Shown: piece by piece, positions 1-64,000 of the stretch
Layout of the letters: each line of letters starts with the position of its first letter
Numbering within the stretch: position 1 is the first letter of the stretch
Assembly: GCF_002854065.1 (NCBI RefSeq)
Contig: NZ_CP024153.1
Origin: Escherichia coli
GTDB lineage: Bacteria > Pseudomonadota > Gammaproteobacteria > Enterobacterales > Enterobacteriaceae
Reading direction: 5' to 3' (one strand)
Length of the DNA: 64,000 nt
Translations under genes and position numbers: made by a program
The notes under the pieces: model-generated
What the model was told of the DNA's origin: nothing
What the model saw: only the letters and a program-made list of their open reading frames with translations
Databases searched by the model: none

Positions 1-129
1 GCGATAGACGCCTTCGACGAAGCCGATCCGGACGCAGCGTTCGAGCAGGGACTCGCGGTGATTGTCGATGGATTGGCGAAAAGGAGGCTCGTTGTCAGGA
101 ACGTTGAAGGACCGAGAAAGGGTGACGAT
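1..129 (+). CDS. tetR: TetR(A) tetracycline repressor, 3' end only (5' end lies off-window)
   Basis: Frame 1 translates to ...AIDAFDEADPDAAFEQGLAVIVDGLAKRRLVVRNVEGPRKGDD*, matching the recalled C-terminus of Tn1721 TetR(A); position next to the Tn1721 IR fits. Confidence 0.75.
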
Positions 130-216
130 TGATCAGGACCGCTGCCGGAGCGCAACCCACTCACTACAGCAGAGCCATGTAGACAACATCCCCTCCCCCT
201 TTCCACCGCGTCAGAC

Positions 217-244
217 GCCCGTAGCAGCCCGCTACGGGCTTTTT
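217..244 (+). terminator. Putative rho-independent terminator after tetR (GC stem gcccgtagc/gctacgggc followed by TTTTT)
   Basis: Inverted repeat plus T-run read directly in sequence. Confidence 0.4.
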
Positions 245-430
245 CATGCCCTGCCCTAGCGTCCAAGCCTCACGGCCGCGCTCGGCCTCTCTGGCGGCCT
301 TCTGGCGCTCCTGCTGCGGCGTCCGCTCGTGGGCCGTGGCGCGGGTCCGCGCGCCGGCCTCGTGCGCCTGGCGCTCGCGGGCGAGGTCCAGGGCGGCCGT
401 CTTCACGTTCTGCCTTGCGCAGATGAGATA

Positions 431-468
431 GGGGAGCCCGCAGAATTCGGAAAAAATCGTACGCTAAG
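431..468. repeat. Tn1721/Tn1722 38-bp terminal inverted repeat
   Basis: GGGGAGCCCGCAGAATTCGGAAAAAATCGTACGCTAAG matches the recalled Tn1721 IR; overlaps the tnpA stop. Confidence 0.8.
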
Positions 469-1980
469 GTTTTCCGGGCATCCGTAAGGGCCGAAACTTC
501 CCGTCTTCCAGTCTGCGGCTCTGCCGCCAGACGTAATCGCCGGTTAGGTTGATGTGCTCCCAGCCCAGCGGCGACAGGAATTGCAGCAGCTCGCCGTCCA
601 CCGGCTTGCCGGCCTCGACCAACCCCTGGGTGGCGCGTTCCAGGTACACCGTGTTCCACAGCACGATAGCCGCCGTCACCAGGTTGAGGCCGCTGGCCCG
701 GTAGCGCTGCTGCTCGAAGCTCCGATCCCTGATTTCCCCAAGGCGGTTGAAGAACACCGCCCTGGCCAGCGAGTTGCGCGCCTCACCTTTGTTCAGGCCG
801 GCATGCACGCGGCGGCGCAGTTCAACACTTTGCAGCCAGTCCAGGATGAACAGCGTGCGCTCGATCCGGCCCAGCTCGCGCAGGGCCACGGCCAGTCCGT
901 TCTGGCGCGGGTAGCTGCCGAGCTTGCGCAGCATCAGCGAGGCGGTGACGGTGCCCTGCTTGATCGAGCTGGCCAGGCGCAGGATGTCGTCCCAGTGGGC
1001 ACGCACGTGCTTGATGTTCAGGGTGCCGCCGATCAGCGGGCGCAACGTCGGGTAGGCTTGCACGCCCTGCGGCACGTACAGCTTGGTTTCGCCGAGGTCG
1101 CGGATGCGCGGCGCGAAGCGGAAGCCTAGCAGGTGCATCAGGGCAAAGACGTGATCGGTGAAGCCGGCCGTGTCGGTGTAGTGCTCCTCGATCCGCAGGT
1201 CGGACTCGTGGTACAGCAGGCCGTCGAGCACATAGGTGGAATCGCGGACGCCGACATTCACCACGCGGGTGCTGAACGGCGCGTACTGGTCGGAGATATG
1301 GGTATAGAACAGCCGTCCCGGCTCGCTACCGTACTTCGGGTTGACGTGCCCGGTGCTCTCGCCCCGGCCACCCGCGCGGAAGCGCTGGCCATCGGAGGAT
1401 GAGGTCGTGCCGTCGCCCCAGTGGGCGGCAAAGGCGTGGCGATACTGGTGGTTGACCAGCTCGGCCAAGGCCGCCGAATAGGTTTCGTCGCGGATGTGCC
1501 AGGCTTGCAGCCAGGACAGCTTGGCGTAGGTCAGGCCGGGGCTCGACTCGGCCATCTTGGTCAGCCCGAGGTTGATCGCATCACCGAGGATTGCGGACAG
1601 CAGCAACGTCCTGTCTTTGGCCTCGGCCCCGTCCTTCAAGTGGGTGAAGTGGCGGCTGAAGCCCGTCCAGTCGTCCACGTCCATCAGCAGTTCGGTGATC
1701 TTGATGCGCGGCAGTAACTGGCTGGTTTGGTCGATCAGCGCCTGCGCCCGATCCGGCACCGCCGCATCCAGCGGGGTGATTTTCAGCCCTGACTCGGTGA
1801 GGATGGCATCGGGCAGCTCGTTGTCCTTGGCCAGGCGGGTGACGGTGGCCAACTGCTCGTCCAGCAGCTGCAAACGCTCTTCCAGGTACTGGTCGCTGTT
1901 CGGGTTGATCGCCAGGGGCAGGGCCTGCTCGCGCTTGAGTGCGGCGAACTTCTCGGCCGGCAGCAGGTAGTCGTCGAAGT
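464..1980 (-). pseudogene. tnpA: Tn3-family (Tn1721-like) transposase TnpA, C-terminal ~505 aa retained; 5' end removed by IS26
   Basis: 529-aa ORF whose first 24 residues are read-through from the IS26 end; remainder has Tn3-family TnpA C-terminal character and ends at the Tn1721 IR. Confidence 0.85.
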
Positions 1981-2800
1981 GGCACTGTTGCAAATAGTCG
2001 GTGGTGATAAACTTATCATCCCCTTTTGCTGATGGAGCTGCACATGAACCCATTCAAAGGCCGGCATTTTCAGCGTGACATCATTCTGTGGGCCGTACGC
2101 TGGTACTGCAAATACGGCATCAGTTACCGTGAGCTGCAGGAGATGCTGGCTGAACGCGGAGTGAATGTCGATCACTCCACGATTTACCGCTGGGTTCAGC
2201 GTTATGCGCCTGAAATGGAAAAACGGCTGCGCTGGTACTGGCGTAACCCTTCCGATCTTTGCCCGTGGCACATGGATGAAACCTACGTGAAGGTCAATGG
2301 CCGCTGGGCGTATCTGTACCGGGCCGTCGACAGCCGGGGCCGCACTGTCGATTTTTATCTCTCCTCCCGTCGTAACAGCAAAGCTGCATACCGGTTTCTG
2401 GGTAAAATCCTCAACAACGTGAAGAAGTGGCAGATCCCGCGATTCATCAACACGGATAAAGCGCCCGCCTATGGTCGCGCGCTTGCTCTGCTCAAACGCG
2501 AAGGCCGGTGCCCGTCTGACGTTGAACACCGACAGATTAAGTACCGGAACAACGTGATTGAATGCGATCATGGCAAACTGAAACGGATAATCGGCGCCAC
2601 GCTGGGATTTAAATCCATGAAGACGGCTTACGCCACCATCAAAGGTATTGAGGTGATGCGTGCACTACGCAAAGGCCAGGCCTCAGCATTTTATTATGGT
2701 GATCCCCTGGGCGAAATGCGCCTGGTAAGCAGAGTTTTTGAAATGTAAGGCCTTTGAATAAGACAAAAGGCTGCCTCATCGCTAACTTTGCAACAGTGCC
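1981..2800 (+). mobile_element. IS26 copy 1 (820 bp, IS6 family)
   Basis: Terminal repeats GGCACTGTTGCAAA at both ends; 240-aa Tnp26 ORF; no 8-bp target duplication. Confidence 0.95.
2026..2748 (+). CDS. tnpA: IS26 transposase Tnp26 (Gly184 form: ...[14 protein letters not shown]...)
   Basis: 240 aa beginning [31 protein letters not shown] after the MLMELH leader. Confidence 0.95.
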
Positions 2801-3254
2801 ATTTTTCCCGATTCGACTTATTCGGGCGCTCCCCTGGCTCAAATGTGATTTCTCCATCCTCAACAGAGATCCCAGCCAGCCCCATGATAGAAAGATCCCC
2901 GGCCATTTCATCGGTGGTGCCGTTGGCGATTGCTGCCATCAGCTTTTCACGACTGGGGAAGCGATCCATCCAACTGATCCGATAGTCATCCGTCATCAGG
3001 CTTTCATATGCTTCCAAGAAGCGCCCGCCCTCAATGGCATAATCCGCCATCTTGTCGCCGGTTCGTGCTCCACCAGGTGCGCCGGTGCTGCTTGGCATTA
3101 GTCCGATAGCTTCCATGAAGTCGGCCCATTCCTTGTTGTGATAGCCACGCCGCCCAGGCTTGCCGAAATGGTGCTGCCATAGGTGGCACATTTCGTGGCA
3201 AAGCGTTTGCATAATTTCTTCGGGGGGGCATACGGCGAAGTAAGCCGGATTCAT
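2801..3254 (-). pseudogene. SprT-like zinc metalloprotease (HExxH) gene fragment, truncated by IS26; possibly mpR-like
   Basis: ORF contains HEMCHLWQHH zinc-binding motif near its start and reads into the IS26 end. Confidence 0.55.
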
Positions 3255-3350
3255 GGCGATTTCGTCCGTCCGGGTTCCTTGGGAGTTAACGAACCTCTCC
3301 GGGCTGAAATAGCCATAGGTTTGTTTTTCTCGTTGGAGGTGTAGGAGAGG

Positions 3351-3490
3351 AATAAAGTTTCATACTAAGCAGTCAAGTAACCCTGTTTGTACCGTTCTAA
3401 ATGATACTCACCCAGAAATAAAGATTCATACTAATTCCTACTACAAAATCTGAGTCACGCTACAACTGAGTAATAAAGTATCATACTGGT
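3351..3490. repeat. Three direct repeats AATAAAGNNTCATACTR (starting at 3351, 3418 and 3473) downstream of qnrS
   Basis: Read directly in sequence; spacing 67 and 55 bp. Confidence 0.6.
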
Positions 3491-3636
3491 TGTCTTGAGC
3501 ATCCACAGATTGATTGGCCCCATTCAAACACGTTTCTGGACAAGAATGAGCTAGAAGTATTGATCTAGCTCTGGTGATTTGAATTAGAAAATGTATTAAT
3601 GTTGTGTATAGTTTATCAGCAGGTATTCGTAAGCAT

Positions 3637-4293
3637 CTAGTCAGGAAAAACAACAATACCCAACGCTTCGAGAAGCTGTTCTTGTTGCCAGCTGGCAATT
3701 TTGATACCTGATGTATCGACTTTTCGAGGATCTAAACCGTCGAGTTCGGCGTGACATAAATTAGCACCCTGTAGGCTAAACTGTCCCCAGACATCTTCAG
3801 AAAAAACACCTCGACTTAAGTCTGACTCTTTCAGTGATGCGCCCGCGAGGTGAGTCCCTATCCAGCGATTTTCAAACAGCTCACATTTTTCTAAACAGAC
3901 CCGCTCCATATTGGCATAAGACAGGTTACATCCAGTAATAAAGGCTGAGCAAAAGTACATACGATTACTCACTTGATTGGCAAAGTTTGCTCGGGAAAAG
4001 TTGGCCCCTTTTAAATCACACTCACGTAACTCAATACCGTAGCAATTGGCGTTACTAAAGTTTGCCATCGCAAGCTGGCATTGTTGGAAACTTGCATCGC
4101 GAAGGTCTGCGACATCAAAATGGCAACCTTCGATATCACCCTGTTCAATGAACTTGCAGTTAATAAATGTCGCATCACGCAAGTTAGCACGTCGAAAATC
4201 GCATCGGATAAAGGTGCAAGCAGTGAAAGTAATATCACTTAGATCTTGATGTGAAAAACTGTGGTGTCGATATGTGTGACGGTAGGTTTCCAT
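3637..4293 (-). CDS. qnrS: Qnr pentapeptide-repeat quinolone-resistance protein, QnrS family (closest to recalled QnrS2)
   Basis: 218 aa, METYRHTYRHHSFSHQDLSDITFTACTFIRCDFRRANLRD... with tandem pentapeptide repeats and C-terminal ...LEALGIVVFPD. Confidence 0.9.
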   Translation of the reverse strand: METYRHTYRHHSFSHQDLSDITFTACTFIRCDFRRANLRDATFINCKFIEQGDIEGCHFDVADLRDASFQQCQLAMANFSNANCYGIELRECDLKGANFSRANFANQVSNRMYFCSAFITGCNLSYANMERVCLEKCELFENRWIGTHLAGASLKESDLSRGVFSEDVWGQFSLQGANLCHAELDGLDPRKVDTSGIKIASWQQEQLLEALGIVVFPD

Positions 4294-4460
4294 GTTGACT
4301 CCTATGATGAACTGGACGCAACACTACCATCAAAGCCACATCACATCACCAAAATAAAAACACTAAAAATCAAGATCTTAAAAACCCTCATTTTGCCTAT
4401 TTTAAGGGGGTAAAATAGCGCCCTGAGCCTCTATGTTAACGTTCAAAGTACGCGGCACCA

Positions 4461-5093
4461 TTGAAAAAAGTTATCCGCTTAAAAAGCCACAGAGAAAAGG
4501 AACCCAATAGATTACTGATGTCCGCCATGTTGGTTTCATCTAGTGCCCTGCTCCGTGTATTGGATTGCACAATCTATAACCATTATGCGGCAGCCTTTTG
4601 GATTGCACAATCCAAAGTTAGGGGAAGCCGACGAGCCAGGGAGCCCCGCGACCTGGTGAGCCTGGCCGAAGGCCAAAAGCCACTGCAAAACCGAAAAATT
4701 TCGTACGTACGAAAAAACATGGGGGGGTTAGAACTAGGGCAGGAAGAAGGTACATTACATAAATTAGCAAGTAGGTTAGGAATTTCATATCCCACCGCCG
4801 TTAGTTGGACTACCGACATAGGAATAAAGCTAAATCGGCAAGGCTATAATAGCCCCTCTCACGACTTTACAAATCTACAATGCCGCCATGCCAGGGAATT
4901 TCTAAAAATGACCAGGGATGATTTCTGCTCGTTATCCAAAGTAAGCAAAACAGCTCTAAGGGAATTTGAATTAGGGAAGGCCAATATCAGGAGAGAGACG
5001 GCTAATAAAATATTGGCCGCTTTTGAGGTGATGGGGATCAGGTTCAATGCTGATGGCACCTTTTCACATGGCCAAAGCACCCCCCGCGATTGA
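4461..5093 (+). CDS. Hypothetical HTH (XRE-like) DNA-binding protein; true start probably internal (about 4719)
   Basis: C-terminal ~90 aa resemble an HTH_XRE domain; the N-terminal 86 aa of the ORF are low-complexity and probably not coding. Confidence 0.4.
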   Translation: MKKVIRLKSHREKEPNRLLMSAMLVSSSALLRVLDCTIYNHYAAAFWIAQSKVRGSRRAREPRDLVSLAEGQKPLQNRKISYVRKNMGGLELGQEEGTLHKLASRLGISYPTAVSWTTDIGIKLNRQGYNSPSHDFTNLQCRHAREFLKMTRDDFCSLSKVSKTALREFELGKANIRRETANKILAAFEVMGIRFNADGTFSHGQSTPRD

Positions 5094-5157
5094 CTGCGCA
5101 ACCTGCTTTTTTATGTTAAATGGCAGTGCGAGAAGTGAGCTATGATGCGGCTTTCAG

Positions 5158-5343
5158 CTAGGTATCAGATGGCGACAATCTCGCCAATGCTGCGTTTAAA
5201 GTCGGCCTAGACACACCAAAGTGTTTTGCAACTTCAGCTTTCGTTATCTCTACATCCGACAGCATGGCCCTTGCCTTCCTGGCGTCTTCATCTGACATGG
5301 CCAAGGGTCGCCCACCGCGTCGCCCTCTTGCCCTTGCTGCCTC
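5158..5343 (-). pseudogene. Serine recombinase (resolvase/invertase) 3' fragment with C-terminal HTH, truncated by IS26
   Basis: Protein tail ...GRRGGRPLAMSDEDARKARAMLSDVEITKAEVAKHFGVSRPTLNAALARL resembles a resolvase C-terminal DNA-binding domain; upstream part replaced by IS26. Confidence 0.55.
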
Positions 5344-6163
5344 GGCACTGTTGCAAATAGTCGGTGGTGATAAACTTATCATCCCCTTTTGCTGATGGAG
5401 CTGCACATGAACCCATTCAAAGGCCGGCATTTTCAGCGTGACATCATTCTGTGGGCCGTACGCTGGTACTGCAAATACGGCATCAGTTACCGTGAGCTGC
5501 AGGAGATGCTGGCTGAACGCGGAGTGAATGTCGATCACTCCACGATTTACCGCTGGGTTCAGCGTTATGCGCCTGAAATGGAAAAACGGCTGCGCTGGTA
5601 CTGGCGTAACCCTTCCGATCTTTGCCCGTGGCACATGGATGAAACCTACGTGAAGGTCAATGGCCGCTGGGCGTATCTGTACCGGGCCGTCGACAGCCGG
5701 GGCCGCACTGTCGATTTTTATCTCTCCTCCCGTCGTAACAGCAAAGCTGCATACCGGTTTCTGGGTAAAATCCTCAACAACGTGAAGAAGTGGCAGATCC
5801 CGCGATTCATCAACACGGATAAAGCGCCCGCCTATGGTCGCGCGCTTGCTCTGCTCAAACGCGAAGGCCGGTGCCCGTCTGACGTTGAACACCGACAGAT
5901 TAAGTACCGGAACAACGTGATTGAATGCGATCATGGCAAACTGAAACGGATAATCGGCGCCACGCTGGGATTTAAATCCATGAAGACGGCTTACGCCACC
6001 ATCAAAGGTATTGAGGTGATGCGTGCACTACGCAAAGGCCAGGCCTCAGCATTTTATTATGGTGATCCCCTGGGCGAAATGCGCCTGGTAAGCAGAGTTT
6101 TTGAAATGTAAGGCCTTTGAATAAGACAAAAGGCTGCCTCATCGCTAACTTTGCAACAGTGCC
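5344..6163 (+). mobile_element. IS26 copy 2
   Basis: Identical to copy 1 including terminal repeats. Confidence 0.95.
5389..6111 (+). CDS. tnpA: IS26 transposase Tnp26 (Gly184 form)
   Basis: Identical 240-aa ORF. Confidence 0.95.
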   Translation: MLMELHMNPFKGRHFQRDIILWAVRWYCKYGISYRELQEMLAERGVNVDHSTIYRWVQRYAPEMEKRLRWYWRNPSDLCPWHMDETYVKVNGRWAYLYRAVDSRGRTVDFYLSSRRNSKAAYRFLGKILNNVKKWQIPRFINTDKAPAYGRALALLKREGRCPSDVEHRQIKYRNNVIECDHGKLKRIIGATLGFKSMKTAYATIKGIEVMRALRKGQASAFYYGDPLGEMRLVSRVFEM

Positions 6164-6409
6164 GTCGATTGAAACACGGTGCATCTGATCGGACAGGGCG
6201 TCTAAGAGCGGCGCAATACGTCTGATCTCATCGGCCGGCGATACAGGCCTCGCGTCCGGATGGCTGGCGGCCGGTCCGACATCCACGACGTCTGATCCGA
6301 CTCGCAGCATTTCGATCGCCGCGGTGACAGCGCCGGCGGGGTCTAGCCGCCGGCTCTCATCGAAGAAGGAGTCCTCGGTGAGATTCAGAATGCCGAACAC
6401 CGTCACCAT
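6164..6409 (-). pseudogene. sul1: sul1 dihydropteroate synthase, first ~82 codons only; truncated by IS26
   Basis: [82 protein letters not shown] then IS26. Confidence 0.9.
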
Positions 6410-6750
6410 GGCGTCGGCCTCCGCAGCGACTTCCACGATGGGGATCGGGCGAGCAAAAAGGCAGCAATTATGAGCCCCATACCTACAAAGCCCCACGCAT
6501 CAAGCTTTTGCCCATGAAGCAACCAGGCAATGGCTGTAATTATGACGACGCCGAGTCCCGACCAGACTGCATAAGCAACACCGACAGGGATGGATTTCAG
6601 AACCAGAGAAAGAAAATAAAATGCGATGCCATAACCGATTATGACAACGGCGGAAGGGGCAAGCTTAGTAAAGCCCTCGCTAGATTTTAATGCGGATGTT
6701 GCGATTACTTCGCCAACTATTGCGATAACAAGAAAAAGCCAGCCTTTCAT
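6403..6750 (-). CDS. qacEdelta1: QacEdelta1 small multidrug-resistance efflux protein (class 1 integron 3'-CS)
   Basis: 115 aa [81 protein letters not shown]... Confidence 0.9.
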
Positions 6751-6972
6751 GATATATCTCCCAATTTGTGTAGGGCTTATTATGCACGCTTAAAAATAAT
6801 AAAAGCAGACTTGACCTGATAGTTTGGCTGTGAGCAATTATGTGCTTAGTGCATCTAACGCCGCCATAAACGGCGACAGGGTGGCGCGCCTATTGCGCAT
6901 AAAATGGCGAAGCCATGCGCAACAGGCGCGGAATCTCTGGCGTCCGGTTTGATGGCTTTGTTATGCAAAGGA

Positions 6973-7425
6973 CTAGTCTTCAATGACGTGTAAACCACGG
7001 CGCTTTAAGTCCTCCAACGAATCCAACATTCCCCTTATTAATTCAACAGGATGCCCCTCCCAGTCTTCAACAACGCCAACAATTCTCAAGGGTTCGCAGG
7101 TTCTATAGGACTGTGTTGGATTACCGGGAAATCTTTTGTTCGTAAGATTCGGATCGTCTTCGAACGGTCCTGTTGGCTCAACTATGTATATGTAGCCGCG
7201 ACCCTCGAGGCCAGACAGTGACATAGCAAGTTCAGCTCCCCAAACTGCTGGCTCCATCAAGGCTGAAAAGTAGATGTGCTTAAGAATACGACCGTCCTCG
7301 AAATGAGAGATGAACCCTGTGGTTAGCAAGTCACCAATCGCCAAATTGGCTTTGGTTCCATGATAGAACGGTCCTTGAACCTGCTTGTAATTATCATGAG
7401 AGATGGGAATCCAATCTTTTACCAT
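6973..7425 (-). CDS. arr-3: Arr-3 rifampin ADP-ribosyltransferase (integron cassette)
   Basis: 150 aa MVKDWIPISHDNYKQVQGPFYHGTKANLAIGDLLTTGF... Confidence 0.9.
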   Translation of the reverse strand: MVKDWIPISHDNYKQVQGPFYHGTKANLAIGDLLTTGFISHFEDGRILKHIYFSALMEPAVWGAELAMSLSGLEGRGYIYIVEPTGPFEDDPNLTNKRFPGNPTQSYRTCEPLRIVGVVEDWEGHPVELIRGMLDSLEDLKRRGLHVIED

Positions 7426-7509
7426 TTTAAGACCCTTAATTGTTGGGATTTGGCTGCATAACGCCTGAAATAAGCCGTGCCGCGAAGCGGCATCGGCTTG
7501 ATTGAATTG

Positions 7510-8142
7510 TTAGACGGCAAACTCGAGCCAATACTTGTGCAGGCCAACAATATTAGACGAGCACAGCATGGGCATTGCCGCTTTGATCTTCTCCAGTGAC
7601 CAATTCCACCACTCCATCTCCAGAAGCAATGAAATTTCCTCATCGGTGAAGCGTTTCTTAATCTTCTTAGCGGGATTGCCGCCAACGATAGCGTAAGGCT
7701 CCACATCTTTTGTCACCAACGAGCGGCTGCCTATCACCGCACCGTGCCCGATCTTGATTCCGGGCATGACCATTGCCTCAGAGCCGATCCAAACGTCATT
7801 GCCAATGACAGTATTACCTGCTTTTTGGAAGGCATCGAGTGCGCTTGAGAATGCAGGTTCTTCCTGCATATAAAAGAACGGGAAAGATGATGCCCAGTCG
7901 TACCGATGCCCCTGATTGCCAGCCATGATAAAGGAAGCCCCACTCCCGATAGAGCAGAAACTACCGATGATCAACTTATCAACGTCATCACGGTCCGGAA
8001 ACAGATACCGTGCGCAGTCATCGAATGAGTGCCCATGATAGTAGCCAGAGTAATAGCTGTACCGCCCAACTTTGATATTGGGGTTCTTCACTTGCTCAGA
8101 AAGCAGCTTGCCTTTGAAGGGGCTATCAAAGTAGTTGGTCAT
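7510..8142 (-). CDS. catB3: CatB3 xenobiotic (chloramphenicol) acetyltransferase, full length (integron cassette)
   Basis: 210 aa [42 protein letters not shown]... with hexapeptide-repeat acetyltransferase character. Confidence 0.9.
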
Positions 8143-8279
8143 AAGAGATCCCGCGGTCTGTGACTTTGCCGTCTAACGTTTGAAATAAGGGGCGCCGAGC
8201 GCCAGCGAGGGGAGCCAAAAGCTTGCTTTTGGCCGTCCCGACTTGATTGAAGGGTTGGGCGATTTTGCCATTAGATTTT

Positions 8280-9110
8280 TTATAAATTTAGTGTGTTTAG
8301 AATGGTGATCGCATTTTTCTTGGCTTTTATGCTTGATGTTAAATTCGACCCCAAGTTTCCTGTAAGTGCGGACACAAAAACATATTTATGTCCTGATTTG
8401 CTTATAATAAACCCTTCAAACCATCCGTTTTGTAAGGTTCTATTTGCTGTGAATCCTGCACCAGTTTTCCCATACAGTTTTGTACTATTATCCAGATCTT
8501 GTAGATACATGTTCTCTATGGTGTTTTCTATGGCTGAGTTTTTAACTGGGAGATTGTGATTAATAATTTTACGCAGGAATTGAATTTGTTCTTCTGGTGA
8601 AATTTTTAAGCTACTTTCGAGCCATGCTTCTGTTAATCCGTTGTTTCTTTCTTTATCTCCAGAGAAGTCTTGATTTCCATAATCAAAATCTTTGAGATAA
8701 TTCTTGATTTTATTTAATCCAATTTTTTGGGTTATTTCTTGCGAAACCCAAACAACAGAAAATTGCATCCACGTCTTTGGTGTATGATTGCTGTTCCAGA
8801 TCTCCATTCCTTTGGGGGTTTTATCCCATTTGAATATGGTTTTCTGATCTATTATTTCCGCATCAAATGCCATAAGTGATAATGCGATCTTGAAAGTTGA
8901 ATCTGGTGCCATTTGCGTTGCACACTTTGCTTTATTGAATTGAGCAATTTCAGCGTTTGTGGATGCATCGTAAAGTAAAAAACAACCTTCAGTTCCTTCA
9001 AATAATGGAGATGCAACAGTAGAGATATCTGTTGATGCACTGGCGCTGCTGTAGATAATATTTGCAATTATTAAAAAAATAGCGAAGTTGATATGTATTG
9101 TGTTTTTCAT
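8280..9110 (-). CDS. blaOXA-1: OXA-1 class D beta-lactamase (integron cassette)
   Basis: 276 aa from internal start MKNTIHINFAIFLIIANIIYSSASASTDISTV...; STFK active-site motif present; the ORF track extends 15 codons upstream. Confidence 0.93.
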   Translation of the reverse strand: MKNTIHINFAIFLIIANIIYSSASASTDISTVASPLFEGTEGCFLLYDASTNAEIAQFNKAKCATQMAPDSTFKIALSLMAFDAEIIDQKTIFKWDKTPKGMEIWNSNHTPKTWMQFSVVWVSQEITQKIGLNKIKNYLKDFDYGNQDFSGDKERNNGLTEAWLESSLKISPEEQIQFLRKIINHNLPVKNSAIENTIENMYLQDLDNSTKLYGKTGAGFTANRTLQNGWFEGFIISKSGHKYVFVSALTGNLGSNLTSSIKAKKNAITILNTLNL

Positions 9111-9240
9111 AATAAGTATTGGTTTGGTAAAGGGCTTAATTTTAACGGCTAACAATTAATGAGGCTCCGGGTTCGCCCAACGTTTGACATGAGGGGCGGC
9201 CAAGGGCGCCAGCCCTTGGACGTCCCCCTCGATGGAAGGG

Positions 9241-9840
9241 TTAGGCATCACTGCGTGTTCGCTCGAATGCCTGGCGTGTTTGAACCATGTACACGGCTGG
9301 ACCATATGGGGTGGTTACGGTACCTTGCCTCTCAAACCCCGCTTTCTCGTAGCATCGGATCGCTCGCAAGTTGCTCGGCGACGGGTCCGTTTGGATCTTG
9401 GTGACCTCGGGATCATTGAACAGCAACTCAACCAGAGCTCGAACCAGCTTGGTTCCCAAGCCTTTGCCCAGTTGTGATGCATTCGCCAGTAACTGGTCTA
9501 TTCCGCGTACTCCTGGATCGGTTTCTTCTTCCCACCGTCCGTCCCCGCTTCCAAGAGCAACGTACGACTGGGCATACCCAATCGGCTCTCCATTCAGCAT
9601 TGCAATGTATGGAGTGACGGACTCTTGCGCTAAAACGCTTGGCAAGTACTGTTCCTGTACGTCAGCAAGTGTCGGGCGTGCTTCTTCTCCGCCCCACCAC
9701 TCGACGATATGAGATCGATTTAGCCACTCATAGAGCATCGCAAGGTCATGCTCAGTCATGAGGCGCAGTGTGACGGAATCGTTGCTGTTGGTCACGATGC
9801 TGTACTTTGTGATGCCTAACTTTGTTTTTGCGTTGCTCAT
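9241..9840 (-). CDS. aac(6')-Ib-cr: AAC(6')-Ib-cr aminoglycoside/fluoroquinolone acetyltransferase (Trp-to-Arg and Asp-to-Tyr variant); alternative GTG start at 9879
   Basis: ...[28 protein letters not shown]... and ...[15 protein letters not shown]... carry both -cr-defining substitutions. Confidence 0.9.
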
Positions 9841-9958
9841 GATGTCTAACTCCCAATTTGTGTAGGGCTTATTATGCACGCTTAAAAATAATAAAAGCAG
9901 ACTTGACCTGATAGTTTGGCTGTGAGCAATTATGTGCTTAGTGCATCTAACTTTGTTT

Positions 9959-10023
9959 TAGGGCGACTGCCCTGCTGCGTAACATCGTTGCTGCTCCATA
10001 ACATCAAACATCGACCCACGGCG
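9959..10023 (-). other. attI1 recombination site of integron A (approximate)
   Basis: 5'-CS sequence ...GCCCTAAAACAAAG/TTAG... junction with the first cassette. Confidence 0.5.
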
Positions 10024-10086
10024 TAACGCGCTTGCTGCTTGGATGCCCGAGGCATAGACTGTACAAAAAAACAGTCATAACAAGCC

Positions 10087-10768
10087 ATGAAAACCGCCAC
10101 TGCGCCGTTACCACCGCTGCGTTCGGTCAAGGTTCTGGACCAGTTGCGTGAGCGCATACGCTACTTGCATTACAGTTTACGAACCGAACAGGCTTATGTC
10201 CACTGGGTTCGTGCCTTCATCCGTTTCCACGGTGTGCGTCACCCGGCAACCTTGGGCAGCAGCGAAGTCGAGGCATTTCTGTCCTGGCTGGCGAACGAGC
10301 GCAAGGTTTCGGTCTCCACGCATCGTCAGGCATTGGCGGCCTTGCTGTTCTTCTACGGCAAGGTGCTGTGCACGGATCTGCCCTGGCTTCAGGAGATCGG
10401 AAGACCTCGGCCGTCGCGGCGCTTGCCGGTGGTGCTGACCCCGGATGAAGTGGTTCGCATCCTCGGTTTTCTGGAAGGCGAGCATCGTTTGTTCGCCCAG
10501 CTTCTGTATGGAACGGGCATGCGGATCAGTGAGGGTTTGCAACTGCGGGTCAAGGATCTGGATTTCGATCACGGCACGATCATCGTGCGGGAGGGCAAGG
10601 GCTCCAAGGATCGGGCCTTGATGTTACCCGAGAGCTTGGCACCCAGCCTGCGCGAGCAGCTGTCGCGTGCACGGGCATGGTGGCTGAAGGACCAGGCCGA
10701 GGGCCGCAGCGGCGTTGCGCTTCCCGACGCCCTTGAGCGGAAGTATCCGCGCGCCGGGCATTCCTGGC
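10087..10768 (+). pseudogene. intI1: intI1 class 1 integrase, 3'-truncated by IS26 (about 227 of 337 codons)
   Basis: [53 protein letters not shown]...; ORF runs into the IS26 terminal repeat at 10769. Confidence 0.9.
10174..10202 (-). promoter_or_regulatory. Integron Pc cassette promoter, TGGACA-N17-TAAACT (PcH1-type)
   Basis: Hexamers read on minus strand inside the intI1 5' region. Confidence 0.6.
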
Positions 10769-11588
10769 GGCACTGTTGCAAATAGTCGGTGGTGATAAAC
10801 TTATCATCCCCTTTTGCTGATGGAGCTGCACATGAACCCATTCAAAGGCCGGCATTTTCAGCGTGACATCATTCTGTGGGCCGTACGCTGGTACTGCAAA
10901 TACGGCATCAGTTACCGTGAGCTGCAGGAGATGCTGGCTGAACGCGGAGTGAATGTCGATCACTCCACGATTTACCGCTGGGTTCAGCGTTATGCGCCTG
11001 AAATGGAAAAACGGCTGCGCTGGTACTGGCGTAACCCTTCCGATCTTTGCCCGTGGCACATGGATGAAACCTACGTGAAGGTCAATGGCCGCTGGGCGTA
11101 TCTGTACCGGGCCGTCGACAGCCGGGGCCGCACTGTCGATTTTTATCTCTCCTCCCGTCGTAACAGCAAAGCTGCATACCGGTTTCTGGGTAAAATCCTC
11201 AACAACGTGAAGAAGTGGCAGATCCCGCGATTCATCAACACGGATAAAGCGCCCGCCTATGGTCGCGCGCTTGCTCTGCTCAAACGCGAAGGCCGGTGCC
11301 CGTCTGACGTTGAACACCGACAGATTAAGTACCGGAACAACGTGATTGAATGCGATCATGGCAAACTGAAACGGATAATCGGCGCCACGCTGGGATTTAA
11401 ATCCATGAAGACGGCTTACGCCACCATCAAAGGTATTGAGGTGATGCGTGCACTACGCAAAGGCCAGGCCTCAGCATTTTATTATGGTGATCCCCTGGGC
11501 GAAATGCGCCTGGTAAGCAGAGTTTTTGAAATGTAAGGCCTTTGAATAAGACAAAAGGCTGCCTCATCGCTAACTTTGCAACAGTGCC
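10769..11588 (+). mobile_element. IS26 copy 3
   Basis: 820 bp with both terminal repeats. Confidence 0.95.
10814..11536 (+). CDS. tnpA: IS26 transposase Tnp26 (Gly184 form)
   Basis: Identical 240-aa ORF. Confidence 0.95.
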   Translation: MLMELHMNPFKGRHFQRDIILWAVRWYCKYGISYRELQEMLAERGVNVDHSTIYRWVQRYAPEMEKRLRWYWRNPSDLCPWHMDETYVKVNGRWAYLYRAVDSRGRTVDFYLSSRRNSKAAYRFLGKILNNVKKWQIPRFINTDKAPAYGRALALLKREGRCPSDVEHRQIKYRNNVIECDHGKLKRIIGATLGFKSMKTAYATIKGIEVMRALRKGQASAFYYGDPLGEMRLVSRVFEM

Positions 11589-11628
11589 AGACAAAAGGCT
11601 GCCTCATCGCTAACTTTGCAACAGTGCC
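11589..11628 (+). repeat. Tandem second copy of the last 40 bp of IS26 (remnant of an earlier IS26)
   Basis: AGACAAAAGGCTGCCTCATCGCTAACTTTGCAACAGTGCC occurs twice in direct succession (11549-11588 and 11589-11628). Confidence 0.85.
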
Positions 11629-12137
11629 CCCTCCCGCACGATGATCGTGCCGTGATCGAAATCCAGATCCTTGACCCGCAGTTGCAAACCCTCACTGATC
11701 CGCATGCCCGTTCCATACAGAAGCTGGGCGAACAAACGATGCTCGCCTTCCAGAAAACCGAGGATGCGAACCACTTCATCCGGGGTCAGCACCACCGGCA
11801 AGCGCCGCGACGGCCGAGGTCTTCCGATCTCCTGAAGCCAGGGCAGATCCGTGCACAGCACCTTGCCGTAGAAGAACAGCAAGGCCGCCAATGCCTGACG
11901 ATGCGTGGAGACCGAAACCTTGCGCTCGTTCGCCAGCCAGGACAGAAATGCCTCGACTTCGCTGCTGCCCAAGGTTGCCGGGTGACGCACACCGTGGAAA
12001 CGGATGAAGGCACGAACCCAGTGGACATAAGCCTGTTCGGTTCGTAAACTGTAATGCAAGTAGCGTATGCGCTCACGCAACTGGTCCAGAACCTTGACCG
12101 AACGCAGCGGTGGTAACGGCGCAGTGGCGGTTTTCAT
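11629..12137 (-). pseudogene. intI1: intI1 class 1 integrase, 3'-truncated at a different point (about 170 codons retained)
   Basis: Same N-terminus as the other intI1, ends ...[12 protein letters not shown] then IS26-end sequence. Confidence 0.9.
12022..12050 (+). promoter_or_regulatory. Integron Pc cassette promoter, TGGACA-N17-TAAACT (PcH1-type)
   Basis: Hexamers read directly in the 5'-CS. Confidence 0.6.
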
Positions 12138-12211
12138 GGCTTGTTATGACTGTTTTTTTGTACAGTCTATGCCTCGGGCATCCAAGCAGCAAGCGCGTTA
12201 CGCCGTGGGTC

Positions 12212-12277
12212 GATGTTTGATGTTATGGAGCAGCAACGATGTTACGCAGCAGGGCAGTCGCCCTAAAACAAAGTTAG
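12212..12277 (+). other. attI1 recombination site of integron B (approximate)
   Basis: 5'-CS ...GCCCTAAAACAAAG/TTAG junction with the dfrA12 cassette. Confidence 0.5.
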
Positions 12278-12281
12278 CCAT

Positions 12282-12779
12282 ATGAACTCGGAATCAGTAC
12301 GCATTTATCTCGTTGCTGCGATGGGAGCCAATCGGGTTATTGGCAATGGTCCTAATATCCCCTGGAAAATTCCGGGTGAGCAGAAGATTTTTCGCAGACT
12401 CACTGAGGGAAAAGTCGTTGTCATGGGGCGAAAGACCTTTGAGTCTATCGGCAAGCCTCTACCGAACCGTCACACATTGGTAATCTCACGCCAAGCTAAC
12501 TACCGCGCCACTGGCTGCGTAGTTGTTTCAACGCTGTCGCACGCTATCGCTTTGGCATCCGAACTCGGCAATGAACTCTACGTCGCGGGCGGAGCTGAGA
12601 TATACACTCTGGCACTACCTCACGCCCACGGCGTGTTTCTATCTGAGGTACATCAAACCTTCGAGGGTGACGCCTTCTTCCCAATGCTCAACGAAACAGA
12701 ATTCGAGCTTGTCTCAACCGAAACCATTCAAGCTGTAATTCCGTACACCCACTCCGTTTATGCGCGTCGAAACGGCTAA
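12282..12779 (+). CDS. dfrA12: DfrA12 trimethoprim-resistant dihydrofolate reductase (cassette)
   Basis: 165 aa MNSESVRIYLVAAMGANRVIGNGPNIPWKIPGEQKIFRRLTEGKVVVMGRKTFESIG... Confidence 0.93.
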   Translation: MNSESVRIYLVAAMGANRVIGNGPNIPWKIPGEQKIFRRLTEGKVVVMGRKTFESIGKPLPNRHTLVISRQANYRATGCVVVSTLSHAIALASELGNELYVAGGAEIYTLALPHAHGVFLSEVHQTFEGDAFFPMLNETEFELVSTETIQAVIPYTHSVYARRNG

Positions 12780-12890
12780 CCATTCCGTCAACGGGACGCC
12801 AAAATGCTGCGCATTTTGGTTCCCTCCGCTGCGCTCCGGCTCTCGTTACGTCCAACGTTAGCACCACTGAAACCCAGCTTTATTTAGCTC

Positions 12891-13181
12891 ATGTTTATTC
12901 AAACGGCATTTAGCTTTTCAGGCGTTATTCAGTGCCTGTTTTGCCTTTTTTCCGGGCTTCGCCTGCATGGGCTGCGCAGGTTTTCAGTCTTTTTGGCCTC
13001 TAGCCCTTGCGTAGCAAGCGCAAGCAGCTATCGTTTTTGCAGTGCTGTGCCGCCTCGGTGGCGCAGCGTTTTTTCACGGTTAGCGCCCGTCGCCAAATTC
13101 AAGTTATCCGTTTTGGCTTCTGGTTCTAACATTTCGGTCAAGCCGACCCGCATTCTGCGGTCGGCTTACCTCGCCCGTTAG
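12891..13181 (+). CDS. gcuF: gcuF/orfF gene cassette of unknown function
   Basis: 96-aa ORF between dfrA12 and aadA2, the position of the classic array. Confidence 0.75.
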   Translation: MFIQTAFSFSGVIQCLFCLFSGLRLHGLRRFSVFLASSPCVASASSYRFCSAVPPRWRSVFSRLAPVAKFKLSVLASGSNISVKPTRILRSAYLAR

Positions 13182-13186
13182 ACATC

Positions 13187-13978
13187 ATGAGGGAAGCGGT
13201 GACCATCGAAATTTCGAACCAACTATCAGAGGTGCTAAGCGTCATTGAGCGCCATCTGGAATCAACGTTGCTGGCCGTGCATTTGTACGGCTCCGCAGTG
13301 GATGGCGGCCTGAAGCCATACAGCGATATTGATTTGTTGGTTACTGTGGCCGTAAAGCTTGATGAAACGACGCGGCGAGCATTGCTCAATGACCTTATGG
13401 AGGCTTCGGCTTTCCCTGGCGAGAGCGAGACGCTCCGCGCTATAGAAGTCACCCTTGTCGTGCATGACGACATCATCCCGTGGCGTTATCCGGCTAAGCG
13501 CGAGCTGCAATTTGGAGAATGGCAGCGCAATGACATTCTTGCGGGTATCTTCGAGCCAGCCATGATCGACATTGATCTAGCTATCCTGCTTACAAAAGCA
13601 AGAGAACATAGCGTTGCCTTGGTAGGTCCGGCAGCGGAGGAATTCTTTGACCCGGTTCCTGAACAGGATCTATTCGAGGCGCTGAGGGAAACCTTGAAGC
13701 TATGGAACTCGCAGCCCGACTGGGCCGGCGATGAGCGAAATGTAGTGCTTACGTTGTCCCGCATTTGGTACAGCGCAATAACCGGCAAAATCGCGCCGAA
13801 GGATGTCGCTGCCGACTGGGCAATAAAACGCCTACCTGCCCAGTATCAGCCCGTCTTACTTGAAGCTAAGCAAGCTTATCTGGGACAAAAAGAAGATCAC
13901 TTGGCCTCACGCGCAGATCACTTGGAAGAATTTATTCGCTTTGTGAAAGGCGAGATCATCAAGTCAGTTGGTAAATGA
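13187..13978 (+). CDS. aadA2: AadA2 streptomycin/spectinomycin adenylyltransferase ANT(3'')-Ia family (cassette)
   Basis: 263 aa MREAVTIEISNQLSEVLSVIERHLESTLLAVHLYGSAVDGGLKPYSDIDLLVTV... Confidence 0.93.
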   Translation: MREAVTIEISNQLSEVLSVIERHLESTLLAVHLYGSAVDGGLKPYSDIDLLVTVAVKLDETTRRALLNDLMEASAFPGESETLRAIEVTLVVHDDIIPWRYPAKRELQFGEWQRNDILAGIFEPAMIDIDLAILLTKAREHSVALVGPAAEEFFDPVPEQDLFEALRETLKLWNSQPDWAGDERNVVLTLSRIWYSAITGKIAPKDVAADWAIKRLPAQYQPVLLEAKQAYLGQKEDHLASRADHLEEFIRFVKGEIIKSVGK

Positions 13979-14032
13979 TGTCTAACAATTCGTTCAAGCC
14001 GACCGCGCTACGCGCGGCGGCTTAACTCCGGC

Positions 14033-14132
14033 GTTAGATGCACTAAGCACATAATTGCTCACAGCCAAACTATCAGGTCAAGTCTGCTTTTATTATTTTT
14101 AAGCGTGCATAATAAGCCCTACACAAATTGGG
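14033..14132 (+). other. First ~100 bp of the class 1 integron 3'-CS, cut before qacEdelta1
   Basis: Same sequence as 6760-6858 (inverted) up to ...ACACAAATTGGG, then unrelated low-GC DNA. Confidence 0.8.
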
Positions 14133-14462
14133 TAAAACCGCAAGAACTGTAATTATGAATTTGTCAGAAAACTATCCGTACAAGGAAGTGTATGAAAAAT
14201 GTCTGGTATAATAAAGATATCATCTTGAAAATCGAGTGTTGCTCTGTGGATAACTTGCAGGGTTTAATAAGTATCTTTACTCAAAAGTTGCAATCAATAA
14301 TTTATTGAAAAAGATTGAAAGGTGGTGGTAAATAATGTTACAATGTGGGAGTATCAGTTTAAATTCTTCGTGAAATAGTGTTCTTTTAAGCTAATAAAAA
14401 ATGCACGTGGAATTTAGGTCAAAGAAAAGTAAAGAAAAATTTATTTATGGAGGTAAAAAAGG

Positions 14463-14855
14463 ATGAGTCAAGTTGTTGATTTTTTAAATGAAGCAAAAAC
14501 TTTTTATTTTGCAACCGTTGAAGGAGACCAGCCAAGGGTCAGACCGTTTAATGCAGCCATGGAGAGGAATGGCAAGGTCTATCTTGGTACAACCAATCAG
14601 AAAAAAGTTTATCAGCAGTTATTGGCAAATTCAAAGGTGGAAGTCTCAGGTATGGCAAAAGGAAAATGGATTCGGCTCACCGGCGAAGCCGTAATTGATG
14701 ATACCGTGGAAGCAAGGGAAGCAATGCTTGAAGCAAATCCGCCTTTGAGAGATTGGTATAGCGCTGATGATGGGAAATTCACCGTATTTTATTTGAAAAA
14801 CATGCAGGCAGTTTTATATTCCTTTACAGGAGATCCGGAGATATTAGATAATTAA
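14463..14855 (+). CDS. Pyridoxamine-5'-phosphate-oxidase-like FMN-binding family protein (hypothetical) in low-GC segment
   Basis: 130-aa ORF with AT-rich upstream region and RBS-like GGAGG; family assignment by general sequence character, unverified. Confidence 0.5.
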   Translation: MSQVVDFLNEAKTFYFATVEGDQPRVRPFNAAMERNGKVYLGTTNQKKVYQQLLANSKVEVSGMAKGKWIRLTGEAVIDDTVEAREAMLEANPPLRDWYSADDGKFTVFYLKNMQAVLYSFTGDPEILDN

Positions 14856-15095
14856 TCAAAACATGCAGCCCAGTGGTAGAATGAACTGACCCCCATAAGT
14901 TAGACCAAAAATCTAACTTATGGGAGGTCATTTTTTATGGCAAAATACAGTTATGAATTTAAGTTACAAGTTGTTCAAGCATATTTAGATTTTTATTTTG
15001 TCCGTTTTGTCTAGCTTACCGAAAGCCAGACTCAGCAAGAATAAAATTTTTATTGTCTTTCGGTTTTCTAGTGTAACGGACAAAACCACTCAAAA

Positions 15096-15133
15096 TAAAA
15101 AAGATACAAGAGAGGTCTCTCGTATCTTTTATT
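15096..15133 (-). terminator. Bidirectional hairpin terminator downstream of bleO
   Basis: A-run, stem GATACAAGAGAG/CTCTCGTATC, T-run read directly. Confidence 0.5.
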
Positions 15134-15174
15134 CAGCAATCGCGCCCGATTGCTGAACAGATTAATAATAGATT

Positions 15175-15552
15175 TTAGCTTTTTATTTGTTGAAAAAAGC
15201 TAATCAAATTGTTGTCGGGATCAATTACTGCAAAGTCTCGTTCATCCCACCACTGATCTTTTAATGATGTATTGGGGTGCAAAATGCCCAAAGGCTTAAT
15301 ATGTTGATATAATTCATCAATTCCCTCTACTTCAATGCGGCAACTAGCAGTACCAGCAATAAACGACTCCGCACCTGTACAAACCGGTGAATCATTACTA
15401 CGAGAGCGCCAGCCTTCATCACTTGCCTCCCATAGATGAATCCGAACCTCATTACACATTAGAACTGCGAATCCATCTTCATGGTGAACCAAAGTGAAAC
15501 CTAGTTTATCGCAATAAAAACCTATACTCTTTTTAATATCCCCGACTGGCAA
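15175..15552 (-). CDS. bleO: Bleomycin-binding protein, glyoxalase/VOC fold (BleO-like, Gram-positive type)
   Basis: 125 aa MPVGDIKKSIGFYCDKLGFTLVHHEDGFAVLMCNEVRIHLWEASDEGW... matches recalled pUB110-type Ble. Confidence 0.75.
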   Translation of the reverse strand: MPVGDIKKSIGFYCDKLGFTLVHHEDGFAVLMCNEVRIHLWEASDEGWRSRSNDSPVCTGAESFIAGTASCRIEVEGIDELYQHIKPLGILHPNTSLKDQWWDERDFAVIDPDNNLISFFQQIKS

Positions 15553-15648
15553 TGCCGGGATAGACTATTATTCTCCCCGGAGCCACTACGCTGACCCGGT
15601 TGATTTCAGAGGTAAGGGAAAAGGCGACGTTGCGCCTGTGGAACAAAC

Positions 15649-16470
15649 GGCACTGTTGCAAAGTTAGCGATGAGGCAGCCTTTTGTCTTATTCAAAGGCC
15701 TTACATTTCAAAAACTCTGCTTACCAGGCGCATTTCGCCCAGGGGATCACCATAATAAAATGCTGAGGCCTGGCCTTTGCGTAGTGCACGCATCACCTCA
15801 ATACCTTTGATGGTGGCGTAAGCCGTCTTCATGGATTTAAATCCCAGCGTGGCGTTGATTATCCGTTTCAGTTTGCCATGATCGCATTCAATCACGTTGT
15901 TCCGGTACTTAATCTGTCGGTGTTCAACGTCAGACGGGCACCGGCCTTCGCGTTTTGAGCAGAGCAAGCGCGCGACCATAGGCGGGCGCTTTATCCGTGT
16001 TGATGAATCGTGGGAATCTGCCACTTCTTCACGTTGTTGAGGATTTTACCCAGAAACCGGTATGCAGCTTTGCTGTTACGACGGGAGGAGAGATAAAAAT
16101 CGACAGTGCGGCCCCGGCTGTCGACGGCCCGGTACAGATACGCCCAGCGGCCATTGACCTTCACGTAGGTTTCATCCATGTGCCACGGGCAAAGATCGGA
16201 AGGGTTACGCCAGTACCAGCGCAGCCGTTTTTCCATTTCAGGCGCATAACGCTGAACCCAGCGGTAAATCGTGGAGTGATCGACATTCACTCCGCGTTCA
16301 GCCAGCATCTCCTGCAGCTCACGGTAACTGATGCCGTATTTGCAGTACCAGCGTACGGCCCACAGAATGATGTCACGCTGAAAATGCCGGCCTTTGAATG
16401 GGTTCATGTGCAGCTCCATCAGCAAAAGGGGATGATAAGTTTATCACCACCGACTATTTGCAACAGTGCC
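15649..16470 (-). mobile_element. IS26 copy 4 (822 bp; two 1-bp insertions)
   Basis: Both terminal repeats present; extra A at about 16010 (GGGAATCTG vs GGGATCTG) and extra T at about 15953 (GCGTTTTGAGC vs GCGTTTGAGC). Confidence 0.95.
15701..16425 (-). pseudogene. tnpA: IS26 tnpA disrupted by frameshift (split into 144-aa and 107-aa ORFs; Asn184 form)
   Basis: ORFs 15991-16425 and 15701-16024 together cover Tnp26 with a frame change between them. Confidence 0.85.
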
Positions 16471-16584
16471 TAAAAATCGACCATACAGAGAGGGAAACCA
16501 CCGGAGTGGTGGGAAAAGCAGAAAGGCTCACGTGGCATAAGGCGTGGACAATGGTATCGACTGGTTTTTCAATTTCCTATACGT
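16471..16584. repeat. 114-bp fragment identical (inverted) to the 3'-side end of the IS91-family element at 23324-23437
   Basis: Reverse complement of 16471-16584 matches 23324-23437; abuts the IS26 end on one side and GTTC-containing flank on the other. Confidence 0.8.
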
Positions 16585-16673
16585 GAACTATTGAAGTAAT
16601 CAATCAAATTTTATAGGCTGATAGCCAAGTAACAACCACCAATGATATGCCAGGTAAAATCAGGGGACGTAAA

Positions 16674-18110
16674 ATGAGTACTCTTGATGTTCAGAAGCTC
16701 AAGGATGATGCCGTCGAATGGGCCTTAACTCATGGTGTTGCTTTCAAGGAATCGTCGTATTCCGCAGTGCATACCCCGTTTACCCTGACACCAACACCTA
16801 TCAGCCGTAAATCCTATCAGTACTTAAAGAATGCAACAGGAATACTCAGCAAATTAATCTATTCAGTTTCTGAGGATCATGATTTTTTGTACTCTGCGAT
16901 TTATCCCATCAAGGCCGGGAATGCCTTCTTTTCAGCCCTCCTGAACATGCATCAACAAATCCATTCATCATCAAGGCATGCTCCTCGATTACCATTACTC
17001 ATTATGCGTAGCGACTTTATGGATGATAATCGTGATGGGTTCAGGCTTATAGAGTTCAATGGTATAGCTGCAGGAATGGGGCCGTTTGGTCAGCGGATAC
17101 ATGATCTGCATCACTATCTACAACGGCAATATCCCGCTGTCTTTTCTGATTTATCGAATCAGGCAACAGGGGCGCTTGTCGACAATCAAGCGATCGAAGG
17201 GTTATCAGCAGCGATTTGTCAGGCAACTTGCAGAATTAAGCAGGAGTTCGGAGACCCCGGCCCTGCCAGGTTCCTGATGATTGTGCAGGAGAATGAAAAT
17301 AATGTGTTTGATCAACACTTGCTTGAGCTCGCCCTCCAGCAAAAAGGAATCGAAACGCATCGCAGGACTTTTCGTGAACTGCATAATCAATTGAGTACAG
17401 GCGCCGACAACAGGCTCATTCTCGAGGGTGTAGGCCCACTTGATACCGTCTACTTACGTGCCGGATATCAGTATTCTGATTATGAAGCATTCAATATCGA
17501 TGAGCAGGAGTGTTGTCAGGCGCTGATGGCGACCCGAGTATTCATTGAGCAGCACCGGGTTGCAGTGAACGCCACAGTTGGCCAGCAACTGGCGACCAGC
17601 AAGCGAGTACAAATGCTGCTCTCGCAATTGGGTTACGACGAGTTTGTCGCATTTGGATTAACACTGCAGGAAGCTAAAATAGCAAAAACGATACTGGGTG
17701 AGATGTTACCCATCAGCCCGGATAGTATCAACCTTGCAAAAGAGTCTCCTTCGGAAACCTGGGTTCTCAAAAATCAGGGTGAAGGCGGGGGGCATTGTCT
17801 GTTTGGTGCGGATATCCTGACAAAACTGACGGAACTCACTCCACAACAATATCAGTCCTGGTCGCTGATGCGCCGTTTACACCCTCAGCCCCGAGCTATG
17901 CCCACCTTGATTGTGCGTAAAGGGGAGTTGCATAAGGTGAATGATTTGATAAGCGAACTTGGAATGTTCTCCGTGCAGACAGATAACAATCCCTCCAGTG
18001 CTGAGCACAGTTTTGCTGGATATCTAATTCGTAGCAAATCAGCTGAATCGACAGAGGGAGGGGTCCATAGTGGACAAGGTGTTTTAGACTCGCTGGTATA
18101 CAGCGATTAG
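16674..18110 (+). CDS. Eukaryotic-type glutathione synthetase-like ATP-grasp protein (ORF track start 16647)
   Basis: Blocks resembling recalled human GSS: TPFTLTPT, IEFNGIAAGMGP, LMIVQENENNVFDQ...IETHRRTFREL, VYLRAGYQ, KNQGEGGGHCLFG. Confidence 0.7.
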   Translation: MSTLDVQKLKDDAVEWALTHGVAFKESSYSAVHTPFTLTPTPISRKSYQYLKNATGILSKLIYSVSEDHDFLYSAIYPIKAGNAFFSALLNMHQQIHSSSRHAPRLPLLIMRSDFMDDNRDGFRLIEFNGIAAGMGPFGQRIHDLHHYLQRQYPAVFSDLSNQATGALVDNQAIEGLSAAICQATCRIKQEFGDPGPARFLMIVQENENNVFDQHLLELALQQKGIETHRRTFRELHNQLSTGADNRLILEGVGPLDTVYLRAGYQYSDYEAFNIDEQECCQALMATRVFIEQHRVAVNATVGQQLATSKRVQMLLSQLGYDEFVAFGLTLQEAKIAKTILGEMLPISPDSINLAKESPSETWVLKNQGEGGGHCLFGADILTKLTELTPQQYQSWSLMRRLHPQPRAMPTLIVRKGELHKVNDLISELGMFSVQTDNNPSSAEHSFAGYLIRSKSAESTEGGVHSGQGVLDSLVYSD

Positions 18111-18527
18111 TCCCTTTCAAGGGGGCTGAAATCTGGTTATATGAAAGCATGCGGTAAGTGGTGTTTTAGCCCCAGTGGAGATGATGCTGTTTCTAGACTG
18201 AGTCGTAGTAAGCTAATAATAGTATTATAAATGAAGCCATGAGGGTATTTACAGGGCATATCTTATTAAGGGAACAACAGCAAAAACTGCTGCTATAAGA
18301 GGCTGCACCCAAAGTTCTTCAAGGTTCACATCATCGCTGCTGGGTCGATGCTGTTTCAGTTACGGGTCAATTTTCAATACCATTAGCTGTTCCTGTGACT
18401 ACGGTCATTACGCGCTGTCGACATCAATTTGTACAGCAAACAGTCTTAGCGTGGGATATTTAATGAGATGGTCACTCCCTCCTTCCCGGTACTATGCTGA
18501 GGATAGGCTTTCATTCGGAGAACTATC

Positions 18528-19532
18528 ATGGAAAACATTGCGCTCATTGGTATCGATCTGGGTAAAAACTCTTTCCATATTCATTGCCAAGATCGTCGCG
18601 GCAAGGCTGTTTACCGTAAAAAATTTACACGGCCAAAGTTAATCGAATTTTTGGCGACATGCCCCGCTACAACCATCGCAATGGAAGCCTGTGGTGGCTC
18701 TCACTTTATGGCACGCAAGTTGGAAGAGTTGGGGCATTTTCCTAAGCTGATATCACCACAATTTGTCCGTCCATTCGTTAAAAGTAACAAAAACGACTTT
18801 GTCGACGCCGAAGCTATTTGTGAAGCTGCATCGCGTCCGTCTATGCGTTTTGTACAGCCCAGAACTGAATCTCAGCAGGCAATGCGTGCGCTGCATCGTG
18901 TCCGTGAATCCCTGGTTCAGGATAAGGTAAAAACAACCAATCAGATGCATGCTTTTCTGCTGGAATTTGGCATCAGCGTTCCACGAGGAGCTGCCGTTAT
19001 TAGCCGACTGAGTACCCTTCTTGAGGACAATAGTTTGCCTCTATACCTCAGCCAGTTATTGCTGAAATTACAACAGCATTATCACTATCTTGTTGAGCAG
19101 ATTAAAGATTTGGAATCCCAGTTGAAACGAAAGTTGGACGAAGATGAGATTGGACAGCGCTTGCTGAGCATTCCCTGCGTCGGAACACTGACAGCGAGTA
19201 CTATTTCAACTGAGATTGGCGACGGGAAGCAGTACGCCAGCAGTCGTGACTTTGCGGCGGCAACAGGGCTAGTGCCTCGACAGTACAGCACGGGAGGTCG
19301 GACGACATTGCTGGGAATTAGTAAGCGAGGTAACAAAAAGATCCGAACTTTGTTGGTTCAATGTGCCAGGGTATTCATACAAAAACTGGAACACCAGTCT
19401 GGCAAATTGGCCGATTGGGTCAGGGATCTACTGTGTAGGAAAAGCAACTTTGTCGTCACTTGTGCTCTGGCAAACAAGCTGGCCAGAATAGCCTGGGCCC
19501 TAACGGCACGACAGCAAACTTATGTAGCATAA
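18528..19532 (+). CDS. IS110-family (DEDD) transposase/recombinase
   Basis: 334 aa MENIALIGIDLGKNSFHIHCQD... N-terminal RuvC-like DEDD character and C-terminal ...GISKRGNKKIRTLLVQCA... motif typical of the IS110 family. Confidence 0.85.
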   Translation: MENIALIGIDLGKNSFHIHCQDRRGKAVYRKKFTRPKLIEFLATCPATTIAMEACGGSHFMARKLEELGHFPKLISPQFVRPFVKSNKNDFVDAEAICEAASRPSMRFVQPRTESQQAMRALHRVRESLVQDKVKTTNQMHAFLLEFGISVPRGAAVISRLSTLLEDNSLPLYLSQLLLKLQQHYHYLVEQIKDLESQLKRKLDEDEIGQRLLSIPCVGTLTASTISTEIGDGKQYASSRDFAAATGLVPRQYSTGGRTTLLGISKRGNKKIRTLLVQCARVFIQKLEHQSGKLADWVRDLLCRKSNFVVTCALANKLARIAWALTARQQTYVA

Positions 19533-19807
19533 CGGCAGAAATACACCGGTTTAAAGAATCACTGATCTGGTTTTGCGAATACTGATATTGATGATACTAA
19601 CGGCCCACCGGCCTGTTGAGGAACCTGTAAAACGGAAAGGCTCATTGAAGCCGTATATTTTCTGGAGGTTCATCAGGCGCGGAACTCATCGAGGCGCGGG
19701 AATAAAATCCCATTCAGACGCCGGATAGATTCAAGCAAGCCAATTTATCGTCAAAATCGGTGTTGCAAAAACGGGAGTGACCATAGATTCCGTTTTCCAA
19801 GCGGACC

Positions 19808-19870
19808 CCGTGCTGTGTGGAAATCCGCCCACCTTGCCGGGCGCCGGTGCTGTGTGGAAATTCGCCCATC
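19808..19870. repeat. About 1.6 copies of the 37-bp repeat unit (inverted relative to the 56063-57150 array), just downstream of the truncated rep gene
   Basis: CCGTGCTGTGTGGAAATCCGCCCACCTTGCCGGGCGCCGGTGCTGTGTGGAAATTCGCCC is the reverse complement of the array unit. Confidence 0.75.
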
Positions 19871-19919
19871 TTCATGACAAAAATTTGTCAAATGACAGGC
19901 TCATGTGTGCTGATTTATG

Positions 19920-20601
19920 TCAGACGGGATTTTGCTTATCAATTATTGAGAACAGAAATTTTCCTGAATCATCAATACTATACTTAGCAAGTAAAGGTGT
20001 TTTCTCATTTATCTGCTTGAGAGCAGGATCAAGGAAAGATCGTTTCAACTCTGCCAAGTTCTTCTGTTGGGATTCCGGCAAAAGGAAACGGTCATTTAAC
20101 CAAGCATGAGTAGTAACCCATAAGCCTGAAGATTTGAATTGAGCAAGACTTTCATAAAGGCGGATCGTCCGTGGATTTCGAAGACTGCCACAATCGCGGA
20201 GCGAGTAGGTGGTGAACTGGTTCGTCAGGCCGTAAATGTACCGCAGGAGTTTATGGTTAAATTCGATTTCCCAGATACCACGAGCTGATCGGCTGCCAGC
20301 CTCTGTTAGCCAGGGGCGCGCGACGCAGTCAAAACTCCCTTCTTTCGGGTAAAAGATTACCGCAGAACGGCTTAACTCAAACACGCCTTCTTTAACATCC
20401 TTGATAGCCTGGTTACGGCTTACCTGAAAAATTTGCTGATAGTCAGCCACCTTTACTTTGAAAGTAGAGTCACCGAGTACAGCCATCTCATCATCATCTT
20501 CGCTTACTGAAGCTGTGAAATACGTCTGCATAAGACATAACCAGAGAACGCGCTTTGCTTTTAGCGAGAGGTAGTAAGCAGCTTCGGTAAGCTCGTTAGA
20601 C
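19920..20601 (-). pseudogene. Rep_3-family (RepE-like) replication initiator, N-terminally truncated by IS26
   Basis: ...NELTEAAYYLSLKAKRVLWL...IRLYESLAQF... parallels recalled F RepE ([20 protein letters not shown]...MRLYESLCQY); first 17 residues of the ORF come from the IS26 end. Confidence 0.75.
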
Positions 20602-21421
20602 GGCACTGTTGCAAAGTTAGCGATGAGGCAGCCTTTTGTCTTATTCAAAGGCCTTACATTTCAAAAACTCTGCTTACCAGGCGCATTTCGCCCAGGGGAT
20701 CACCATAATAAAATGCTGAGGCCTGGCCTTTGCGTAGTGCACGCATCACCTCAATACCTTTGATGGTGGCGTAAGCCGTCTTCATGGATTTAAATCCCAG
20801 CGTGGCGTTGATTATCCGTTTCAGTTTGCCATGATCGCATTCAATCACGTTGTTCCGGTACTTAATCTGTCGGTGTTCAACGTCAGACGGGCACCGGCCT
20901 TCGCGTTTGAGCAGAGCAAGCGCGCGACCATAGGCGGGCGCTTTATCCGTGTTGATGAATCGTGGGATCTGCCACTTCTTCACGTTGTTGAGGATTTTAC
21001 CCAGAAACCGGTATGCAGCTTTGCTGTTACGACGGGAGGAGAGATAAAAATCGACAGTGCGGCCCCGGCTGTCGACGGCCCGGTACAGATACGCCCAGCG
21101 GCCATTGACCTTCACGTAGGTTTCATCCATGTGCCACGGGCAAAGATCGGAAGGGTTACGCCAGTACCAGCGCAGCCGTTTTTCCATTTCAGGCGCATAA
21201 CGCTGAACCCAGCGGTAAATCGTGGAGTGATCGACATTCACTCCGCGTTCAGCCAGCATCTCCTGCAGCTCACGGTAACTGATGCCGTATTTGCAGTACC
21301 AGCGTACGGCCCACAGAATGATGTCACGCTGAAAATGCCGGCCTTTGAATGGGTTCATGTGCAGCTCCATCAGCAAAAGGGGATGATAAGTTTATCACCA
21401 CCGACTATTTGCAACAGTGCC
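20602..21421 (-). mobile_element. IS26 copy 5 (variant: Asn184 plus one synonymous change)
   Basis: 820 bp; ...KLKRIINATLGFKS... Confidence 0.95.
20654..21376 (-). CDS. tnpA: IS26 transposase Tnp26 (Asn184 form)
   Basis: 240-aa ORF; GGC to AAC at codon 184 relative to copies 1-3. Confidence 0.95.
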   Translation of the reverse strand: MLMELHMNPFKGRHFQRDIILWAVRWYCKYGISYRELQEMLAERGVNVDHSTIYRWVQRYAPEMEKRLRWYWRNPSDLCPWHMDETYVKVNGRWAYLYRAVDSRGRTVDFYLSSRRNSKAAYRFLGKILNNVKKWQIPRFINTDKAPAYGRALALLKREGRCPSDVEHRQIKYRNNVIECDHGKLKRIINATLGFKSMKTAYATIKGIEVMRALRKGQASAFYYGDPLGEMRLVSRVFEM

Positions 21422-21491
21422 GATTAGAGCACTATAAAGAACTAAAGAAATGAAGATACAAAGATACGAATATCTGAATAAAAACAGAAAA

Positions 21492-21612
21492 ATGCGTACC
21501 CATCCACCTTTCAGTGCGTACCCATCCACCTTTCAGTGCGCAGCCATCCACCTTTCATGAAAATTACAGTGCGTACCCATCCACCTTTCAGTGCGTACCC
21601 ATCCACCTTTCA
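21492..21612. repeat. Five direct 22-bp iteron-like repeats GTGCGTACCCATCCACCTTTCA (origin-like)
   Basis: Read directly; four near-perfect copies and one variant (GCGCAGCCATCCACCTTTCA). Confidence 0.75.
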
Positions 21613-21783
21613 TTTTGAGGCGACAAAAAACAACACCTATCTTAATGAAATTATTGATAAAAAAACTGGCACAATGTTTGCAGAATAAGTTAGAGTAAGT
21701 TAAAGATCTTAAAGTAGATCTACCGATCTACATTTAAGATCTTAAAAACAAGAAGTTTAATAAGCAAAAAAACACAAAAAATC

Positions 21784-21831
21784 TGTGGATAACTTTGCTC
21801 AAAACAAAAAATTCACACTACCTGTGGATAA
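21784..21831. promoter_or_regulatory. Two DnaA-box-like sites TGTGGATAA, 30 bp apart, in AT-rich DNA
   Basis: CTGTGGATAACTTTG appears twice; AT-rich context beside the iterons. Confidence 0.5.
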
Positions 21832-22474
21832 CTTTGCGTAAACCCAGAGGACAGATCACTCTGAACCAAGACAACCACACATAAAAACAATATGCTCGCT
21901 TTTTAACCACTGCGCGTAATTGCCTGATGTTATCCCTGTGCTGTTCCGCTTCCTCGCTCACTAACTCGCTACACTCGGTCGTTCGGCTGCGGCGAGCGGT
22001 GTCTCCTTTCTCAAAACCAGAAGAGTTCAGATCATACGATCCGTTGATTGATCCTTTTTGGATCTTTCACTGAGAAGCCCTGAATCGCTTTCTAACGCTT
22101 TGTTCGATGTAACCATGAGGAAAACCATGTGAAATCGAAAAAATCGCTCAGAATGCGATACAGCGCGTTTTAGAGGGTATTTACAAAACAGTCGTTGCCT
22201 TGAGGAAATTTTGATCAAGATTGAACTCCTATCCGGATCATGGCAACAGATCACAGCAACAAGGCCGCTAAAAAGCGTTGAGCGGCGTTAAAAACCGTTA
22301 AACCGTAGCTGACTATAACGAAACGGGAAAAAACGCTCAGAACGCGTTACAGAGCGTTTTAAGGCGATGTCGGAAAGAGCCATACCTCACCTGTTCTGAT
22401 GTTTTTCTCAACACAAGCACTTTTAAGAGTACTTTTAAAGATGCTATTATGCCAATAAGACAAGCGGAGGACTT

Positions 22475-22726
22475 ATGAGCTATCAAATTCTGACAACCAC
22501 AGCGGCCAGTATTACTGACCTGAAAAAAAATCCTATGGGAACCGTAGCTGAAGGTGAAGGGGACGCTGTTGCGATCCTGAACCGAAACGAACCGGCGTTC
22601 TATTGCGTTCCACCAAAACTTTACGCCTACTATCGGGAACTCGCTGAAGATGCTGAGTTAAACGCTGTTGCTGATGAGCGCATGAAAAACCCGGAAATTG
22701 TGAAGGTTAACCTGGATGACCTATGA
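22475..22726 (+). CDS. Phd/YefM/StbD-type antitoxin
   Basis: 83-aa ORF overlapping the downstream RelE-like gene by 11 bp; typical antitoxin size and arrangement. Confidence 0.7.
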   Translation: MSYQILTTTAASITDLKKNPMGTVAEGEGDAVAILNRNEPAFYCVPPKLYAYYRELAEDAELNAVADERMKNPEIVKVNLDDL

Positions 22727-22997
22727 ACTGGCTTTTGACCGCAGAGCACTGAAGGAATGGCAGAAACTCGGCCACACCATCCGTGAACAATTCAAAAAGA
22801 AGCTGGCAGAACGGCTGGAAAATCCACGCGTACCCGCAGCCCGGTTACATGGTCATGCTGATCGCTATAAAATCAAACTTCGTGCATCTGGCTACAGACT
22901 TGTATATCAAGTCATTGATGAGAAAGTCGTTTTACTCGTTATTGCTGTTGGAAGAAGGGAAAGCAGCGAAGTTTATCAGATTGCAGATATGCGCTGA
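22716..22997 (+). CDS. RelE/StbE/ParE-family toxin
   Basis: 93 aa MTYELAFDRRALKEWQKLGHTIREQFKKKLAERLENPRVPAARLHGHADRYKIKLRASGYRLVYQVIDEKVVLLVIAVGRRE, characteristic RelE/StbE pattern. Confidence 0.8.
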   Translation: MTYELAFDRRALKEWQKLGHTIREQFKKKLAERLENPRVPAARLHGHADRYKIKLRASGYRLVYQVIDEKVVLLVIAVGRRESSEVYQIADMR

Positions 22998-23183
22998 ACT
23001 GAAACCCGCCCCGTAATTCGCGGCTGCAGCCGCTCAGACGCGCAGATGCTACACACCGTCACGGCGTACCGTTCGCAAGCTTACGCGCTAACTGCGAAAG
23101 GCTAATTGCGTGTTGTTAGTCCGGTAATGGGCTTTGCAGGGAGGGGGGATGTCCCTGATCTTAATTAAGCTGGTTTGTTTCCG

Positions 23184-23325
23184 GGCACTGTTGCAAAGTT
23201 AGCGATGAGGCAGCCTTTTGTCTTATTCAAAGGCCTTACATTTCAAAAACTCTGCTTACCAGGCGCATTTCGCCCAGGGGATCACCATAATAAAATGCTG
23301 AGGCCTGGCCTTTGCGTAGTGCACG
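23184..23325 (-). mobile_element. IS26 fragment (142 bp of one end, internally truncated)
   Basis: GGCACTGTTGCAAAGTTAGCGATGAGG...GCGTAGTGCACG matches the IS26 end, then diverges. Confidence 0.9.
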
Positions 23326-25002
23326 TATAGGAAATTGAAAAACCAGTCGATACCATTGTCCACGCCTTATGCCACGTGAGCCTTTCTGCTTTTCCCACCA
23401 CTCCGGTGGTTTCCCTCTCTGTATGGTCGATTTTTATACCGTAACAGGCTGTTTTTTATACTTTCACCGATTCCCGGGCACACTTAGCCTGTGTCAGGCC
23501 GGCATATACCTCAGTAGACTGATATCCCGCGCGTTTTTCTTCAGCCCTGATACATTCAGCCCCGCAATGGCCCGGCGGTATACCATCCGGCAGCCACACA
23601 GCACGCATTCGAACGGGTCACGACTCAGGAACTGTTTCACCATTTGTGCATAGCACACTTTCGCCACTGGTTCCGGTTTATCCATCCCCAGTGCACGGTA
23701 CACCTGCGGCAGCTTCTCTCCACACACACGGTTGGCAAGGAACCCGAAGTACCTCACCATCTTAAAAAACTTCTCCGGGATGTGCTGTTTCAGCCTCGCG
23801 ACCAGCTCACGCTGTGTCAGCGTTTCCGTCGCCGTTTCTCCCGTTTTGTGGTCCAGGTAACGGAAGCTCAGGCTTGCCCCTCCGTTGTAATGAGCCAGTC
23901 GGGAAGCCGCTATTGGTGGCTTCTTCAGATAACGACCCAGGTAGCGTGCCGTATTCCGCCCTCCGGCTGTCTTCTTCGACATGTACACATGCCAGTATTT
24001 TCCGCCGGATTTCAGCACCAGGCTTCTCCACTGTGATTCCGTCGTGATATGTGACAACGACTCCGGCATTGCCATCCCCTCTGACCACGCTTTCAGAAGC
24101 AGCTGCCGCATATTCCACATCCACCGTGAACGCATCGCGTCTTTCAGGAAGCTCAGCTTTTTCCACTGACCATGCTTATTCAGACCTCCACAGGTTACAG
24201 ACACATGTACATGCGGATGCCAGTTGAGACGACGGCCATACGTGTGGATGGCGCAGAAGATACCGGGTTCCAGCCCCCGTTTTCGGGCGGCATACAGCAG
24301 ATTCTCCACCGCCAGACGGCACACGTCATTCAGCAGCCAGCGGTTGCTTTCGAACACCGGCCACAGCGTGTCCGGCAGGGTGAAGACCAGATGTACCCAG
24401 TCGCAGTCAGGAAGACGATTCAGCTGTGTTGCTGTCCACAGGTCTGTGGCCTTCTTTCCGCAGGACGGGCAGGCACGGCTGCCGCATGAGTTGGTCAGGT
24501 ACTTTACGTGCTGACAGTCCGGGTTATCACACCCGAACTCTTTTACACCCAGTATCCGTGTGCCGCAGGCCAGCATTTTGGTGACGGCTTCAACCTCGAT
24601 ATCGCGCAGACCGCCCGCATCCAGGAAGGACGTCCAGCACTGGTTGGCTGTGAACAGACGTTTCAGAGGGCGGGGAGTAAAACCGGACAACATGAGGATG
24701 GATTAAACCCCGGTATCCTGTAGCAGGGTAAGGGCTGCTGTATCGCCACGGCGCTTCAGGATGGAGGTCGTCACCATCGCAGGTGGTGGGTCCATGGGTT
24801 TGAGCATTTTCATCCAGTCCCATTCTCGTTGTGAGAGCTTCTCAGCACCAACAGAGAGCAGAACTGTATCGATACTTTTGCGGGTCAACATAAGGGGATG
24901 AGTCCTTAATAAAACAGGTCCTCAGAGCATACATATTCTGCGGGGCGTGCGGCAACAACAGGACGAACCGGGGCGGTTTTCAATTTGCAGCCGCCAGGCT
25001 GC
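23326..25002 (-). mobile_element. IS91-family rolling-circle element (IS1294-like, about 1.68 kb); boundaries approximate
   Basis: Single HUH/Y2-type transposase ORF plus small upstream ORF; length consistent with IS1294; one end duplicated at 16471-16584. Confidence 0.65.
23494..24693 (-). CDS. tnpA: IS91-family (IS1294-like) transposase
   Basis: 399 aa with Cys-rich zinc-binding N-terminus (CGTRILGVKEFGCDNPDCQHVKYLTNSCGSRACPSCGKK), HVH (HPHVHVSV) motif and C-terminal tyrosines typical of IS91-family Y2 transposases. Confidence 0.85.
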   Translation of the reverse strand: MLSGFTPRPLKRLFTANQCWTSFLDAGGLRDIEVEAVTKMLACGTRILGVKEFGCDNPDCQHVKYLTNSCGSRACPSCGKKATDLWTATQLNRLPDCDWVHLVFTLPDTLWPVFESNRWLLNDVCRLAVENLLYAARKRGLEPGIFCAIHTYGRRLNWHPHVHVSVTCGGLNKHGQWKKLSFLKDAMRSRWMWNMRQLLLKAWSEGMAMPESLSHITTESQWRSLVLKSGGKYWHVYMSKKTAGGRNTARYLGRYLKKPPIAASRLAHYNGGASLSFRYLDHKTGETATETLTQRELVARLKQHIPEKFFKMVRYFGFLANRVCGEKLPQVYRALGMDKPEPVAKVCYAQMVKQFLSRDPFECVLCGCRMVYRRAIAGLNVSGLKKNARDISLLRYMPA

Positions 25003-26448
25003 CGTGGTTCATGATAACTTCTGCTCTTCATCGTGCGGCCGACTGGGCTAAATCTGTGTTCTCTTCGGCGGCGCTGGGTGATCCTCGCCGTACTGCCCGC
25101 TTGGTTAACGTCGCCGCCCAATTGGCAAAATATTCTGGTAAATCAATAACCATCTCATCAGAGGGTAGTGAAGCCATGCAGGAAGGCGCTTACCGATTTA
25201 TCCGCAATCCCAACGTTTCTGCCGAGGCGATCAGAAAGGCTGGCGCCATGCAAACAGTCAAGTTGGCTCAGGAGTTTCCCGAACTGCTGGCCATTGAGGA
25301 CACCACCTCTTTGAGTTATCGCCACCAGGTCGCCGAAGAGCTTGGCAAGCTGGGCTCTATTCAGGATAAATCCCGCGGATGGTGGGTTCACTCCGTTCTC
25401 TTGCTCGAGGCCACCACATTCCGCACCGTAGGATTACTGCATCAGGAGTGGTGGATGCGCCCGGATGACCCTGCCGATGCGGATGAAAAGGAGAGTGGCA
25501 AATGGCTGGCAGCGGCCGCAACTAGCCGGTTACGCATGGGCAGCATGATGAGCAACGTGATTGCGGTCTGTGACCGCGAAGCCGATATTCATGCTTATCT
25601 GCAGGACAAACTGGCGCATAACGAGCGCTTCGTGGTGCGCTCCAAGCACCCACGCAAGGACGTAGAGTCTGGGTTGTATCTGTACGACCATCTGAAGAAC
25701 CAACCGGAGTTGGGTGGCTATCAGATCAGCATTCCGCAAAAGGGCGTGGTGGATAAACGCGGTAAACGTAAAAATCGACCAGCCCGCAAGGCGAGCTTGA
25801 GCCTGCGCAGTGGGCGCATCACGCTAAAACAGGGGAATATCACGCTCAACGCGGTGCTGGCCGAGGAGATTAACCCGCCCAAGGGTGAGACCCCGTTGAA
25901 ATGGTTGTTGCTGACCAGCGAACCGGTCGAGTCGCTAGCCCAAGCCTTGCGCGTCATCGACATTTATACCCATCGCTGGCGGATCGAGGAGTTCCATAAG
26001 GCATGGAAAACCGGAGCAGGAGCCGAGAGGCAACGCATGGAGGAGCCGGATAATCTGGAGCGGATGGTCTCGATCCTCTCGTTTGTTGCGGTCAGGCTGT
26101 TACAGCTCAGAGAAAGCTTCACGCTGCCGCAAGCACTCAGGGCGCAAGGGCTGCTAAAGGAAGCGGAACACGTAGAAAGCCAGTCCGCAGAAACGGTGCT
26201 GACCCCGGATGAATGTCAGCTACTGGGCTATCTGGACAAGGGAAAACGCAAGCGCAAAGAGAAAGCAGGTAGCTTGCAGTGGGCTTACATGGCGATAGCT
26301 AGACTGGGCGGTTTTATGGACAGCAAGCGAACCGGAATTGCCAGCTGGGGCGCCCTCTGGTAAGGTTGGGAAGCCCTGCAAAGTAAACTGGATGGCTTTC
26401 TTGCCGCCAAGGATCTGATGGCGCAGGGGATCAAGATCTGATCAAGAG
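25003..26448 (+). mobile_element. IS50L of Tn5, outside end (~85 bp) missing
   Basis: Homology to IS50 begins about 8 bp before the tnp start; ochre codon truncates Tnp as in IS50L; inside end CTGATCAAGAGACAG precedes aph(3')-IIa. Confidence 0.85.
25011..26363 (+). CDS. tnp: IS50L transposase (C-terminally short form ending ...GIASWGALW)
   Basis: 450 aa MITSALHRAADWAKSVFSSAALGDPRRTARLVNVAAQLAKYSGKSITISSEG... Confidence 0.9.
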   Translation: MITSALHRAADWAKSVFSSAALGDPRRTARLVNVAAQLAKYSGKSITISSEGSEAMQEGAYRFIRNPNVSAEAIRKAGAMQTVKLAQEFPELLAIEDTTSLSYRHQVAEELGKLGSIQDKSRGWWVHSVLLLEATTFRTVGLLHQEWWMRPDDPADADEKESGKWLAAAATSRLRMGSMMSNVIAVCDREADIHAYLQDKLAHNERFVVRSKHPRKDVESGLYLYDHLKNQPELGGYQISIPQKGVVDKRGKRKNRPARKASLSLRSGRITLKQGNITLNAVLAEEINPPKGETPLKWLLLTSEPVESLAQALRVIDIYTHRWRIEEFHKAWKTGAGAERQRMEEPDNLERMVSILSFVAVRLLQLRESFTLPQALRAQGLLKEAEHVESQSAETVLTPDECQLLGYLDKGKRKRKEKAGSLQWAYMAIARLGGFMDSKRTGIASWGALW

Positions 26449-26457
26449 ACAGGATGA

Positions 26458-27264
<807 letters not shown>

Positions 27265-27284
27265 GCGGGACTCTGGGGTTCGAA

Positions 27285-27457
27285 ATGACCGACCAAGCGA
27301 CGCCCAACCTGCCATCACGAGATTTCGATTCCACCGCCGCCTTCTATGAAAGGTTGGGCTTCGGAATCGTTTTCCGGGACGCCGGCTGGATGATCCTCCA
27401 GCGCGGGGATCTCATGCTGGAGTTCTTCGCCCACCCCGGGCTCGATCCCCTCGCGAG
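27285..27457 (+). pseudogene. ble: Tn5 ble (bleomycin resistance), 3'-truncated by IS26
   Basis: MTDQATPNLPSRDFDSTAAFYERLGFGIVFRDAGWMILQRGDLMLEFFAHPGLDPLA then IS26 end. Confidence 0.85.
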
Positions 27458-28277
27458 GGCACTGTTGCAAATAGTCGGTGGTGATAAACTTATCATCCCC
27501 TTTTGCTGATGGAGCTGCACATGAACCCATTCAAAGGCCGGCATTTTCAGCGTGACATCATTCTGTGGGCCGTACGCTGGTACTGCAAATACGGCATCAG
27601 TTACCGTGAGCTGCAGGAGATGCTGGCTGAACGCGGAGTGAATGTCGATCACTCCACGATTTACCGCTGGGTTCAGCGTTATGCGCCTGAAATGGAAAAA
27701 CGGCTGCGCTGGTACTGGCGTAACCCTTCCGATCTTTGCCCGTGGCACATGGATGAAACCTACGTGAAGGTCAATGGCCGCTGGGCGTATCTGTACCGGG
27801 CCGTCGACAGCCGGGGCCGCACTGTCGATTTTTATCTCTCCTCCCGTCGTAACAGCAAAGCTGCATACCGGTTTCTGGGTAAAATCCTCAACAACGTGAA
27901 GAAGTGGCAGATCCCACGATTCATCAACACGGATAAAGCGCCCGCCTATGGTCGCGCGCTTGCTCTGCTCAAACGCGAAGGCCGGTGCCCGTCTGACGTT
28001 GAACACCGACAGATTAAGTACCGGAACAACGTGATTGAATGCGATCATGGCAAACTGAAACGGATAATCAACGCCACGCTGGGATTTAAATCCATGAAGA
28101 CGGCTTACGCCACCATCAAAGGTATTGAGGTGATGCGTGCACTACGCAAAGGCCAGGCCTCAGCATTTTATTATGGTGATCCCCTGGGCGAAATGCGCCT
28201 GGTAAGCAGAGTTTTTGAAATGTAAGGCCTTTGAATAAGACAAAAGGCTGCCTCATCGCTAACTTTGCAACAGTGCC
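27458..28277 (+). mobile_element. IS26 copy 6 (Asn184 variant); left arm of Tn6010-like oqx unit
   Basis: 820 bp with terminal repeats. Confidence 0.95.
27503..28225 (+). CDS. tnpA: IS26 transposase Tnp26 (Asn184 form)
   Basis: 240-aa ORF. Confidence 0.95.
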   Translation: MLMELHMNPFKGRHFQRDIILWAVRWYCKYGISYRELQEMLAERGVNVDHSTIYRWVQRYAPEMEKRLRWYWRNPSDLCPWHMDETYVKVNGRWAYLYRAVDSRGRTVDFYLSSRRNSKAAYRFLGKILNNVKKWQIPRFINTDKAPAYGRALALLKREGRCPSDVEHRQIKYRNNVIECDHGKLKRIINATLGFKSMKTAYATIKGIEVMRALRKGQASAFYYGDPLGEMRLVSRVFEM

Positions 28278-28316
28278 CCAAAAAGAACAAGATTCACCGC
28301 AACCCAGGACACTGCC

Positions 28317-28796
28317 ATGTTAGATTACCGCTTCCCGACAGCTTTGCAGATGGTTCTCAGCGTAGCAATGGCGGAGCAGATGGGTGAACGTTCGACGAGT
28401 GCGATTCTGGCCTACGGCCTGGAAGCGAACCCGAGCTTTATCCGTAAACTAATGGTTCCGCTAACTCGTGACGGCATTATCGTCTCCACGCTTGGTCGCA
28501 ACGGCTCAATTCATCTTGGCCGTCCGGCGGACAAGATCACCCTGCGTGATATCTATCTTTCGGTTATCGAAGATAAAAAACTGTGGGCGTCGCGTCCTGA
28601 CGTCCCGGCCCGCTGCGTGGTCAGCGCCAACGCCTGCTGGTACTTCAAATCGGTTGCCGATGAAGCAGAGCAGGCTTCGTTAAACGTCCTCGCTCGCCAT
28701 ACCGTGGCCAGCGCGCTGGAGGCGGTCAAAAACGCCGATACCAGCGGCTGCGACCCGGTGCCGGAAATGATCGCCCGCTTTAAAAAAGCGCATTAA
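28317..28796 (+). CDS. oqxR: OqxR Rrf2-family transcriptional repressor of oqxAB
   Basis: 159-aa ORF divergent/convergent with oqxAB in the position of oqxR in Tn6010. Confidence 0.8.
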   Translation: MLDYRFPTALQMVLSVAMAEQMGERSTSAILAYGLEANPSFIRKLMVPLTRDGIIVSTLGRNGSIHLGRPADKITLRDIYLSVIEDKKLWASRPDVPARCVVSANACWYFKSVADEAEQASLNVLARHTVASALEAVKNADTSGCDPVPEMIARFKKAH

Positions 28797-28810
28797 TCAT
28801 TTTCTGGTGA

Positions 28811-28850
28811 CGAAAAAAAACCGCCTTCAAATTGTGAAGGCGGTTTTTTT
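28811..28850. terminator. Bidirectional rho-independent terminator between convergent oqxR and oqxB
   Basis: AAAAAAAACCGCCTTCAAATTGTGAAGGCGGTTTTTTTG: A-run, perfect stem, T-run. Confidence 0.7.
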
Positions 28851-28865
28851 GTTATCTGCTGCAGG

Positions 28866-31800
28866 CTAGGCGGGCAGATCCTCCTGGACCGGCTTCCTGC
28901 GGGTCACCAGTTTCCGTAGCGTCACGTAAAACACCGGCGTCAGGAACAGACCGAAGAGCGTCACGCCCAGCATCCCGGAGAACACCGTGATCCCGGTGAC
29001 GCCGCGGACTTCCGCCCCCGCGCCGTGGCCGAGGATCAGCGGAATGGTCCCGGCGATAAAGGCGATGGAGGTCATCACGATCGGGCGCAGACGCAGGCGG
29101 CATGCCTCCAGCGCCGCTTCCATGATGCCTTTCCCCTGGATCTCCAGCTCGCGGGCAAACTCGACGATCAGAATGGCGTTTTTACAGGCCAGGCCCATCA
29201 GGACCACCAGACCCACCTGCACGAAGACGTTGTTATCGCCCCCGGTCAGCCAGACGCCAAACAGCGCGGAGAGCATCGTCATCGGTACGATAAGGATCAC
29301 CGCCAGCGGCAGGGTCCAGCTTTCATACAGCGCGGCCAGTACGAGGAATGCCAGCAGCACCGCCACCGGGAAGACGATCAGCGCCGTGTTGCCCTGGGTG
29401 GCCTGCTGGAAGCTGAGATCCGTCCACTCAATATTCATCCCATTCGGCAGGATCTGCTTCGACAGCTCTTCCAGATGCGTCATCGCCTGCGAAGAAGAGA
29501 GGACCCGCGGATCGGCATCGCCAATCAGGTCCGCCGCCGGATAACCGTTGTAGCGGATCACCGGATCCGGCCCGTAGGTGGTACTGATATTCACCATACT
29601 GCCGATCGGTACCATTTCGCCCTGATTATTGCGGGTGCGCAGATTGGCGATATCTTCCACGCTCTCGCGGTATGGTCCGTCAGCCTGGGCCATCACGCGC
29701 CAGGTACGCCCGAACTGGTTAAAGTCATTGACATAAGACGAGCCGAGATAGGTCTGCAGCGTACCGAACAGATCGGTTAGCGATACCCCCTGCGCTTTCG
29801 CCTTATCGCGATCGACCTGCACGTCCAGCTGCGGCACGTTAGCCTGGTAAGTCGAGATCGGGAAGTGCATCCCCGGCGTCTGCATAATCGCCCCGGACAT
29901 CGCATTCACCGCGCTTTGCAGCGCGCCATAGCCCAGCCCTCCGCGATCCTGGATGTACAGGGAGTAGCCGGAACCCTGACCCAGACCTAAAATCGGCGGC
30001 GGCAGGATGGAAAAGCCAAAGCCCTGCTGGATTTGCGCGATTTTGGCGTTGATCTCCGCGTTAATTTCCGCCGCCGTGTGTTTGCGCTGGTCGAACGGTT
30101 TCAGGCCAAAAAAGACCGTCCCGGTATTCGGCGTGTTGGTGAACTGCAGCGCGTTAAGCCCCGGGAAAGCGACCGCATAGTCGACCCCTTCGGTATTCAT
30201 CCCGATCTCGCTCATTTTGCGGATCACCGCGTCGGTGCGCGCCAGCGACGACCCTTCCGGCATCTTCACGCCGCCAATGAGATACAGCTTATCCTGGGTG
30301 GGAATAAACCCGCCGGGGACGACTTTAAACATCACCCCAGCGGCGCAGAGCAGCAGCAGGTACACCGCAAACACTGCGCCACGGCGTCCAAGCGTTTTGC
30401 CTACCAGTCCCTGATAGCCGTTCGAGCTGCGCAGGAAAAAGCGGTTAAACGGACGGAAAATCCAGCCAAACAGGCGATCGATCAGCCGGGTAGGGAGGTC
30501 TTTCTTCGCGCCGTGCGGCTTTAACAGCAGGGCCGCCAGCGCCGGGGAGAGCGTCAGCGAGTTGATGGCCGAGATCACCGTCGAGATGGCGATGGTCACC
30601 GCGAACTGTTTGTAGAACTGGCCGGTGACCCCGGAGAGAAACGCCATCGGCACGAACACCGCACACAGCACCAGCGCAATGGCGATAATCGGCCCGGAGA
30701 CCTCACGCATCGCCTGATGCGCCGCGGCAAGCGGCGCAAGCCCCTCTTCGATATTACGCTCGACGTTCTCCACCACCACGATGGCGTCGTCCACCACGAT
30801 ACCGATAGCCAGTACCAGCCCGAACAGGCTCAGGGTATTCAGCGAGAAGCCCAGCAGATAGAGAATGCTGAAGGTACCCACCACCGATACCGGCACAGCG
30901 ATCAACGGGATAATCGACGCGCGCCAGGTCTGCAGGAACAGGATCACTACCAGCACCACCAGCACTACCGCCTCCAGCAGCGTCTGCACCACCGCGCGGA
31001 TGGAGTCGCGGACGAAAACCGTCGGGTCGTACGGCGCCGCCCATTGCATATCTTCCGGGAAGCGGGTGGCCAGCTCGGCCATTTTGGCGCGTACCGCGTT
31101 CGACAGATCGATGGCGTTAGCGCCGGGTGACTGGAAGATACCGATCCCGACCGCATCCTTATTGTTGAGCTGGGAGCGCAGCGCATAGCTACCGGAACCC
31201 ATCTCGATGCGCGCCACGTCGCGCAGGCGGACCAGCGAGCCATCCTGCGCCGTTTTCAGAATGATATTGCCAAACTCTTCTTCGGTATGCAGACGGCCCT
31301 GGGCGTTAATGGAGATCAGGAAATCGCTCTCCTGCGGCAGCGGCTCGGCGCCAAGCTGTCCGGCAGACACCTGGACGTTTTGCTCCTGCATCGCCGTCAC
31401 CACATCCGAGGCCGTCAGACCGCGGGCAGCGACCTTATTGGGATCCAGCCAGACGCGCATCGCATATTCACCGGAGCCAAAAATCTGGATCTGGCCGACG
31501 CCGGGCAGGCGCGCCAGCTCATCCTTCACTTTCAGCGTGGCGTAGTTGCGCATATACAGCGAGTCGTACTTCCCGCCGGGGGAGAACAGATGCACCACCA
31601 GGGTCAGCGTCGGAGACTGCTTCTGGGTGGTGATCCCCAGACGGCGTACATCCTCCGGCAGACGCGCTTCGGCCTGCGCGACGCGGTTCTGCACCTGAAC
31701 CTGCGCCTGATCCGGGTCGGTACCCGGGCGGAAGGTGACGGTGGTGACCAGCACGCCGTCGGAGCCGGCGACCGATTTCATGTACATCATGTTTTCAACG

Positions 31801-32018
31801 CCGTTGATCGCTTCCTCCAGCGGCGTCGCCACGGTCTCGGCAATCACTTTCGGGTTGGCGCCGGGATACTCCGCGCGCACCTGGACGCTCGGCGGGACGA
31901 CATCCGGATATTCGCTCACCGGCAGCAGTGGGATAGCGATTAACCCGGTGATAAAAATTAAAATCGACAGCACCGCGGCGAAAATCGGCCTGTCGATAAA
32001 AAAGCGGGAAAAGTCCAT
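28866..32018 (-). CDS. oqxB: OqxB RND multidrug efflux transporter
   Basis: 1050 aa MDFSRFFIDRPIFAAVLSILIFITGLIAIPLLPVSEYPDVVPPSVQVRAEYPGANPKV... Confidence 0.93.
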   Translation of the reverse strand: MDFSRFFIDRPIFAAVLSILIFITGLIAIPLLPVSEYPDVVPPSVQVRAEYPGANPKVIAETVATPLEEAINGVENMMYMKSVAGSDGVLVTTVTFRPGTDPDQAQVQVQNRVAQAEARLPEDVRRLGITTQKQSPTLTLVVHLFSPGGKYDSLYMRNYATLKVKDELARLPGVGQIQIFGSGEYAMRVWLDPNKVAARGLTASDVVTAMQEQNVQVSAGQLGAEPLPQESDFLISINAQGRLHTEEEFGNIILKTAQDGSLVRLRDVARIEMGSGSYALRSQLNNKDAVGIGIFQSPGANAIDLSNAVRAKMAELATRFPEDMQWAAPYDPTVFVRDSIRAVVQTLLEAVVLVVLVVILFLQTWRASIIPLIAVPVSVVGTFSILYLLGFSLNTLSLFGLVLAIGIVVDDAIVVVENVERNIEEGLAPLAAAHQAMREVSGPIIAIALVLCAVFVPMAFLSGVTGQFYKQFAVTIAISTVISAINSLTLSPALAALLLKPHGAKKDLPTRLIDRLFGWIFRPFNRFFLRSSNGYQGLVGKTLGRRGAVFAVYLLLLCAAGVMFKVVPGGFIPTQDKLYLIGGVKMPEGSSLARTDAVIRKMSEIGMNTEGVDYAVAFPGLNALQFTNTPNTGTVFFGLKPFDQRKHTAAEINAEINAKIAQIQQGFGFSILPPPILGLGQGSGYSLYIQDRGGLGYGALQSAVNAMSGAIMQTPGMHFPISTYQANVPQLDVQVDRDKAKAQGVSLTDLFGTLQTYLGSSYVNDFNQFGRTWRVMAQADGPYRESVEDIANLRTRNNQGEMVPIGSMVNISTTYGPDPVIRYNGYPAADLIGDADPRVLSSSQAMTHLEELSKQILPNGMNIEWTDLSFQQATQGNTALIVFPVAVLLAFLVLAALYESWTLPLAVILIVPMTMLSALFGVWLTGGDNNVFVQVGLVVLMGLACKNAILIVEFARELEIQGKGIMEAALEACRLRLRPIVMTSIAFIAGTIPLILGHGAGAEVRGVTGITVFSGMLGVTLFGLFLTPVFYVTLRKLVTRRKPVQEDLPA

Positions 32019-32041
32019 GTCTTGGATTCTCTGATTAGGGA

Positions 32042-33217
32042 TCAGTTAAGGGTGGCGCTGGAGGTCATGGCAACGGTTTTGGCGTTAACCGGCATACCCG
32101 GCATAAACACTTTTTGTAAGCCGTCGACGATGACGCTATCCCCAGGATTCAACCCCTTCTGAACGATGCGTAAACCGTCTGCCAGCCGCCCTGGGGTAAT
32201 GTCGCGGCGCTGTGCTTTACCATCTTTATCAACGATATAGACGTATTTACGATCCTGATCGGTCAGTACCGCTTTGTCGTCGATCAGCGTGGCTTTGAAC
32301 TCTGCGCTGCCCGGCAGACGCACGCGGGCAAACAGCCCCGGCGTGAACAGACGCTGCGAGTTATCCAGCAGCGCACGCATGCGGATGGTGCCGGTACTCG
32401 GCGTTAACTGATTATCGAGAAAATCCACTTTGCCCTGGTGGGGGTAACCCTCCTCGCCCACCAGGCCAATCTCCACCGGGAGCGCCTGATTATCGCTGGA
32501 CGCGCCTTGCCCGCGGCGGGCGAGGTTTTGATAGTGGAGGTAGGTTGACTCGTCGACGTCAAAGTAGACGTACACCGTCTTTTGCGAGACCAGGGTGGTG
32601 AGCACGCTGGCGGTGTCGCCCGCGGTGACCAGGTTACCGCTGGTGATCAGCGCCCGGCTGGCGCGGCCGTCAATAGGGGCGGTCACTTTGGTGAAGTCGA
32701 GGTTAAGCTGCGCGGCATCCACCGCCGCCTGCGCGGCGCGAATGTCGGCCTGCGCCTGAACCGCGGCTGACCGGCGCTGCTCCCACTCTTCACGGGAGAC
32801 GAGGTTGGTATGGACTAATTTATCGGTGCGGTTCGCCTCGCTTTGCGCGAGGCTGGCCTGCGTTTTGGCTCTTGCCAACGCCGCCTGCGCCTGCTCCAGC
32901 GCGGCGCGATAGGTTCTGTCATCTATCGTGAACAGCACCTGGCCCTTTTTTACCTCCTGGCCGTCAGTGTAATTCACTTTATCAATGTATCCCGAGACGC
33001 GAGGGCGAAGCTGAACGCTCTCCACCGCTTCAATGCGACCGTTAAAACTATCCCACTGACTGATCGACTTCACCAGCACCTTAGCGGCGCTGACCGTCGG
33101 GGCGGGAGGCGCAGCATTCTGTGCGACGCTGTCGTCGCAGCCGACGAGCAGAAAGGAGAGCATCATCGCGCCGAGCGCGGTCAGGTGAATGTTTCCCCAG
33201 GTTTTTTGCAGGCTCAT
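32042..33217 (-). CDS. oqxA: OqxA periplasmic adaptor (membrane fusion protein)
   Basis: 391 aa MSLQKTWGNIHLTALGAMMLSFLLVGCDDSVAQNAAPPAPTVSAAKVLVK... Confidence 0.93.
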   Translation of the reverse strand: MSLQKTWGNIHLTALGAMMLSFLLVGCDDSVAQNAAPPAPTVSAAKVLVKSISQWDSFNGRIEAVESVQLRPRVSGYIDKVNYTDGQEVKKGQVLFTIDDRTYRAALEQAQAALARAKTQASLAQSEANRTDKLVHTNLVSREEWEQRRSAAVQAQADIRAAQAAVDAAQLNLDFTKVTAPIDGRASRALITSGNLVTAGDTASVLTTLVSQKTVYVYFDVDESTYLHYQNLARRGQGASSDNQALPVEIGLVGEEGYPHQGKVDFLDNQLTPSTGTIRMRALLDNSQRLFTPGLFARVRLPGSAEFKATLIDDKAVLTDQDRKYVYIVDKDGKAQRRDITPGRLADGLRIVQKGLNPGDSVIVDGLQKVFMPGMPVNAKTVAMTSSATLN

Positions 33218-33473
33218 TATTTTTATTCCGGTAAATGTAGCCGCCGGGCAAGACGCAGCGTGAGAAGCCGCGCCACTTCCTTTGTCCGGGCTGGCTTAAG
33301 GCCATTTGTGTCGATCATCGCCACAAAACTGTAACAATTTCGAATACACTATCGCGGCGATTGTAGGAAGGCGCTTAACTAAGTGCAAGAATAATTGTTG
33401 CACTTTATGTGCGGTCCAGGGGGGGGATAAAAAACCGCGATCCCGGCGTGGATTTAAATGTAACAATAAAACT

Positions 33474-34293
33474 GGCACTGTTGCAAATAGTCGGTGGTGA
33501 TAAACTTATCATCCCCTTTTGCTGATGGAGCTGCACATGAACCCATTCAAAGGCCGGCATTTTCAGCGTGACATCATTCTGTGGGCCGTACGCTGGTACT
33601 GCAAATACGGCATCAGTTACCGTGAGCTGCAGGAGATGCTGGCTGAACGCGGAGTGAATGTCGATCACTCCACGATTTACCGCTGGGTTCAGCGTTATGC
33701 GCCTGAAATGGAAAAACGGCTGCGCTGGTACTGGCGTAACCCTTCCGATCTTTGCCCGTGGCACATGGATGAAACCTACGTGAAGGTCAATGGCCGCTGG
33801 GCGTATCTGTACCGGGCCGTCGACAGCCGGGGCCGCACTGTCGATTTTTATCTCTCCTCCCGTCGTAACAGCAAAGCTGCATACCGGTTTCTGGGTAAAA
33901 TCCTCAACAACGTGAAGAAGTGGCAGATCCCACGATTCATCAACACGGATAAAGCGCCCGCCTATGGTCGCGCGCTTGCTCTGCTCAAACGCGAAGGCCG
34001 GTGCCCGTCTGACGTTGAACACCGACAGATTAAGTACCGGAACAACGTGATTGAATGCGATCATGGCAAACTGAAACGGATAATCAACGCCACGCTGGGA
34101 TTTAAATCCATGAAGACGGCTTACGCCACCATCAAAGGTATTGAGGTGATGCGTGCACTACGCAAAGGCCAGGCCTCAGCATTTTATTATGGTGATCCCC
34201 TGGGCGAAATGCGCCTGGTAAGCAGAGTTTTTGAAATGTAAGGCCTTTGAATAAGACAAAAGGCTGCCTCATCGCTAACTTTGCAACAGTGCC
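33474..34293 (+). mobile_element. IS26 copy 7 (Asn184 variant); right arm of Tn6010-like oqx unit
   Basis: 820 bp with terminal repeats; same orientation as copy 6. Confidence 0.95.
33519..34241 (+). CDS. tnpA: IS26 transposase Tnp26 (Asn184 form)
   Basis: 240-aa ORF. Confidence 0.95.
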   Translation: MLMELHMNPFKGRHFQRDIILWAVRWYCKYGISYRELQEMLAERGVNVDHSTIYRWVQRYAPEMEKRLRWYWRNPSDLCPWHMDETYVKVNGRWAYLYRAVDSRGRTVDFYLSSRRNSKAAYRFLGKILNNVKKWQIPRFINTDKAPAYGRALALLKREGRCPSDVEHRQIKYRNNVIECDHGKLKRIINATLGFKSMKTAYATIKGIEVMRALRKGQASAFYYGDPLGEMRLVSRVFEM

Positions 34294-35115
34294 CTCCCGA
34301 TTAACTGGCAGATGACACGCCTCCTGAAAACCCCTAGCATACGCCGCAGTGTTCATGCTAACGGCGAATTCCAGTAAATGTATTCTACCGATGTCGTAAA
34401 AGAAAATGCTTACCTTTCAGCCACCCGCTCGGGGCTGGAATCGAACGAGATCGCTATCCTTCAGCGCTCTTTGCCTTCCCGCTTTAATCTTCGGCATTTG
34501 AAAAAAAATGAATCATTAAAACTCGTACTGCAAAAGAAAGCGGGAAAATCACGTGTAGTGGCTTATAAATTTACGTCCGGCTCATTTAATTACACGGCGT
34601 ATCGTATATCAGACAAAAAGTTCTATAATCTTTCCGATACTTCCGGGAAAGGCAGTCTCGATTATCCGTTACCAGCCACAGCAAGACTCAGTTCACCTTT
34701 CAATCCTGCAAGACTTAACCCGGTATCGGGAAAAGTGAGTCCCCATAATGGCATTGATTATTCCATGCCCATGAACACGAAAATAGTCAGCGTCATCGAC
34801 GGAAAAATCACCCGGGCCGAATACAACAGTACCATGGGATATTTTGTTGAAGTAACGGGAAAAGCCGGTGTTAAAACTCGCTATCTCCACCTCAATAAAA
34901 TACTCGTTACTAAAGGGGCCAGAGTTACCCGGGGAGGTGCTATTGCGTTATCCGGTAACAGCGGACGTTCATCCGGTCCTCATTTACATTATGAGCTGGT
35001 CATCAATAACAATCCTGTTAATTCACTGGCGTTCCGGGCATCGGCACCCGCTGATAACAAACTCGAACAGCATGCCTTTGCGCATGCCAGAGACTACGAA
35101 CGATACCTGGACTGA
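34294..35115 (+). pseudogene. M23-family metallopeptidase gene, 5'-truncated by IS26
   Basis: C-terminal ...PHNGIDYSMPMNTKIVSVIDGKI...GNSGRSSGPHLHYEL... M23 (LytM-type) signature; no native start (ORF begins in the IS26 end). Confidence 0.7.
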
Positions 35116-35148
35116 TAACGGGACCGCGACGCGGCCCCGTTTGCCGGA

Positions 35149-35346
35149 TTAATTTTTTTTATTGTTTTCACTTCCGTGATGTTGGTGATCCCCATGCCCT
35201 CCGTGGCCGTGGAAAAGATGCATTAGCGGGCAGACCAGCAATAACAGATATGGCCAGTAACCTGCCACATGTGACCAGTGTTCTCGCAGGAGGGCAAATG
35301 CCGCGATCGCGGCGACAGCAATAAGCGCATAGGTGGTACTTTTCAT
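35149..35346 (-). CDS. Small His-rich membrane protein (DUF2933-like) downstream of silP
   Basis: 65 aa with one TM helix and HGHGGHGDHQHHG tail. Confidence 0.5.
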   Translation of the reverse strand: MKSTTYALIAVAAIAAFALLREHWSHVAGYWPYLLLLVCPLMHLFHGHGGHGDHQHHGSENNKKN

Positions 35347-35386
35347 ACTGGACTCCTTCTGTTCATAACAGACCCTTCACTCAGTG

Positions 35387-37864
35387 TTATTTCCCGAGCC
35401 TGACACTTTTCAGACGCAACGCATTCACAATGACGCTGACGGAAGAAAGAGCCATGGCCGCCGCCGCAATAACTGGCGACAGCAGTATTCCATACACAGG
35501 ATAAAGCAGGCCTGCAGCCACCGGCACACCAAGTGCGTTGTAGATAAATGCAAAAAACAGATTCTGTCGGATATTTTTCATGGTGATCTCTGACAGATGA
35601 CGGGCCCTGTTCAGTATCATCAGGTCGCCTTTGAGAAGGGTGACTCCGGCACTTTCAATTGCCACATCTGTACCCGTTCCCATGGCTATTCCCACGTCAG
35701 CCGCTGCCAGCGCCGGGGCATCATTCACACCGTCTCCGGCCATCGCAACCACATGGCCAGACGCTTTCAGTCGGGTTATCACTGCTTTTTTGCCATCCGG
35801 CAGAATCCCGGCTTCAACCTCATCTATTCCCAGTTTCCGTGCGACTGCTTCAGCGGTAAGCTGGTTATCCCCGGTGAGCATAACGATGCGGATCCCCGCC
35901 TGACGCAACGCTTTAAGTGCATCCGGCGTGGTTGCTTTCACGGGATCCGAGATAGCTATCAGGCCTGCAAGGTACCCATCTGTGGCCACATAGATAACGG
36001 TAGCGCCTTCCATCCGCAACTTATCCGCAACGGCCTTTTGATTATCAATAACGATACTGTTTTCCTGCATAGCCAGTTCATTACCAATAACAACCCGTTG
36101 ACCTTCAACATCGCCTGAAACACCTTTCCCCGACGGAGCATTGAAATCACTGACTGCGGGTATCATGATCCCCCTGTGCTGGGCTGCCCGGACTACAGCC
36201 ATACCCAGCGGATGCTGCGAGCCTTTTTCCACTGCGGCCGCTACACGTAAAAGAGATGCTTCCCCACCCGGATTGAGACTGATAATCCCTGTCACCGTAG
36301 GCGAACCTTCCGTGAGCGTGCCTGTTTTGTCGACAACCAGCGTGTCCACTTTTTCAAGACGCTCAAGGGCTTCGGCATTCCTGATTAACACCCCGGCCTG
36401 GGCTCCTTTGCCTACCCCCACCATTATCGACATCGGTGTGGCCAGCCCCAGTGCGCAGGGGCAGGCAATAATCAGGACCGACACAGCCGCAATCAGACCG
36501 TGCGCCATCCTGGGCTCGGGCCCCCAGACAGACCAGATCACGAAAGCAACAACCGCGATAAGTATCACCAGAGGAACAAACCAGCCTGAAACGCTGTCAG
36601 CCATTCTCTGGATGGGGGCACGCGAACGCTGTGCATCAGCGACCATCTGAACAATTCGTGAGAGCATCGTTTCATCACCGACTTTCTCTGCACGGATGAT
36701 AAGACTACCTGTCTGATTAATCGTCCCCCCAATGACAGGGTCATCCTTCGTTTTGGTAACCGGCATAGACTCCCCGGTCACCATCGATTCATCAACGGTT
36801 GTTTTGCCTTCGATCACGATACCGTCGACCGGAATACTCTCTCCAGGTCTGATGCGGAGCTTATCGCCAGGCAGGACATCTTCCGCATTAATATCCGTTT
36901 CATGACCGTCATGATCCAGCCGTCTGGCGGTTTTGGGGGCAAGGTTCAGAAGCGCAGTAATGGCGCCTGAGGTTTGTTCCCGTGCCCGCAGCTCAAGAAC
37001 CTGTCCCAGCAGAACAAGCACCGTAATAACTGCTGCGGCTTCAAAATAAACGGCCACCAGGCCATCCATGTTTCTGAACGATGCAGGAAACCAGGAGGGG
37101 AAGACGGTTGCAATGACGCTGTAAACCCAGGCTACGCCGGTCCCCATTGCAACAAGGGTAAACATATTCAGGGAGCGGTTACGTAACGACATTCCGGCCC
37201 GGGCGAAGAATGGCCAGCCACACCACAACACGACAGGGGAGGCCAGAAGCAACTGCAGCCATGTGTTGTACTGTGGCGGTACTGTATTCCTCAAGTCGGG
37301 AAACAGATGAGATCCCATTTCGAGTACCAGAACCGGAAACGCCAGCAACAACCCCAGCCAGAAGCGTCTTGTCATGTCGTGAAGTTCATCACTCGGCCCC
37401 GTGGATGCCGTAGCTACGAGCGGCTCCAGTGCCATTCCACAGACAGGACAGCTTCCGGGACCACTGCGGCGTATCTCCGGGTGCATCGGACATGTCCACA
37501 CACCTTCAGAATTCTCTTTTTCCGCCTGGTGGTGAGGCTGTTTTATCTGATCAGGGCTGACTTCGTGATGATCGTGGTGATGGTGATGGGAATGTTCACT
37601 GGCATCTTCGGTAAGATAACGATCGGGATGGGCTTTAAATTTACTCTCACAGCTGGCGGAGCAGAAATAAAGTTGATGGTCCTGGTATCGAATGCTGCTG
37701 TGCGCCCTGTCGGGCAGGATGGCCATCCCGCACACGGGATCTCTCACCTTATGCAATACGTGGCCCTCGTCCGGGGATAATGTCTGCTCAGAAGCAGTCT
37801 GGTTGTTGTGTTGCACTGCATTGTTATTTTTCACTGTAACTCTCCTTATGCATATCTGAAGCAT
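35387..37864 (-). CDS. silP: SilP P1B-type heavy-metal (Ag+/Cu+) exporting ATPase
   Basis: 825 aa with CPC, DKTGT and GDGVNDAP motifs and His-rich N-terminus. Confidence 0.9.
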   Translation of the reverse strand: MLQICIRRVTVKNNNAVQHNNQTASEQTLSPDEGHVLHKVRDPVCGMAILPDRAHSSIRYQDHQLYFCSASCESKFKAHPDRYLTEDASEHSHHHHHDHHEVSPDQIKQPHHQAEKENSEGVWTCPMHPEIRRSGPGSCPVCGMALEPLVATASTGPSDELHDMTRRFWLGLLLAFPVLVLEMGSHLFPDLRNTVPPQYNTWLQLLLASPVVLWCGWPFFARAGMSLRNRSLNMFTLVAMGTGVAWVYSVIATVFPSWFPASFRNMDGLVAVYFEAAAVITVLVLLGQVLELRAREQTSGAITALLNLAPKTARRLDHDGHETDINAEDVLPGDKLRIRPGESIPVDGIVIEGKTTVDESMVTGESMPVTKTKDDPVIGGTINQTGSLIIRAEKVGDETMLSRIVQMVADAQRSRAPIQRMADSVSGWFVPLVILIAVVAFVIWSVWGPEPRMAHGLIAAVSVLIIACPCALGLATPMSIMVGVGKGAQAGVLIRNAEALERLEKVDTLVVDKTGTLTEGSPTVTGIISLNPGGEASLLRVAAAVEKGSQHPLGMAVVRAAQHRGIMIPAVSDFNAPSGKGVSGDVEGQRVVIGNELAMQENSIVIDNQKAVADKLRMEGATVIYVATDGYLAGLIAISDPVKATTPDALKALRQAGIRIVMLTGDNQLTAEAVARKLGIDEVEAGILPDGKKAVITRLKASGHVVAMAGDGVNDAPALAAADVGIAMGTGTDVAIESAGVTLLKGDLMILNRARHLSEITMKNIRQNLFFAFIYNALGVPVAAGLLYPVYGILLSPVIAAAAMALSSVSVIVNALRLKSVRLGK

Positions 37865-37960
37865 TTTTGTCTTCAGGGTATGTCATGGATGCGATTACCA
37901 CGAATATCGCCGGCACAGGAGTGCCTGCTACCGGCGTCCCGTTATCAGCCGTTCCGCTGA

Positions 37961-38407
37961 CTATTCGATTCGCTGGAAGACTTTTTTACTTCCATCCGGT
38001 GAGAATGCGATAACATCGTAAGCCTCTTTTCGGGCTCCCATCTCCATTCCAGGACTTCCTGCTGGCATACCGGGGGTGGCGAGACCGTATATACCCGAAC
38101 CAGACTGCATTGCCTTATGTATCGTTGTCGCAGGCACATGGCCTTCAATGATCAAATTACCGGCAACCGCGGTATGACAACTTCGTAGTCCTGCAGGAAT
38201 AGCATGCTTTTCTTTCAGGGCTGACAGCGCCTGATCATTCATGATGTGAGTTCGTACTTCAAACCCGTCTTTTTCCATCGCTTTGCCCCACAGGGAACAA
38301 CAGCCACAGTTTTCAGATTTGTACATATCAATCACTTTTTCACTCGCCATCGCGGGTAGTGAAAGGCCGAGAGCCAGCGCTATTAGAACCACTTTTTTCA
38401 TACTCAC
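37961..38407 (-). CDS. DUF411 periplasmic metal-binding protein (sil ORF105/SilG-like)
   Basis: 148 aa with signal peptide and CGCC motif; sits between silA and silP. Confidence 0.8.
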   Translation of the reverse strand: MSMKKVVLIALALGLSLPAMASEKVIDMYKSENCGCCSLWGKAMEKDGFEVRTHIMNDQALSALKEKHAIPAGLRSCHTAVAGNLIIEGHVPATTIHKAMQSGSGIYGLATPGMPAGSPGMEMGARKEAYDVIAFSPDGSKKVFQRIE

Positions 38408-38487
38408 CTCTGTATATTATCGATATAAACCCTGACGTCAGGGTGAATCAGTAAAGAAGGACACCCACAGGGGGTGCCCTTTCAGGT

Positions 38488-41400
38488 TCAGGACACGCTT
38501 TTTTTATGTCTGCGCAGCCAGATTAATTTGTAGGCGGCAGGAATAATGAACAGGGACAGCAGCGGAGCCGTGATCATCCCACCAATCATGGGTGCCGCGA
38601 TACGGCTCATGACTTCTGAACCTGCACCGGTTCCCCAGAGTATTGGCAGCAGACCCGCAATGATCACCGCCACGGTCATGGCTTTCGGCCGGACACGCAG
38701 TACGGCACCATGATAGAGGGCTTCATCAAGGCCTTCCGGTGTGAACGTCTCTTTACGGGACAATTCCGGGTGCGCTTCAATGGCATGACGCAGATACATC
38801 AGCATGACCACGCCAAACTCTGCTGCCACCCCGGCCAGGGCGATAAACCCGGTGCCGGTTGCGACAGACATATGGAAGCCCTGCCAGTACAGGAACCATA
38901 TCCCGCCTACCAGCGCAAACGGCAGGCTCATCAGAATAAGTAAGGCCTCATCAGCCCGGCGGAATGCCAGATACAACAGGATGAAGATGATCATCACCGT
39001 CATCGGCACCATCAGCTTCAGTTTCTTGTTGGCATGCTCAAGCAGTTCAAACTGTCCGGAGAATGACACGCTGGTACCCGGTCTCAGTTTCACTTTCTGA
39101 CTGATCGCCGTTTTAATGTCATTAACCACCGACACCATATCCCTGCCGCGCGCGTCAATGTAAATCCAGCTGGCTGGACGGGCATTTTCGGTTTTCAGCA
39201 TGGTTGGTCCGGAAACGACCTTAATATCGGCAACATCGCCCAGCGTAATTTGCTGCTTCATTGGGGTCAGGATTGGCATCTCTCTCAACGCCTGCGGACT
39301 GTTACGGTAATCCTGCGGATAGCGAATGTTAATAGGGTACCGGGCCACGCCTTCAACCGTCTCACCCACCATAGCCCCACCGATTGCTGAAGAGACGAAC
39401 AGCTGGACGTCGCCCACAGTCATCCCGTACCGGGAAGCTTTTTCCCGGTTAATGTCCACATCAATATAACGTCCACCTTCCAGTCGTTCAGCCAGTGCGG
39501 AAACCACACCAGGTACGGTTTTAGCGACTGCTTCGATACTCTGTGCTGTTACATCGATATCCGACAGAACAGTACCCGATACCTTAATACCTATCGGACT
39601 TTTAATGCCGGTTGAGAGCATATCAATACGGTTACGGATAGGCGGTACCCAGAGGTTGGCCAGACCCGGTAAACGGACGGTCCTGTCGAGTTCTTCAATA
39701 ATCTTGTCAATCGTCATGCCTGGACGCCACTGATCCTCAGGTTTCAGTTGGATGGTGGTTTCCATCATTTCGAGCGGAGCAGAATCCGTGGCGGTCTCAG
39801 CCTTACCGGTCTTGCCAAAAACTGAGGCCACTTCAGGCACCGTTTTGATTAGTTTGTCCGTGGTCTGTAAGAGCGCAGCAGCTTCTCCAGGAGACACGCC
39901 AGGTAACGTTGACGGCATATACAACAGGTCACCTTCGTTAATCTTCGGTAAAAACTCGCCGCCCACCTGACTCAGTGGCCAGATAACAGTGAAAATGGAT
40001 AAAGCCGCAACCAGCAGGGTTGTTTTTGGCCAGTGTAGTACCCTGAGCAGTAACGGGTGATACGCTTTAATCAGCAACCGGTTCAGTGGGTTACTGGTCT
40101 CAGCAGGAATTTTCCCGCGGATCCAGAACCCCATCAGAATAGGGATAACAATGATTGCCAGTATGGCTGCACCCGCCATGGAATACGTTTTTGTAAAGGC
40201 CAGCGGACCAAACAGACGCCCTTCCTGCCCTTCCAGGGTAAAAATAGGAATGAACGATAATGTGATAATCAGCAGGCTGATAAACAGCGCTGGACCCACT
40301 TCAACGGAGGCGTCAGTGATAACCTTCCAGCGGGTGGCATTATCAATCTGTTCCCCGGGATGCTGATGGTCCCACTCCTCAAGCCGTTTATGCGCGTTTT
40401 CGATCATGACGATGGCGGCATCCACCATCGCTCCGACGGCTATTGCAATCCCTCCCAGCGACATAATGTTGGCATTCAGCCCCTGGAAGTGCATGACGAT
40501 AAAGGCGATACACAGGCCAAGTGGCAGAGAAATAATCGCCACCAGGGCAGAACGGACATGCCAGAGGAACAGTGCGCAAACGACAGCAACAACGATAAAC
40601 TCTTCAAGAAGCTTGTAACTGAGGTTGTCAATCGCACGATCGATTAACTGGCTGCGATCGTATGTCGTTACGATCTCCACTCCTTCAGGCAGGCTTGCCT
40701 TCAGCGTGTCCAGTTTATCCCTCACCGCCGTAATGACTTCGCGTGCATTTTTGCCCGAACGCAGGATCACCACTCCGCCAGCGACTTCGCCCTGACCGTT
40801 AAGCTCAGCGATACCACGCCGCATTTCCGGTCCCATTTGTATGCGGGCAACATCACGCAGGTAAACAGGTACTCCATTTTCCCCCGTTTTCAGGACGATA
40901 TTTTTGAAATCATCAATAGTCTGAAGATAACCGCTGGCCCGGACCATATACTCTGACTCAGCAATTTCAACAGATGAGCCACCGGCTTCCTGGTTAGATG
41001 AGCTAAGAGCTTGTTTTACTTCTGGCAGACTGATGCCGTACTGCGTCAGTTTTACCGGGTCAAGCTGGATCTGATACTGCTTAACCACGCCGCCTACGGA
41101 TGCAACTTCAGCGACATTAGGAATGGTTTTCAGCTCAAACTTCAGGAACCAGTCCTGCAGAGAACGCAGTTCTGAAAGGTCGTGTTTTCCGCTGCGATCG
41201 ACAAGGGCATATTCAAAAATCCAGCCCACACCCGTGGCATCAGGACCGATTTCAGAACTCACACCAGCAGGCAGTTTTCCCTGAACCTGATTCAGATACT
41301 CCAGCACGCGAGAGCGCGCCCAGTACAGATCGGTGCCGTCTTCAAAAATGACATACACATACGAATCCCCGAACTGTGAAAAACCACGCACGGTTTTTGC

Positions 41401-41634
41401 GCCAGGCACGGACAACATGGTGGTGGTAAGCGGATAGGTGACCTGGTTTTCTACAATCTGCGGGGCCTGGCCGGGATAGCTGGTTTTGATAATGACCTGC
41501 ACATCTGACAGGTCAGGCAAGGCATCTACCGGCGTGTTAATAATCGTCCATGTTCCCCAGATGCTGAGAAACAGGGCCCCCATCATGACCAGGAAACGGT
41601 TGGCGACAGAGCGCCGGATAATCCATTCAATCAT
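38488..41634 (-). CDS. silA: SilA heavy-metal RND efflux pump (CusA family)
   Basis: 1048 aa [49 protein letters not shown]... Confidence 0.93.
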
Positions 41635-41644
41635 CGTCGTCTCC

Positions 41645-42937
41645 TCAGTGCCCTGAATGCATATTTACAGGCTGGTCAGACATTGCTGGCATACTGCTTT
41701 TTGTTTTTTCAGGGTGGCGCATACGTTCCAGCGCGCCCGTAATATTGGCTTCGGAGTCAATGAGGAACAGGCCACTGACCACCACGGTATCGCCTTCATT
41801 CAGGCCGGAGCCGATGCCGGACTGTTGCTGTGATTCATGCAGAACGTGGATCTGTTTCGGCACAAACTTGCCTTCATCATCAACAGTAATCACGCGCTGT
41901 TCTTTGCCGGTATCGATAACGGCCTGGCTTGGTATCAGCAGCATCTCCTGGCTTCTGGTATTCAGTTTCAGATAGGCATTCATGCCCGGCTTGAGAAACT
42001 CATCCTTATTAGAAACCTGGAGACGGACCTGAAGCGTACGGGTTATCTGATCCACGCTGGGAAGAATATTCCATTTTTCGACATGGAATGTTTTATCCGG
42101 ATAAGCCGGTACCGAAATTTCAAACTGCGACGTATCTTTCAGCAGATAGGCGATAGATTCTGGCACTGCAGCGCTGATCCAGACCGGGTCCATTCCCTGA
42201 ATCTGAGCCACCACCTTATCTTTCGAAATATTCATGCCGGTGCGCAGGTCAAATGCAGTAATGACACCATCAATAGGTGCTTTAATGGTAAAACGGGTCT
42301 GAATGCTCCGGGTAGAACGCAGTCTCTGAATATCCTCTTCCGGCATACCTGCCAGGCGAAGCCGTTCCAGAACGCCTTTAATTTGCGTGGAAGTACCACC
42401 GGTGCTGGATAACAGAAGGAATTCACTCTGTGCTTCCACCCAGTCCGGAATGGTAATATCGATAAGTGGCGTCCCCTTCTTCACATGATCGCCAATCGTC
42501 ATGGGGTAGACTTTTTCGACAAACCCGTCAGAACGCGCCTGCACAATAACAAACTGATACTCGTTATAGCTGACATTAGCCGGGATTGTCTGAGAATAAT
42601 TCAGCATTCCTCGCGTGACTTTTTGCGTTTTTAATCCCAGATTCTGAACCTGGGTTGGGTCGATACGGATCCCGCCACTGCTTTTATCGCCACTGTCATC
42701 AGCATATTTTGGCACCAGGTCCATATCCATAAAGGGCGATTTTCCGGGTTTATCAAATTTGGTATCCGGTTTCATCGGGTCATACCAGAAAAGTACCTTT
42801 CGCTCCGGTGCCTTTTGTTCGGTTTGTACTGTTTTTTGTGATGAGTTTACATACTGCCAGGCAGTAACCGATATCAGCCCCCCTGCTATGAGGCTGCTGA
42901 TAATTATTGCAGCATATTTTATCTTTAAAGAAGCCAT
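41645..42937 (-). CDS. silB: SilB periplasmic adaptor (CusB family)
   Basis: 430-aa MFP-type ORF immediately upstream of silA. Confidence 0.9.
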
Positions 42938-43050
42938 ACAATTTTCCGCTAAAAAATCAAAACACCTGGCATATGCGCCTGACGGTTAACTCACACATAT
43001 ACCTATGTGAATGTACAGGCGCACAGGATGTAATCGCTCCGGACAGCCAA

Positions 43051-43404
43051 TCAGGACTGCGTCACGTTAATGCTTTTGAGTAAGGAGATATTGCCCTGCT
43101 GAATAAACGAGAAATCGACATGGTTGCCTGTTTTCAGGGCATTAATAGCATCGTCTGCATTAACAAAAGTAAAGCGCATGGTCATTGCAGGCCAGCCCAC
43201 CGCTGGAATTGCTTCATGCGAAATGGTGATTTTCTTAGTATTCATATCAATGTCTTTAACGACACCGGTGCCCTTGATAACTTGCTGTACCGAAGCATCA
43301 CTGGCAGTATTCATATCGCCATGCTGATGTGTTTCAGCATGAAGACCGGCAGAAAACATGACAGAGAAGGCACCAAATAAAACGGCTTTAAGTGAATTAC
43401 GCAT
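43051..43404 (-). CDS. silF: SilF periplasmic Ag/Cu chaperone (CusF family)
   Basis: 117 aa with signal peptide; operon position between silC and silB. Confidence 0.88.
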   Translation of the reverse strand: MRNSLKAVLFGAFSVMFSAGLHAETHQHGDMNTASDASVQQVIKGTGVVKDIDMNTKKITISHEAIPAVGWPAMTMRFTFVNADDAINALKTGNHVDFSFIQQGNISLLKSINVTQS

Positions 43405-43431
43405 TTTAATTTCCTGATTAATTAAATAAAT

Positions 43432-44817
43432 TTACTCTACCCAACCGCCACCCAGCGCGGTAAACAGATTAATTTCGTTAACCTGCCGGGAATAGGTAAG
43501 ATCGAGAATGGTTTGCTGGGTAGCGAAGAGGGAACGTTCTGCATCCAGCACTTCGATGTAACTGACAGCACCACTTGCATACAATCCTCTGGCACGCTGG
43601 AGAGTTATCTGAAGTGAATCAAGATAACGCTGCTGTGACTCAAGTTGCTGGCTAAGGCTGTCGCGCAGCGCAAGCGTGTCGGAAACATCCTTAAAGGCTG
43701 ACTGAATTTTTTGTTCGTAATTAACCACCGACTGTTGCTGGCGAATTTCAGCCAGCTTCAGATTGGCTTTATTCCTGCCAGCATTAAATATAGGAATTTC
43801 AATTTTAGGGATAAAATTCCACATTCCACTTCCTGACGTAAACAGGCTGGACAGCTCCGTACTGCTTGCGGAAAGACCACTGGTCAGGGTAATGGAGGGG
43901 AAAAAGGCCGCTCGCGCTGCGCCAATATTGGCATCAGCCGCTTTCAGCTGATATTCCGCTTCCATAATATCCGGTCGCTGCAGCAAAATTTGTGAAGACA
44001 TATTTGGTGGTAATTTTACTGGTGCGATCTCCCCGCCTTTCATCCCTTTTTCTGACGGAAGTGCGCGGTACGTTCCCAGCACCAGTTGCAGGGCATTGTT
44101 TGCCTTAGCCAGATCGCCTTCTCGTTTGGCTATTTCGGCGCGGGTACTTTCGATTTGTCCCCTGGCCTGTTCAAGAGCCAGAACGTTCGTACTCCCGGTC
44201 ACGAGCTGTTGCTCAACGAAAGCATAGGACTGTTGATAATTTTTCAGCGTTTCCCGCGCAATACGGAGTTGTTCGTACGCCAGTTGCTGGCTGAAATAAC
44301 TTTGTGAAACGCTGGAGACCAGCAGGATGTGTACGGCCCGACGGGCTTCTTCGCTGGCAAAGTAGTTCTGGCGATCAGCGTCACTCATGTTCTTAAGTTT
44401 GCCGAAAAAATCGAGCTCATAGCTGAGTTTCAGACCCGCGTCGTACTTCTGTGTGGTCGGCTTGTCGCCTTTCAGACCACCGCTGTATGTGATCCCGGAT
44501 GAGGCATTCAGCTGGGGATAACGATCTGCATCCGTGACGTTGAACTGGGCCCGGGCCTCTTCAACCTTCAGGGCAGCCATTCTCAAATCGCGGTTATTAT
44601 TCAGGGCTTCAGTAATCAGCCGTGTAACCTGGGGATCGACAAAAAAGTTACGCCAGCCCGTATCCTGATAACCATTCACTGCTGGCGTCAGGCTGTTTCG
44701 GGACAGTGAAAACTGCTGGGGTACCGGTGCTGCCGGGCGCTGATATTCAGGTGCCAGAGAGACACAACCGGCCAGGATGAATATCGTGCTAATGCTGAGT
44801 AATTTTAATTTGAACAT
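43432..44817 (-). CDS. silC: SilC outer-membrane factor (CusC family); ORF track has a 101-codon spurious upstream extension
   Basis: 461 aa from MFKLKLLSISTIFILAGC lipoprotein signal. Confidence 0.9.
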   Translation of the reverse strand: MFKLKLLSISTIFILAGCVSLAPEYQRPAAPVPQQFSLSRNSLTPAVNGYQDTGWRNFFVDPQVTRLITEALNNNRDLRMAALKVEEARAQFNVTDADRYPQLNASSGITYSGGLKGDKPTTQKYDAGLKLSYELDFFGKLKNMSDADRQNYFASEEARRAVHILLVSSVSQSYFSQQLAYEQLRIARETLKNYQQSYAFVEQQLVTGSTNVLALEQARGQIESTRAEIAKREGDLAKANNALQLVLGTYRALPSEKGMKGGEIAPVKLPPNMSSQILLQRPDIMEAEYQLKAADANIGAARAAFFPSITLTSGLSASSTELSSLFTSGSGMWNFIPKIEIPIFNAGRNKANLKLAEIRQQQSVVNYEQKIQSAFKDVSDTLALRDSLSQQLESQQRYLDSLQITLQRARGLYASGAVSYIEVLDAERSLFATQQTILDLTYSRQVNEINLFTALGGGWVE

Positions 44818-45006
44818 AACGCTTCTCGTCCAGGCAGACCTGGTAAATGGTTCAAATGAAGTCCAGAGTATTACCAGGGTTACTTTACAGAATGCACTCT
44901 GTTTGTCGGGTGACAGGATAATGACAATGTTGTCATTTTTGCTGTAATCCGTTGATAACGATCGTGGGCGCAATAGAATGACCTTAGCAGCCAGCCGGGG
45001 AGCAAG

Positions 45007-45687
45007 ATGAAAATATTGATCGTCGAAGACGAAATTAAAACAGGTGAATATCTCAGCAAAGGGCTTAGAGAGGCAGGGTTCGTAGTGGATCACGCTGATA
45101 ATGGTCTTACCGGATATCATCTCGCCATGACAGCCGAGTATGATTTAGTCATTCTGGATATCATGCTACCTGATGTGAACGGCTGGGATATCATCCGCAT
45201 GCTGCGCACTGCCGGAAAGGGTATGCCGGTCTTACTGCTGACAGCCCTCGGCACGATCGAACATAGGGTCAAAGGACTGGAACTGGGTGCGGACGATTAT
45301 CTGGTTAAACCCTTTGCGTTTGCCGAACTGCTCGCCCGGGTGAGAACCCTTCTGAGGCGGGGAAACACGATGATCACGGAAAGCCAGTTTAAGGTGGCTG
45401 ACCTCTCGATTGATCTCGTATCCAGAAAAGTCAGTCGCGCCGGAAACCGCATTGTGCTCACCAGTAAAGAGTTCAGCCTGCTGGAATTCTTCATTCGCCA
45501 TCAGGGAGAGGTTCTTCCCCGCTCCCTGATTGCCTCTCAGGTCTGGGACATGAATTTTGACAGCGACACTAATGCGATCGATGTCGCAGTAAAGCGACTC
45601 CGCGCTAAAATAGACAACGATTACGGGACAAAGCTGATCCAGACAGTCCGGGGCGTGGGCTACATGCTGGAGGTCCCGGATGCATAG
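45007..45687 (+). CDS. silR: SilR OmpR-family response regulator
   Basis: 226 aa [40 protein letters not shown]..., divergent from silC. Confidence 0.9.
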
Positions 45688-47155
45688 CAAACCTTCCAGA
45701 CGCCCTTTCTCACTCGCTCTGCGGCTGACCTTTTTTATCAGCCTGTCCACGATACTGGCTTTTATCGCCTTCACCTGGTTTATGCTGCATTCTGTTGAAA
45801 ATCATTTTGCCGAGCAGGATGTCAGCGATCTTCAACAAATCAGCACCACACTGAACCGTATACTGCAGTCCCCGGTGGATCCGGATGATAAAAAAATAAG
45901 CAAAATAAAGGAATCAATTGCCAGCTACCGCAACGTTGCCCTTTTGCTCCTCAATCCCAGGGGTGAAGTGCTCTTTAGCTCAGCTCAGGGGGCGGCACTA
46001 CGCCCGGCAGTGAATTCAGCAGATTTTAGCGAGCACAGCCGCGCACGGGATGTCTTTCTCTGGACGGTGGAGGATCCTGCGGGACCGATGGATACCGGGT
46101 CCGAAATGAAGATGGAAACATACAGGATTATCGCCTCCTCTGGTCAGGCGATATTTCAGGGCAAACAGCAGAACTATGTCATGCTGACTGGCCTATCCAT
46201 TAATTTCCATCTCCATTACCTCGATGCGCTGAAAAAGAACCTGATTGCGATTGCCGTCGTGATAAGCCTGTTGATTGTTCTGATCATTCGAATCGCTGTC
46301 CGTCAGGGGCACCTGCCCCTTCGTAATGTCAGCAATGCCATTAAAAACATCACCTCCGAGAATCTTGATGCGCGACTGGAACCGACACGCGTTCCCATTG
46401 AGCTGGAGCAACTGGTTATCTCGTTCAATCATATGATTGGAAAGATTGAGGATGTCTTTACCCGCCAGGCCAATTTCTCTGCCGATATCGCGCATGAGAT
46501 CAGAACGCCCATCACCAATCTGGTGACGCAGACTGAAATCGCACTGAGTCAGGATCGAACACAGAGGGAACTTGAGGATGTCCTCTATTCCAGTCTTGAA
46601 GAGTATAACCGGATGACCAAAATGGTCAGCGATATGCTGTTCCTGGCACAGGCAGATAATAATCAGCTGATACCTGACAGGGTCATGTTTGACCTCAGAG
46701 CGGAAGTCATGAAAGTCTTCGAGTTTTTCGAAGCCTGGGCCGAAGAACGCAATATCACGCTCAAATTTAACGGGATGCCCTGCCTGGTTGAGGGAGATCC
46801 ACAAATGTTCAGAAGGGCGATCAATAATCTGTTATCCAATGCCCTGCGTTATACCCCGGAGGGACAGGCAATCACCGTCTCAATAAGAGAGCAGGAGAGC
46901 TTTTTTGACCTTGTGATTGAAAATCCGGGGAAACCGATCCCTGAAGAACATTTATCAAGGCTGTTTGACCGTTTTTATCGGGTGGATCCATCCAGACAAC
47001 GAAAAGGAGAAGGCAGCGGCATCGGCCTTGCGATTGTGAAGTCAATCGTGGAAGCACATCACGGAAGAGTGCAGGTGGAATCAGACGTACGCTCCACGCG
47101 TTTTATCTTATCCGTGCCCAGACTGGAGAAAATGATCCCGGAAACCCAATGCTGA
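45680..47155 (+). CDS. silS: SilS sensor histidine kinase
   Basis: 491 aa with two TM segments, HAMP and HisKA/HATPase regions; overlaps silR by 8 bp. Confidence 0.9.
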
Positions 47156-47405
47156 AAATAAAGATGTAAATGACAAAGATGTCATTAGCCTGTCATGCAG
47201 CAAACAGAAGCCATTCGATATAATTAGTGCAACTTATCAGGAAGGCTGGATTGCTTCATCAATACCCGGCGTCAGAGTACGCCAGGAAATGAATATCCAG
47301 CCCTCTTCCGGAGAAATAAACGCTGCCGAACTTGTTTCAGTTATGGAACTGAAAACACCGGTTGTACTTCCCCGGACATCACTAATTCAGAAATGGAGAG
47401 TTATC

Positions 47406-47837
47406 ATGAAAAATATCGTATTAGCATCTTTGCTGGGCTTTGGTTTAATTTCATCGGCCTGGGCCACTGAAACCGTGAATATCCATGATCGCGTCAACAA
47501 TGCACAGGCTCCTGCTCACCAGATGCAGTCTGCTGCGGCTCCTGTCGGGATCCAGGGGACTGCTCCTCGTATGACCGGTATGGACCAGCATGAACAGGCC
47601 ATTATTGCTCATGAGACCATGACGAACGGCTCGGCGGATGCGCACCAGAAAATGGTGGAAAGTCATCAGAAGATGATGGGAAATAACACGGTATCCACGA
47701 CCGTCCCGTCAACGTCTTACGCGGCGATGAATGAGCATGAAAGAGCAGCGGTTGCCCATGAATTCATGAATAACGGGCAATCCGGCCCACATCAGGCTAT
47801 GGCCGAAGCGCACCGCCGCATGATCAATGCAGGCTGA
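47406..47837 (+). CDS. silE: SilE periplasmic silver-binding protein (internal start of ORF 47289-47837)
   Basis: 143 aa MKNIVLASLLGFGLISSAWATETVNIH... with repeated His-x-x-Met motifs. Confidence 0.9.
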   Translation: MKNIVLASLLGFGLISSAWATETVNIHDRVNNAQAPAHQMQSAAAPVGIQGTAPRMTGMDQHEQAIIAHETMTNGSADAHQKMVESHQKMMGNNTVSTTVPSTSYAAMNEHERAAVAHEFMNNGQSGPHQAMAEAHRRMINAG

Positions 47838-47929
47838 ATGCGACGGTAGTATCCGTGCTGTTACCTTTTCCCTGATAGATTTTCCTGAAACAACGTTGCT
47901 ACATTTTTGCCCCCCGTCAGGGGGCTTTT

Positions 47930-48331
47930 TTGTCTGACTCAGCTACACTTAACCGGTACCTGTCTGAAAGGAATTATTATATGAAAATCAAAAACACCCT
48001 TTTTGTAATATTAATGTTATCCCTGCCAGCCATTTCTGCTGAACATTCGGAAATGAAAATGTCAGATATGCACTCATCGGCATCATCACAGGAATATATG
48101 GCTGGCATGAAAAATATGCATGAAAAAATGATGGCCGCCGTTAATGAATCCAATCCCGATAAGGCCTTTGCAAAAGGTATGATCGCACACCATGAAGGGG
48201 CAATCGCAATGGCTGAGACCGAGCTCAAATACGGAAAAGATCCCGAAATGAGAAAGCTTGCGCAGGACATCATTAAAGCTCAAAAAGGTGAAATTGAGCA
48301 GATGAATAAATGGCTTGACAGTCATAAATAA
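47930..48331 (+). CDS. DUF305-family periplasmic protein (metal-resistance associated); true start probably internal (about 47981)
   Basis: Signal peptide MKIKNTLFVILMLSLPAISA and ...GMIAHHEGAIAMAE... motif. Confidence 0.65.
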   Translation: MSDSATLNRYLSERNYYMKIKNTLFVILMLSLPAISAEHSEMKMSDMHSSASSQEYMAGMKNMHEKMMAAVNESNPDKAFAKGMIAHHEGAIAMAETELKYGKDPEMRKLAQDIIKAQKGEIEQMNKWLDSHK

Positions 48332-48404
48332 TGAACACTGGAGTGTTGTCTTGCGCACCCTCTTAGGGTACCCCCGGACACGAAAATATATAGCACTTAA
48401 CTAA

Positions 48405-48432
48405 TTAAAAACCCGAATAATTTCGGGTTTTT
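48405..48432 (+). terminator. Rho-independent terminator (AAACCCGAA/TTCGGGTTT stem plus T-run)
   Basis: Read directly. Confidence 0.6.
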
Positions 48433-48718
48433 AATGTAACTTTCTTTTCTGAACGGAAATAATAGTCATACAATTTAATTTTCTTGTAATTACTCCTACT
48501 TTTAATCAGGTACTGGACGATGGATAACGACTCCCGCCTGAGAGGGAAAATCCGTCTGGTTACCTGGCGCTATACTTAACCGATTGATCGACATGCCATG
48601 CTGGTAAAATATTAAAATCCTCCCCCATAAATCTGAACCACATGACAGGATTGATAGTCAGGCAGTATTTCACATTCATTGCTAAAAAAATAAAAATAAG
48701 CATGCATCTTCTCGAAGA

Positions 48719-49633
48719 TTAATTACCTTCCATCTTGTAAAAAAGAATCAAATCCTCTAATAATATCTCGATTCCCGCTTTTTTTAATACATCTTTCCGC
48801 TCGGCATATATTTTCCTCAACATATCTTCAAACCCCTTGCCAAGATGAATTTGTTTATGGCAGTTGCAACATAGTGATATGATATTCTCTTCCACATCCA
48901 GTGAATTCTCAAAATAGTCTTGCTTTGACATCGGGACAATGTGATGAGGTTCTGTGTAATTTAGAGGAGAGTTTCGCCTTCTGAACGTTGGATGGTCGCA
49001 ATTAATTTCACATTTATAATCAGCTTTGTTAAGCGCATTTTTTGAAACAGATTTACTTCTTGGGTATGAGAGTCCATTTTTGACTTCTATTGCAGCTTTC
49101 TTAGGTTTCGCTTTTTCGCTATACTCAAATGTCTGAGTAACGTCAAAGTGATTACTTTCTTCTAGAGCAGTGATCAAATCATTATCTGAGTAAAAATCAA
49201 TGCTTGAGCTTTCGTTCGTACTAAAAAAATCTAGTTCTTTTATTGCCTGAACAAGTTCTTCACGGATAGTCCATAAATTTCGCTTTGGGTTTCCTTTAAT
49301 TTCTCTACTTTTCATGACTGTAATGAATTTTGTCCCGGAAGCAATCTTTCCGACTCCTTTAACCTCGAATCGGCCAAGCTGCTTCTGAACTCTTCCACCC
49401 AACCCATTGATTACACCATTAGCACTCATACTGTGCAGGTCGTACTTCTTGCCGATATCGAAACATGTACAGGAATGGTCTGGCTCAATGAACCATTTTT
49501 TTAACGCTGCAATACTTTTGTCATCAAAAACTTTTTTATCCCTTAATAAAATCTTCCATTCTTCAACGCTAATATCTATATCACAGACGTATTCACCATC
49601 AATTACTTCACATATTTTTTCAATCATGTCCAT
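48719..49633 (-). CDS. HNH (His-Me finger) endonuclease-domain protein with uncharacterised ~200-aa N-terminal domain
   Basis: C-terminal YKCEINCDHP...EPHHIVPMS...SLCCNCHKQIHLG HNH/zinc-finger motifs; low-GC gene flanked by ~400-600 bp AT-rich non-coding DNA. Confidence 0.75.
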   Translation of the reverse strand: MDMIEKICEVIDGEYVCDIDISVEEWKILLRDKKVFDDKSIAALKKWFIEPDHSCTCFDIGKKYDLHSMSANGVINGLGGRVQKQLGRFEVKGVGKIASGTKFITVMKSREIKGNPKRNLWTIREELVQAIKELDFFSTNESSSIDFYSDNDLITALEESNHFDVTQTFEYSEKAKPKKAAIEVKNGLSYPRSKSVSKNALNKADYKCEINCDHPTFRRRNSPLNYTEPHHIVPMSKQDYFENSLDVEENIISLCCNCHKQIHLGKGFEDMLRKIYAERKDVLKKAGIEILLEDLILFYKMEGN

Positions 49634-50243
49634 AACTCTCTTGTAACACAGGCTTTGTAATAATGTAAAATCCGTTACACGGCGTTGTATGTAATGTCAT
49701 TGTCTCTTGGACTCCTACAGTCCAAAACAACTTTGTGTTTTGTTGTCCAAAAACTTTTTGTTGCAGTGAGTTCTCACTGAGATAAATCTCGCCTTGAGCG
49801 TATCACATCAGCAGACTTCCTCTCAACCTTATGGACTTAACCCGGTCATTCTTCACGACAAAGAAAGTACGGCATTTTACATGACGAAGAGACGGTCTCA
49901 GTTTCACATGACCGGATAACGTTTTTAATGTACTTCATTATTACGGCACGGGTGTTCAAAGAGTATTTTTAAATATTAATCATTTTGTTTAACGGGTGGA
50001 TACCTACAAATTTTAACATTTACTAATCAAGATAGCAGTTATACGTACTGTCCCGGCAAAAATCCTGAGGTTTACAGATTCCCTCACCGTAACAGACCCG
50101 GTCATTCCCCCTGGTCCTCCGGAGAGTCTAGTACGAGTGATAAACGTGAATTCCTGTACCTGAAGTTCAGCCGCTGGCAGATAAGTCGTGAACTATAATT
50201 ACATTCAGTCAGATCCAAACACCTTTTCATCTGCATATATACT

Positions 50244-51239
50244 TTGTACATACCAGGAGATTACATGCAGGCACCCGGTATACCGGAGAATGAAGAACAG
50301 AGGCTGAAGTCCCTGTATATTACCGGCCTTCTTGATACCCGTGACGATGAGCGTTTTGAACGCCTGACGCGGCTGGCCCGTAAAGCCTTTCAGGTCCCGG
50401 TGGCCCTGATAAGCCTGCTGGATCGCGAGCGCCAGTGGCTCCTCGCCTGCCAGGGCGTCGGCGTGCGCGAAACCCCGCGTAACATCTCGTTCTGCGGGCA
50501 TGCCATTCTGCAGGAGGGGCCCTTCATTGTTCACGACGCAGCTGCTGATGAGCGGTTCCGTGACAATCCCCTGGTCACCGGTGAGCCCCACATCCGGTTC
50601 TACGCCGGCCAGCCGGTGAGCCTGCCCGACGGCACGGTGGCCGGCACGCTGTGCCTGATCCACACCGTTCCCCGCGCCTTCACGGATGATGACATTGCGT
50701 CCCTCCGGGATCTGGCCTGTATCGTGGAAGACGAATTCGAGGCCATCAGCATGGCCATGACGGACAGCCTGACGGGCATTCCCAACCGGCGCGGGTTTTA
50801 CCGCGCCGGCGAAAAACTCTTCCGCGCGATGAACCGGCAGGATGCGTCGTTCAGCCTCATCTATTTCGATCTGGACAGGTTCAAACCGGTGAACGATCTC
50901 TGGGGGCACGCAGAGGGAGACGAGGTGCTGAAGGTTTTTGCCGGCTTTTTACATCAGCACCTCGAACCGGGCGAAATAGCAGGCCGCCTCGGCGGGGATG
51001 AGTTTGCCGCCCTGATCCGGCGAAACGGGAACACGAGTTCTTTTCTGCACGCGCTGAGTGCCAGTTTGGATCATTACAATGACACCTCGGGCAAGCCCTA
51101 CAACATCAATTATTCCTTTGGCGAACTGATCAATAACGCAGACCAGTACGCGACGCTGGCGGAAATGATCGGCAAATGTGACGAAGTGATGTACCTGAAG
51201 AAAAAACGAAAGACCCTGTCGCGGAAAGCAGAACCGTGA
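50244..51239 (+). CDS. GAF-domain diguanylate cyclase (GGDEF)
   Basis: N-terminal GAF-like region; C-terminal ...RLGGDEFAAL... GGDEF active-site motif. Confidence 0.85.
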   Translation: MYIPGDYMQAPGIPENEEQRLKSLYITGLLDTRDDERFERLTRLARKAFQVPVALISLLDRERQWLLACQGVGVRETPRNISFCGHAILQEGPFIVHDAAADERFRDNPLVTGEPHIRFYAGQPVSLPDGTVAGTLCLIHTVPRAFTDDDIASLRDLACIVEDEFEAISMAMTDSLTGIPNRRGFYRAGEKLFRAMNRQDASFSLIYFDLDRFKPVNDLWGHAEGDEVLKVFAGFLHQHLEPGEIAGRLGGDEFAALIRRNGNTSSFLHALSASLDHYNDTSGKPYNINYSFGELINNADQYATLAEMIGKCDEVMYLKKKRKTLSRKAEP

Positions 51240-51808
51240 CGTTCTCCTTCCCGGCTGATCCCCTGCCCCGGGGTTCAGCCGGACGGCAGGAACAATATAT
51301 TTAACCTCATGGCGCATAAAGTCATTTATATTTGCTCATGGCGCAATAATCCTCTCATCGCAACAATTACTCGTTTTTTGTGTCCATGCTGCAAAAATTC
51401 CTCTCTTCCTCTCCCGAGATCCGAAAAAAGGTAGTCCCGGATCTCTGCGAACCCCACCGGCGCGCAGCGGCCCGACAACACAAGATGTAGCGGTGTTTCC
51501 AGCTGATAGTGACGCCATATGTTGTGTCCCTCTCCTGCCCCGTGACCCGGCGCGCAGCATCAGAAAACAGTGCTTCGCTTACTTCCTGACCGTGATAAAC
51601 TTCCGGAAACTTCGCTAAATGTGAAAAGTCGGATCTGCCGGAAACGGTCATTCGGTAATTTAACAGCGTTGCTATATGGCTGCTTATTATCAGTCAAAAA
51701 AATAATTACAGTATGGGAAATTCATCCAGGTGACAGATGCAGGATTGTGCTCAGCTAATTATACCTTGCGTCATAATTACACTTAGTGACTATTTATTAG
51801 GAGGCTAA

Positions 51809-52105
51809 ATGCACGCATCAATGGTTCATGTCTGGGAGTATCTGACACGTTGTGGTCATAAATTTCTATGGCTAAAAATTAACCCTCTACCTCCAGGATA
51901 TACCGGTTCGGTATACAGAGCGCAGTTTGAAATTTACAGCGCGTCGGGCCGTATTCTGGTCACGCTTGATGTGCACAGACAGCAATGGGTGTGTTCAGCA
52001 AACAATCCTCGCCGTGAACCTGCTGATAAAAACGGGGTCATGCTTGATAGCGGTATACCTCTGGATAGAAACCTCGCATCACATTATGCAAAACAGGGGT
52101 ACTGA
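51809..52105 (+). CDS. Hypothetical small protein (98 aa)
   Basis: Strong RBS (AGGAGG) 7 bp upstream of ATG; no recognisable motif. Confidence 0.5.
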   Translation: MHASMVHVWEYLTRCGHKFLWLKINPLPPGYTGSVYRAQFEIYSASGRILVTLDVHRQQWVCSANNPRREPADKNGVMLDSGIPLDRNLASHYAKQGY

Positions 52106-52169
52106 ATGAATCTAACCCTGGTACAAGCACTGGCAGATGCCTGGCGGGATTTCTCAATAAGGATCAAAC

Positions 52170-52841
52170 ATGGCTGACTGGTTTATTGCGACTGAGGGCG
52201 TGAAGGTGGTGAAGGACAGTGCCAGCCTGTGGCCGCAGATCGTTACGGCTATTTCCTCTGCCGGCGCAGCCCTGGTGGGTGTTGCTCTCACACACCGTTT
52301 TACCCGCAGGCGTGAAGAAGCTACTGCTGCACGTAAACGTTACGATGAATTGTACTTTATATCTACCGAGCTAGTTTTTCTGCTGGAGCGTTTTGCACAA
52401 CGCTGTGTTTATTCTGCTAATGAATCAGGGGAATATGACCAAGATGGACGTATTAGGATTGAGTATTCTTTACCTGAAATCAATTTCGAGTCCATTACTG
52501 GGGACTGGCGTTCTCTGCCACCAGGATTGATGTACAGACTTGCTGAATTGCCAGTCATCTGCAGGGAAGCCGCGAGTTCTATAAGTGCGGCGTTCAATGA
52601 AGATACTCCCTTCGATGGATCGTATGGAATTTTCGAACTTAACAGGCAGTCTGCAAGACTCGGATTAAAAGCAATACGTTTATCCCGTTGGCTACGTCAG
52701 CTATGCGATATGCCTGGGGACAGGTTGTCTGACGACCGTTGGTCGGCATGGAGTGTTTTGTATCGGAAGCGCTGGGAGCATATTAGGAATAATAACAATG
52801 TTCACCGCCGATATAAACGGTTGCCTGATGTTACTGAGTAG
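52170..52841 (+). CDS. Hypothetical membrane-anchored protein (223 aa, one N-terminal TM helix)
   Basis: RBS (AGGA) upstream; hydrophobic segment LWPQIVTAISSAGAALVGVAL; ends 19 bp before the recombinase gene. Confidence 0.55.
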   Translation: MADWFIATEGVKVVKDSASLWPQIVTAISSAGAALVGVALTHRFTRRREEATAARKRYDELYFISTELVFLLERFAQRCVYSANESGEYDQDGRIRIEYSLPEINFESITGDWRSLPPGLMYRLAELPVICREAASSISAAFNEDTPFDGSYGIFELNRQSARLGLKAIRLSRWLRQLCDMPGDRLSDDRWSAWSVLYRKRWEHIRNNNNVHRRYKRLPDVTE

Positions 52842-52860
52842 ATGGCTCAGGAGTTAGACT

Positions 52861-53649
52861 ATGAATAATAATTTCCCGGCAGGTATCAGGGATAACACAC
52901 GGAACACCTCGATGAATCTGCCAGTAGCCATCGATTACCCTGCCGCTCTCGCCCTGCGTCAGATGGCGCTCGTGCAGGATGAACTCCCGAAATACCTGCT
53001 GGCGCCGGAAGTCAGCGCCCTGCTCCATTACGTGCCGGATCTTCACCGCAAGATGCTGCTGGCGACGCTGTGGAACACCGGCGCGCGCATTAATGAAGCG
53101 CTCGCGCTGACCCGGGGGGATTTTTCGCTGGCGCCGCCGTATCCTTTCGTGCAGCTGGCCACGCTCAAGCAGCGCACCGAGAAAGCGGCCAGGACGGCAG
53201 GTCGTGCCCCCGCAGGCAGTCAGGTCCATCGTCTGGTTCCCCTTTCCGATCACCACTACGTCAGTCAGCTGCAGATGATGGTGGCCACCCTGAAAATTCC
53301 CCTCGAAAGACGAAACAAACGCACCGGCAGAATGGAGAAGGCGCGTATCTGGGAGATCACAGACCGAACCGTCCGCACCTGGCTTAGCGAAGCGGTGGAA
53401 GCCGCAGCGGCCGACGGGGTGACGTTCTCAGTACCGGTGACCCCCCATACGTTCCGTCACTCCTACGCGATGCACATGCTGTATGCCGGCATACCACTGA
53501 AGGTTTTGCAGAGCCTGATGGGCCACAAATCGATTAGCTCGACGGAAGTCTATACGAAGGTGTTTGCACTTGATGTTGCTGCGCGGCATCGAGTTCAGTT
53601 TCAGATGCCCGAAGCGGATGCGGTAGCCATGCTGAAAGGGAATATTTAA
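52861..53649 (+). CDS. Tyrosine site-specific recombinase (phage-integrase/XerD-like, possibly ResD-type resolvase)
   Basis: C-terminal ...HTFRHSYAMHML...GHKSISSTEVYTKV... catalytic R-H-R-Y signature. Confidence 0.85.
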   Translation: MNNNFPAGIRDNTRNTSMNLPVAIDYPAALALRQMALVQDELPKYLLAPEVSALLHYVPDLHRKMLLATLWNTGARINEALALTRGDFSLAPPYPFVQLATLKQRTEKAARTAGRAPAGSQVHRLVPLSDHHYVSQLQMMVATLKIPLERRNKRTGRMEKARIWEITDRTVRTWLSEAVEAAAADGVTFSVPVTPHTFRHSYAMHMLYAGIPLKVLQSLMGHKSISSTEVYTKVFALDVAARHRVQFQMPEADAVAMLKGNI

Positions 53650-53706
53650 GTACTTAGGAGAATGATGCTGGCGAACGTCATGCTCGCCGGTGAGGTCTGT
53701 CAGAAG

Positions 53707-53898
53707 TTATCTGGACCAGCTGACGGGAATATCTGCTCTGTATTCCTCATACTGCTCATAGATCGCATGCTGAAGCATCGTAATACGTTCTGACAACCTG
53801 TTGGCGTCCGACATATGCCGCCATTCCCCCTCAATAGTGGTTTTCTGTCCATCCGGGAGATTGAGCGTGATCAATACCTTTGTATCACGAATAATCAC
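53707..53898 (-). CDS. Hypothetical small protein (63 aa)
   Basis: ORF only; no motif recognised. Confidence 0.3.
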   Translation of the reverse strand: MIIRDTKVLITLNLPDGQKTTIEGEWRHMSDANRLSERITMLQHAIYEQYEEYRADIPVSWSR

Positions 53899-53942
53899 CC
53901 CGTCAGTGAAAGAATTAAGACCACTGAATCGCCACGGATAAT

Positions 53943-54755
53943 CTAGACACTTCCGAGCCGTTGATAATACTGGTTTTCATATTCTGTCGGTGACATCTGT
54001 TCGCTAGAACCATGCCGACGCTTACTGTTATAAAACATTTCGATGTAATCAAAAATATCACTGCGGGCTTCTTCCCGCGTTCCGTAGATCTTTTTCTTTA
54101 TCCGTTCGCGTTTCAACAACTGGAAAAAGCTTTCTGCAACCGCATTATCATGGCAGTTACCGCGACGGCTCATGCTGCCCTCCAGGCCGTGTGATTTCAG
54201 GAACGACTGCCATTCATGGCTTGTGTACTGACTGCCCTGATCCGAATGAACCAGCACCTGTTTTTGGGGATTACGCCGCCATACAGCCATCAGCAGTGCG
54301 TTCAGGACAATGTCTTTTGTCATCCGGGACTGCATGGACCAGCCGATAATTTTGTGTGAGAACAGATCAACAACCACGGCAAGATACAGCCAGCCTTCGT
54401 GGGTCCTTATGTAGGTTATGTCCGTTACCCAACGCTCATCCGGAGCATCCGGATTGAACTGTCGCTGAAGCCTGTTGGGCGACACGATACTGGCCTCGCC
54501 TTTACGAGCCCGCGGGCTCCGGTATCCGACCTGAGCCTTTATCCCGATACGTTTCATCAGTCGCCAGACTCTGTTCACTCCGCACTGTTGCCCGCTGTCC
54601 CGCAGATCTAAATGGATTTTGCGATAACCATAGACGCATCCCGATTCCAGCCAGAACTGTTTAATCTGTCCTGTCAGTCTCAGGTCTGCCTGATGGCGTT
54701 GTGAATGCGGCTGCTGAAGCCAGGCGTAAAAACCACTGGGATGAACATCCAGCAC
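53943..54755 (-). pseudogene. IS3-family transposase OrfB (DDE integrase domain); upstream orfA region interrupted by IS30
   Basis: 270 aa with ...WVTDITYIRT...LAVVVDLFSHKIIGWSM...HSDQGSQYTS... IS3-family DDE motifs. Confidence 0.8.
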
Positions 54756-54841
54756 CCGACAGAGCAGGCGAACAGGCCAGCAACAGGTGTTTTCACGGAT
54801 AAAGGCGTACCTCAGTCGGACAGCTTTGCGAAGTACGCCGC

Positions 54842-56062
54842 TGTAGATTCAATCTGTCAATGCAACACCCCTTTCAATTATCTCTTTCGGTGTTTTGAAC
54901 TTCAGTGTCTTTCTCGGTCTGTTGTTTAGCTGAGCAGCAACCAGATCTAGTTCATGTTGAGTATATTGGGCAAGACATGTCTTTTTAGGAAAGTACTGCC
55001 GAATTAGCCCATTTGTGTTCTCATTTGTTCCCCGCTGCCAAGGACTCTGAGGATCGCAGAAGTAAACTTTAACGCCGGTGCTGACAGTAAATTCTAGATG
55101 TCTGGCCAGTTCCATTCCTCTGTCCCATGTCAGTGATTTTCTGAGTTCTGACGGTAAACTCAGGAATTTGTCGGTAAGAGCCTGATTTACTGAGACAGAA
55201 TCTTTGCCCCTGAGTCTAAGGATGATCGTATAACGTGATTTTCGGTCTACAAGTGTGGCTATATGAGAGTTTTTTGTACCTGAGACTAAATCGCCCTCCC
55301 AATGCCCCAGAGAGCGTCTGTTATCGATATTTCGGGAACGTTCGTGAATTGGTGTTCCGTTCACTATGTTAATCGTACCTCTTTCGCCTTTGCGGGTATG
55401 ACGCCTGCCATGGCGAAGGCTATGCGACCGTCGCAGATGCTGTATATTCAGGTGGTGTAGCGCTTCACGGCTACGAAAGTACAGCGTTTTATAAATTGTC
55501 TCAGGTGATATTCGCAGCGTTTTTTGACGTGGTTTTGTTCGCCTTAACCATCCTGATATTTGCTCTGGAGACCATTTCATCTCCAGCTTTTCCAGAACAA
55601 GCTTTCGCAATGGTAAATTTTGATCCAGTAAGCACGGTTTTGGCCTTTTCGCCATTCTGTTGGCTCGGTTATTAGCATCAACAGCTTTGTAATAGCGTCT
55701 GCCCCGATTACGCTGAACTTCACGTGAGATCGTCGAAGGACTGCGATTCAGCGCAGTAGCTATCGCACGAATGCTCATTTTGGCTGACAAACCAGCTCGT
55801 ATCTCCTCGCGCTCAGACAGTGTCAGGTGAGCTACAGCCCGCTTACGCTCATGGGGTTTTATGCCGCCAGTATCCCTTAACATAGTGAAGATCGTTCCGG
55901 GTTTTGAACCCAGGATATTCGCTATTTCACTGAAGCCTGTTCCGTTCTTCCATAGTTCAAAAACAGAGGCTTTTTCCTCTGCTGTAAATGTTCATCTCAT
56001 TCAAAAAACCTCCGCAACCCCATGTTTTCACATAACTGTTGCGTTGACCAATTGAATCTACA
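54842..56062 (-). mobile_element. IS30 (1221 bp)
   Basis: Terminal repeats TGTAGATTCAAT...; no matching 2-bp target duplication (GC left, GG right). Confidence 0.9.
54849..56000 (-). pseudogene. IS30 transposase with TGA at codon 3 (ATG AGA TGA); 344-aa ORF resumes at internal Met
   Basis: Recalled IS30 Tnp begins MRRTFTAEEK...; window reads M R stop T F T A E E K in the same frame. Confidence 0.7.
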
Positions 56063-57150
56063 GGGCGGATTTCCACACAGCACCGGCGCCCGGCAAGGTG
56101 GGCCGATTTCCACACAGCACCGGTGCGCGGCAAGGTGGGCCGATTTCCACACAGCACCGGCGCCCGGCAAGGTGGGCTGATTCCCACACGGCACCGGCGC
56201 CCGGCAAGGTGGGCGGATTTCCACACAGCACCGGCGCGCGGCAAGGTGGGCTGATTCCCACACGGCACCGGCGCCCGGTAAGGTGGGCGGATTTCCACAC
56301 GGCACCGGCGCCCGGTAAGGTGGGCGGATTTCCACACAGCACCGGCGCCCGGCAAGGTGGGCTGATTCCCACACGGCACCGGCGTCCGGTAAGGTGGGCG
56401 GATTTCCACACAGCACCGGCGCGCGGCAAGGTGGGCCGATTTCCACACGGCACCGGCGCCCGGCAAGGTGGGCGGATTTCCACACGGCACCGGCGCCCGG
56501 TAAGGTGGGCTGATTCCCACACGGCACCGGCGCCCGGCAAGGTGGGCTGATTCCCACACGGCACCGGCGCCCGGTAAGGTGGGCGGATTTCCACACAGCA
56601 CCGGCGCGCGGCAAGGTGGGCTGATTCCCACACGGCACCGGCGTCCGGTAAGGTGGGCGGATTTCCACACAGCACCGGCGCGCGGCAAGGTGGGCTGATT
56701 CCCACACGGCACCGGCGCCCGGTAAGGTGGGCGGATTTCCACACGGCACCGGCGCCCGGCAAGGTGGGCTGATTCCCACACGGCACCGGCGCCCGGCAAG
56801 GTGGGCTGATTCCCACACGGCACCGGCGCCCGGTAAGGTGGGCTGATTCCCACACAGCACCGGCGCCCGGCAAGGTGGGCTGATTCCCACACGGCACCGG
56901 CGCCCGGCAAAGTGGGCGGATTTCCACACAGCACCGGCGCCCGGTAAGGTGGGCGGATTTCCACACAGCACCGGCGCCCGGCAAGGTGGGCTGATTCCCA
57001 CACGGCACCGGCGCCCGGTAAGGTGGGCGGATTTCCACACAGCACCGGCGCGCGGCAAGGTGGGCCGATTTCCACACAGCACCGGCGCCCGGCAAGGTGG
57101 GCGGATTTCCACACAGCACCGGCGCGCGGCAAGGTGGGCCGATTCCCATA
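56063..57150. repeat. Tandem array of ~29 copies of a 37-bp GC-rich repeat (consensus GGGCNGATTYCCACACRGCACCGGYGCSCGGYAAGGT)
   Basis: Period and copy variants read directly; begins exactly at the IS30 end. Confidence 0.9.
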
Positions 57151-57774
57151 TCGACATGTATGTAGCTTGTGTTATCCGTGGATTGTGCAGCTCAGCTGGT
57201 CGTATGGCGGAGTGTCCCCCGTAACCGGCCGCGTGCGGCCGCTAACGCGCAGTACGGCCCCCCCCGTGGGGGACGTGCGGCAGCTGCGTGGCGGTGAGCG
57301 GGATTAGGGCTTTGCAGCTACCGTGTTAAGTTCCCTGGTGTCGCTGAAAGAGTTGATGAACATCCCCCTAAGCGTCAGCAGCAAGCTGCCGCCGCTAAGT
57401 CCCCGGAAATCACGCCCTTTACGTCGTAAACGCCGTAAAGCCCGCTCACCGGGGTTAAAAGGGATTACTTTGACTTCTTCATTGCTGTTCGCGAGTTAAG
57501 GCTAATCAGGGCAGGGGGTAGGGTGGCAGAATTTATAGCCCGGCAACGGGCTACGCCGGGCTTTCGGCGCCATTTTACAACACAGACACATGTAACCTCA
57601 TCTGGCGCCTCCATGCCGCTGACGCGGCATTCAGAAGCTTCCCAATGCTGTAGGTTTTAACATCTGCTTTATGTCAGAAGCGGATGGTTCAGAAGCCAGC
57701 AGTTTCCAATAACAGATATAGTATCGAACCGGATACTCATGATTTTTGGGTGACGCTGCCAACTTACTGATTTA

Positions 57775-58080
57775 GTGTATGATGGTGTTTTTGAGGTGCT
57801 CCAGTGGCTTCTGTTTCTATCAGCTGTCCCTCCTGTTCAGCTACTGACCGGGGTGGTGCGTAACGGCAAAAGCACTGCCGGACATCAGCGCTATCTCTGC
57901 TCTCACTGCCGTAAAACATGGCAACTGCAGTTCACTTACACCGCTTCTCAACCCGGTACGCACCAGAAAATCATTGATATGGCCATGAATGGCGTTGGAT
58001 GCCGGGCAACTGCCCGCATTATGGGCGTTAGCCTCAACACGATTTTACGTCACTTAAAAAACTCAGGCCGCAGTCGGTAA
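57775..58080 (+). pseudogene. insA: IS1 insA with frameshift near the 5' end (canonical GTG-start frame stops after 19 codons)
   Basis: Window has CTGACCGGGG where canonical IS1 is recalled as CTGACGGGG; ORF track protein has a non-canonical 27-aa N-terminus lacking the first CxxC of the zinc finger. Confidence 0.7.
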
Positions 58081-58124
58081 CCTCGCGCATACAGCCGGGC
58101 AGTGACGTCATCGTCTGCGCGGAA

Positions 58125-58502
58125 ATGGACGAACAGTGGGGATACGTCGGGGCTAAATCGCGCCAGCGCTGGCTGTTTTACGCGTATGACAGGCTCCGGA
58201 AGACGGTTGATGCGCACGTATTCGGTGAACGCACTATGGCGACGCTGGGGCGTCTTATGAGCCTGCTGTCACCCTTTGACGTGGTGATATGGATGACGGA
58301 TGGCTGGCCGCTATATGAATCCCGCCTGAAGGGAAAGCTGCACGTAATCAGCAAGCGATATACGCAGCGAATTGAGCGGCATAACCTGAATCTGAGGCAG
58401 CACCTGGCACGGCTGGGACGGAAGTCGCTGTCGTTCTCAAAATCGGTGGAGCTGCATGACAAAGTCATCGGGCATTATCTGAACATAAAACACTATCAAT
58501 AA
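58125..58502 (+). CDS. insB: IS1 InsB reading frame (normally expressed as InsAB' by frameshifting)
   Basis: 125 aa [22 protein letters not shown]... Confidence 0.85.
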
Positions 58503-59366
<864 letters not shown>

Positions 59367-59536
59367 CCACTTCAAACATGCTTCGTTCAGATCCCAACAG
59401 AGTTTTCACCATCGCCTGTAACAGCCGTCCTGCTGCGTGATTACTCCGCTCAACGGGTTGCTGGCGACAAGTCAATACCTGTTCGTGACAGGTATTGATT
59501 GAACCGTTGTCCCTAACTAATAATGTGCCGACGATG

Positions 59537-59750
59537 CAGGTGGGACCGTGGTCCCAGGGAGATAACCTGACCGGCGATACAGGTGGGACCGTGGTCCCAG
59601 GGAGATAACCTGACCGGCGATACAGGTGGGACCGTGGTCCCAGGGAGATAACCTGACCGGCGATACAGGTGGGACCGTGGTCCCAGGGAGATAACCTGAG
59701 CGGCGATACAGATGGGACCGTGGTCCCAGAGAGAATATTCAGGCCAGTTA
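59537..59750. repeat. sopC: sopC-like centromere: about 5 tandem 43-bp repeats each containing the inverted repeat TGGGACCGTGGTCCCA
   Basis: Read directly; immediately downstream of sopB as in F plasmid. Confidence 0.85.
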
Positions 59751-59817
59751 TGTTTTCTGGCCTGTGAGAAAGGAAATGAAGTAAAGGGAGATCACCGTAG
59801 ACTAAAGCGTGTCCGCA

Positions 59818-60789
59818 TCAGACTCCTGGTTTCTCAAGCTCCTTAAGAATGGCTTCTATTTTCTCTATACACTCCGCAGGAATGCGGGACCTATCCAGGT
59901 TAAGCACCATTTTATCGCCCTTATACAATGCTGTTGCCCCTGGAGCAAACTGATGACGTGAGCTCAGATTAACTCTTGATGCGGGGGATTGTTTCAGTAC
60001 GGATGTTAAAAGACTAATGACCTCTTCAGCTTCAAAGATTAGTCCCGCTTTCTTCTGATCGTGGAGAGTCTCAGCCTGCTGCTTCAGTAATTCTTCTTTA
60101 TCTGCAAAAGCCTTCTGAAGGGCTTCACCTGACCGGGCAGACAGTTCTCCAGGATGTGCAAACAGGGCAACAACGGATTTAGGCAATTTGGCCGTATTGA
60201 TACAGCGGGTAATGATCTTACGAGAGATGTTTTCCGCATCGGCAAGCGCAGAAATATTTCCTGCAAACTCATTCTGCAGCCGGCTTGTATAACGCAGGCC
60301 ACGTTCATAAGCACTCGTCGGCCGATAATCGTTACCCAGTCGGGACAATGCAGCCATCTGCTCATCGTCCAGTTCACCAACCAGAACGCGATAATCACTT
60401 TCCGTCAGGATTGCGGCTTTACGGCGACGGCTGCCGTCGGCAATTTCTATGACATCAGAAACCCGGCGGCCGAAAGCTGGAGTCTGCTGACCGGTCAGTA
60501 AAAATGAAGGAATGAGATCATCCAGAGCATCTTCGGTAAGTAGTTCCTGATCGCGCTCATTGCCTGACCATACGCGTGAAGCGCTCTCAACAGAGTCTCC
60601 CCGGAGCACCTCAAGGGTAAATTTTACTTCCCGTCCACATACCGGAAGAGAGATTGCATTACCGCGGGCCATAGCACCCACGCGCGCAATTAATGAATCC
60701 ACCATCGGCGCGGCCGGCGCCGGTGATGAAGTATCTTCAGTCGATTGAGTATGTGTGGTATGTCTTGGAATGACAGGAGCACGCTTCAT
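59818..60789 (-). CDS. sopB: SopB/ParB centromere-binding partition protein
   Basis: 323-aa ORF immediately downstream of sopA and upstream of sopC repeats. Confidence 0.88.
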
Positions 60790-61964
60790 TATCTAATCTC
60801 CCAGCGTGGTTTAATCAGACGATCAAAAATCTCATTGCAAACAGGCTCCCAGATAGAGAGGGCATTACGCCAGGCACCGGTTGAAGAACGTTGATCAATA
60901 GCCTGTTCAAAAACGGTTCTCATACGGATCTGACCTTTACCGACTTCATCCGTTTCGCGCACAACATTTTTAAGGACCATGCTTCCCCAGGCATCCCGAA
61001 TTTGTTCTTCCATCCACGGGGACTGTGAGCCATTATTATTACTGTATTTGGTAAGCAGAATACGGACATCTGGCTCGAAGCCTTTAAGATCCACGTTCTT
61101 AAGCAGGTCACGAAGCATATCGAAAAACTGCAGTGCGGAGGTGTAGTCGAACAGCTCTGCCGGAGTAGGGACAATCAGAACATCAGCAGCGCATACAACA
61201 TTTATCGTACCGATACCAAGGTTAGGTGCACTGTCGATAACTATCACGTCATAATCATGAGCGACAGTTTCAATGGCCAGACGGAGCATCAGGTGCGGGT
61301 CAGCAGGTAATTTGCCTTCGTCAAATTTCCCCATCAGCTCGGTTTCAATGCGGTGCAGTGCCAGACAGGACGGGATGATATCAAGGCCAGGCCAGCAGGT
61401 GGGCTTTATAGCGTAGCTGGCGTCATCCTTTTCCCCAAGATAAAAGGGTAGGAGAGTGTCCTCAGCATGAATATGAAGATCGGGCACCCATCCGTGATAC
61501 ATAGAAGCAGTTCCCTGTGGGTCATTGCCTTCAACAAGCAGAACACGGAGTCCTTTCAGAGCAAGATCCTGAGCCAGGTGAACGGATACTGAGGTTTTGT
61601 AAACACCACCTTTGTGAGCTGCAACGCCAATCACCGGCGGAAACGCATCTTCAGCACGGCGCAGTCGTGTACCAAATACATCCCGCATGTGATTGATTTG
61701 TTCGATGGTATAACCAACGCGTTGCTCAACTCTCCCACGGGTTTCCATATCAGGGTGCGGCAGCCGGCCAGCTTTCTCGGCATCCCTGATAGCCTGAGAT
61801 GACACGCCAACTAAATCTGCCGCTTCACCAATCCTCCAGCGCCGGGTTATTTTCCGGGCTTCCGGACTGTCATCATTAAACTGTGCAATGGCGATTGCTT
61901 TCGTCATTTCATGACCAGCACTTATGCACTGGTTGAGTGTATCCATGAGTCCCATACTGAACAT
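60789..61964 (-). CDS. sopA: SopA/ParA type Ia partition ATPase (F-plasmid-like)
   Basis: Near-identical to recalled F SopA: ...[55 protein letters not shown]...; Walker A KGGVYKTS. Confidence 0.9.
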
Positions 61965-62149
61965 CCTTTAACCATCACTTTGCATTATTTTATTAAATCT
62001 TGGAATTTATTGCAAAGCAACAATAAAATCGCAAAGCACACGAAAAAGTGCAAAGTGAACCACATTGGCTAATGAAAGAACGCAGGGGATTACAAAAGAG
62101 TACATACTGCAGTCAATATTAATCACTGCCGCTCGCCGCAGTAAGCGAT

Positions 62150-62680
62150 CTCACAAAGTGAGAAAGCGGCGAGGAAGCGGAAAATCACAGAACTCACAGA
62201 TTGCACGTACGTCGGGTTGCTAAAGATGACTCGGGATCAGCCAGTTATAATGAAATTGACTGCGGTATGTAATATATTGACTATGGTATGATGCTTACCG
62301 CATCTGTAGGAAAGACGACTCAGCATACCGCAGTCAATGTTTCATTGTTGTACCTGTAGATCTCAATCTTCCAGAGCGTATTCAGGAAAATCAGGCCAGG
62401 GTTCTGGATATCTGGTGTGGCGCTTCCGGCCTTGTATCTGGGTTATTCATGGTCTCGATCCAATAATTGATCCCAAGGAGATCATAGTGAGATCCAAAAG
62501 AGATCCCCGGATCGCTCCAGCATGCGCTGTAACTGGCTTTAACGTCTGTCTGGATCGACTGCGGAATGTAAAATGTTGACTGTTATATGCATAATCTAAT
62601 ACTGTGATATGCAACGGTATTTACTGAGGTATGTATATCTGTTGACTGCGATACGTATTACTACATCCTTTTGTGGATAA
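62150..62680. repeat. Iteron cluster upstream of repB (multiple TTGACTG(C/T)GGTATG-like repeats in both orientations)
   Basis: ATTGACTGCGGTATGT, ATTGACTATGGTATGA, CATACCGCAGTCAAT, TGTTGACTGTTATATG, TGTTGACTGCGATACG read directly. Confidence 0.7.
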
Positions 62681-62683
62681 CCG

Positions 62684-63706
62684 TTGAGGATCAAGATGAC
62701 GAGCGAAAATAATAGCTTACTTCTGAACCTTCAGGAAGTTGATAAGACAACCGGTGAAGTTGTTAAGCTGGATGTCAACAGCACCAGTACCGTGCAGCCA
62801 GTAGCGCTCATGAGACTCGGTCTCTTCGTCCCAACTCTGAAATCAACAGGGAAGAGCAAGGCGAACCGGAAAAACGTTACAGACGCGACTGAGGAGCTTG
62901 TACAGCTGTCCATTGCCAAAAGCGAAGGATACACTGACGTTAAGATCACCGGTTCGCGTCTTGATATGGACACGGATTTTAAAGTCTGGCTGGGGATAAT
63001 TCGCTCCATGTCGGAGTATGGGGTAAAAAGTGACACCCTGGAACTGTCGTTCGTCGAATTCGTTAAGATGTGCGGATTTGACTCCCGTCGTTCAAACAAA
63101 AAAATGCGCGATCGCATCAGTAATTCCCTGTTTAAACTCGCCTCGGTTACGCTGAAGTTCCAGAGCGAGACCAAAGGATGGACCACCCATCTGGTGCAGT
63201 CAGCCTATTATGACATCAACGAGGATATCGTTGAGATCAAGGCTGAACCTAAGCTGTTTGAGCTTTACCACATGGACAGAAGGGTACTTCTGCGGCTGAA
63301 AGCCATTGACGCCCTGCAGCGCAAGGAATCAGCCCAGGCGCTTTATACCTACATCGAAAGTCTTCCCCAGAATCCTGCACCTATTTCCATGAAACGGATG
63401 CGTGACCGGCTGAATCTCACCTCAAATGTCTATACGCAGAACCACACGGTGCGTAAGGCGATGGAGCAGCTGCGGGATATTGGTTATCTGGATTACACTG
63501 AGTTTAAACGTGGCCGAGCCACCTATTTCAGCGTGCATTATCGCAACCCCAAACTCATCAGTGGTCCTGTGAAGGTTCCGCGCAAAGAGGAAGAAGAGAA
63601 GGCGCCAGAGCAAAATTATGACGAAGTCATTAAGGCGCTGAAGGCTGCTGGCATCGATCCCCTTAAACTGGCCGAAGCTCTCTCAGCGATGAAGCCAGAA
63701 AATTGA
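62684..63706 (+). CDS. repB: Rep_3-family replication initiator (RepB/RepA of IncFIB/IncR-like replicon); start may be internal (MTSENN...)
   Basis: 340 aa; ...[16 protein letters not shown]... and ...[25 protein letters not shown]... resemble recalled IncR/IncFIB RepB; flanked by iterons. Confidence 0.8.
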
Positions 63707-63830
63707 CTGTCATATGTGATTTCAGGCCGTGATACGCAGATATTGACTACGGTATGCGGGTTTAACGGCGATATTCCCAGGTCTGTGCACTGCTCCACAC
63801 GTGTTAACATGCCACAGTCAATTTTTCAGT
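63707..63830. repeat. Iteron cluster downstream of repB
   Basis: AATTGACTGTCATATG, ATATTGACTACGGTATGC, CCACAGTCAAT read directly. Confidence 0.65.
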
Positions 63831-64000
63831 AAAGCTCTATACCCCTTACGAAAATCTCAATCGGATGGGCTTTGTTGAATAAATCGAACTTTTGCTGAGT
63901 TGAAGGATCAGATCACGTATCTTCCCGACAACGCAGACCGTTCCGTGGCAAAGCAAAAGTTCAAAATCACCAACTGGCCCACCTACAATAAAGCCCCCAT

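Follow-up and report, generated by a model that had tools for sequence, protein, structure and literature searches.

The window analysed here, a 64-kb stretch of DNA, carries a qnrS gene close to a fragment of a metalloprotease gene, and three direct repeats lie in the DNA between the two. The first-pass annotation, made from the sequence alone, had noticed these repeats and left them unexplained. What are they, and do they have anything to do with the resistance gene beside them? A starting point is provided by the mobile insertion cassette mic-qnrS2, published as an element of 1,375 bp with 22-bp imperfect inverted repeats (IRs), a CCTCC duplication and no transposase (Cattoir 2008, PMC2600179; PMC5444012).

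Results

The qnrS2 gene, the mpR fragment and the IS26 frame

The open reading frame at 3637-4293 encodes a pentapeptide-repeat protein of the QnrS family (NCBIfam QnrS model NF000056, 510 bits), and the DNA from 2801 to 4528 is 100% identical to plasmids whose corresponding CDS is annotated as QnrS2 WP_012537714.1 (AMRFinderPlus qnrS2, 100%). The allele is thus QnrS2 rather than QnrS1, as the first-pass annotation had supposed; a QnrS1 protein in the usual qnrS1 flanks, which would have spoken against its view of the locus, was looked for and is not what the window holds. The metalloprotease fragment was likewise correctly attributed to mpR of Aeromonas-type IncU plasmids, but its extent is 2801-3339 and not 2801-3254. 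Over this whole length it is 100% identical to the intact mpR gene of pFBAOT6 (L004 2501-3039), which encodes a 243-aa SprT-like HExxH protein of IncU plasmids. In the fragment itself the Pfam SprT-like domain is recognised (E=1.6e-12), and the HExxH motif is present as HEMCH at ~3183-3197 on the minus strand.

Identity to the uninterrupted mpR of pFBAOT6 ends at 3339, immediately after GGAGG, where TGTAGGAGAGGAATAAAGTTTC begins. This junction is the published insertion point of mic-qnrS2, with its CCTCC duplication and 22-bp IR (PMC2600179), so that the proposed context, a transposase-less cassette inserted in mpR, is the right one.

The segment 2801-5343 (2,543 bp), a piece of IncU backbone, is bracketed by two direct copies of IS26, the arrangement of an IS26-bounded pseudo-compound transposon or translocatable unit. 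The left copy contains an IS6-family transposase ORF at 2026-2748, and mpR is cut at its edge, between 2800 and 2801. In the backbone piece at 4740-5343, an HTH regulator ORF (~4719-5093) and, on the minus strand, the 3' part of a resolvase gene (5158-5343) were assigned with the Pfam families HTH_3 and Resolvase; the piece owes its present junction to a second deletion, which took ~506 bp by comparison with pSE5419-3. Across the IS26-bounded qnrS2 segment, many plasmids of E. coli and Salmonella match the window at 100% identity. All features are listed in Table 1.

Table 1. Features of the qnrS2 locus, with positions in the window, strand and the basis of each assignment.
Feature	Positions	Strand	Basis or remark
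IS26, left copy, 820 bp	1981..2800	+	Terminal repeats GGCACTGTTGCAAA at 1981 (+) and 2800 (-)
Internal mpR fragment (SprT-like zinc metalloprotease, IncU plasmids), ~codons 34-212 of 243	2801..3339	-	Identity to pFBAOT6 mpR
Surviving copy of the 5-bp duplication, GGAGG (CCTCC on the mpR strand)	3335..3339	.	Only GGAGG/CCTCC in 3200-5400
Left-end module of the qnrS2 mic, TGT at tip	3340..3555	+	mpR identity stops at 3339; 3340-3361 is the published 22-bp IR
Repeat 1, probable TnsB-type site L1, core 3351-3366, overlapping the 22-bp IR	3348..3369	+	Core at position 12 from the tip, as in Tn7L (12)
Repeat 2, probable TnsB-type site L2, core 3417-3432	3414..3435	+	Position 78 from the tip vs 76 in Tn7L
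Repeat 3, probable TnsB-type site L3, core 3472-3487	3469..3490	+	Position 133 from the tip vs 132 in Tn7L
Cargo segment, qnrS2 with its own flanks, cut at 4528	3556..4528	-	100% identical to intact mic up to 4528
qnrS2 coding sequence, 218 aa	3637..4293	-	QnrS model and identity to annotated plasmids
Putative qnrS2 promoter, -35 TTCTCT (4496-4491), -10 TAACTT (4473-4468)	4468..4496	-	Motifs from Cattoir 2008 (PMC2600179)
Junction of the 273-bp deletion	4524..4528	.	Alignment with p71506-1, pAH6 and pFBAOT6
First 11 nt of mpR (start codon 4539-4537) and IncU intergenic backbone upstream of mpR	4529..4744	-	99.5% identical to pFBAOT6 (L004 3122-3342)
IncU backbone piece	4740..5343	+	100% identical to pSE5419-3, a P. 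aeruginosa IncU plasmid (L147 5223-5826)
IS26, right copy, same orientation as left	5344..6163	+	Terminal repeats; transposase ORF 5389-6111

The three repeats belong to the left end of the cassette

We counted exactly three copies of the pattern AATAAAGNNTCATACT in the window, all on the plus strand, at 3351, 3417 and 3472, against a chance mean of 0.00 in 100 shuffles. The copies can be extended to 21 nt and are spaced by 66 and 55 nt. The three 17-bp direct repeats of the first-pass annotation are therefore real, but the positions given for the last two, 3418 and 3473, were off by one. More importantly, they are not spacer between the mpR fragment and qnrS: they form the left end of the cassette itself.

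The complete element is found in the A. veronii plasmid p71506-1, flanked on both sides by CCTCC. It measures 1370 bp, or 1375 bp counting one copy of the duplication, and consists of a 216-bp left-end module, 1035 bp of cargo (qnrS2 and its promoter) and a 119-bp right-end module. Both modules have TGT at their tip, but the sites lie dispersed in the left one, at positions 12, 78 and 133, and abut each other in the right one, at 12, 33 and 53. Read inward, the intact right end is TGTGTGAGTAG-AATAAAGTTTCGTTACT-AAGT-AATAAAGAATCATACT-GAGT-ATTAAAGATTCATACT, that is, three inverted copies side by side, of which the terminal one has a 1-nt insertion (TTTCGTTACT). Since repeat 1 overlaps the IR and three inverted copies are present at the other end, the motif is a sub-terminal end repeat. 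The termini of the element, TGTAGGAG... at 3340 on the left and ...CTCACACA on the right of the intact copy, have the form TGT...ACA.

An alignment of 17 distinct left ends revealed that conservation is limited to the tip and the three sites. L1 is near-invariant, and L2 and L3 are conserved islands amid spacers that diverge in sequence while the spacing is fixed. Multi-piece BLAST matches on Aeromonas plasmids had hinted that the repeats vary in copy number; alignment with these plasmids shows them to be invariant, and the extra DNA behind these matches is a 113-bp MITE in pAC3 together with the 273 bp that the window lacks (see below).

The copy in the window has lost its right end

In the window the left terminus alone is present. 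A 273-bp deletion took the last 181 bp of the element, namely 62 bp of cargo and the whole 119-bp right-end module, in which the three putative TnsB-type sites lay, as well as the second copy of the duplication and 87 bp of 5' coding sequence of mpR. The BLAST segments overlap at the junction (GCCAT/GCAAT), and the same 273 bp are missing from pAH6 and from many E. coli and Salmonella plasmids. We found neither a second IR nor a second copy of the duplication in the window; 3200-5400 contains a single GGAGG/CCTCC. The first-pass annotation had suggested looking for the IRs of the cassette in 3255-3636 and in 4294-4460: the former interval does contain the published 22-bp IR, whereas a search of the latter cannot succeed, the second IR having been deleted from this copy. 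The best inverted pair around the gene (3315-3336 and 4487-4508, 73% complementary) matches no boundary and was treated as chance. The putative qnrS2 promoter is still present inside the truncated cassette.

The cassette has moved, and its ends carry other cargo elsewhere

The identical 1370-bp cassette is present at at least five different sites, each with its own perfect 5-bp duplication: CCTCC in mpR of IncU plasmids, AAACC between catB3 and blaOXA-1 in an IncHI2 integron, CTCAC on an IncA plasmid, ACACC on IncQ2 plasmids and CGTGG on a metagenome contig. The qnrS2 cassette itself was seen on plasmids and unassigned metagenome contigs, and not at glmS. Other cargos are enclosed by the same end modules (positions 1-216 and 1252-1370) at ~98% identity; positions 1-216, for instance, are the left ends of two elements with different cargo (L047 and L014), and the cargo of the mic, positions 217-1251, is not common to sister elements with the same end modules. 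The element is thus, as far as these alignments go, modular, with ends plus exchangeable cargo.

The ends resemble those of Tn7

Asymmetric multi-site ends, TGT tips and a 5-bp duplication are the signature of Tn7. We extracted both Tn7 ends from R721 (NC_002525), in which the right end matches the known Tn7R sequence at 100%. Measured from the tip, the sites start at 12, 76 and 132 in Tn7L and at 12, 78 and 133 in the left end of the cassette; on the right they start at 12, 32, 53 and 73 in Tn7R and at 12, 33 and 53 in the cassette. The positions in the cassette thus agree with those of R721 Tn7 within 2 nt. The cores of the sites are also related (AATAAAGTnTCATACT in the cassette, AATAAAGTCTTAAACT in Tn7R). 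Like members of the Tn7 family, the cassette has a 5-bp duplication and several repeats per end in an asymmetric layout, dispersed on the left and abutting on the right.

BLAST searches with the right end detected ends that are 80-88% identical on plasmids of Vibrio, Aeromonas, Shewanella, Photobacterium, Proteus and Acinetobacter. Vibrio sp. dhg carries an 11.5-kb cargo-only element with the duplication TCATG and the same left-end spacing of 66/55 as the cassette. A genome scan anchored on the hairpin that follows the third right-end site gave 11 further cargo-only copies, three of which follow glmS at a distance of ~25 bp and have their packed end beside it; GlmS at the genome loci was confirmed by Pfam. 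So anchored, the scan found cargo-only elements alone, and a hairpin-free pattern was needed for autonomous ones. A metagenome scan with a two-site right-end pattern yielded 120 loci, at 37 of which a TnsA homologue follows directly after the end. The genes at the tnsA-linked loci are in the order 271/699/557/515/522 aa and were identified by Pfam at two loci (L074 and L153) as TnsA, TnsB, TnsC, TnsD and TnsE. TnsB of these two loci matches Tn7 TnsB (PDB 7PIK) with E=1.6e-203, and the TnsB proteins linked to the motif are 50-100% identical to one another.

A position 24-26 nt after a glmS-type stop codon, with the packed end proximal, was found for 30 of 36 tnsA-linked ends and for 13 of 71 ends without tnsA. 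Insertion of the TnsD type, ~25 bp downstream of glmS, is therefore seen in relatives that share the motif, autonomous and cargo-only alike. One closed autonomous element of 32.7 kb consists of, in order from glmS, the right end, tnsABCDE, defence cargo and the left end; it has three left-end sites spaced by 67/55 and the duplication ATCTT, and a second right end follows directly after it. An autonomous relative downstream of glmS is exemplified by contig CAJGZG010000008.1 of GCA_904845915.1. Complete elements without tns genes, 0.35-11 kb in size, occupy at least 26 metagenome loci.

Several candidates were discarded along the way. The 706-aa and 214-aa ORFs suspected of being tnsB and tnsA in the 11.5-kb Vibrio element (L005) are a split aconitase. 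Beside the right end in V. ruber, where tnsA and tnsB were also suspected, the 215-aa ORF is TerB-like and the 566-aa ORF has no assignment. SprT-like genes were considered as targets, and the right-end copy near such a gene in P. baetica (L020) is an uninformative 170-bp remnant. The plasmid-borne tnsABCD relatives of pPp47 and an S. khirikhana plasmid, considered as helpers, retain a single site beside tnsA in right ends that have been rearranged.

We found no tns homologue in the 64-kb window, in the cassette or on those qnrS2 plasmids that were examined. Having no tns genes, although relatives with the same end sites encode them, the cassette is a non-autonomous derivative and not a full member of the Tn7 family.

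Discussion

What the repeats are

Taken together, comparisons of the ends and of their relatives indicate, with a probability that we put at about 0.88, that the three repeats are left-end TnsB-type sites of a non-autonomous Tn7-family transposon, which is the qnrS2 mic described in 2008. The mic may best be read as a natural mini-Tn7 that is mobilised in trans.

The most serious competitor for the ends is another multi-site transposase family. The Tn5053/Tn402 (TniA) and Mu-like families also have TGT termini, 5-bp duplications and repeated sub-terminal sites, and the coding content of the cassette does not decide between them and Tn7. However, every autonomous element that we found with the motif encodes TnsA and TnsD/TnsE and sits at glmS, whereas Tn5053 and Mu are without TnsA and TnsD/TnsE. 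The hallmarks of Tn5053/Tn402 itself (TniABQR, 25-bp IRs, res-site targeting and no TnsA) are not those of the relatives, which encode TnsA, TnsD and TnsE and target glmS. Moreover, the positions of the sites in the cassette copy those of Tn7. We regard an origin from these families as very unlikely.

That the repeats are operators, that is, binding sites of a regulator of qnrS2 expression, is a natural thought when three regularly spaced copies of one motif lie near a resistance gene whose expression in E. coli has been reported to depend on quinolones (PMC5444012). Yet they are situated beyond the 3' end of qnrS2, 150-290 bp past the stop codon and on the side opposite to the promoter at 4468-4496, and identically spaced copies of these sites surround unrelated cargo in many elements that have no qnrS. 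A role in the regulation of qnrS2 is argued against by both of these facts, and we consider it highly improbable. An explanation of the repeats as IncU iterons or partition sites, or as AT-rich similarity that arose by chance, deserves hardly any credence. Spaced direct repeats are indeed typical of plasmid iterons, but the uninterrupted IncU backbone of pFBAOT6 does not have these ones, which arrive with the insertion and are also present in chromosomes at glmS; for chance similarity, the expectation is 0.00 per 64 kb.

How the cassette may have reached its present location

If the repeats are Tn7-family end sites, a resident autonomous relative would supply TnsA+TnsB, the cut-and-paste transposase, together with TnsC and TnsD or TnsE, in trans. 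From the architecture of the ends and the gene content of the relatives, we infer that TnsB would bind the end sites and that the element would be excised and then inserted with a 5-bp duplication. TnsD would target it downstream of glmS, and TnsE would target it into conjugative or mobilisable plasmids; the TnsE route is the probable way into mpR of the IncU plasmid. In the lineage of the window, the 273-bp deletion then removed the entire right end, and two IS26 copies captured the 2.5-kb IncU slice, making IS26 the likely present vehicle. Expression of qnrS2 would rely on the promoter that the cassette has kept, with no contribution from the repeats.

The right end is reportedly indispensable for Tn7, a result said to go back to a 1989 paper by Arciszewska, Drake and Craig, which PMC11014353 lists among its references. 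Because this end was removed by the 273-bp deletion, the copy in the window, with its left end only, can be presumed unable to transpose and mobile only through IS26.

Beyond this locus, it is likely, though less firmly so than the identity of the repeats, that the mic belongs to an extensive and overlooked group of gene-less mini-Tn7s of natural origin. These elements, of 0.35-11.5 kb and with diverse cargo, would reside on plasmids of Vibrio, Shewanella, Aeromonas, Pseudoalteromonas and Acinetobacter and at glmS, and would parasitise resident TnsABC+D/E machineries; it is by this route, and not through an IS transposase, that qnrS2 would have passed from aquatic bacteria to IncU, IncQ, IncA and IncHI2 plasmids. 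If so, TnsB may still recognise the orphan left end between the IS26 copies, which could thereby give the plasmid target immunity against Tn7-family insertions.

What is known and what appears to be new

QnrS2, the mic in mpR and the capture by IS26 are already known. What appears to be new is that the mic can be placed in the Tn7 family and its repeats identified as probable TnsB-type sites. The papers on mic-qnrS2 (PMC2600179, PMC5444012) describe 22-bp IRs and an unnamed transposase in trans, with no internal repeats and no Tn7, and a literature search of incomplete coverage found nothing that links qnrS2 or the mic to Tn7 or TnsB. Since 2008 mic-qnrS2 has been said to move by a "transposase acting in trans"; its Tn7-family ends point to TnsABC with TnsD or TnsE as the likely machinery, a reading that would also explain why the duplications are 5 bp long and why plasmids are preferred.

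Our analysis further suggests that natural cargo-only satellites of Tn7-family elements are numerous and that annotation pipelines have overlooked them because no transposase is encoded. These satellites matter for following the routes by which resistance and defence genes leave aquatic bacteria. The practical consequences for the window are modest: the cassette appears to be dead, and the spread of qnrS2 via IS26 was known before. A small open question on a clinically relevant gene would be settled, and no new mechanism is revealed.

Comparison with known systems

The window contains the published mic-qnrS2 (Cattoir 2008, PMC2600179; Picao 2008; the pAC3 paper, PMC5444012), with the same mpR site, IR and promoter: qnrS2 is the sole gene, there is no transposase, and the element lies in mpR at CCTCC. 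It differs from the published form in being a 1189-bp remnant that has neither the right IR nor one copy of the duplication, rather than 1375 bp with both 22-bp IRs and both copies. In this truncated state it has no substantial difference from the IS26-qnrS2-ΔmpR-IS26 structure of pRJ749 (PMC7158099), which has the same two IS26 copies, ΔmpR and truncated mic, and for which circular IS26-qnrS2 forms have been reported; the structure has also been described in E. coli contexts (bioRxiv 10.1101/2024.04.24.590863).

With Tn7 the cassette has in common the TGT...ACA termini and the 5-bp duplication, the three dispersed sites on the left and the abutting sites on the right at the same distances from the tip, and a related site core (AATAAAGT.T.A.ACT); the site sequence of the cassette differs from that of Tn7 at ~5 of 18 positions. 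Its motif-sharing relatives encode TnsABCDE, with TnsB proteins ~47% identical to that of Tn7, and occupy attTn7 downstream of glmS, their right end being proximal to that gene. In contrast to Tn7, which has four right-end sites, the cassette has three, and it is only 1.37 kb long and without tns genes.

Engineered mini-Tn7 vectors, in which the left end (~144-166 bp) and the right end (~70-200 bp) of Tn7 enclose the cargo and the tns genes are provided in trans, have the same design. They are laboratory constructs, whereas the elements considered here are natural, numerous and loaded with diverse cargo. Natural transposase-less elements that are moved in trans, sometimes with a passenger gene, are likewise known as MIC231 (IS231, Bacillus), TIMEs and IMUs (Tn3 family) and MITEs. 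These, however, derive from IS or Tn3 families with a single transposase and have simple IRs, without the asymmetric multi-site ends, heteromeric transposase and attachment-site targeting that characterise the Tn7 family.

Tns-less elements sharing Tn7-type ends with the qnrS2 cassette

Complete elements that lack tns genes, have Tn7-type ends as in the qnrS2 mobile insertion cassette (mic) and are flanked by 5-bp TSDs form a large family, with sizes of 0.35-11.5 kb and differing cargo. Examples of the cargo are hflKC-nhaA, a HAD hydrolase together with a Pua-like phosphoesterase, a PD-(D/E)XK nuclease and a group II intron. The hosts are aquatic Gammaproteobacteria, in which these elements are present on both plasmids and chromosomes.

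Immediately past the innermost right-end site there is a hairpin that is conserved among the cargo-only elements; the region that would contain it is deleted from the mic copy of the window. Autonomous elements, i.e., those with tnsABCDE, have a different, terminator-like hairpin (CCCCTGCTAAAG...CTTTAGCAGGGGTTTTTT) that precedes tnsA. Some autonomous and some orphan ends contain sites reading ...TCATCCT instead of ...TCATACT, and on pPp47 such a variant site adjoins mer genes. Ends with ...TCATCCT sites may constitute a sub-family having its own TnsB specificity.

Features located in the window and in the compared loci (L-numbers)
Feature	Position	Strand	Remark
Tns-less elements	L005 (Vibrio sp. 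dhg) 12004-23511; L011 2722-5750; L019 6518-8943; L009 ~9990-10561; L016; many of L026-L145		
Right-end hairpin TGGCAGCG...CGCTGCCA	L003 4790-4840; L005 12070-12110; L024 11930-11960		L003: intact mic right end
...TCATCCT variant	L052; L006 11754-11789; L008 8420-8614		L052: autonomous
Sister-specificity left end, Vibrio salilacus	L024 ~15300-15450		sites AATAAAGTYTGATCA, tip TGTCGGCAGAC
15-bp perfect direct repeat TTGGATTGCACAATC	window 4560-4574 and 4598-4612		palindrome inside each copy
Tn3-family transposase fragment	window 464-2053	-	cut by IS26
qacEΔ1 + truncated sul1	window 6002-6750		

Tandem and hybrid elements at attTn7

The Vibrio salilacus island downstream of glmS (L024) opens with a mic-family right end and closes with a sister-specificity left end, an arrangement that points to Tn7-type elements lying in tandem, or to hybrids of them, at attTn7. 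In tandem arrays at attTn7 (L075 5870-6060; L058), exactly 5 bp lie between the left end of one element and the right end of the element that follows. The L058 array has a small cargo-only element immediately ahead of an autonomous one.

Surroundings of the cassette in the window and elsewhere

The window (1-64000) is a typical IS26-rich multiresistance region: 16 matches to the IS26 terminal repeat were detected, corresponding to at least seven complete IS26 copies plus partial ones. The TTGGATTGCACAATC pair, also present in pFBAOT6, lies within IncU backbone, in the mpR-mobC intergenic region, and resembles a pair of operators at which a regulator encoded by the backbone would act.

An intact qnrS2 cassette, with TSD AAACC, is located within a class 1 integron array, in the catB3/blaOXA-1 interval, of the E. 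cloacae IncHI2 plasmid OW849179 (L149 2501-3870). The same cassette array (blaOXA-1, catB3, arr-3) is present at ~6970-9155 of the window, without the qnrS2 cassette inserted. In pAC3 (L001), the published 113-bp Aeromonas MITE is inserted at a CTAG equivalent to window ~3551-3554, no more than a few bp from the point where the left-end module stops on its inner side (mic position 216).

Follow-up and report, generated by a model that had tools for sequence, protein, structure and literature searches.

What is the sequence of about 100 nt that recurs in a resistance region of Escherichia coli, and how did its copies come to lie where they do? The DNA analysed here is a stretch of 64,000 nt (hereafter the window) of contig NZ_CP024153.1 from assembly GCF_002854065.1, in which an initial annotation had reported a sequence of about 100 bp present three times, twice in direct and once in inverted orientation. 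Alignment together with exact string comparison bore this out. The three copies of a 100-nt segment are 100% identical, with no mismatch among them; the full repeat is GTTAGATGCACTAAGCACATAATTGCTCACAGCCAAACTATCAGGTCAAGTCTGCTTTTATTATTTTTAAGCGTGCATAATAAGCCCTACACAAATTGGG, and in the sense of qacE the shared 100 nt run from GTTAGATGCACTAAGC to CACAAATTGGG. Copy 1 lies at 6760-6859 (minus strand), copy 2 at 9852-9951 (minus strand) and copy 3 at 14033-14132 (plus strand). Copies 1 and 2 run in the same direction and start 3092 bp from one another, while copy 3 is inverted with respect to both, and a repeat finder returned the same pairs (D12, I19 and I20). String comparison revealed no further copy within the 64-kb window. 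The coordinates reported earlier hold overall, except that copy 2 had been extended to 9958, which is 7 nt too far because attI1 runs from 9952 onward; its true end is 9951. The pairwise alignment proposed as a check thus gave full identity, not the less than 90% at which recombination between the copies had been considered unlikely. Outside the shared 100 nt, copies 1 and 2 have two extra nucleotides (AG) in common on the qacE-proximal side, and copies 1 and 3 share four (GGCG) on the attC side because their attC ends are similar. Three identical 100-mers are far beyond chance, and an assembly artefact is of no concern, as each junction recurs in many independent plasmid records.

We conclude with high confidence that the repeat is the first 100 nt of the 3'-conserved segment (3'-CS) of class 1 integrons, i.e. 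the 5' untranslated leader of the qacE cassette, and that two integron modules bring its three copies. Copy 1 begins exactly at the attC boundary of arr-3 (G|TTAGAT) and ends 9 nt before the start codon of qacEdelta1, and is thus the start of a 3'-CS. It shows the succession of a class 1 3'-CS, namely the arr-3 attC, the core and then qacEdelta1 with a truncated sul1. Compared with the known 3'-CS start, in which the promoter Pq (also Pqac or P3) precedes qacEdelta1-sul1, copy 1 is the same and qacEdelta1 follows; unlike in a standard 3'-CS, sul1 is here cut by IS26 after about 83 codons. Copy 3 likewise carries the attC boundary but is without qacEdelta1-sul1, which identifies it as a truncated 3'-CS.

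Copy 2 equals copy 1 over the 100 nt plus AG, which amounts to 102 nt counted from the G of GTTAGAT and to 101 nt counted from the crossover point. This is the qacE101 leader of the aac(6')-Ib-cr cassette. According to a 2022 review (PMC8876359), aac(6')-Ib-cr, aacA29a/b and aadA16 owe their promoter to qacE101, a 101-bp piece of the qacE 5'UTR to which they are fused; the review cites Raherison et al. 2017 for it, and a second paper (PMC5437533) credits the same work. Copy 2 shows no difference from qacE101, be it in sequence, in its place between attI1 and the gene, or in its GGGAG|TTAGAC end, and on its other side it abuts attI1 directly (...AAACAAAG|TTAGAT). In copy 3, by contrast, the 3'-CS breaks off at nt 100 (...AATTGGG|TAAAACC), 2 nt before qacE101 would end, and runs into DNA that is no cassette, which makes it a truncated 3'-CS and not a strict qacE101. 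The three labels of the initial annotation (3'-CS start, aac(6')-Ib-cr leader, and truncated 3'-CS after aadA2) were therefore all right, as judged by NCBIfam searches and alignment. Taken together, the three-copy segment is the published qacE101/Pq leader and a fixed part of two common resistance modules; it is already known and ordinary, and its importance is small beyond correct annotation. In practical terms, short-read assembly and PCR mapping of integrons can be misled by an exact repeat of 100 bp that occurs in two or three copies per integron.

A preprint surveying qac genes places Pq in the ~100 nt immediately upstream of the start codon of qacE or qacEdelta1 and reports that it is active in lacZ fusions (10.1101/768630). 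Our own scan of 6700-6900 for strict consensus promoters and terminators returned no sigma-70 site, and inspection of the 100-nt segment by hand showed weak hexamer pairs only. A search of 6500-7100 against Rfam (E≤10) gave no RNA family and no guanidine riboswitch. Since the consensus scan found no strong site, the promoter claim made here is that of the literature, and the exact promoter position is taken from secondary sources. On that basis each copy may initiate transcription toward its downstream DNA, that is, copy 1 toward qacEdelta1, copy 2 toward aac(6')-Ib-cr in addition to the PcH1 promoter, and copy 3 toward an ISEcp1-like fragment and a Nim-like gene. The segment explains how aac(6')-Ib-cr can be expressed independently of Pc, even where IS26 has removed the 5'-conserved segment (5'-CS), as in the common IS26-aac(6')-Ib-cr-blaOXA-1 units; this was published in 2017.

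To place the copies in their context, we mapped the region by NCBIfam searches and by BLAST of IS26 and intI1 against the window. The map shows two integron modules that lie head-to-head on one common IS26 (10768-11588, plus strand). Module A is the remnant of an In37-type integron (the name is taken from papers) and starts with a further IS26 at 5343-6163, which belongs to the same orientation group as the common IS26 and truncates sul1. The remaining sul1 (6164-6406, minus strand) covers positions 1-83 of 278 of the Sul1 model. It is followed by qacEdelta1 (6403-6750, minus strand; NCBIfam NF000276 QacE, 206 bits), which lies immediately downstream of copy 1. The cassette array at 6860-9819 (minus strand) was identified by NCBIfam and holds arr-3 (6973-7425), catB3 (7510-8142), blaOXA-1 (8280-9110) and the aacA4 cassette with the aac(6')-Ib-cr coding sequence (9241-9840), all on the minus strand; in the sense of the cassettes the order is aacA4(cr), blaOXA-1, catB3, arr-3. 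The assignment of AAC(6')-Ib-cr is clear from a score of 427.7 bits with NF033074 and from a 199-aa product with the motifs ...GDGRWEEE... and ...TTPYGP.... The -cr substitutions are Trp to Arg and Asp to Tyr, with the wild-type residues taken from PMC3656343 and general knowledge. Copy 2 lies between this gene and the 5'-CS at 9952-10767 (minus strand), which comprises attI1, the promoter PcH1 (10174-10202, without the P2 GGG insertion) and an intI1 gene (10087-10767, plus strand) cut by IS26 to 228 codons. Module A holds copies 1 and 2 by inheritance, the former as an ordinary 3'-CS start and the latter as an old piece that belongs permanently to the aac(6')-Ib-cr cassette.

Module B lies on the other side of the common IS26 and begins with a 5'-CS at 11629-12277 (plus strand), inverted with respect to that of module A and consisting of intI1 cut to 170 codons, PcH1 (12022-12050) and attI1. 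Its In27-type cassette array (12278-14032, plus strand; the name again from the literature) holds dfrA12 (12282-12779), gcuF (12891-13181) and aadA2 (13187-13978), all on the plus strand, and the attC of aadA2 ends at 14032/14033, where copy 3 begins. An inverted IS26 (15649-16470) bounds the module after bleO. Cassette content and order match those of In37 (aacA4cr-blaOXA-1-catB3-arr-3) and In27 (dfrA12-gcuF-aadA2) bounded by IS26, with the difference that IS26 has here shortened both intI1 genes, to 228 and 170 codons. For In37 and In27 lying head-to-head, there was no single contiguous match among the PLSDB matches listed. Neither module is a functional integron, as intI1 retains only nt 1-682 in one and nt 1-509 in the other out of 1014 nt (complete, 337 codons). 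With both genes truncated and no other intI1 copy in the 64-kb window, any integrase-mediated event would need IntI1 in trans.

The initial annotation had proposed that the copies provide homology for deletion or inversion between the two integrons. Exchange is indeed possible in principle because the identity is 100%; the predicted inversion junctions, however, were not found among the PLSDB matches listed. Whether the importance of the copies lies chiefly in RecA-dependent recombination can be judged from both sides, and we consider it unlikely. With 100 nt at 100% identity and with orientations suited to deletion and inversion, the copies qualify as substrates. They exceed the roughly 25-50 bp that RecA needs as a minimum for exchange in E. 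coli. Recombination of copy 1 with copy 2 would delete 3092 bp and with them all four cassettes, so that the repeat permits, in principle, the loss of a whole cassette array and would leave an empty, In0-like integron with attI1 joined to the 3'-CS. For copy 3 paired with copy 1 or 2, the outcome would be an inversion of 4-7 kb between the integrons. Against this stands that neither attI1 plus core plus ISEcp1-like flank nor arr-3 attC plus core plus ISEcp1-like flank was found in any PLSDB record at ≥80% coverage among the matches listed. Of the matches listed for aadA2-attC plus core plus aacA4cr, all were arrays with a different aadA at 94.7% identity, and as the aadA differs, these aadA-attC|leader|aacA4cr arrays are not products of the present pair. 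The deletion product, for its part, is indistinguishable from an IntI1 excision of the array. Moreover, the same 30 kb contain longer repeats, namely seven 820-bp IS26 copies in both orientations and a perfect inverted 5'-CS pair of 649 bp. This pair (9947-10595 and 11629-12277; attI1, PcH1 and the start of intI1) surrounds the central IS26 and is far better suited to inversion than the 100-nt copies. IS26 itself recombines efficiently by a separate route. IS26 and the 5'-CS repeats should therefore dominate rearrangement here, with the 100-nt copies as possible but minor, hypothetical substrates.

The copies had also been held to account for the fusion at the 5' end of the aac(6')-Ib-cr cassette. 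This stands insofar as the leader is a piece of 3'-CS, but the coding start derives from an aadA16-type cassette and attI1. After the 100-nt core, copy 2 reads AG, TTAGACATCATGAGCAACGCA and AAAACAAAG, followed by TTAGGCATC... From copy 2 to the point where the aacA4 cassette begins, the linker (9820-9851, minus strand) thus measures 32 nt, or 2 + 21 + 9 nt, with every nucleotide accounted for. AG corresponds to nt 101-102 of the 3'-CS. The following 21 nt (TTAGACATCATGAGCAACGCA) are identical to the start of the aadA16 cassette and hold the ATG (9840-9838) with the codons for MSNA (ATG AGC AAC GCA); joined to AG, they make up the 23 nt that follow the core in front of aadA16. The last 9 nt (AAAACAAAG) are identical to the end of attI1, and the TTAGGC behind them is the usual start of the aacA4 cassette. 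The aadA16 protein begins MSNAVPAEIS, and its first four residues, MSNA, are shared with AAC(6')-Ib-cr. Read from the sequence, the start codon of AAC(6')-Ib-cr is borrowed from an aadA16-type cassette and not from the 3'-CS, the piece of 3'-CS being non-coding. The aadA16-type start is shared by aadA6, aadA10 and aadA11. In the papers surveyed, we did not find it stated that AAC(6')-Ib-cr borrowed its start codon and MSNA from an aadA16/aadA6-type cassette.

We then asked PLSDB for the distribution of these junctions; all counts are lower bounds, obtained from the best 5000 matches per probe. A probe of 281 nt that spans aac(6')-Ib-cr, the linker, the core and attI1, for which coverage of ≥80% requires both junctions, detected the structure in at least 734 plasmids, and the listed matches from Aeromonas, Klebsiella, Raoultella and E. 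coli were 100% identical. The aadA16 fusion occurs in at least about 440 PLSDB records. A K. pneumoniae plasmid with the array aacA4cr-arr-3-dfrA27-aadA16 has three direct copies of the segment (before aacA4cr, before aadA16 and at the 3'-CS), and two are present in a P. aeruginosa plasmid, one in front of aac(6')-29 and one at the 3'-CS. The junction GGGAG|TTAGAC is present in all fusions, those to aac(6')-Ib-cr, to aadA16 in the K. pneumoniae plasmid and to aac(6')-29 in the P. aeruginosa plasmid. The unit of leader, linker and aacA4(cr) also follows an aadA attC at internal array positions in at least 18 PLSDB records, and for this reason we regard it as behaving as one cassette, with G|TTAGAT as its left and the aacA4 attC as its right boundary. 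A search for other fusion partners by the pattern ...AATTGGGAGB had no matches in a collection of genome contigs, which is uninformative in this respect. The only match in a metagenome collection, equally uninformative, was an aadA16-type fusion (ERZ724503 NODE-44572, 1-900). In this contig unrelated small ORFs follow the fusion instead of a 3'-CS.

How could such a unit have formed? The parental 3'-CS reads G|ATAT at the fusion point. Francia et al. reportedly described in 1993 a pattern GWTMW for secondary sites of IntI1. As the leader stops at GGGAG directly before the cassette start TTAGAC, and as the parental G|ATAT fits this pattern, an IntI1 event at a secondary site is likely. In a first step, leader and cassette were most likely joined by such an event at G|ATAT within the leader of qacE; alternatively, an IntI1 deletion of the qacE ORF and attC between that site and the next cassette would yield the same junction. 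In a second step, a later deletion would have joined codon 4 of the aadA16-type cassette to the attI1 remnant before aacA4. The fused leader-aac(6')-Ib-cr unit now moves as one cassette.

The identity of the leader to the 3'-CS starts of both integrons would also fit a fusion made in this very molecule, by exchange between copies of the neighbouring integrons. We regard this as highly improbable, because the structure of attI1, leader and gene is found in at least 734 plasmids from many genera, most of them without the In27-bleO module, and the same leader stands within a different array in the K. pneumoniae plasmid. In addition, the qacE101 leader is already a described feature according to PMC8876359, and the coding part ATG AGC AAC GCA matches the start of the aadA16 cassette and not the 3'-CS. 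It is scarcely credible that IntI1 inserted these 100 nt three times as a separate, ORF-less cassette equipped with an attC, even though the segment opens with a core site (GTTAGAT), is followed in copy 2 by another (GTTAGAC) and is termed a 'pseudo-cassette' in PMC8876359: there is no attC in either strand of the 100 nt, single-strand DNA folding gave -5.9 and -6.6 kcal/mol with z-scores of +1.3 and +1.1, so that most shuffled sequences folded better (as a control, the attC hairpin of aadA2 gave z-scores of -3.7 and -4.3), a correctly oriented inverse core site RYYYAAC is absent from the segment, and both intI1 genes are truncated here. We read copy 2 as inherited and not as formed in this molecule.

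Copy 3 is joined to DNA of a different kind. Next to it lies a right-end fragment of an ISEcp1-like element of the IS1380 family (14133-14418, plus strand; about 88% identical to ISEcp1), which ends in CACGTGGAATTTAGG; its 286 bp align at about 88% to the ISEcp1 right end in thousands of records. Compared with the ISEcp1 right end known from upstream of blaCTX-M, the fragment shows this alignment of about 88% and a similar terminal inverted repeat, but it is divergent and without a transposase gene. It is 99.6% identical to an E. faecalis plasmid, where the match extends 53 bp further and is followed by an IS6-family element. The fragment carries TTGAAA (14315) and TACAAT (14339), which lie where ISEcp1 has its outward promoter. 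Behind it follow a pyridoxamine-5'-phosphate-oxidase/Nim-like gene (14463-14855, plus strand) and bleO (15175-15552, minus strand), and this region (14463-15552) is Gram-positive-type cargo with a low GC content (0.375).

The structure of aadA2-attC, core and ISEcp1-like fragment was found in at least 44 PLSDB records by a balanced 340-nt probe at ≥80% coverage; an earlier query, with at least 359 records, was dominated by the bleO segment and does not prove the junction of copy 3. As the same junction structure recurs in these 44 or more records, copy 3 was inherited with its module. In other E. coli plasmids IS26 adjoins the same ISEcp1-like fragment at a point 48 bp deeper inside it. Copy 3 and the Enterococcus-type donor sequence share no microhomology where they meet. 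We considered a cut of copy 3 by the same IntI1-type event as in copy 2 and rejected it, given that the break lies 2 nt earlier, that the partner is the interior of an ISEcp1-like element and not a cassette start, and that microhomology is absent. The 3'-CS of module B was severed behind nt 100 and became linked to an ISEcp1-like fragment carrying Enterococcus-type DNA with bleO. The arrangement suggests that the DNA was mobilised by an ISEcp1-style, one-ended process in a Gram-positive host and passed to Enterobacteriaceae afterwards. The 3'-CS break points of these independent events almost coincide, at nt 102 in the cassette fusions and at nt 100 in the ISEcp1-like junction. One could speculate that breaks occur preferentially where the qacE leader ends, or that retention of Pq was selected and copy 3 is a captured promoter, but we hold this to be improbable. 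If it were true, copy 3 and the outward promoter of the ISEcp1-like fragment would express a Gram-positive Nim-like gene in Enterobacteriaceae.

Besides the three copies, the window holds several further features. At 11549-11628 the terminal 40 nt of IS26 occur twice in tandem before the truncated intI1, so that an extra 40-nt IS26 end (11589-11628, plus strand) follows the complete element. The E. coli plasmid p14EC017b has the same IS26/intI1 junction without the extra 40 nt, which could be a remnant of a second IS26, the trace of an insertion of IS26 into IS26, or an assembly error. Full IS26 copies are present in one orientation at 1981-2800, 5343-6163, 10768-11588, 27458-28277 and 33474-34293 and inverted at 15649-16470 and 20602-21422, and a fragment of 142 nt lies at 23184-23325. 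These copies bracket qnrS (3637-4293), both integron remnants, aph(3')-II (26470-27264) and oqxAB (28866-33217). Beside the second inverted IS26, at 21487-21635, we observed about six 22-nt direct repeats (TTTCAGTGCGTACCCATCCACC-like), with a RepE-like replication gene nearby (region 19920-20648). The repeats look like iterons of a plasmid origin whose rep region was cut by IS26. The stretch 33475-54000 matches E. coli and Salmonella plasmids with the sil silver/copper resistance cluster at 99-100% identity, and the window therefore comes from a multiresistance plasmid. Finally, TIGR01986, a model for glutathione synthase of the eukaryote type, matched an ORF of 487 aa at 16647-18110 with E 5e-70 and 236 bits, under its cutoff of 330 bits; this ORF is an unusual passenger gene amid the resistance region.

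Follow-up and report, generated by a model that had tools for sequence, protein, structure and literature searches.

An intact aac(6')-Ib-cr gene in the complete In37-type array of an IS26-truncated integron, accompanied by qnrS2 and oqxAB, on a probable F-type plasmid of Escherichia coli

The gene at positions 9241–9840 of a 64,000-nucleotide stretch of Escherichia coli DNA (NCBI RefSeq assembly GCF_002854065.1, contig NZ_CP024153.1; hereafter the window) is, judged by its sequence, an intact aac(6')-Ib-cr, which is a well-known resistance gene. We consider it very probable (roughly 96%) that this gene resides in an In37-type array, within an integron truncated by IS26, on an F-type plasmid that also carries two further quinolone-resistance mechanisms. 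Published work already covers this gene, its array, the IS26 structure and the combination of three genes (PMC7158099, PMC11832570). The present analysis is of value for annotation and surveillance, and the biology itself adds nothing new.

The following features define the gene and its two diagnostic codons.

9241–9840, minus strand: aac(6')-Ib-cr coding sequence, 199 codons plus stop, uninterrupted, with ATG at 9840 and the stop at 9241–9243
9241–9795, minus strand: GTG-start form of aac(6')-Ib-cr, 184 aa, NCBI name AAC(6')-Ib-cr5
9535–9537, minus strand: codon 102, CGG, encoding Arg (wild type Trp)
9304–9306, minus strand: codon 179, TAT, encoding Tyr (wild type Asp)

A previous sequence-only reading had placed aac(6')-Ib at these positions and had proposed that it carries both substitutions that define the -cr form. 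Both parts of that proposal are borne out by alignment with the wild-type enzyme, and the gene limits proved exact. When all PDB chains were searched, the best match of the 199-aa protein was wild-type AAC(6')-Ib (1V0C/2BUE/2VQY). All 199 of its 199 residues align to 1V0C with 197/199 identical, and the sole differences are W102R and D179Y, such that both diagnostic positions are non-wild-type. The corresponding peptides, SGDGRWEEE and TTPYGPAVY, are both present in the minus-strand translation of 9241–9840 and occur once each in a six-frame translation of the whole window, which excludes any additional aac(6')-Ib there, including a wild-type one. Three plus-strand antisense open reading frames (9371–9712, 9232–9477 and 9159–9404) are without a Pfam match and were set aside as by-products of a GC-rich gene.

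Family assignments agree with this identification. The protein scores 428 bits against the NCBIfam profile NF033074 for the AAC(6')-Ib family (cut-off 400; profile positions 2–184 of 184) and contains a GNAT domain (Pfam Acetyltransf_8, E = 7e-33). Like the standard Ib enzyme, it has QLLANAS where the Ib11 variant (2PR8) has LS. The 184-aa GTG-start product is identical, with zero differences, to WP_063840321.1, which is annotated on plasmids p974-IncF (NZ_MH580300) and p23AR0998B and is named by NCBI ‘fluoroquinolone-acetylating aminoglycoside 6'-N-acetyltransferase AAC(6')-Ib-cr5’. RGI/CARD labels the 600-bp form AAC(6')-Ib-cr6 (98.99% identity), and the cr5 and cr6 labels reflect nothing more than nomenclature and the choice of start codon. 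The 199-aa ATG-start form agrees exactly with the published residue numbers, Trp102Arg and Asp179Tyr.

AAC(6')-Ib-cr reportedly goes back to Robicsek et al. 2006. The -cr form departs from aac(6')-Ib only by Trp102Arg and Asp179Tyr, and this pair enables the enzyme to acetylate norfloxacin and ciprofloxacin at their piperazine nitrogen (PMC12061968, citing Robicsek 2006, Vetting 2008, Maurice 2008). From this literature we infer that the protein would act as a GNAT-fold aminoglycoside 6'-N-acetyltransferase whose W102R and D179Y changes allow N-acetylation of the piperazinyl amine of ciprofloxacin and norfloxacin. Such acetylation would be expected to cause a small rise in MIC for these two drugs only.

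The gene is the first member of a cassette array composed of the elements listed here.

9175–9246, minus strand: attC of the aac(6')-Ib-cr (aacA4) cassette, from GCCTAAC (which overlaps the stop codon) to GTTGGGC
8280–9110, minus strand: blaOXA-1, 276 aa, NF000388 at 649 bits against a cut-off of 580, identical to WP_001334766.1
7510–8142, minus strand: full catB3, 210 aa, NF000490 positions 1–209 of 210, identical to WP_000186237.1
6973–7425, minus strand: full arr-3, 150 aa, NF033144, protein identical to WP_001749986.1
6403–6750, minus strand: qacEdelta1 of the 3'-CS, identical to WP_000679427.1

Read from the promoter, the order is aac(6')-Ib-cr, blaOXA-1, catB3, arr-3 and qacEdelta1, which makes aac(6')-Ib-cr promoter-proximal. 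The proteins of all four cassettes match annotated references at 100%, and the four cassettes are full length and in the order of the array that carries the INTEGRALL-style name In37 (PMC5437533). The window also shares attI1 and qacEdelta1 with the In37-type class 1 integron, but its intI1 and sul1 are cut. The suggestion that full-length catB3 and arr-3 mark a complete four-cassette array therefore holds, since the two products (210 and 150 aa) are identical to CatB3 and Arr-3.

Because catB3 and arr-3 are full, the array is of the In37 type and is not the common IS26-aac(6')-Ib-cr-blaOXA-1-delta-catB3-IS26 arrangement, which is described as the prevalent form and has over 1000 blastn matches among public genomes (PMC11832570). 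The prevalent form has the same aac(6')-Ib-cr and blaOXA-1 sequence as the window. However, the 3' part of catB3 is missing from it, as are arr-3, attI1 and Pc, and it has IS26 copies in inverted orientation (PMC11832570), whereas those bounding the array here are direct.

The region upstream of the first cassette retains the following integron elements.

9952–10010, minus strand: attI1, ending ...GCCCTAAAACAAAG/TTAGAT with the crossover at 9951/9950, as read from the sequence
10174–10202, minus strand: Pc, variant PcH1, TGGACA-N17-TAAACT, by pattern match
10058–10083, minus strand: P2 hexamers with a 14-bp spacer
9847–9951, minus strand: 105 bp duplicating the 5' end of the qacE cassette, where the 3'-CS begins; located after attI1 and ahead of the ATG

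Thus, both attI1 and Pc lie upstream of the first cassette, as is characteristic of a class 1 integron. At the attI1 end, the letters on the two sides of 9951/9950 are ...AAACAAAG and TTAGAT. PcH1 is a rather weak Pc variant, and P2 with a 14-bp spacer is the form regarded as inactive in class 1 integrons. The assignment of Pc as PcH1 was made by its hexamers, following Table 3 of PMC5437533.

The sequence that follows attI1 is the qacE-leader copy and not the canonical start of the aacA4 cassette. After this copy come a GTTAGAC core site, a 31-bp linker that includes the ATG and then the usual GTTAGGC aacA4 start. The leader contributes a GGGAG ribosome-binding site located 9 nt before the ATG of the 199-aa form. 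PMC5437533 lists similar ‘qacE^101’ fragments joined to other cassettes, and we therefore regard the leader copy as a standing feature of the array; p974-IncF and p23AR0998B carry it without a single base difference. Together with positions 6755–6859, the copy at 9847–9951 forms a direct repeat of 105 bp (99% identical, 3,092 bp apart) that brackets all four cassettes. Repeats of this kind could permit RecA-dependent, integrase-independent loss of the whole array.

If the integron elements function as they do elsewhere, transcription of aac(6')-Ib-cr would presumably begin at the PcH1 promoter retained inside the intI1 remnant. Translation would presumably begin at the ATG behind the qacE-derived GGGAG site, and the GTG that yields the 184-aa form is an alternative candidate start.

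The integron is interrupted on both sides by IS26, as is evident from these features.

10087–10768, plus strand: intI1 remnant, approximately codons 1–228 of 337, NCBIfam PRK15417, predicted to be non-functional
6164–6409, minus strand: sul1 remnant, first 246 bp, with the IS26 end at 6163; a PGAP fusion CDS in p23AR0998B
10769–11588, plus strand: IS26, 820 bp
5344–6163, plus strand: IS26, 820 bp
1981–2800, plus strand: IS26 bounding the qnrS2 segment

The intI1 remnant abuts the IS26 inverted repeat that begins at 10769 and falls short of the 337 codons of the complete gene; PGAP annotates the corresponding intI1 of p23AR0998B as a pseudogene. At the other end, qacEdelta1 is intact and sul1 is limited to 246 bp, leaving the 3'-CS incomplete. 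The array is complete, yet IS26 has truncated the integron around it at either end, a point that is missing from the earlier reading. The IS26 copies at 1981, 5344 and 10769 are all in direct orientation and bound the intervening segments, giving the structure IS26-qnrS2-IS26-[delta-sul1-qacEdelta1-arr-3-catB3-blaOXA-1-aac(6')-Ib-cr-delta-intI1]-IS26.

With intI1 and sul1 cut, the integron would be unable to move cassettes itself. Without IntI1 acting in cis, the cassettes are expected to stay fixed in place, and mobility is expected to come from IS26. Indeed, the 4.6-kb segment between direct IS26 copies may move as an IS26 translocatable unit, as we infer from published circular forms of this kind. 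The outer flanks of the IS26-bounded unit, GCTGCCTC and AGACAAAA, carry no 8-bp target-site duplication. This lack would fit conservative or homologous movement by IS26 and still allows mobility, although the route by which the unit arrived is unreadable from the sequence because such duplications are lacking. The possibility that GCTGCCTC, to the left of the IS26 copy at 5344, is an IS26 remnant was ruled out by its sequence.

An intact gene need not be an active one. An improbable alternative is that aac(6')-Ib-cr is silent or phenotypically irrelevant, and that quinolone resistance would come from qnrS2, oqxAB and chromosomal mutations. Consistent with this alternative, intI1 is truncated, the promoter is the weak hybrid PcH1 and P2 has the inactive 14-bp spacer. 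Furthermore, one study saw no change in fluoroquinolone MIC when In37 was cloned in E. coli TOP10 (Table 2, PMC5437533), and for this reason the phenotype of aac(6')-Ib-cr alone may be marginal. However, the IS26 truncation has left PcH1, attI1 and the ribosome-binding site intact, and aac(6')-Ib-cr is the gene nearest the promoter. Unrelated plasmids carry the same module base for base, and the effect of the enzyme, though small, can be selected (PMC12061968). All of this counts against a silent gene.

The two other quinolone-resistance determinants and their neighbours occupy the following positions.

3637–4293, minus strand: qnrS2, 218 aa, a pentapeptide-repeat protein protecting the quinolone target, identical to WP_012537714.1
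28866–32018, minus strand: oqxB, RND efflux permease, 1050 aa, NF000037 at 2495 bits against a cut-off of 2200, positions 1–1050 of 1050
32042–33217, minus strand: oqxA, periplasmic adaptor, 391 aa, NF000272 at 874 bits against a cut-off of 835, positions 1–391 of 391
28317–28796, plus strand: Rrf2-family regulator in the oqxR position beside oqxB, TIGR00738 match
27458–28277, plus strand: IS26 flanking the oqxAB segment
33474–34293, plus strand: IS26 flanking the oqxAB segment

QnrS2 is full length by its family profile (NF000056, 510 bits against a cut-off of 460, positions 1–218 of 218). Likewise, OqxA and OqxB are both full length and above their curated cut-offs, and their genes are mutually adjacent. 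An Rrf2 regulator is also annotated at the equivalent position near oqxB in p974-IncF. The prediction that the window encodes three quinolone-resistance mechanisms is confirmed in that aac(6')-Ib-cr, qnrS2 and oqxAB are all full length and exceed the cut-offs of their families.

QnrS2 and OqxAB would thereby add target protection and efflux as two more mechanisms on the same F-type plasmid. Of clinical and epidemiological relevance, one conjugative-type plasmid region joins drug modification by AAC(6')-Ib-cr, target protection by QnrS2 and efflux by OqxAB. The same region holds genes for beta-lactam, phenicol, rifampicin, trimethoprim and aminoglycoside resistance and the silver/copper (sil) genes. 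Combining three mechanisms would raise the fluoroquinolone MIC in steps and make it easier for chromosomal gyrA/parC mutants to be selected. IS26 bounds every one of the modules, which may move independently.

The remainder of the window includes these features.

35387–47155: full sil silver/copper operon (silP, silA, silB, silF, silC, silR, silS and silE)
59818–61964: sopA/sopB partition genes, as on IncF plasmids
25011–27264: IS50R-like IS4 transposase with APH(3')-II, a Tn5 remnant

The right half of the window, which contains the sil operon, sopA/sopB and other genes, is found at 99–100% coverage and about 99–99.9% identity in many IncF plasmids, pCP8-3-IncFIB being one example. These matches justify the label ‘plasmid-mediated’. 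It is less probable still than a silent gene that the region is chromosomal through IS26-mediated insertion and that this label is merely nominal. Modules carrying aac(6')-Ib-cr and qnrS2 are known on E. coli chromosomes (PMC11832570), and in a search of complete E. coli genomes 711 of 4,740 matching places were chromosomal. However, the best matches are plasmids, the sopA/sopB and sil region is as on the IncF plasmids pCP8-3-IncFIB and p974-IncF, and a RepE-like fragment lies within the window, all of which favours an F-type plasmid. The idea that the gene is a plain aac(6')-Ib, or an intermediate with just one of the two substitutions, acting on aminoglycosides only, has a negligible probability, for although the protein is an AAC(6')-Ib family member and 197/199 identical to wild type, it has both cr residues (R102 and Y179) and equals the curated AAC(6')-Ib-cr5, and the 1V0C alignment excludes the idea.

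Comparisons with known plasmids place the IS26-bounded module of the window among close relatives. The 4605-bp segment shares 4604 of its 4605 bases with both p974-IncF (from E. coli, pork) and p23AR0998B (from E. coli, human urine, New Zealand). The single differing base, at 7378, is A here and C in the two plasmids, a synonymous difference in the third base of arr-3 codon 16. At least 80% of a 6.5-kb query around the array is covered by 67 PLSDB plasmids, and at least 80% of the 4.6-kb segment by 66 of 5,426 complete E. coli genomes. In contrast, no PLSDB plasmid or complete E. coli genome covers at least 80% of either of two 25-kb queries (1–25000 and 9001–34000), and the window is thus a mosaic of known modules.

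A precedent for the combination is pRJ749, an IncHI2/IncN plasmid reported in 2020 that carries aac(6')-Ib-cr, qnrS2 and oqxAB together and for whose transconjugant a ciprofloxacin MIC of 2 mg/L was measured (PMC7158099). Inverse PCR on pRJ749 recovered circles of IS26-intI1-aac(6')-Ib-cr-blaOXA-1-catB-arr-3-qacEdelta1-delta-sul1, IS26-qnrS2 and IS26-oqxAB (PMC7158099). The window shares its gene order and the IS26 junctions of the array with the pRJ749/pHS13-IncHI2 module (PMC7158099), p974-IncF and p23AR0998B. In pRJ749, as in p974-IncF and the window, oqxAB is on the plasmid that carries the array. The backbone of pRJ749 is IncHI2/IncN, whereas that of the window is F-type with sil; p974-IncF has aac(6')-Ib-cr, qnrS2 and oqxAB plus sil on an F-type plasmid.

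Tentatively, and with well under even confidence, we suggest that the exact mosaic (IS26-qnrS2, the In37-type array, a delta-intI1-dfrA12-aadA2 integron set head to head across one IS26 with a 40-bp duplicated end, and IS26-oqxAB-IS26 on an F-type sil plasmid) may be undeposited, and that the array could be lost through the 105-bp repeats. Every module and kind of junction in the mosaic is nonetheless known.

Several minor differences and irregularities were observed elsewhere in the window. Toward the IS26 copy at 5344, the qnrS2 segment has about 590 bp of extra sequence, as positions 4751–5343 are absent from p974-IncF and p23AR0998B. Because this stretch is extra here, the IS26 junction on the 5344 side differs from that of the two plasmids.

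On the other side of the array, the last 40 bp of the IS26 copy at 10769–11588 are tandemly repeated exactly at 11589–11628, the pair spanning 11549–11628 directly before a second truncated intI1. This gene belongs to a second class 1 integron remnant (11629–13978) that comprises delta-intI1 (about 170 codons), dfrA12, a small open reading frame and an aadA2-like gene, whereas p974-IncF and p23AR0998B have dfrA17-aadA5 in their second integron. Positions 9947–10595 and 11629–12277 form a perfect 649-bp inverted repeat, which sets the two integrons head to head across one IS26, and the PcH1 promoter is present in both remnants.

Two further IS26 sequences are atypical. At 15649–16470, paired IS26 inverted repeats are 822 bp apart where 820 bp is normal; this spacing points to a variant IS26 or a 2-bp indel. 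The IS26 left inverted repeat at 23184 stands without a partner, suggesting a truncated copy. Finally, an open reading frame resembling a eukaryote-type glutathione synthase (TIGR01986 at 236 bits, below the cut-off of 330) adjoins an IS110-family transposase (16647–18110 and 18528–19532), and related plasmids annotate this pair as ‘glutathione synthase’ and IS4321/IS5075.

Follow-up and report, generated by a model that had tools for sequence, protein, structure and literature searches.

The window analyzed here is a stretch of 64,000 nucleotides of E. coli DNA, in which two class 1 integrons, A and B, converge on one IS26. The features relevant to this junction are distributed as follows (window coordinates, strand, description):

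5344..6163, + strand: IS26 of canonical sequence, 820 bp; left boundary of the integron-A module; truncates sul1.
6164..6750, - strand: 3'-conserved segment of integron A, with qacEdelta1 (6403-6750) and sul1 cut by IS26 after ~81 codons (~6164-6406).
6973..9879, - strand: cassettes of integron A, i.e. aac(6')-Ib-cr (9241-9795/9879), blaOXA-1 (8280-9110), catB3 (7510-8142) and arr-3 (6973-7425).
9947..10595, no strand: left arm of a 649-bp inverted repeat, made of the 5'-conserved segment with attI1-A and intI1 nt 1-509.
10087..10768, + strand: truncated intI1 of integron A, reference nt 1-682, or 227 codons plus 1 nt; the reading frame continues for 5 codons within IS26, stopping at 10785.
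10202-10174, - strand: Pc promoter of integron A, TGGACA-17-TAAACT, reading left into the cassettes.
10769-11588, + strand: complete IS26, 820 bp, with 14-bp perfect terminal inverted repeats.
11589..11628, + strand: IS26 remnant of 40 bp, 100% identical to IS26 nt 781-820; abuts the complete IS26 and carries a second right-hand terminal inverted repeat.
11629..12277, no strand: right arm of the 649-bp inverted repeat, made of intI1 nt 1-509 and the 5'-conserved segment with attI1-B.
12137-11629, - strand: truncated intI1 of integron B, reference nt 1-509, or 169 codons plus 2 nt; the reading frame continues for 6 codons within the IS26 remnant, stopping at 11610.
12022..12050, + strand: Pc promoter of integron B, TGGACA-17-TAAACT, reading right into dfrA12.
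12282..13978, + strand: cassettes of integron B, i.e. dfrA12 (12282-12779), orfF/DUF1010 (12891-13181) and an aadA2-type gene (13187-13978).
15649..16470, - strand: inverted IS26, 822 bp; closes the integron-B segment; its tnp26 is frameshifted by two 1-nt insertions.

The integrase genes were considered first. Both intI1 fragments are 100% identical to the reference intI1, and no further intI1 sequence is present in the 64 kb beyond them, hence the window contains no intact copy. The first-pass annotation, made from the letters of the DNA, had placed the two cuts after ~227 and ~170 codons, in agreement with the lengths measured here, and had proposed that both integrases lost their C-terminal catalytic region. 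This loss is confirmed by domain coverage and by the catalytic residues. The Pfam Phage_integrase model (172 positions) is covered over positions 2-169 by full-length IntI1, over 2-87 by fragment A and over 2-60 by fragment B. In the reference protein the catalytic residues R146, K171, H277, R280, H303 and Y312 were found at those positions: fragment A keeps R146 and K171, fragment B keeps R146 only, and H277, R280, H303 and Y312 are absent from both. Since the C-terminal half of the tyrosine-recombinase domain and the Y312 nucleophile are gone, neither fragment can be active, and A and B are, as read from their sequence, integron remnants and not active integrons. The cassette arrays had also been described as frozen: this holds in cis, the integrases being dead, but not if IntI1 is supplied in trans, as attI1 and the cassettes are intact.

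Each integron has the intI1 gene, divergent Pc promoter and adjacent attI1 site that characterize the class 1 5'-conserved segment. The two segments form a perfect inverted repeat of 649 bp (9947-10595 and 11629-12277, 1033 bp apart), the arms of which are identical and extend no further on either side. Both attI1 sites lie inside this intact repeat, and the 5'-conserved segment is the same in A and B up to the first cassette. The two Pc copies are the only promoter-like matches in positions 9800-12400. Their assignment to the TGGACA/TAAACT type is correct and can be refined to PcH1: -35 box TGGACA, 17-nt spacer, -10 box TAAACT and no TGN extended -10 (Table 1 of PMC2791841). PcH1 is present in 28% of class 1 integrons, and the strong variant PcS is ~4.5-fold stronger (PMC2791841). 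The P2 region reads TTGTTA-14-TACAGT, with a 14-bp spacer and not the 17-bp spacer of the active form.

All cassette genes of integron A match NCBIfam models above cut-off, and the signature residues of aac(6')-Ib-cr, W102R and D179Y, are present (GDGRWEE, TTPYGP). In its 3'-conserved segment the QacE model is covered over positions 2-102, and the Sul1 model over positions 1-83 of 278 only. Downstream of the aadA2-type gene of integron B we found a PNPOx-like gene, bleO and the inverted IS26, an arrangement identical to that of plasmid p14EC017b. Integron B appears to lack qacEdelta1-sul1: the list of open reading frames of the window contains one frame of qacEdelta1 size only, and none of that size comes after aadA2.

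The element between the two integrons is a complete IS26, starting with GGCACTGTTGCAAA at 10769 and ending with TTTGCAACAGTGCC at 11588. Its translation gives an intact tnp26 (10832-11536) of 234 amino acids with no internal stops. Its sequence is 100% identical to the window copies at 1981-2800 and 5344-6163, and to IS26 annotated in public plasmids. With the copy at 5344-6163, identical and in direct orientation, it bounds the integron-A module, which on this structural evidence corresponds to an IS26 pseudo-compound transposon. No 8-bp target-site duplication was found around it, the left flank reading TTCCTGGC vs AGACAAAA or CCCTCCCG on the right. Such an absence is expected after a deletion or at a cointegrate junction and is no argument against IS26 identity. 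Matching 8-bp flanks, which trace intramolecular events, were also sought by hand among all IS26 copies of the window, and none was seen. The two insertions in the inverted copy at 15649-16470 are homopolymeric and resemble unpolished long-read errors, indicating that assembly accuracy in repeats is imperfect.

The complete IS26 is followed immediately by a second copy of its own right end. A repeat search showed that 11549-11588 and 11589-11628 are identical, each with the sequence AGACAAAAGGCTGCCTCATCGCTAACTTTGCAACAGTGCC, exactly as noted in the first-pass annotation. The register of this duplicate is unambiguous, since the two copies share neither the base before them (A at 11548, C at 11588) nor the base after them (A at 11589, C at 11629), so that each copy ends exactly at the IS26 terminus. 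A perfect tandem repeat of 40 bp does not arise by chance. No microhomology was detected at the joint, and the combination of exact terminal boundaries, unambiguous register and zero microhomology points to a joint made by transposase. The segment is thus of the partial-IS26-end type: it is in direct orientation, contiguous with a complete copy, and its own end is the exact terminus. As far as its structure tells, it is a scar and itself no working part, though it brings a second Tnp26-binding end.

To place this junction among known plasmids we relied on contiguity-filtered BLAST, with strict E-value cut-offs such that only contiguous matches pass; at default thresholds a search with the whole junction was uninformative, as separate IS26 and intI1 pieces were merged into one place. 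The left junction, between intI1 nt 682 and the left end of IS26, was present in 350 PLSDB plasmids. Among them pHS13-1-IncHI2 carries the same integron-A array and left junction, but a qnrS2 module follows its IS26. The right junction without the duplicate, i.e. the right end of IS26 joined directly to intI1 nt 509, was present in 15 PLSDB plasmids. The 175-aa fusion reading frame created by this IS26/intI1-nt-509 junction was found in 106 blocks of a public assembly collection, and the duplicate was absent from all five contigs (5/5) that reach far enough into IS26 at that point. The duplicate-free junction occurs with the same dfrA12-orfF-aadA2 array, and p14EC017b differs from window positions 11629-16470 at 5 positions. 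Each outer junction is old and common, and circulates widely by itself.

The complete arrangement of the window gave a different result. No PLSDB record has the 40-bp duplicate beside intI1, and none of the complete E. coli RefSeq genomes contains the duplicate. Comparison with related plasmids had been proposed as a way to find intermediate structures: each outer junction was recovered alone, but the joined form intI1(682)-IS26-intI1(509) without the duplicate has no PLSDB record, and 0/18 places with at least 80% query cover had the expected span of 1561 bp. Tandem IS26 right ends were also sought with exact and gapped patterns in genome, metagenome and viral contig collections, and gave no match, which probably reflects the breaking of short-read contigs at IS26 boundaries and the small number of resistance plasmids in these collections. 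As the duplicate-free IS26/intI1-nt-509 junction is widespread, IS26 was already there and the 40 bp were added at an existing junction; accordingly the earlier proposal, that an older IS26 left these 40 bp as its footprint, is the best explanation, the route being inferred. As both the join and the duplicate are missing from the records searched, they are lineage-specific, and a single event accounts for the two.

Several known structures resemble the one described here. Tn6020 of Acinetobacter baumannii (IS26-v1-delta-v2) likewise contains a complete IS26 abutted by a partial one (PMC9602291, PMC7986276, PMC11102541), but there an aphA1 transposon carries the fragment, which is 175 bp long and derives from an IS26 variant that can be told apart, whereas that of the window is 40 bp long, has no diagnostic SNPs and lies between integron fragments. 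The P2 pseudo-compound transposon of Klebsiella pneumoniae KpWEA has, at its left IS26, a complete element followed by a partial copy of 193 bp, supported by long reads, and the authors suggest that the extra end may affect the formation of translocatable units (PMC11102541). The 193-bp copy is linked to abundant circular and amplified units, whereas in the window the next IS26 rightward is inverted, so that the extra end delimits no direct-repeat unit there. IS15, which is an IS15-delta inserted in another IS15-delta, shows that the group targets its own copies (PMC7986276); it keeps both complete copies, unlike the window, where only 40 bp of the target copy are left. As in the window, class 1 integrons meet head to head at one IS26 in pA68_p0, in the plasmid of Shigella flexneri SWHIN_104 and in pE312_IMP6. 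The first of these has the intI1-nt-682 junction of the window, but the three plasmids have other truncation points and arrays, and no duplicated IS26 end. Conversely pHS13-1-IncHI2 (module A) and p14EC017b (module B) have the same cassette order, PcH1 and IS26 truncation points as the window, but their two modules are not adjacent. The junction is thus very probably a real IS26-made mosaic, of a sort usual in IS26-rich resistance plasmids, and a new instance of documented structures.

We propose that 11589-11628 arose by copy-in of one IS26 into another at nt 781-788, joining two modules that had been built separately; we give this reading a probability of roughly 0.55. The plasmid comparison shows that intI1 was cut at nt 682 by one IS26, beside the aac(6')-Ib-cr/blaOXA-1/catB3/arr-3 array, and at nt 509 by a separate IS26, beside dfrA12-orfF-aadA2. 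The right end of the module-A IS26 would then have attacked the module-B IS26 by Tnp26 copy-in, a replicative reaction, at the 8-bp target AGACAAAA (IS26 nt 781-788). The attack could have been intramolecular, the intervening DNA being deleted as a translocatable unit, or intermolecular, giving a cointegrate. By either route the product would be a complete IS26, then the 40 terminal bp of the resident copy, then the original flank of that copy. IS26 copy-in is reported to duplicate an 8-bp target, and with a target in cis it leads to an adjacent deletion as a translocatable unit while the IS stays beside the target (PMC9602291). The lack of an 8-bp duplication around the window IS26 is what either an adjacent deletion or a cointegrate would leave, and IS15, the 175 bp of Tn6020 and the 193 bp of KpWEA are precedents for insertion of IS26 into IS26 and for partial copies that abut complete ones. 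Against copy-in, the window lacks the reciprocal product, in which IS26 nt 1-788 would run into the left end of IS26. The local sequence cannot distinguish this route from its rivals.

Searches of public sequences for the duplicate by itself identified ~20 further cases of a complete IS26 abutted by a terminal remnant, with a few discrete remnant lengths and differing flanks. Outside the window, right-end remnants of 40 bp were found beside 2 unrelated flanks (pZ1323SSL0045-2 and BB1542_pRMTE4), of 37 bp beside 6 (e.g. pB16EC0942-6, pEH13_1, pCUVET18-62.1, pVNCKp83 and pCRST035_1), of 63 bp beside 3 (e.g. p_dm655_NDM5 and pK230_KPC) and of 56 bp beside 1. Left-end remnants measure 35, 37, 38 and 39 bp (pSCU-118-1, pQZPH21-KPC and others). 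Every such remnant ends exactly at the IS terminus, and that of pVNCKp83 has one SNP vs the adjacent IS26. Short remnants such as those of pZ1323SSL0045-2 and pEH13_1 have the same architecture as the window, with the fragment in direct orientation, but their outer flanks differ and none lies beside intI1 nt 509. A duplicate-free form of the BB1542_pRMTE4 junction was also sought: a single imperfect match was obtained, and no ancestor for that context. Literature searches on 37-bp or 40-bp IS26 duplications returned IncN iteron repeats only, and those on IS26 remnants or fragments nothing beyond Tn6020.

The recurrence of remnant lengths is the only mildly unexplained point of this analysis. 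Nine right-end contexts in the detectable range of 35-45 bp have two lengths only (p = 1.2e-5 under uniform choice), which does not fit a purely random choice of target, and the target choice of IS26 is described as random (PMC9602291). The same lengths recurring beside unrelated flanks are thus not predicted by a single random hit, a point that counts against the copy-in reading. That short end-remnants are non-random, or that IS26 with a doubled end is mobile, is possible but somewhat doubtful. Tnp26 may preferentially strike just inside an IS26 end to which it or a partner is bound, as an off-register by-product of its known targeting of other IS26 copies, or doubled-end IS26 of 857, 860 and 883 bp may be heritable variants that are moved or swapped via their outer end; if such variants are real, the 40 bp of the window would be one more landing of one of them. 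The idea that such remnants arise only in a strict hot zone, 35-40 bp inside the end, is weakened by the 56- and 63-bp remnants obtained in a control search and by the published 175- and 193-bp cases.

One rival of the copy-in reading is that a pre-existing composite of IS26 plus 40 bp (860 bp) was placed on the IS26/intI1-nt-509 junction via exchange at the outer terminal repeat. The exchange could be a targeted conservative reaction of Tnp26, for which identity at the reacting end suffices, or RecA recombination within the 40 bp. Targeted conservative cointegration is established at either IS end, Tnp26 binds probes that hold just the terminal 40 bp of IS26 (PMC8477213), and the few remnant lengths seen across many flanks, too few for random hits by the p-value given above, are also in its favour. 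In pCRST035_1 the entire 857-bp unit of IS26 plus 37 bp lies between the two copies of an 8-bp target duplication, GTCGAAAG, which fits movement of the unit, but insertion of a second IS26 into a resident copy in situ would predict the same duplication just as well. There is moreover no record of a 40-bp composite with the left flank of the window, and at least one more event is needed than under copy-in, so that we regard this origin as unlikely. A further rival would have the integrons joined on one ordinary IS26 by homologous or conservative recombination, followed by a same-orientation insertion at nt 781-788 and by collapse of the resulting 788-bp direct repeats to IS26 plus 40 bp. Both original flanks would be kept, as with the pCRST035_1 composite bracketed by its target duplication, and the iso-IS26 inside an iso-IS26 of IS15 is a precedent (PMC7986276). 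This scheme is improbable: it needs three events, and its intermediate, intI1(682)-IS26-intI1(509) without the duplicate, is the form that PLSDB failed to yield.

The two remaining explanations dispense with IS26 activity at the joint. The 40 bp could be an assembly artefact at a repeat boundary, for example a graph overlap left untrimmed or repeat edges joined wrongly, a possibility that the first-pass annotation had named. A multi-copy repeat does end precisely where the duplicate sits, and assemblers perform worst at such borders; the structure in this exact form occurs in no other record searched; and the homopolymer insertions of the copy at 15649-16470 look like errors left by incomplete polishing. 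However only one of the 15 IS26 ends of the window is affected, and the same kind of structure exists in independently assembled sister plasmids (CP149304/CP149300 and OV753989/OV753994). The SNP that separates the pVNCKp83 remnant from its neighbouring IS26 is something that an overlap artefact cannot give, the lengths of 35, 37, 38, 39, 40, 56 and 63 bp match no single k-mer convention, and longer versions have been verified by long reads or earlier sequencing. We consequently hold an artefact to be very unlikely. Least credible is a tandem duplication independent of transposase, e.g. by replication slippage, ending by chance at the IS26 terminus: the two 40-bp copies are indeed tandem and identical, but the borders of the duplication have zero microhomology, and the same chance match to the IS terminus would be needed in each of the ~20 other cases, at both IS ends.

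The practical value of these observations is modest, and doubled IS26 ends, if they are non-random or mobile, would be of moderate specialist interest; tandem IS26 ends are overlooked by annotation pipelines. The 40-bp scar gives an order to the events, in that the dfrA12 integron was IS26-bounded before the aac(6')-Ib-cr/blaOXA-1 module joined it, and it provides a marker of this lineage by which the plasmid region can be followed. Both arrays are predicted to be expressed from their intact PcH1 promoters despite the dead integrases. With PcH1 and attI1 kept and the integrases dead, the resistance phenotype would be stable, and reshuffling of the cassettes would occur only via an integrase supplied in trans.

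The IS26 copies of the window (starts at 1981, 5344, 10769, 15649, 20602, 27458 and 33474) were compared and fall into two sequence types. The three left-hand copies (1981, 5344 and 10769) are of the canonical type. The four right-hand copies (15649, 20602, 27458 and 33474) carry GG613-614AA, which gives Tnp26 G184N as in IS26-v1, the variant with enhanced activity, together with the silent G459A. Along the window the type changes at the junction where the complete IS26 (10769-11588) is followed by a 40-bp copy of its own right end (11589-11628). This switch fits two blocks of different origins meeting at the junction, which was not found in complete E. coli RefSeq genomes.

Doubled IS26 ends are found in other plasmids. 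In about 20 public records (loci L001-L006 and L009-L020) a complete IS26 has an exact fragment of an IS26 end directly beside it, of 37, 40, 56 or 63 bp for the right end and 35-39 bp for the left end. Identical fragment lengths recur beside unrelated flanks, and the fragments are unmarked in the annotation of these records. One of these is the locus of pCRST035_1 (L009):

NZ_AP045806.1, locus 2362-3234: IS26 plus a 37-bp right-end remnant, 857 bp in total

This unit is bordered on both sides by the 8-bp direct repeat GTCGAAAG and lies in a chemotaxis-protein-like gene, beside TnAs1-type tnpR/tnpA. The doubled-end element behaves like one single insertion.

Directly left of the integron-A module (aac(6')-Ib-cr/blaOXA-1/catB3/arr-3) is the following:

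1981-6163: qnrS2 module, qnrS at 3637-4293, with a canonical IS26 at each end, both in direct orientation

This module is on the opposite side of the integron in pHS13-1-IncHI2; such a rearrangement is what IS26 translocatable units are expected to produce. On the right, the integron-B segment (dfrA12-orfF-aadA2) differs from p14EC017b by a sole substitution across 4.8 kb otherwise identical, namely GTG versus AGT at 14873-14875, just downstream of a PNPOx-like gene. Also on this side are the following two IS26 sequences:

15649-16470, minus strand: IS26 copy of 822 bp, with two insertions of one base each, both in short homopolymers
23184-23328, minus strand: a second IS26 remnant, of 145 bp (IS26 nt 676-820), one edge being an IS terminus

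Both insertions frameshift tnp26 of the 822-bp copy beyond residue ~131, whereas its p14EC017b counterpart has the normal 820 bp; the copy is either genuinely inactivated or contains unpolished long-read errors within a repeat. An IS91-family transposase gene (23494-24693) adjoins the 145-bp remnant.

The remaining features are as follows:

16647-20648: eukaryote-type glutathione synthase gene (gshB), IS110-family transposase and replication-initiator gene cut by IS26
Within 25011-34293 and 35387-62000: IS4/Tn5-type transposase with aph(3')-II; oqxAB between IS26 copies; sil/copper-silver resistance region; IS30-family transposase; sopAB partition genes

The first resembles IncN-derived fragments reported in F33:A-:B- plasmids (PMC6052338). 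The sil/copper-silver region is 98-99.9% identical to E. coli plasmids from pig and human. Because of the cargo and backbone in 25011-34293 and 35387-62000, the window DNA is plasmid.

Around the junction IS26, the two 5'-conserved segments form a perfect 649-bp inverted repeat (9947-10595 and 11629-12277). If these arms recombined homologously, a 1033-bp segment would invert, which would reverse the orientation of IS26 and exchange which integron has the longer intI1 fragment.

Follow-up and report, generated by a model that had tools for sequence, protein, structure and literature searches.

How did a stretch of low-GC, Gram-positive-like DNA come to stand directly behind the first bases of an integron 3'-CS in Escherichia coli? 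This question is raised by positions 14132 to 15648 of the window, by which we mean the whole stretch of DNA that was analyzed (64,000 nucleotides from NZ_CP024153.1). The interval is bounded by the end of the 3'-CS at 14132 on the left and by the start of an IS26 copy at 15649 on the right. By composition count, its GC content is 37.6%, lower than that of the window (51.3%) and of the cassettes (52.3%), in keeping with the AT-rich replacement DNA described in an initial annotation; the Bacillota-derived part is at 36.6%, against the same 51.3%. That annotation took the interval for a Gram-positive-like block of about 1.5 kb, and its middle pieces are indeed of the Bacillota type, but the first 286 bp are the end of an ISEnca1 element and the last 83 bp belong to Tn2/Tn3 tnpA. 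Read piece by piece, the interval is a five-piece mosaic with base-exact junctions, not a single block (Table 1). Very probably, it is what remains of an ISEnca1 transposition unit that originated in Bacillota, inserted into Tn2, and has since been trimmed.

Table 1. Pieces of the mosaic and flanking features, in window coordinates
Feature	Position	Strand	Basis
Class 1 integron 3'-CS stub	14034 to 14132	+	Identity to the second 3'-CS copy of the window
ISEnca1 right-end remnant (IS1380 family; element positions 1370 to 1655)	14133 to 14418	+	
Predicted outward sigma-70-like promoter inside the ISEnca1 end	14315 to 14344	+	Consensus scan
Captured passenger with PNPOx-like gene ('nimC'/'orf63')	14419 to 14881	+	PF01243, 2ig6, nucleotide identity to Ruminococcaceae AM07-15
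Probable IS3-family left end	14882 to 14990	+	Identity to the start of a complete OrfA in a Ruminococcaceae genome
pUB110 fragment with 5'-truncated bleO	14989 to 15565	-	100% pUB110 identity
TATTA, right-hand copy of the 5-bp target-site duplication	15566 to 15570	.	CP082383.2 compared with intact Tn2
Tn2/Tn3 tnpA internal fragment, 83 bp, cut by IS26	15566 to 15648	+	100% identity to Tn2 tnpA
IS26 copy bounding the module	15649 to 16470	-	14-bp terminal repeats at 15649 and 16457

On the integron side, the canonical 3'-CS extends for exactly 99 bp beyond the aadA2 cassette (13187 to 13978) and its attC, matching the roughly 100 bp given in the initial annotation. This stub is identical to the second 3'-CS copy of the window (minus strand, around 6739 to 6776) up to ...CAAATTGGG, with the shared identity ending at ...CACAAATTGGG; from there the second copy runs on into the start of qacEdelta1, and the DNA beyond 14132 is unrelated and AT rich. 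The stub breaks off 12 bp short of the qacEdelta1 ATG, and the dfrA12-gcuF-aadA2 integron thus has, where a class 1 integron 3'-CS would place qacEdelta1-sul1 after the last cassette, the first 99 bp only, base 99 being fused to ISEnca1 position 1370. Neither an IS end, nor an integron recombination site, nor clear microhomology was found at this junction (14132/14133). In the window, the low-GC DNA follows the 3'-CS without an intervening mobile-element end, which would fit the scenario implied by the initial annotation, in which a Gram-positive block was inserted whole into the 3'-CS by illegitimate recombination with a Firmicutes plasmid. We nevertheless regard such an insertion as very unlikely: the junction falls inside ISEnca1, the other end of the interval is Tn2 tnpA with a TATTA duplication that is complete in a Salmonella plasmid (CP082383.2), and most carriers (the pOLA52 type) have IS26, rather than the 3'-CS, on the left. 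Because the junction cuts ISEnca1 internally, at position 1370, and because Tn2 tnpA was the original target, the fusion to the 3'-CS is a later, secondary event, namely a deletion. The reported boundaries and compositional break are real, but the vehicle of the segment, ISEnca1, and its original target, Tn2 tnpA, had been missed.

The 286 bp that follow the junction are the last of ISEnca1, an element presumably named after Enterococcus casseliflavus, and they share 87.7% identity with the ISEcp1 right end found in thousands of plasmids. The remnant keeps the last 25 transposase codons (14134 to 14211) and an ISEcp1-type terminus, with the right inverted repeat (IRR), ...ACGTGGAATTTAGG, ending at 14418. 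In CP082383.2, the homologue of 14133 to 14418 is contiguous on its upstream side with an annotated ISEnca1 transposase, and the remaining 1,425 bp of ISEnca1 in that relative are 91.7% identical to ISEcp1 (about 92% as an overall figure). Neither a complete transposase gene nor the left inverted repeat is present in the window and, since both have been deleted, the unit is no longer able to move. The left part of the element was found in three relatives only (CP082383.2, CP082444.1, and CP030182.1).

It is CP082383.2 that shows how the segment would have arrived. In this plasmid, ISEnca1 and an identical passenger interrupt Tn2 tnpA with TATTA on both flanks, whereas the intact Tn2 of NC_024961.1, to which it was aligned, has a single TATTA at the site, the alignment breaking between reference positions 4005 and 4001; the right-hand copy of this 5-bp target duplication is the one retained in the window. 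A later insertion of IS26 into ISEnca1 is marked in CP082383.2 by an 8-bp duplication at the positions corresponding to 14181 to 14188. Without that IS26 and its duplication, the unit measures 2,802 bp, of which 1,655 bp are ISEnca1 and 1,147 bp the DNA that follows it (14419 to 15565). The unit is reconstructed, since no fully intact copy free of IS26 was found: wherever the left part of ISEnca1 survives (three records), IS26 has inserted at 14181 to 14188. As judged from these alignments, the TATTA-flanked ISEnca1 with its passenger is the signature of ISEcp1-type one-ended transposition. The presumed surrogate right end (15548 to 15565) agrees with the true IRR at 4 of 18 positions, a value that is uninformative and does not count as positive evidence; ISEcp1 is known to tolerate weak ends.

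The resemblance to ISEcp1-blaCTX-M extends further than the family (IS1380) and the level of identity. In both cases, the passenger gene starts 44 to 45 bp past the IRR behind an outward promoter, the target is duplicated over 5 bp, and the right end is an unrelated surrogate. The ISEnca1 end contains a predicted promoter consisting of TTGAAA, an 18-nucleotide spacer, and TACAAT, with TG ahead of the second hexamer (10 of 12 consensus matches); it faces the passenger gene, its -10 element ends at 14344, and the stretch is homologous to the ISEcp1 end found 45 bp ahead of blaCTX-M-55. Expression of blaCTX-M is driven by a promoter that ISEcp1 provides, and the ISEnca1 promoter may well be active here in the same manner. 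In contrast to the blaCTX-M units, the passenger in this case is a PNPOx-like gene from Bacillota together with IS3 and pUB110 debris, without a proven resistance function, and the transposase and left inverted repeat are gone.

Several pieces point to Bacillota as the source. E. faecium plasmid pE211-2 carries 14133 to 14972 at 99.6% identity, including an identical PNPOx-like protein, between ISEnfa1 and IS1216; ahead of 14133 it has a further 53 bp, which most likely belong to ISEnca1 as well. Ruminococcaceae bacterium AM07-15 carries 14419 to 14990 at 98.3% identity, beside a 33-bp remnant of the ISEnca1 IRR and a relaxase gene. In a scan of one genome per species, every one of the 53 genomic homologues of the PNPOx-like protein came from Bacillota (Clostridia, Erysipelotrichales, and Negativicutes), the closest, at 95% amino acid identity, being that of a Ruminococcaceae isolate. 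Together with the enterococcal relatives of the IS3-family end, the pUB110 fragment, and the low GC content, these matches support a Bacillota origin on sequence grounds. Accordingly, the cross-phylum acquisition proposed in the initial annotation, now embedded in an enterobacterial resistance region, is upheld, with identities of 100% to pUB110, 99.6% to pE211-2, and 98.3% to the Ruminococcaceae genome. High identity to proteobacterial sequences alone would have spoken against it; instead, the comparison with Firmicutes plasmids yielded Enterococcus plasmids matching the pUB110 part and pE211-2 matching 14133 to 14972. One might argue for transfer in the reverse direction, with the ISEnca1-PNPOx block having arisen in Proteobacteria and moved into Enterococcus, on the grounds that copies are far more numerous in Enterobacterales than in Bacillota plasmids and that ISEcp1, the 91.7% identical relative of ISEnca1, is an element typical of Enterobacterales. 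However, the plasmid database is heavily biased towards Enterobacterales, and the taxonomy of the 53 homologues, the enterococcal plasmid relatives of the IS3-family end, the attached pUB110 fragment, and a GC content of 36.6% make this direction highly improbable.

The only intact gene of the segment, and the sole candidate for a function in it, is the PNPOx-like gene. The 130-amino-acid protein of the FMN-binding family noted in the initial annotation was confirmed: its coding sequence spans 14463 to 14855 (plus strand), is preceded by GGAGG at 14449 to 14453, 9 nucleotides upstream of the ATG, and matches PNPOx_N (PF01243) with 38.6 bits, above the gathering cutoff of 28.1. The protein is identical to WP_000084745.1, present in both E. 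coli and E. faecium records. Its nearest solved relative is PDB 2ig6, a structural-genomics entry deposited as a 'NimC/NimA family protein', which it matches over its full length (phmmer E value of 3.4e-36; profile E value of 7e-55), and the fold is therefore that of the FMN-binding split beta-barrel of the PNPOx superfamily. Despite the label 'nimC', membership of the Nim 5-nitroimidazole resistance family was rejected by every test that we ran (Pfam, NCBIfam, and PDB profile). PF12900 scored 20.7, under its cutoff of 27, and an NCBIfam scan at an E value of ≤0.01 returned no Nim model, the library being one that holds the AMRFinder Nim models. A PDB profile search to an E value of 10 retrieved no entry annotated as a nitroimidazole-resistance protein, the sole 'Nim' label being the name chosen by the depositors of 2ig6.

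At 34 of the 53 native Bacillota loci, the homologue lies about 125 bp from a divergent regulator of the HxlR family, sometimes with FMN reductase and NmrA-like genes close by. Regulators of this family typically govern how quinones, electrophiles, and nitro-aromatic compounds are detoxified. The place of the regulator is taken, in the mobile copy, by the end of ISEnca1, and the gene, which lies downstream of the cassette array, is probably transcribed from the ISEnca1 outward promoter, with read-through from the integron Pc. The native HxlR partner and its replacement by the ISEnca1 end suggest a flavoprotein of stress response or detoxification whose expression has become constitutive. That the gene is the truly selected cargo, a hitherto unrecognized flavin-dependent enzyme acting on a redox-activated veterinary drug, either by inactivating it or by failing to activate it, is a speculation to which we assign a low probability; ISEnca1 would then have exchanged the regulator for a constitutive promoter, much as ISEcp1 activates blaCTX-M, and the drug could be a nitroimidazole, a nitrofuran, or a quinoxaline-di-N-oxide (olaquindox or carbadox). 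If true, such selection would help explain the persistent linkage to oqxAB in pig- and poultry-associated plasmids.

Downstream of the passenger, the probable left end of an IS3-family element begins with TGAACTGACCCC and contains a hairpin at 14892 to 14924. The transposase start that the initial annotation had placed around 14938 to 15012, with some 25 codons, is present, but the small open reading frame (14937 to 15014) comprises only 18 genuine OrfA codons (14937 to 14990), followed by 7 codons of read-through into noncoding pUB110 DNA. The 109-bp end, with its 18 codons, recurs identically in the Ruminococcaceae genome, where it continues into a complete 131-amino-acid OrfA (HTH_28 and HTH_Tnp_1); here, the rest of the element is absent. 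The end is also 76 to 83% identical to the ends of ISEfa10-like elements in Enterococcus plasmids. From 14989 to 15565/15566, the sequence (578 bp) matches both the pUB110-derived NZ_OU015478.1 and Enterococcus plasmids at 100% identity. Since the pUB110 fragments in Enterococcus continue further to the left, 14989 represents a true breakpoint inside pUB110. The joint between the IS3-family end and pUB110 was found in 453 records. Among the matches inspected, no Gram-positive plasmid carried it: the full-length matches were all from Enterobacterales, and the Enterococcus and Staphylococcus records matched just the pUB110 half of the query.

In comparison with the aadD-bleO region of pUB110, as known from Staphylococcus and Bacillus, the 578 bp include the native bleO terminator (15099 to 15130) and codons 5 to 134, but neither aadD nor the bleO promoter nor a start codon. 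The fragment ends 13 to 14 nucleotides into the 134-codon gene, leaving a truncated bleO at 15175 to 15564 (minus strand) that has lost both of its starts (GTG and ATG) and, with TAA TAG in frame directly upstream, is not a complete gene. The claim that the segment encodes a pUB110-type bleomycin-binding protein is thus borne out as far as the match to NCBIfam NF000027 (297.9 bits, cutoff of 275; residues 1 to 125 aligned with model positions 10 to 134) and the identity to pUB110 are concerned, but with the 5' truncation and the missing start, actual encoding is doubtful. AMRFinder calls bleO in either case, over 402 nucleotides in pUB110 and 387 nucleotides here.

A working resistance module under selection, with BleO made from an internal start such as the TTG at 15550 to 15552, could be argued from the open reading frame of 15175 to 15552, which scores above the NCBIfam BleO cutoff, and from the names bleO, blmS, or ble given to the gene by annotation pipelines and in published papers. 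We consider this unlikely: the native starts, ribosome-binding site, and promoter are all gone, the in-frame stops lie directly upstream, no Shine-Dalgarno sequence precedes the TTG, and the TTG-initiated product would be without its first 9 residues, the part that forms the exchanged N-terminal strand in dimers of the Ble family (Sh-Ble and BLMA structures). Moreover, the cut falls precisely where the transposition unit ends, so that it appears to be an accident of where transposition stopped. With no start codon, ribosome-binding site, or promoter, the bleO remnant is most likely inert.

At the right-hand edge of the unit, the 83 bp of 15566 to 15648 (53% GC) are proteobacterial DNA and match the tnpA gene of the intact Tn2 (NC_024961.1) at 100% identity. 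The ISEnca1-mediated history that we favor runs as follows. In Bacillota, ISEnca1 lies 44 bp upstream of the PNPOx-like gene, itself adjoining an IS3-family element, an arrangement documented by the donor-side copies. The IS3-family element was cut and joined to a pUB110 fragment, as recorded in the junction at 14989/14990. One-ended transposition of ISEnca1 into Tn2 tnpA, shown by the target duplication in the relative, then duplicated TATTA and carried along the 1,147 bp of DNA behind the element, stopping by accident within bleO codon 5. Finally, to judge from the junctions, IS26 presumably trimmed Tn2 on the right, and a deletion removed ISEnca1 positions 1 to 1369 and joined the remainder to base 99 of the 3'-CS.

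Two descendant lineages can be told apart: in the common pOLA52 type, an IS26 at 14181 removed the rest of ISEnca1, whereas the type seen in the window has no IS26 there, retains an additional 48 bp of ISEnca1, and joins the 3'-CS. A closer comparison with pOLA52 revealed the same ISEnca1/PNPOx, IS3/pUB110, and pUB110/Tn2 junctions and, over 14181 to 15648, differences at three positions, all of the indel type. The left boundary in pOLA52 is IS26 at 14181, compared with the integron 3'-CS at 14132/14133 here; on the right, pOLA52 has 137 bp of Tn2, compared with 83 bp here, which places the right IS26 54 bp closer. A GGCACTG microhomology was considered as the cause of this shorter Tn2 fragment and rejected, being off by one base (the T is missing); a deletion adjacent to IS26 or an independent insertion is more likely.

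The module is already known, published, and widely copied and is not a new resistance element. A 'deltaTn2-IS26-ble(blmS)-orf63/nimC-deltaISEnca1' segment upstream of Tn6010 (oqxAB) is described in four papers (PMC5645526, PMC7823714, PMC9035464, and PMC6387526), with pOLA52, pHNSHP45-2, pHNYJC8, pHNEP124, and a Salmonella Indiana chromosome among the published carriers. In the available text of open-access papers mentioning ISEnca1, the TATTA-flanked unit, the precise truncation of bleO, and the loss of the HxlR partner are not spelled out. Having been drawn in plasmid maps since pOLA52 and annotated automatically, the module itself holds little that is new for the field. What our analysis does add is a correction: the 100% identical 'bleO' with which hundreds of enterobacterial plasmids are credited is a fragment lacking its start, cut where an ISEnca1 transposition unit ends, and in the absence of a phenotype such calls should not be taken for bleomycin resistance. 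It also illustrates cleanly how an ISEcp1-like element has brought Bacillota DNA into a proteobacterial transposon, with the TATTA duplication in Tn2 and the donor-side copies in E. faecium and the Ruminococcaceae isolate.

As for its spread, the interval is present, over 80% or more of its length, in at least 384 plasmids. The IS26-bounded module (10769 to 16470) is now spreading among Enterobacterales plasmids, and the block presumably persists mainly by hitchhiking between IS26 copies. The exact 3'-CS::ISEnca1 junction occurs at 100% identity in at least 46 plasmids from seven genera, and at least 37 records contain the whole stretch of 11000 to 16470 with an identity of no less than 99.4%. 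That these 46 plasmids are independent, along with the recurrence of the longer module and the 453 records of the IS3::pUB110 junction, leaves next to no room for the junctions being assembly chimeras in the window, which might otherwise be suspected from indel-type differences, typical of long-read assemblies, at 14871 to 14875, 15953, and 16015. The latter two positions fall in the right-hand IS26, which measures 822 bp and contains two 1-bp homopolymer insertions, relative to other IS26 copies and to p14EC007b, that split the transposase frame. Over 11629 to 16470, p14EC007b and the window differ by four single-base indels only.

The PNPOx-like gene (130-aa flavoprotein) circulates as two alleles, one represented by the window and the other by the Salmonella plasmid CP082383.2, with identical flanking junctions in both. 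Five clustered differences from the window are common to the CP082383.2 allele and the copy of Ruminococcaceae bacterium AM07-15 (L008), a sharing that, as judged from sequence comparison, hints either at recombination between copies of the gene or at a donor pool that was sampled repeatedly. In L008, the ISEnca1 right end is reduced to 33 bp and is separated from the upstream region of the PNPOx-like gene by 32 bp without counterpart in the window; this arrangement could stem from an insertion that occurred independently or from a small deletion. Since a relaxase gene adjoins the PNPOx-like gene there, the AM07-15 copy is probably carried by a mobile element as well. In Bacillota genomes (L009-L055), homologues of the gene have a divergent HxlR-family regulator ~125 bp upstream at 34 of 53 loci; DUF1349 is found nearby in 9 loci, and FMN_red and NmrA-like genes are recurrent neighbors.

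Within the spacer that separates the PNPOx-like gene from the IS3 end, the window reads CCCAGTGGTAG, whereas all relatives examined (E. coli, Salmonella, E. faecium, and Ruminococcaceae) read CCCAAGTGTAG; this indel-type difference is probably a sequencing error.

Farther downstream, the Tn2 fragment measures 83 bp, compared to 137 bp in pOLA52 (L002). The sequence GGCACTG occurs in Tn2 itself, just beyond the point at which the IS26 of the window starts, and IS26 begins with GGCACTGTTGCAAA. A simple microhomology deletion at this junction was considered and rejected, as the junction departs from one by a single base. The transposase of the adjoining IS26 is broken into two open reading frames by 1-base homopolymer insertions, and its length is 822 bp, whereas plasmid p14EC007b has an ordinary 820-bp IS26 in the matching position. 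Such a copy is either a dead IS26 or the product of an error in long-read assembly.

The window contains seven full IS26 copies and, besides these, an extra IRL-type IS26 end. Three substitutions set three of the copies apart from three others (see the table), and two IS26 variants thus coexist in the window. One copy has its last 40 bp present twice in tandem (AGACAAAAGGCTGCCTCATCGCTAACTTTGCAACAGTGCC in each case) ahead of the truncated intI1, an unusual arrangement that may be either a genuine duplication or an assembly artifact. Elsewhere, the start of a second integron 3'-CS was observed to be intact.

Coordinates of the features discussed (window positions unless stated otherwise)
Feature	Position	Strand
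Full IS26 copies	1981-34293	
IS26 copies sharing three substitutions	15649, 27458, 33474	
IS26 copies used for comparison	1981, 5344, 10769	
Second integron 3'-CS, start	~6739-6776	minus
IS26 with repeated end	10769-11588	
Tandem 40-bp repeat	11549-11628	
PNPOx-like gene	14463-14855	
Clustered allelic differences	14503, 14550-14551, 14754-14755	
Spacer indel	14871-14875	
Tn2/IS26 junction	15640-15662	
Corresponding Tn2 region, pOLA52	L002 5468-5535	
IS26, right edge of segment	15649-16470	
Homopolymer insertions	15953, 16015	
Extra IRL-type IS26 end	23184	
Region of the reduced ISEnca1 right end, AM07-15	L008 3751-3818

Follow-up and report, generated by a model that had tools for sequence, protein, structure and literature searches.

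Among the described counterparts of the element reported here are copies of IS26 that were frameshifted on purpose. Tnp26 depends on three essential catalytic residues, which Harmer et al. 2014 number D82, D142 and E177 (PMC4196232). Engineered frameshifts in tnp26 abolished the formation of copy-in cointegrates. Targeted conservative cointegration was about 30-fold lower when only the partner copy was intact, the mutant copy still being targeted, and was abolished when both copies were mutant (PMC4196232). Excision of a translocatable unit needs Tnp26 from one particular flanking copy (PMC4676283), and the Tnp26 activity of the participating copies matters for which translocatable units can move (PMC4196232, PMC4676283). 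A natural allele, IS26-v1, is defined by three nucleotides different from IS26 and the substitution G184N, with enhanced activity reported (PMC9412624). A second body of work concerns sequencing errors: the Polypolish paper found that most of the errors left after short-read polishing lie in repeats, an example in its benchmark being a homopolymer difference in a six-copy insertion sequence, ISAba1 (PMC8812927). Nanopore read errors induced by base modification are also reported (PMC11610603).

We analysed a 64,000-nucleotide stretch of an Escherichia coli contig (NZ_CP024153.1), hereafter the window, a resistance-plasmid region that includes a multi-IS26 resistance island. The 14-bp terminal repeat of IS26, GGCACTGTTGCAAA, occurs 16 times in the window, resolving into seven full elements and two lone ends (Table 1). 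Copies 1-3 are identical to one another and represent canonical IS26, while copies 4-7 have three changes in common relative to copies 1-3, one silent and a GG->AA dinucleotide giving G184N; in reference IS numbering these marker nucleotides are positions 459 and 613-614. Copy 4 is thus an IS26-v1 by definition, with three nucleotide differences, two of which give G184N. Since it has the v1 nucleotides of copies 5-7, its exact comparator is the IS26-v1 allele and not copies 1-3: it is identical to the v1 allele at 820 of 822 positions, and three more nucleotides differ from the canonical copies. Along the island, the canonical copies flank the qnrS2 and aac(6')-Ib-cr/blaOXA-1/catB3/arr-3 segments, and the v1 copies flank the glutathione-synthase/rep, aph(3')-IIa and oqxAB segments. 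This segregation of the two alleles fits an island that accreted module by module, each unit arriving with an IS26 of its own.

Table 1 Coordinates of the IS26 copies of the window and of the features of copy 4 and its surroundings
Feature	Coordinates	Strand	Description	Source
IS26 copy 1	1981-2800	+	820 bp	
IS26 copy 2	5344-6163	+	820 bp	
IS26 copy 3	10769-11588	+	820 bp	
IS26 copy 4	15649-16470	- (tnp26 strand)	822 bp, IS26-v1 with two 1-bp insertions	
IS26 copy 5	20602-21421	-	820 bp	
IS26 copy 6	27458-28277	+	820 bp	
IS26 copy 7	33474-34293	+	820 bp	
Copy 4, left terminal inverted repeat (upstream of tnp26)	16457-16470	-	GGCACTGTTGCAAA, intact, 0 mismatches	
Copy 4, right terminal inverted repeat	15649-15662	+	GGCACTGTTGCAAA, intact, 0 mismatches	
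Copy 4, insertion 1	16015-16016		+ strand GGGATCTG -> GGGAATCTG, A1->A2	Alignment of IS26 copies and orthologues
Copy 4, insertion 2	15953-15956		+ strand GCGTTTGAGC -> GCGTTTTGAGC, T3->T4	Alignment of IS26 copies and orthologues
Copy 4, IS26-v1 diagnostic dinucleotide	15855-15856		IS strand GG->AA, G184N	
Copy 4, third IS26-v1 marker nucleotide	16011			Alignment of IS26 copies
Copy 4, N-terminal ORF	15991-16407	-	Native ATG at 16407, 138 aa (144 aa from upstream TTG)	
Copy 4, C-terminal ORF	15701-16024	-	GTG start, 107 aa	
Flank of copy 4, bleO side	15641-15648		GAACAAAC	Junction common to the window and p14EC017b
Flank of copy 4, glutathione-synthase side	16471-16478		TAAAAATC	Junction common to pBY68-1 and pTB222
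Private -1/+1 indel pair	14872-14875		Non-coding, between PNPOx-family gene and bleO; window CCCAGTGGTAG, relatives CCCAAGTGTAG	

When aligned in the same orientation, copy 4 differs from copies 5-7 by exactly two inserted single bases and is otherwise identical. From inverted repeat to inverted repeat it measures 822 bp, where IS26 has 820 bp. On the IS strand, insertion 1 changes CAGATCCC to CAGATTCCC after IS position 454 and shifts the frame after Tnp26 residue 132, and insertion 2 changes CTCAAACG to CTCAAAACG at about IS position 513. Because each adds one base, the net shift is +2 and the tnp26 frame is never restored. The alignment and the ORFs thus bear out a sequence-only reading of this stretch, which had described copy 4 as an 822-bp element with an extra A and an extra T that leave tnpA in two ORFs. 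The same reading took both insertions for homopolymer-length changes, which is true only in a loose sense: the T3->T4 event lengthens a run of three, and the A1->A2 event doubles a single base and destroys a GATC site. Neither insertion falls within the A5 and T5 runs that are the longest homopolymers of IS26.

The 138-aa product consists of native Tnp26 residues 1-132 followed by TIHQHG and a stop, and it retains the helix-turn-helix-like region at the N-terminus, which Pfam HTH profiles match weakly, and, of the catalytic residues, just the first Asp. The 107-aa product consists of 23 non-native residues followed by native residues 151-234 (84 residues), with the catalytic Glu and N184 included. 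The Pfam profile DDE_Tnp_IS240, matched over positions 4-139 in the intact copy 5, is matched over 4-56 and 78-139 in copy 4, which has no single 234-aa Tnp26 ORF spanning the whole DDE domain. When numbering starts at the Met of the 234-aa product, the catalytic residues D82, D142 and E177 become D78, D138 and E173; in copy 4, D78 lies in the first ORF, E173 in the second, and D138 in neither. Since the second catalytic Asp falls in the out-of-frame stretch 133-150, no active Tnp26 would be expected from copy 4 if the lesion is real. By analogy with the engineered mutants, such a copy would be predicted to lack copy-in activity, to take part at a reduced level in targeted conservative cointegration with an intact partner, and to persist as a passive target for the Tnp26 of its neighbours and as a substrate for homologous recombination. 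Taking the insertions at face value, one would annotate copy 4 as an IS26 pseudogene and leave it out of any reasoning about translocatable units. If they are errors, all seven IS26 copies of the island are active, and four of them represent the more active v1 allele. Even if real, the lesion would be private and recent and would inactivate a single IS copy, an unremarkable kind of event that is already known, and the question matters mainly for data hygiene.

The orthologues of copy 4 in three other plasmids, pBY68-1 (CP090213.1), p14EC017b and pTB222, are all intact 820-bp elements, with no sign of an inherited lesion. The alignment of pBY68-1 to window positions 15648-18461 has 2,814 columns with no mismatches and 2 gaps, which are the two insertions, and that of p14EC017b to positions 11589-16470 has 4,883 columns with no mismatches and 4 gaps, which are the two copy 4 insertions and a -1/+1 pair at 14872/14875. 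The orthologue in pTB222 likewise lacks both insertions. Within copy 4, the two insertions are thus the sole differences from the orthologues in the three plasmids, over alignments of 2.8-4.9 kb that cover both junctions. No 100% match to the 822-bp element was found in PLSDB or in 5,426 complete E. coli genomes. A 111-bp query over both sites reached at best 98.2% in all 21,914 IS26 places of these genomes, a ceiling which means that the two insertions together are absent from those places; as no record reached 99% or more with this query, not even one of them occurs there on the v1 background. Scans for the exact pattern of each insertion in metagenome contigs and species-representative genomes gave no matches (four of four scans). 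The possibility that these exact bases are the site of a recurrent systematic error, or that they mark a circulating allele, was rejected, since no other occurrence was found in those collections.

These comparisons bear directly on the reading that copy 4 has genuinely decayed, i.e. that it really gained two +1 insertions and is now a dead IS26-v1, which we think unlikely. In its favour, the sequence does contain the extra bases, and elsewhere the window is highly accurate; a second frameshift would be neutral once the first was present; other public records, pTB222 for one, have IS26 copies annotated as frameshifted; and engineered tnp26 frameshifts behave as predicted for a dead copy (PMC4196232). 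However, the lesions would have to be private and very recent, with orthologues otherwise identical over 2.8-4.9 kb, and both alleles are absent from some 22,000 further copies of IS26 and from metagenome contigs.

To place the insertions among the other differences of the record, we took a census of private differences by aligning the window to the loci of ten relatives, which covered 59,781 window bases. The census script missed the two IS26 insertions, the placement of a gap in a run being ambiguous. Over the bases covered, the private differences are two substitutions (at 7378 and 50906, both silent) and four 1-bp indels. The indels are all confined to 14872-16016, a span of 1,145 bp without any private substitution, and the remaining 58 kb holds the two substitutions and no private indel. 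The chance that three to four uniformly placed events would fall inside 1,145 bp is about 1e-3 to 3e-5. Besides the two insertions, this patch comprises the pair at 14872/14875, a variant absent from 466 full-length PLSDB matches, all of which read CCCAAGTGTAG. A -1 and a +1 placed 3 bp apart, as here, are typical of a consensus slip. In the E. coli mutation-accumulation lines described by Lee and colleagues in 2012, small indels were reportedly about tenfold rarer than substitutions. At such a ratio, four indels and no substitutions in 4.9 kb would be unexpected for real change. Genuine decay would thus have to account for two +1 events 60 bp apart and for a -1/+1 pair 1.1 kb off, with zero substitutions, and this at sites neither of which is a long slippage-prone run. 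It would also have to do so without a template for mutation, as there are no direct or inverted copies of the mutated 8-9-mers within 400 bp on either side; templated mutagenesis or gene conversion was rejected on this ground and for the lack of accompanying substitutions. Two further candidate causes of the patch were considered. Low GC shows no consistent link with it, the GC content being about 33% at 14872 and 52-54% at the IS26 sites. An assembly that is indel-ridden throughout was rejected, as there are no internal indels in the 21.8-kb sil backbone compared with the closest relative and none elsewhere in the 58 kb.

The sequence does contain the insertions, they are private to it, and the private changes of the patch are clustered and consist of indels alone; from this we infer an origin in sequencing or assembly. 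The two copy 4 insertions are, we consider, probably residual consensus errors and not real decay. The sequence-only reading had left the matter between genuine decay and sequencing error, and that framing was right, although private insertions, a local spectrum of indels only, a third indel event nearby and intact orthologues now lean it clearly toward error. The proposed course of events is that copy 4 would be an ordinary IS26-v1 (G184N) between the dfrA12-aadA2-PNPOx-bleO and the glutathione-synthase/IS4321/rep modules, and that a local patch at about 14.87-16.02 kb may have escaped accurate polishing. The polishing could have been poor at least partly because IS26 is present in at least seven copies, in which short reads are not uniquely placeable. 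The real DNA would then contain IS26-v1 at its usual 820 bp, with tnp26 intact and encoding 234 aa, and the frameshift would be biologically without consequence. Three points count against an artefact. Since the six other IS26 copies and 58 kb of sequence are free of private indels, a very localised failure must be assumed. The insertions avoid the A5 and T5 runs, where long-read errors usually concentrate. Finally, whereas the two insertions lie inside IS26 (at least seven copies), the pair at 14872/14875 lies outside any sequence repeated within the window, so that an unpolishable repeat alone does not explain the whole patch; repeat polishing does not account for the pair unless its module is duplicated elsewhere in the genome.

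An instructive comparison is offered by the only public protein identical to the 138-aa product, GHL28925.1 of E. coli ECZU25 (contig BNFS01000003.1). There, another base change leads to the product, namely C3->C4 in the neighbouring GATCCC, and a second IS26 of the same contig has a -1 (C3->C2) in the same GATCCC run; the indels of these two IS26 copies lie 1-3 bp from insertion 1 of copy 4. Over the locus fetched from BNFS01000003.1 (locus positions 1-20417) nearly all genes are fragmented, among them tetA, tetR, intI1, Tn3 tnpA and two of the three IS26 copies, and GHL28925.1 and the neighbouring "hypothetical proteins" are probably indel-error artefacts. The fetched loci contain 24 full-length IS26 copies, and of these only copies in the ECZU25 contig have frameshifting indels. 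One other copy, in pBY68-1 (CP090213.1; positions 2293-3115 of locus L004), has gained 3 bp in frame (CGT, following IS position 393) and is annotated with a 235-aa transposase, WP_232579878.1, which may be a genuine length variant.

Truncated transposases that act as regulators exist in other IS families, and the 138-aa fragment resembles them. One could therefore speculate that the lesion is both real and functional, the fragment binding IS26 ends as a trans-dominant inhibitor of the six other copies and thereby stabilising the seven-IS26 island. The fragment does retain the helix-turn-helix-like region (weak Pfam HTH matches) as well as the native promoter and start. Nevertheless, we regard this as very improbable: the allele is a singleton without conservation, the same product occurs in ECZU25 from another base change in an error-rich contig, and every argument for an artefact applies here as well.

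Copy 4 lies between a segment with an intI1 fragment, dfrA12, aadA2, PNPOx and bleO, and a segment with glutathione synthase, an IS110-family element (IS4321) and rep. There is no 8-bp target-site duplication at copy 4, the two flanks reading GAACAAAC and TAAAAATC; IS26 copies within arrays usually lack one, such a duplication being expected only after a simple copy-in insertion. On the bleO side, pBY68-1 (locus L004, 7469-7522, against window 15648/15649) has 47 extra bp between the flank and IS26, which start with TGGCACTG, a sequence resembling the IS26 end GGCACTG. Sequencing noise was rejected as the source of this difference, as p14EC017b has exactly the shorter junction of the window, and the difference is therefore a real structural variant that the window shares with p14EC017b. 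The shorter junction of these two would fit a deletion next to IS26 in an ancestor common to both. The island holds further traces of rearrangement. Directly after copy 3, at 11589-11628, the last 40 bp of the IS26 right end are repeated, followed at 11629-12277 by a 649-bp inverted duplicate, 100% identical, of the intI1 5' region (9947-10595); p14EC017b has the same arrangement from 11589 onward. At 23184-23436, a 142-bp IS26 right-end fragment is joined to an inverted copy of 16471-16590 (120 bp, 99.2%), which ends exactly at the position abutting IS26 in copy 4. Such a structure resembles a scar left when IS26 earlier rearranged the same segment, the one flanking the left end of copy 4.

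It is conceivable that the culture was heterogeneous around copy 4, with variants produced by IS26 rearrangement, and that a consensus drawn through the mixture gave the indels. The patch does span a junction-rich area, and the rearrangement remnants of the island (the 40-bp end duplication and the 142-bp fragment) would suit such a history. Yet both junctions of copy 4 match known plasmids exactly. We consider a mixed population extremely improbable, and it is in effect a sub-case of the residual consensus error that we favour.

The suspicion of error does not extend to the other insertion sequences of the window. The sequence-only reading had applied the same caveat to changes in IS1 and IS30, which was not borne out: IS1 (57749-58516) and the IS30-like element (54842-56062) are 100% identical in AP027801.1, CP053738.1 and CP041629.1, three plasmids sequenced independently by different groups, so that their departures from the reference are inherited and not errors of this record. 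The transposase ORF of the IS30-like element is N-terminally shortened, its frame opening with ATG AGA TGA. Abutting this element, at 56063-57148, is a tandem array of 29.4 copies of the 37-bp unit GGGCGGATTTCCACACGGCACCGGCGCCCGGCAAGGT (91% matches), whose copy number varies among relatives, as judged from their alignments restarting at different offsets.

Among known systems, copy 4 has the diagnostic nucleotides and the perfect 14-bp repeats of IS26-v1, and differs from it in its length of 822 instead of 820 bp and in its interrupted tnp26. With the ECZU25 IS26 (BNFS01000003.1) it has the 138-aa product in common; it differs in the base change, and its setting is unlike that of the ECZU25 copy, which lies on the dfrA side in a contig of mostly fragmented genes. 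The constructs IS26-FS-L and IS26-FS-R of Harmer, Moran and Hall 2014 (PMC4196232) are similar to copy 4 in combining intact inverted repeats with a frameshifted tnp26. Their lesions were made in vitro, one a duplication of 4 bp that leaves a 30-aa product and the other a deletion of 13 bp that leaves one of 187 aa, whereas copy 4 has two 1-bp insertions, a 138-aa product and a lesion whose reality is doubtful. Although copy 4, unlike the ISAba1 homopolymer case (PMC8812927), has two changes, a nearby pair in sequence unique within the window, and short runs (1->2 and 3->4), the two cases are alike in that a multi-copy insertion sequence differs in length by single bases in just one of its copies, within an otherwise essentially error-free assembly.
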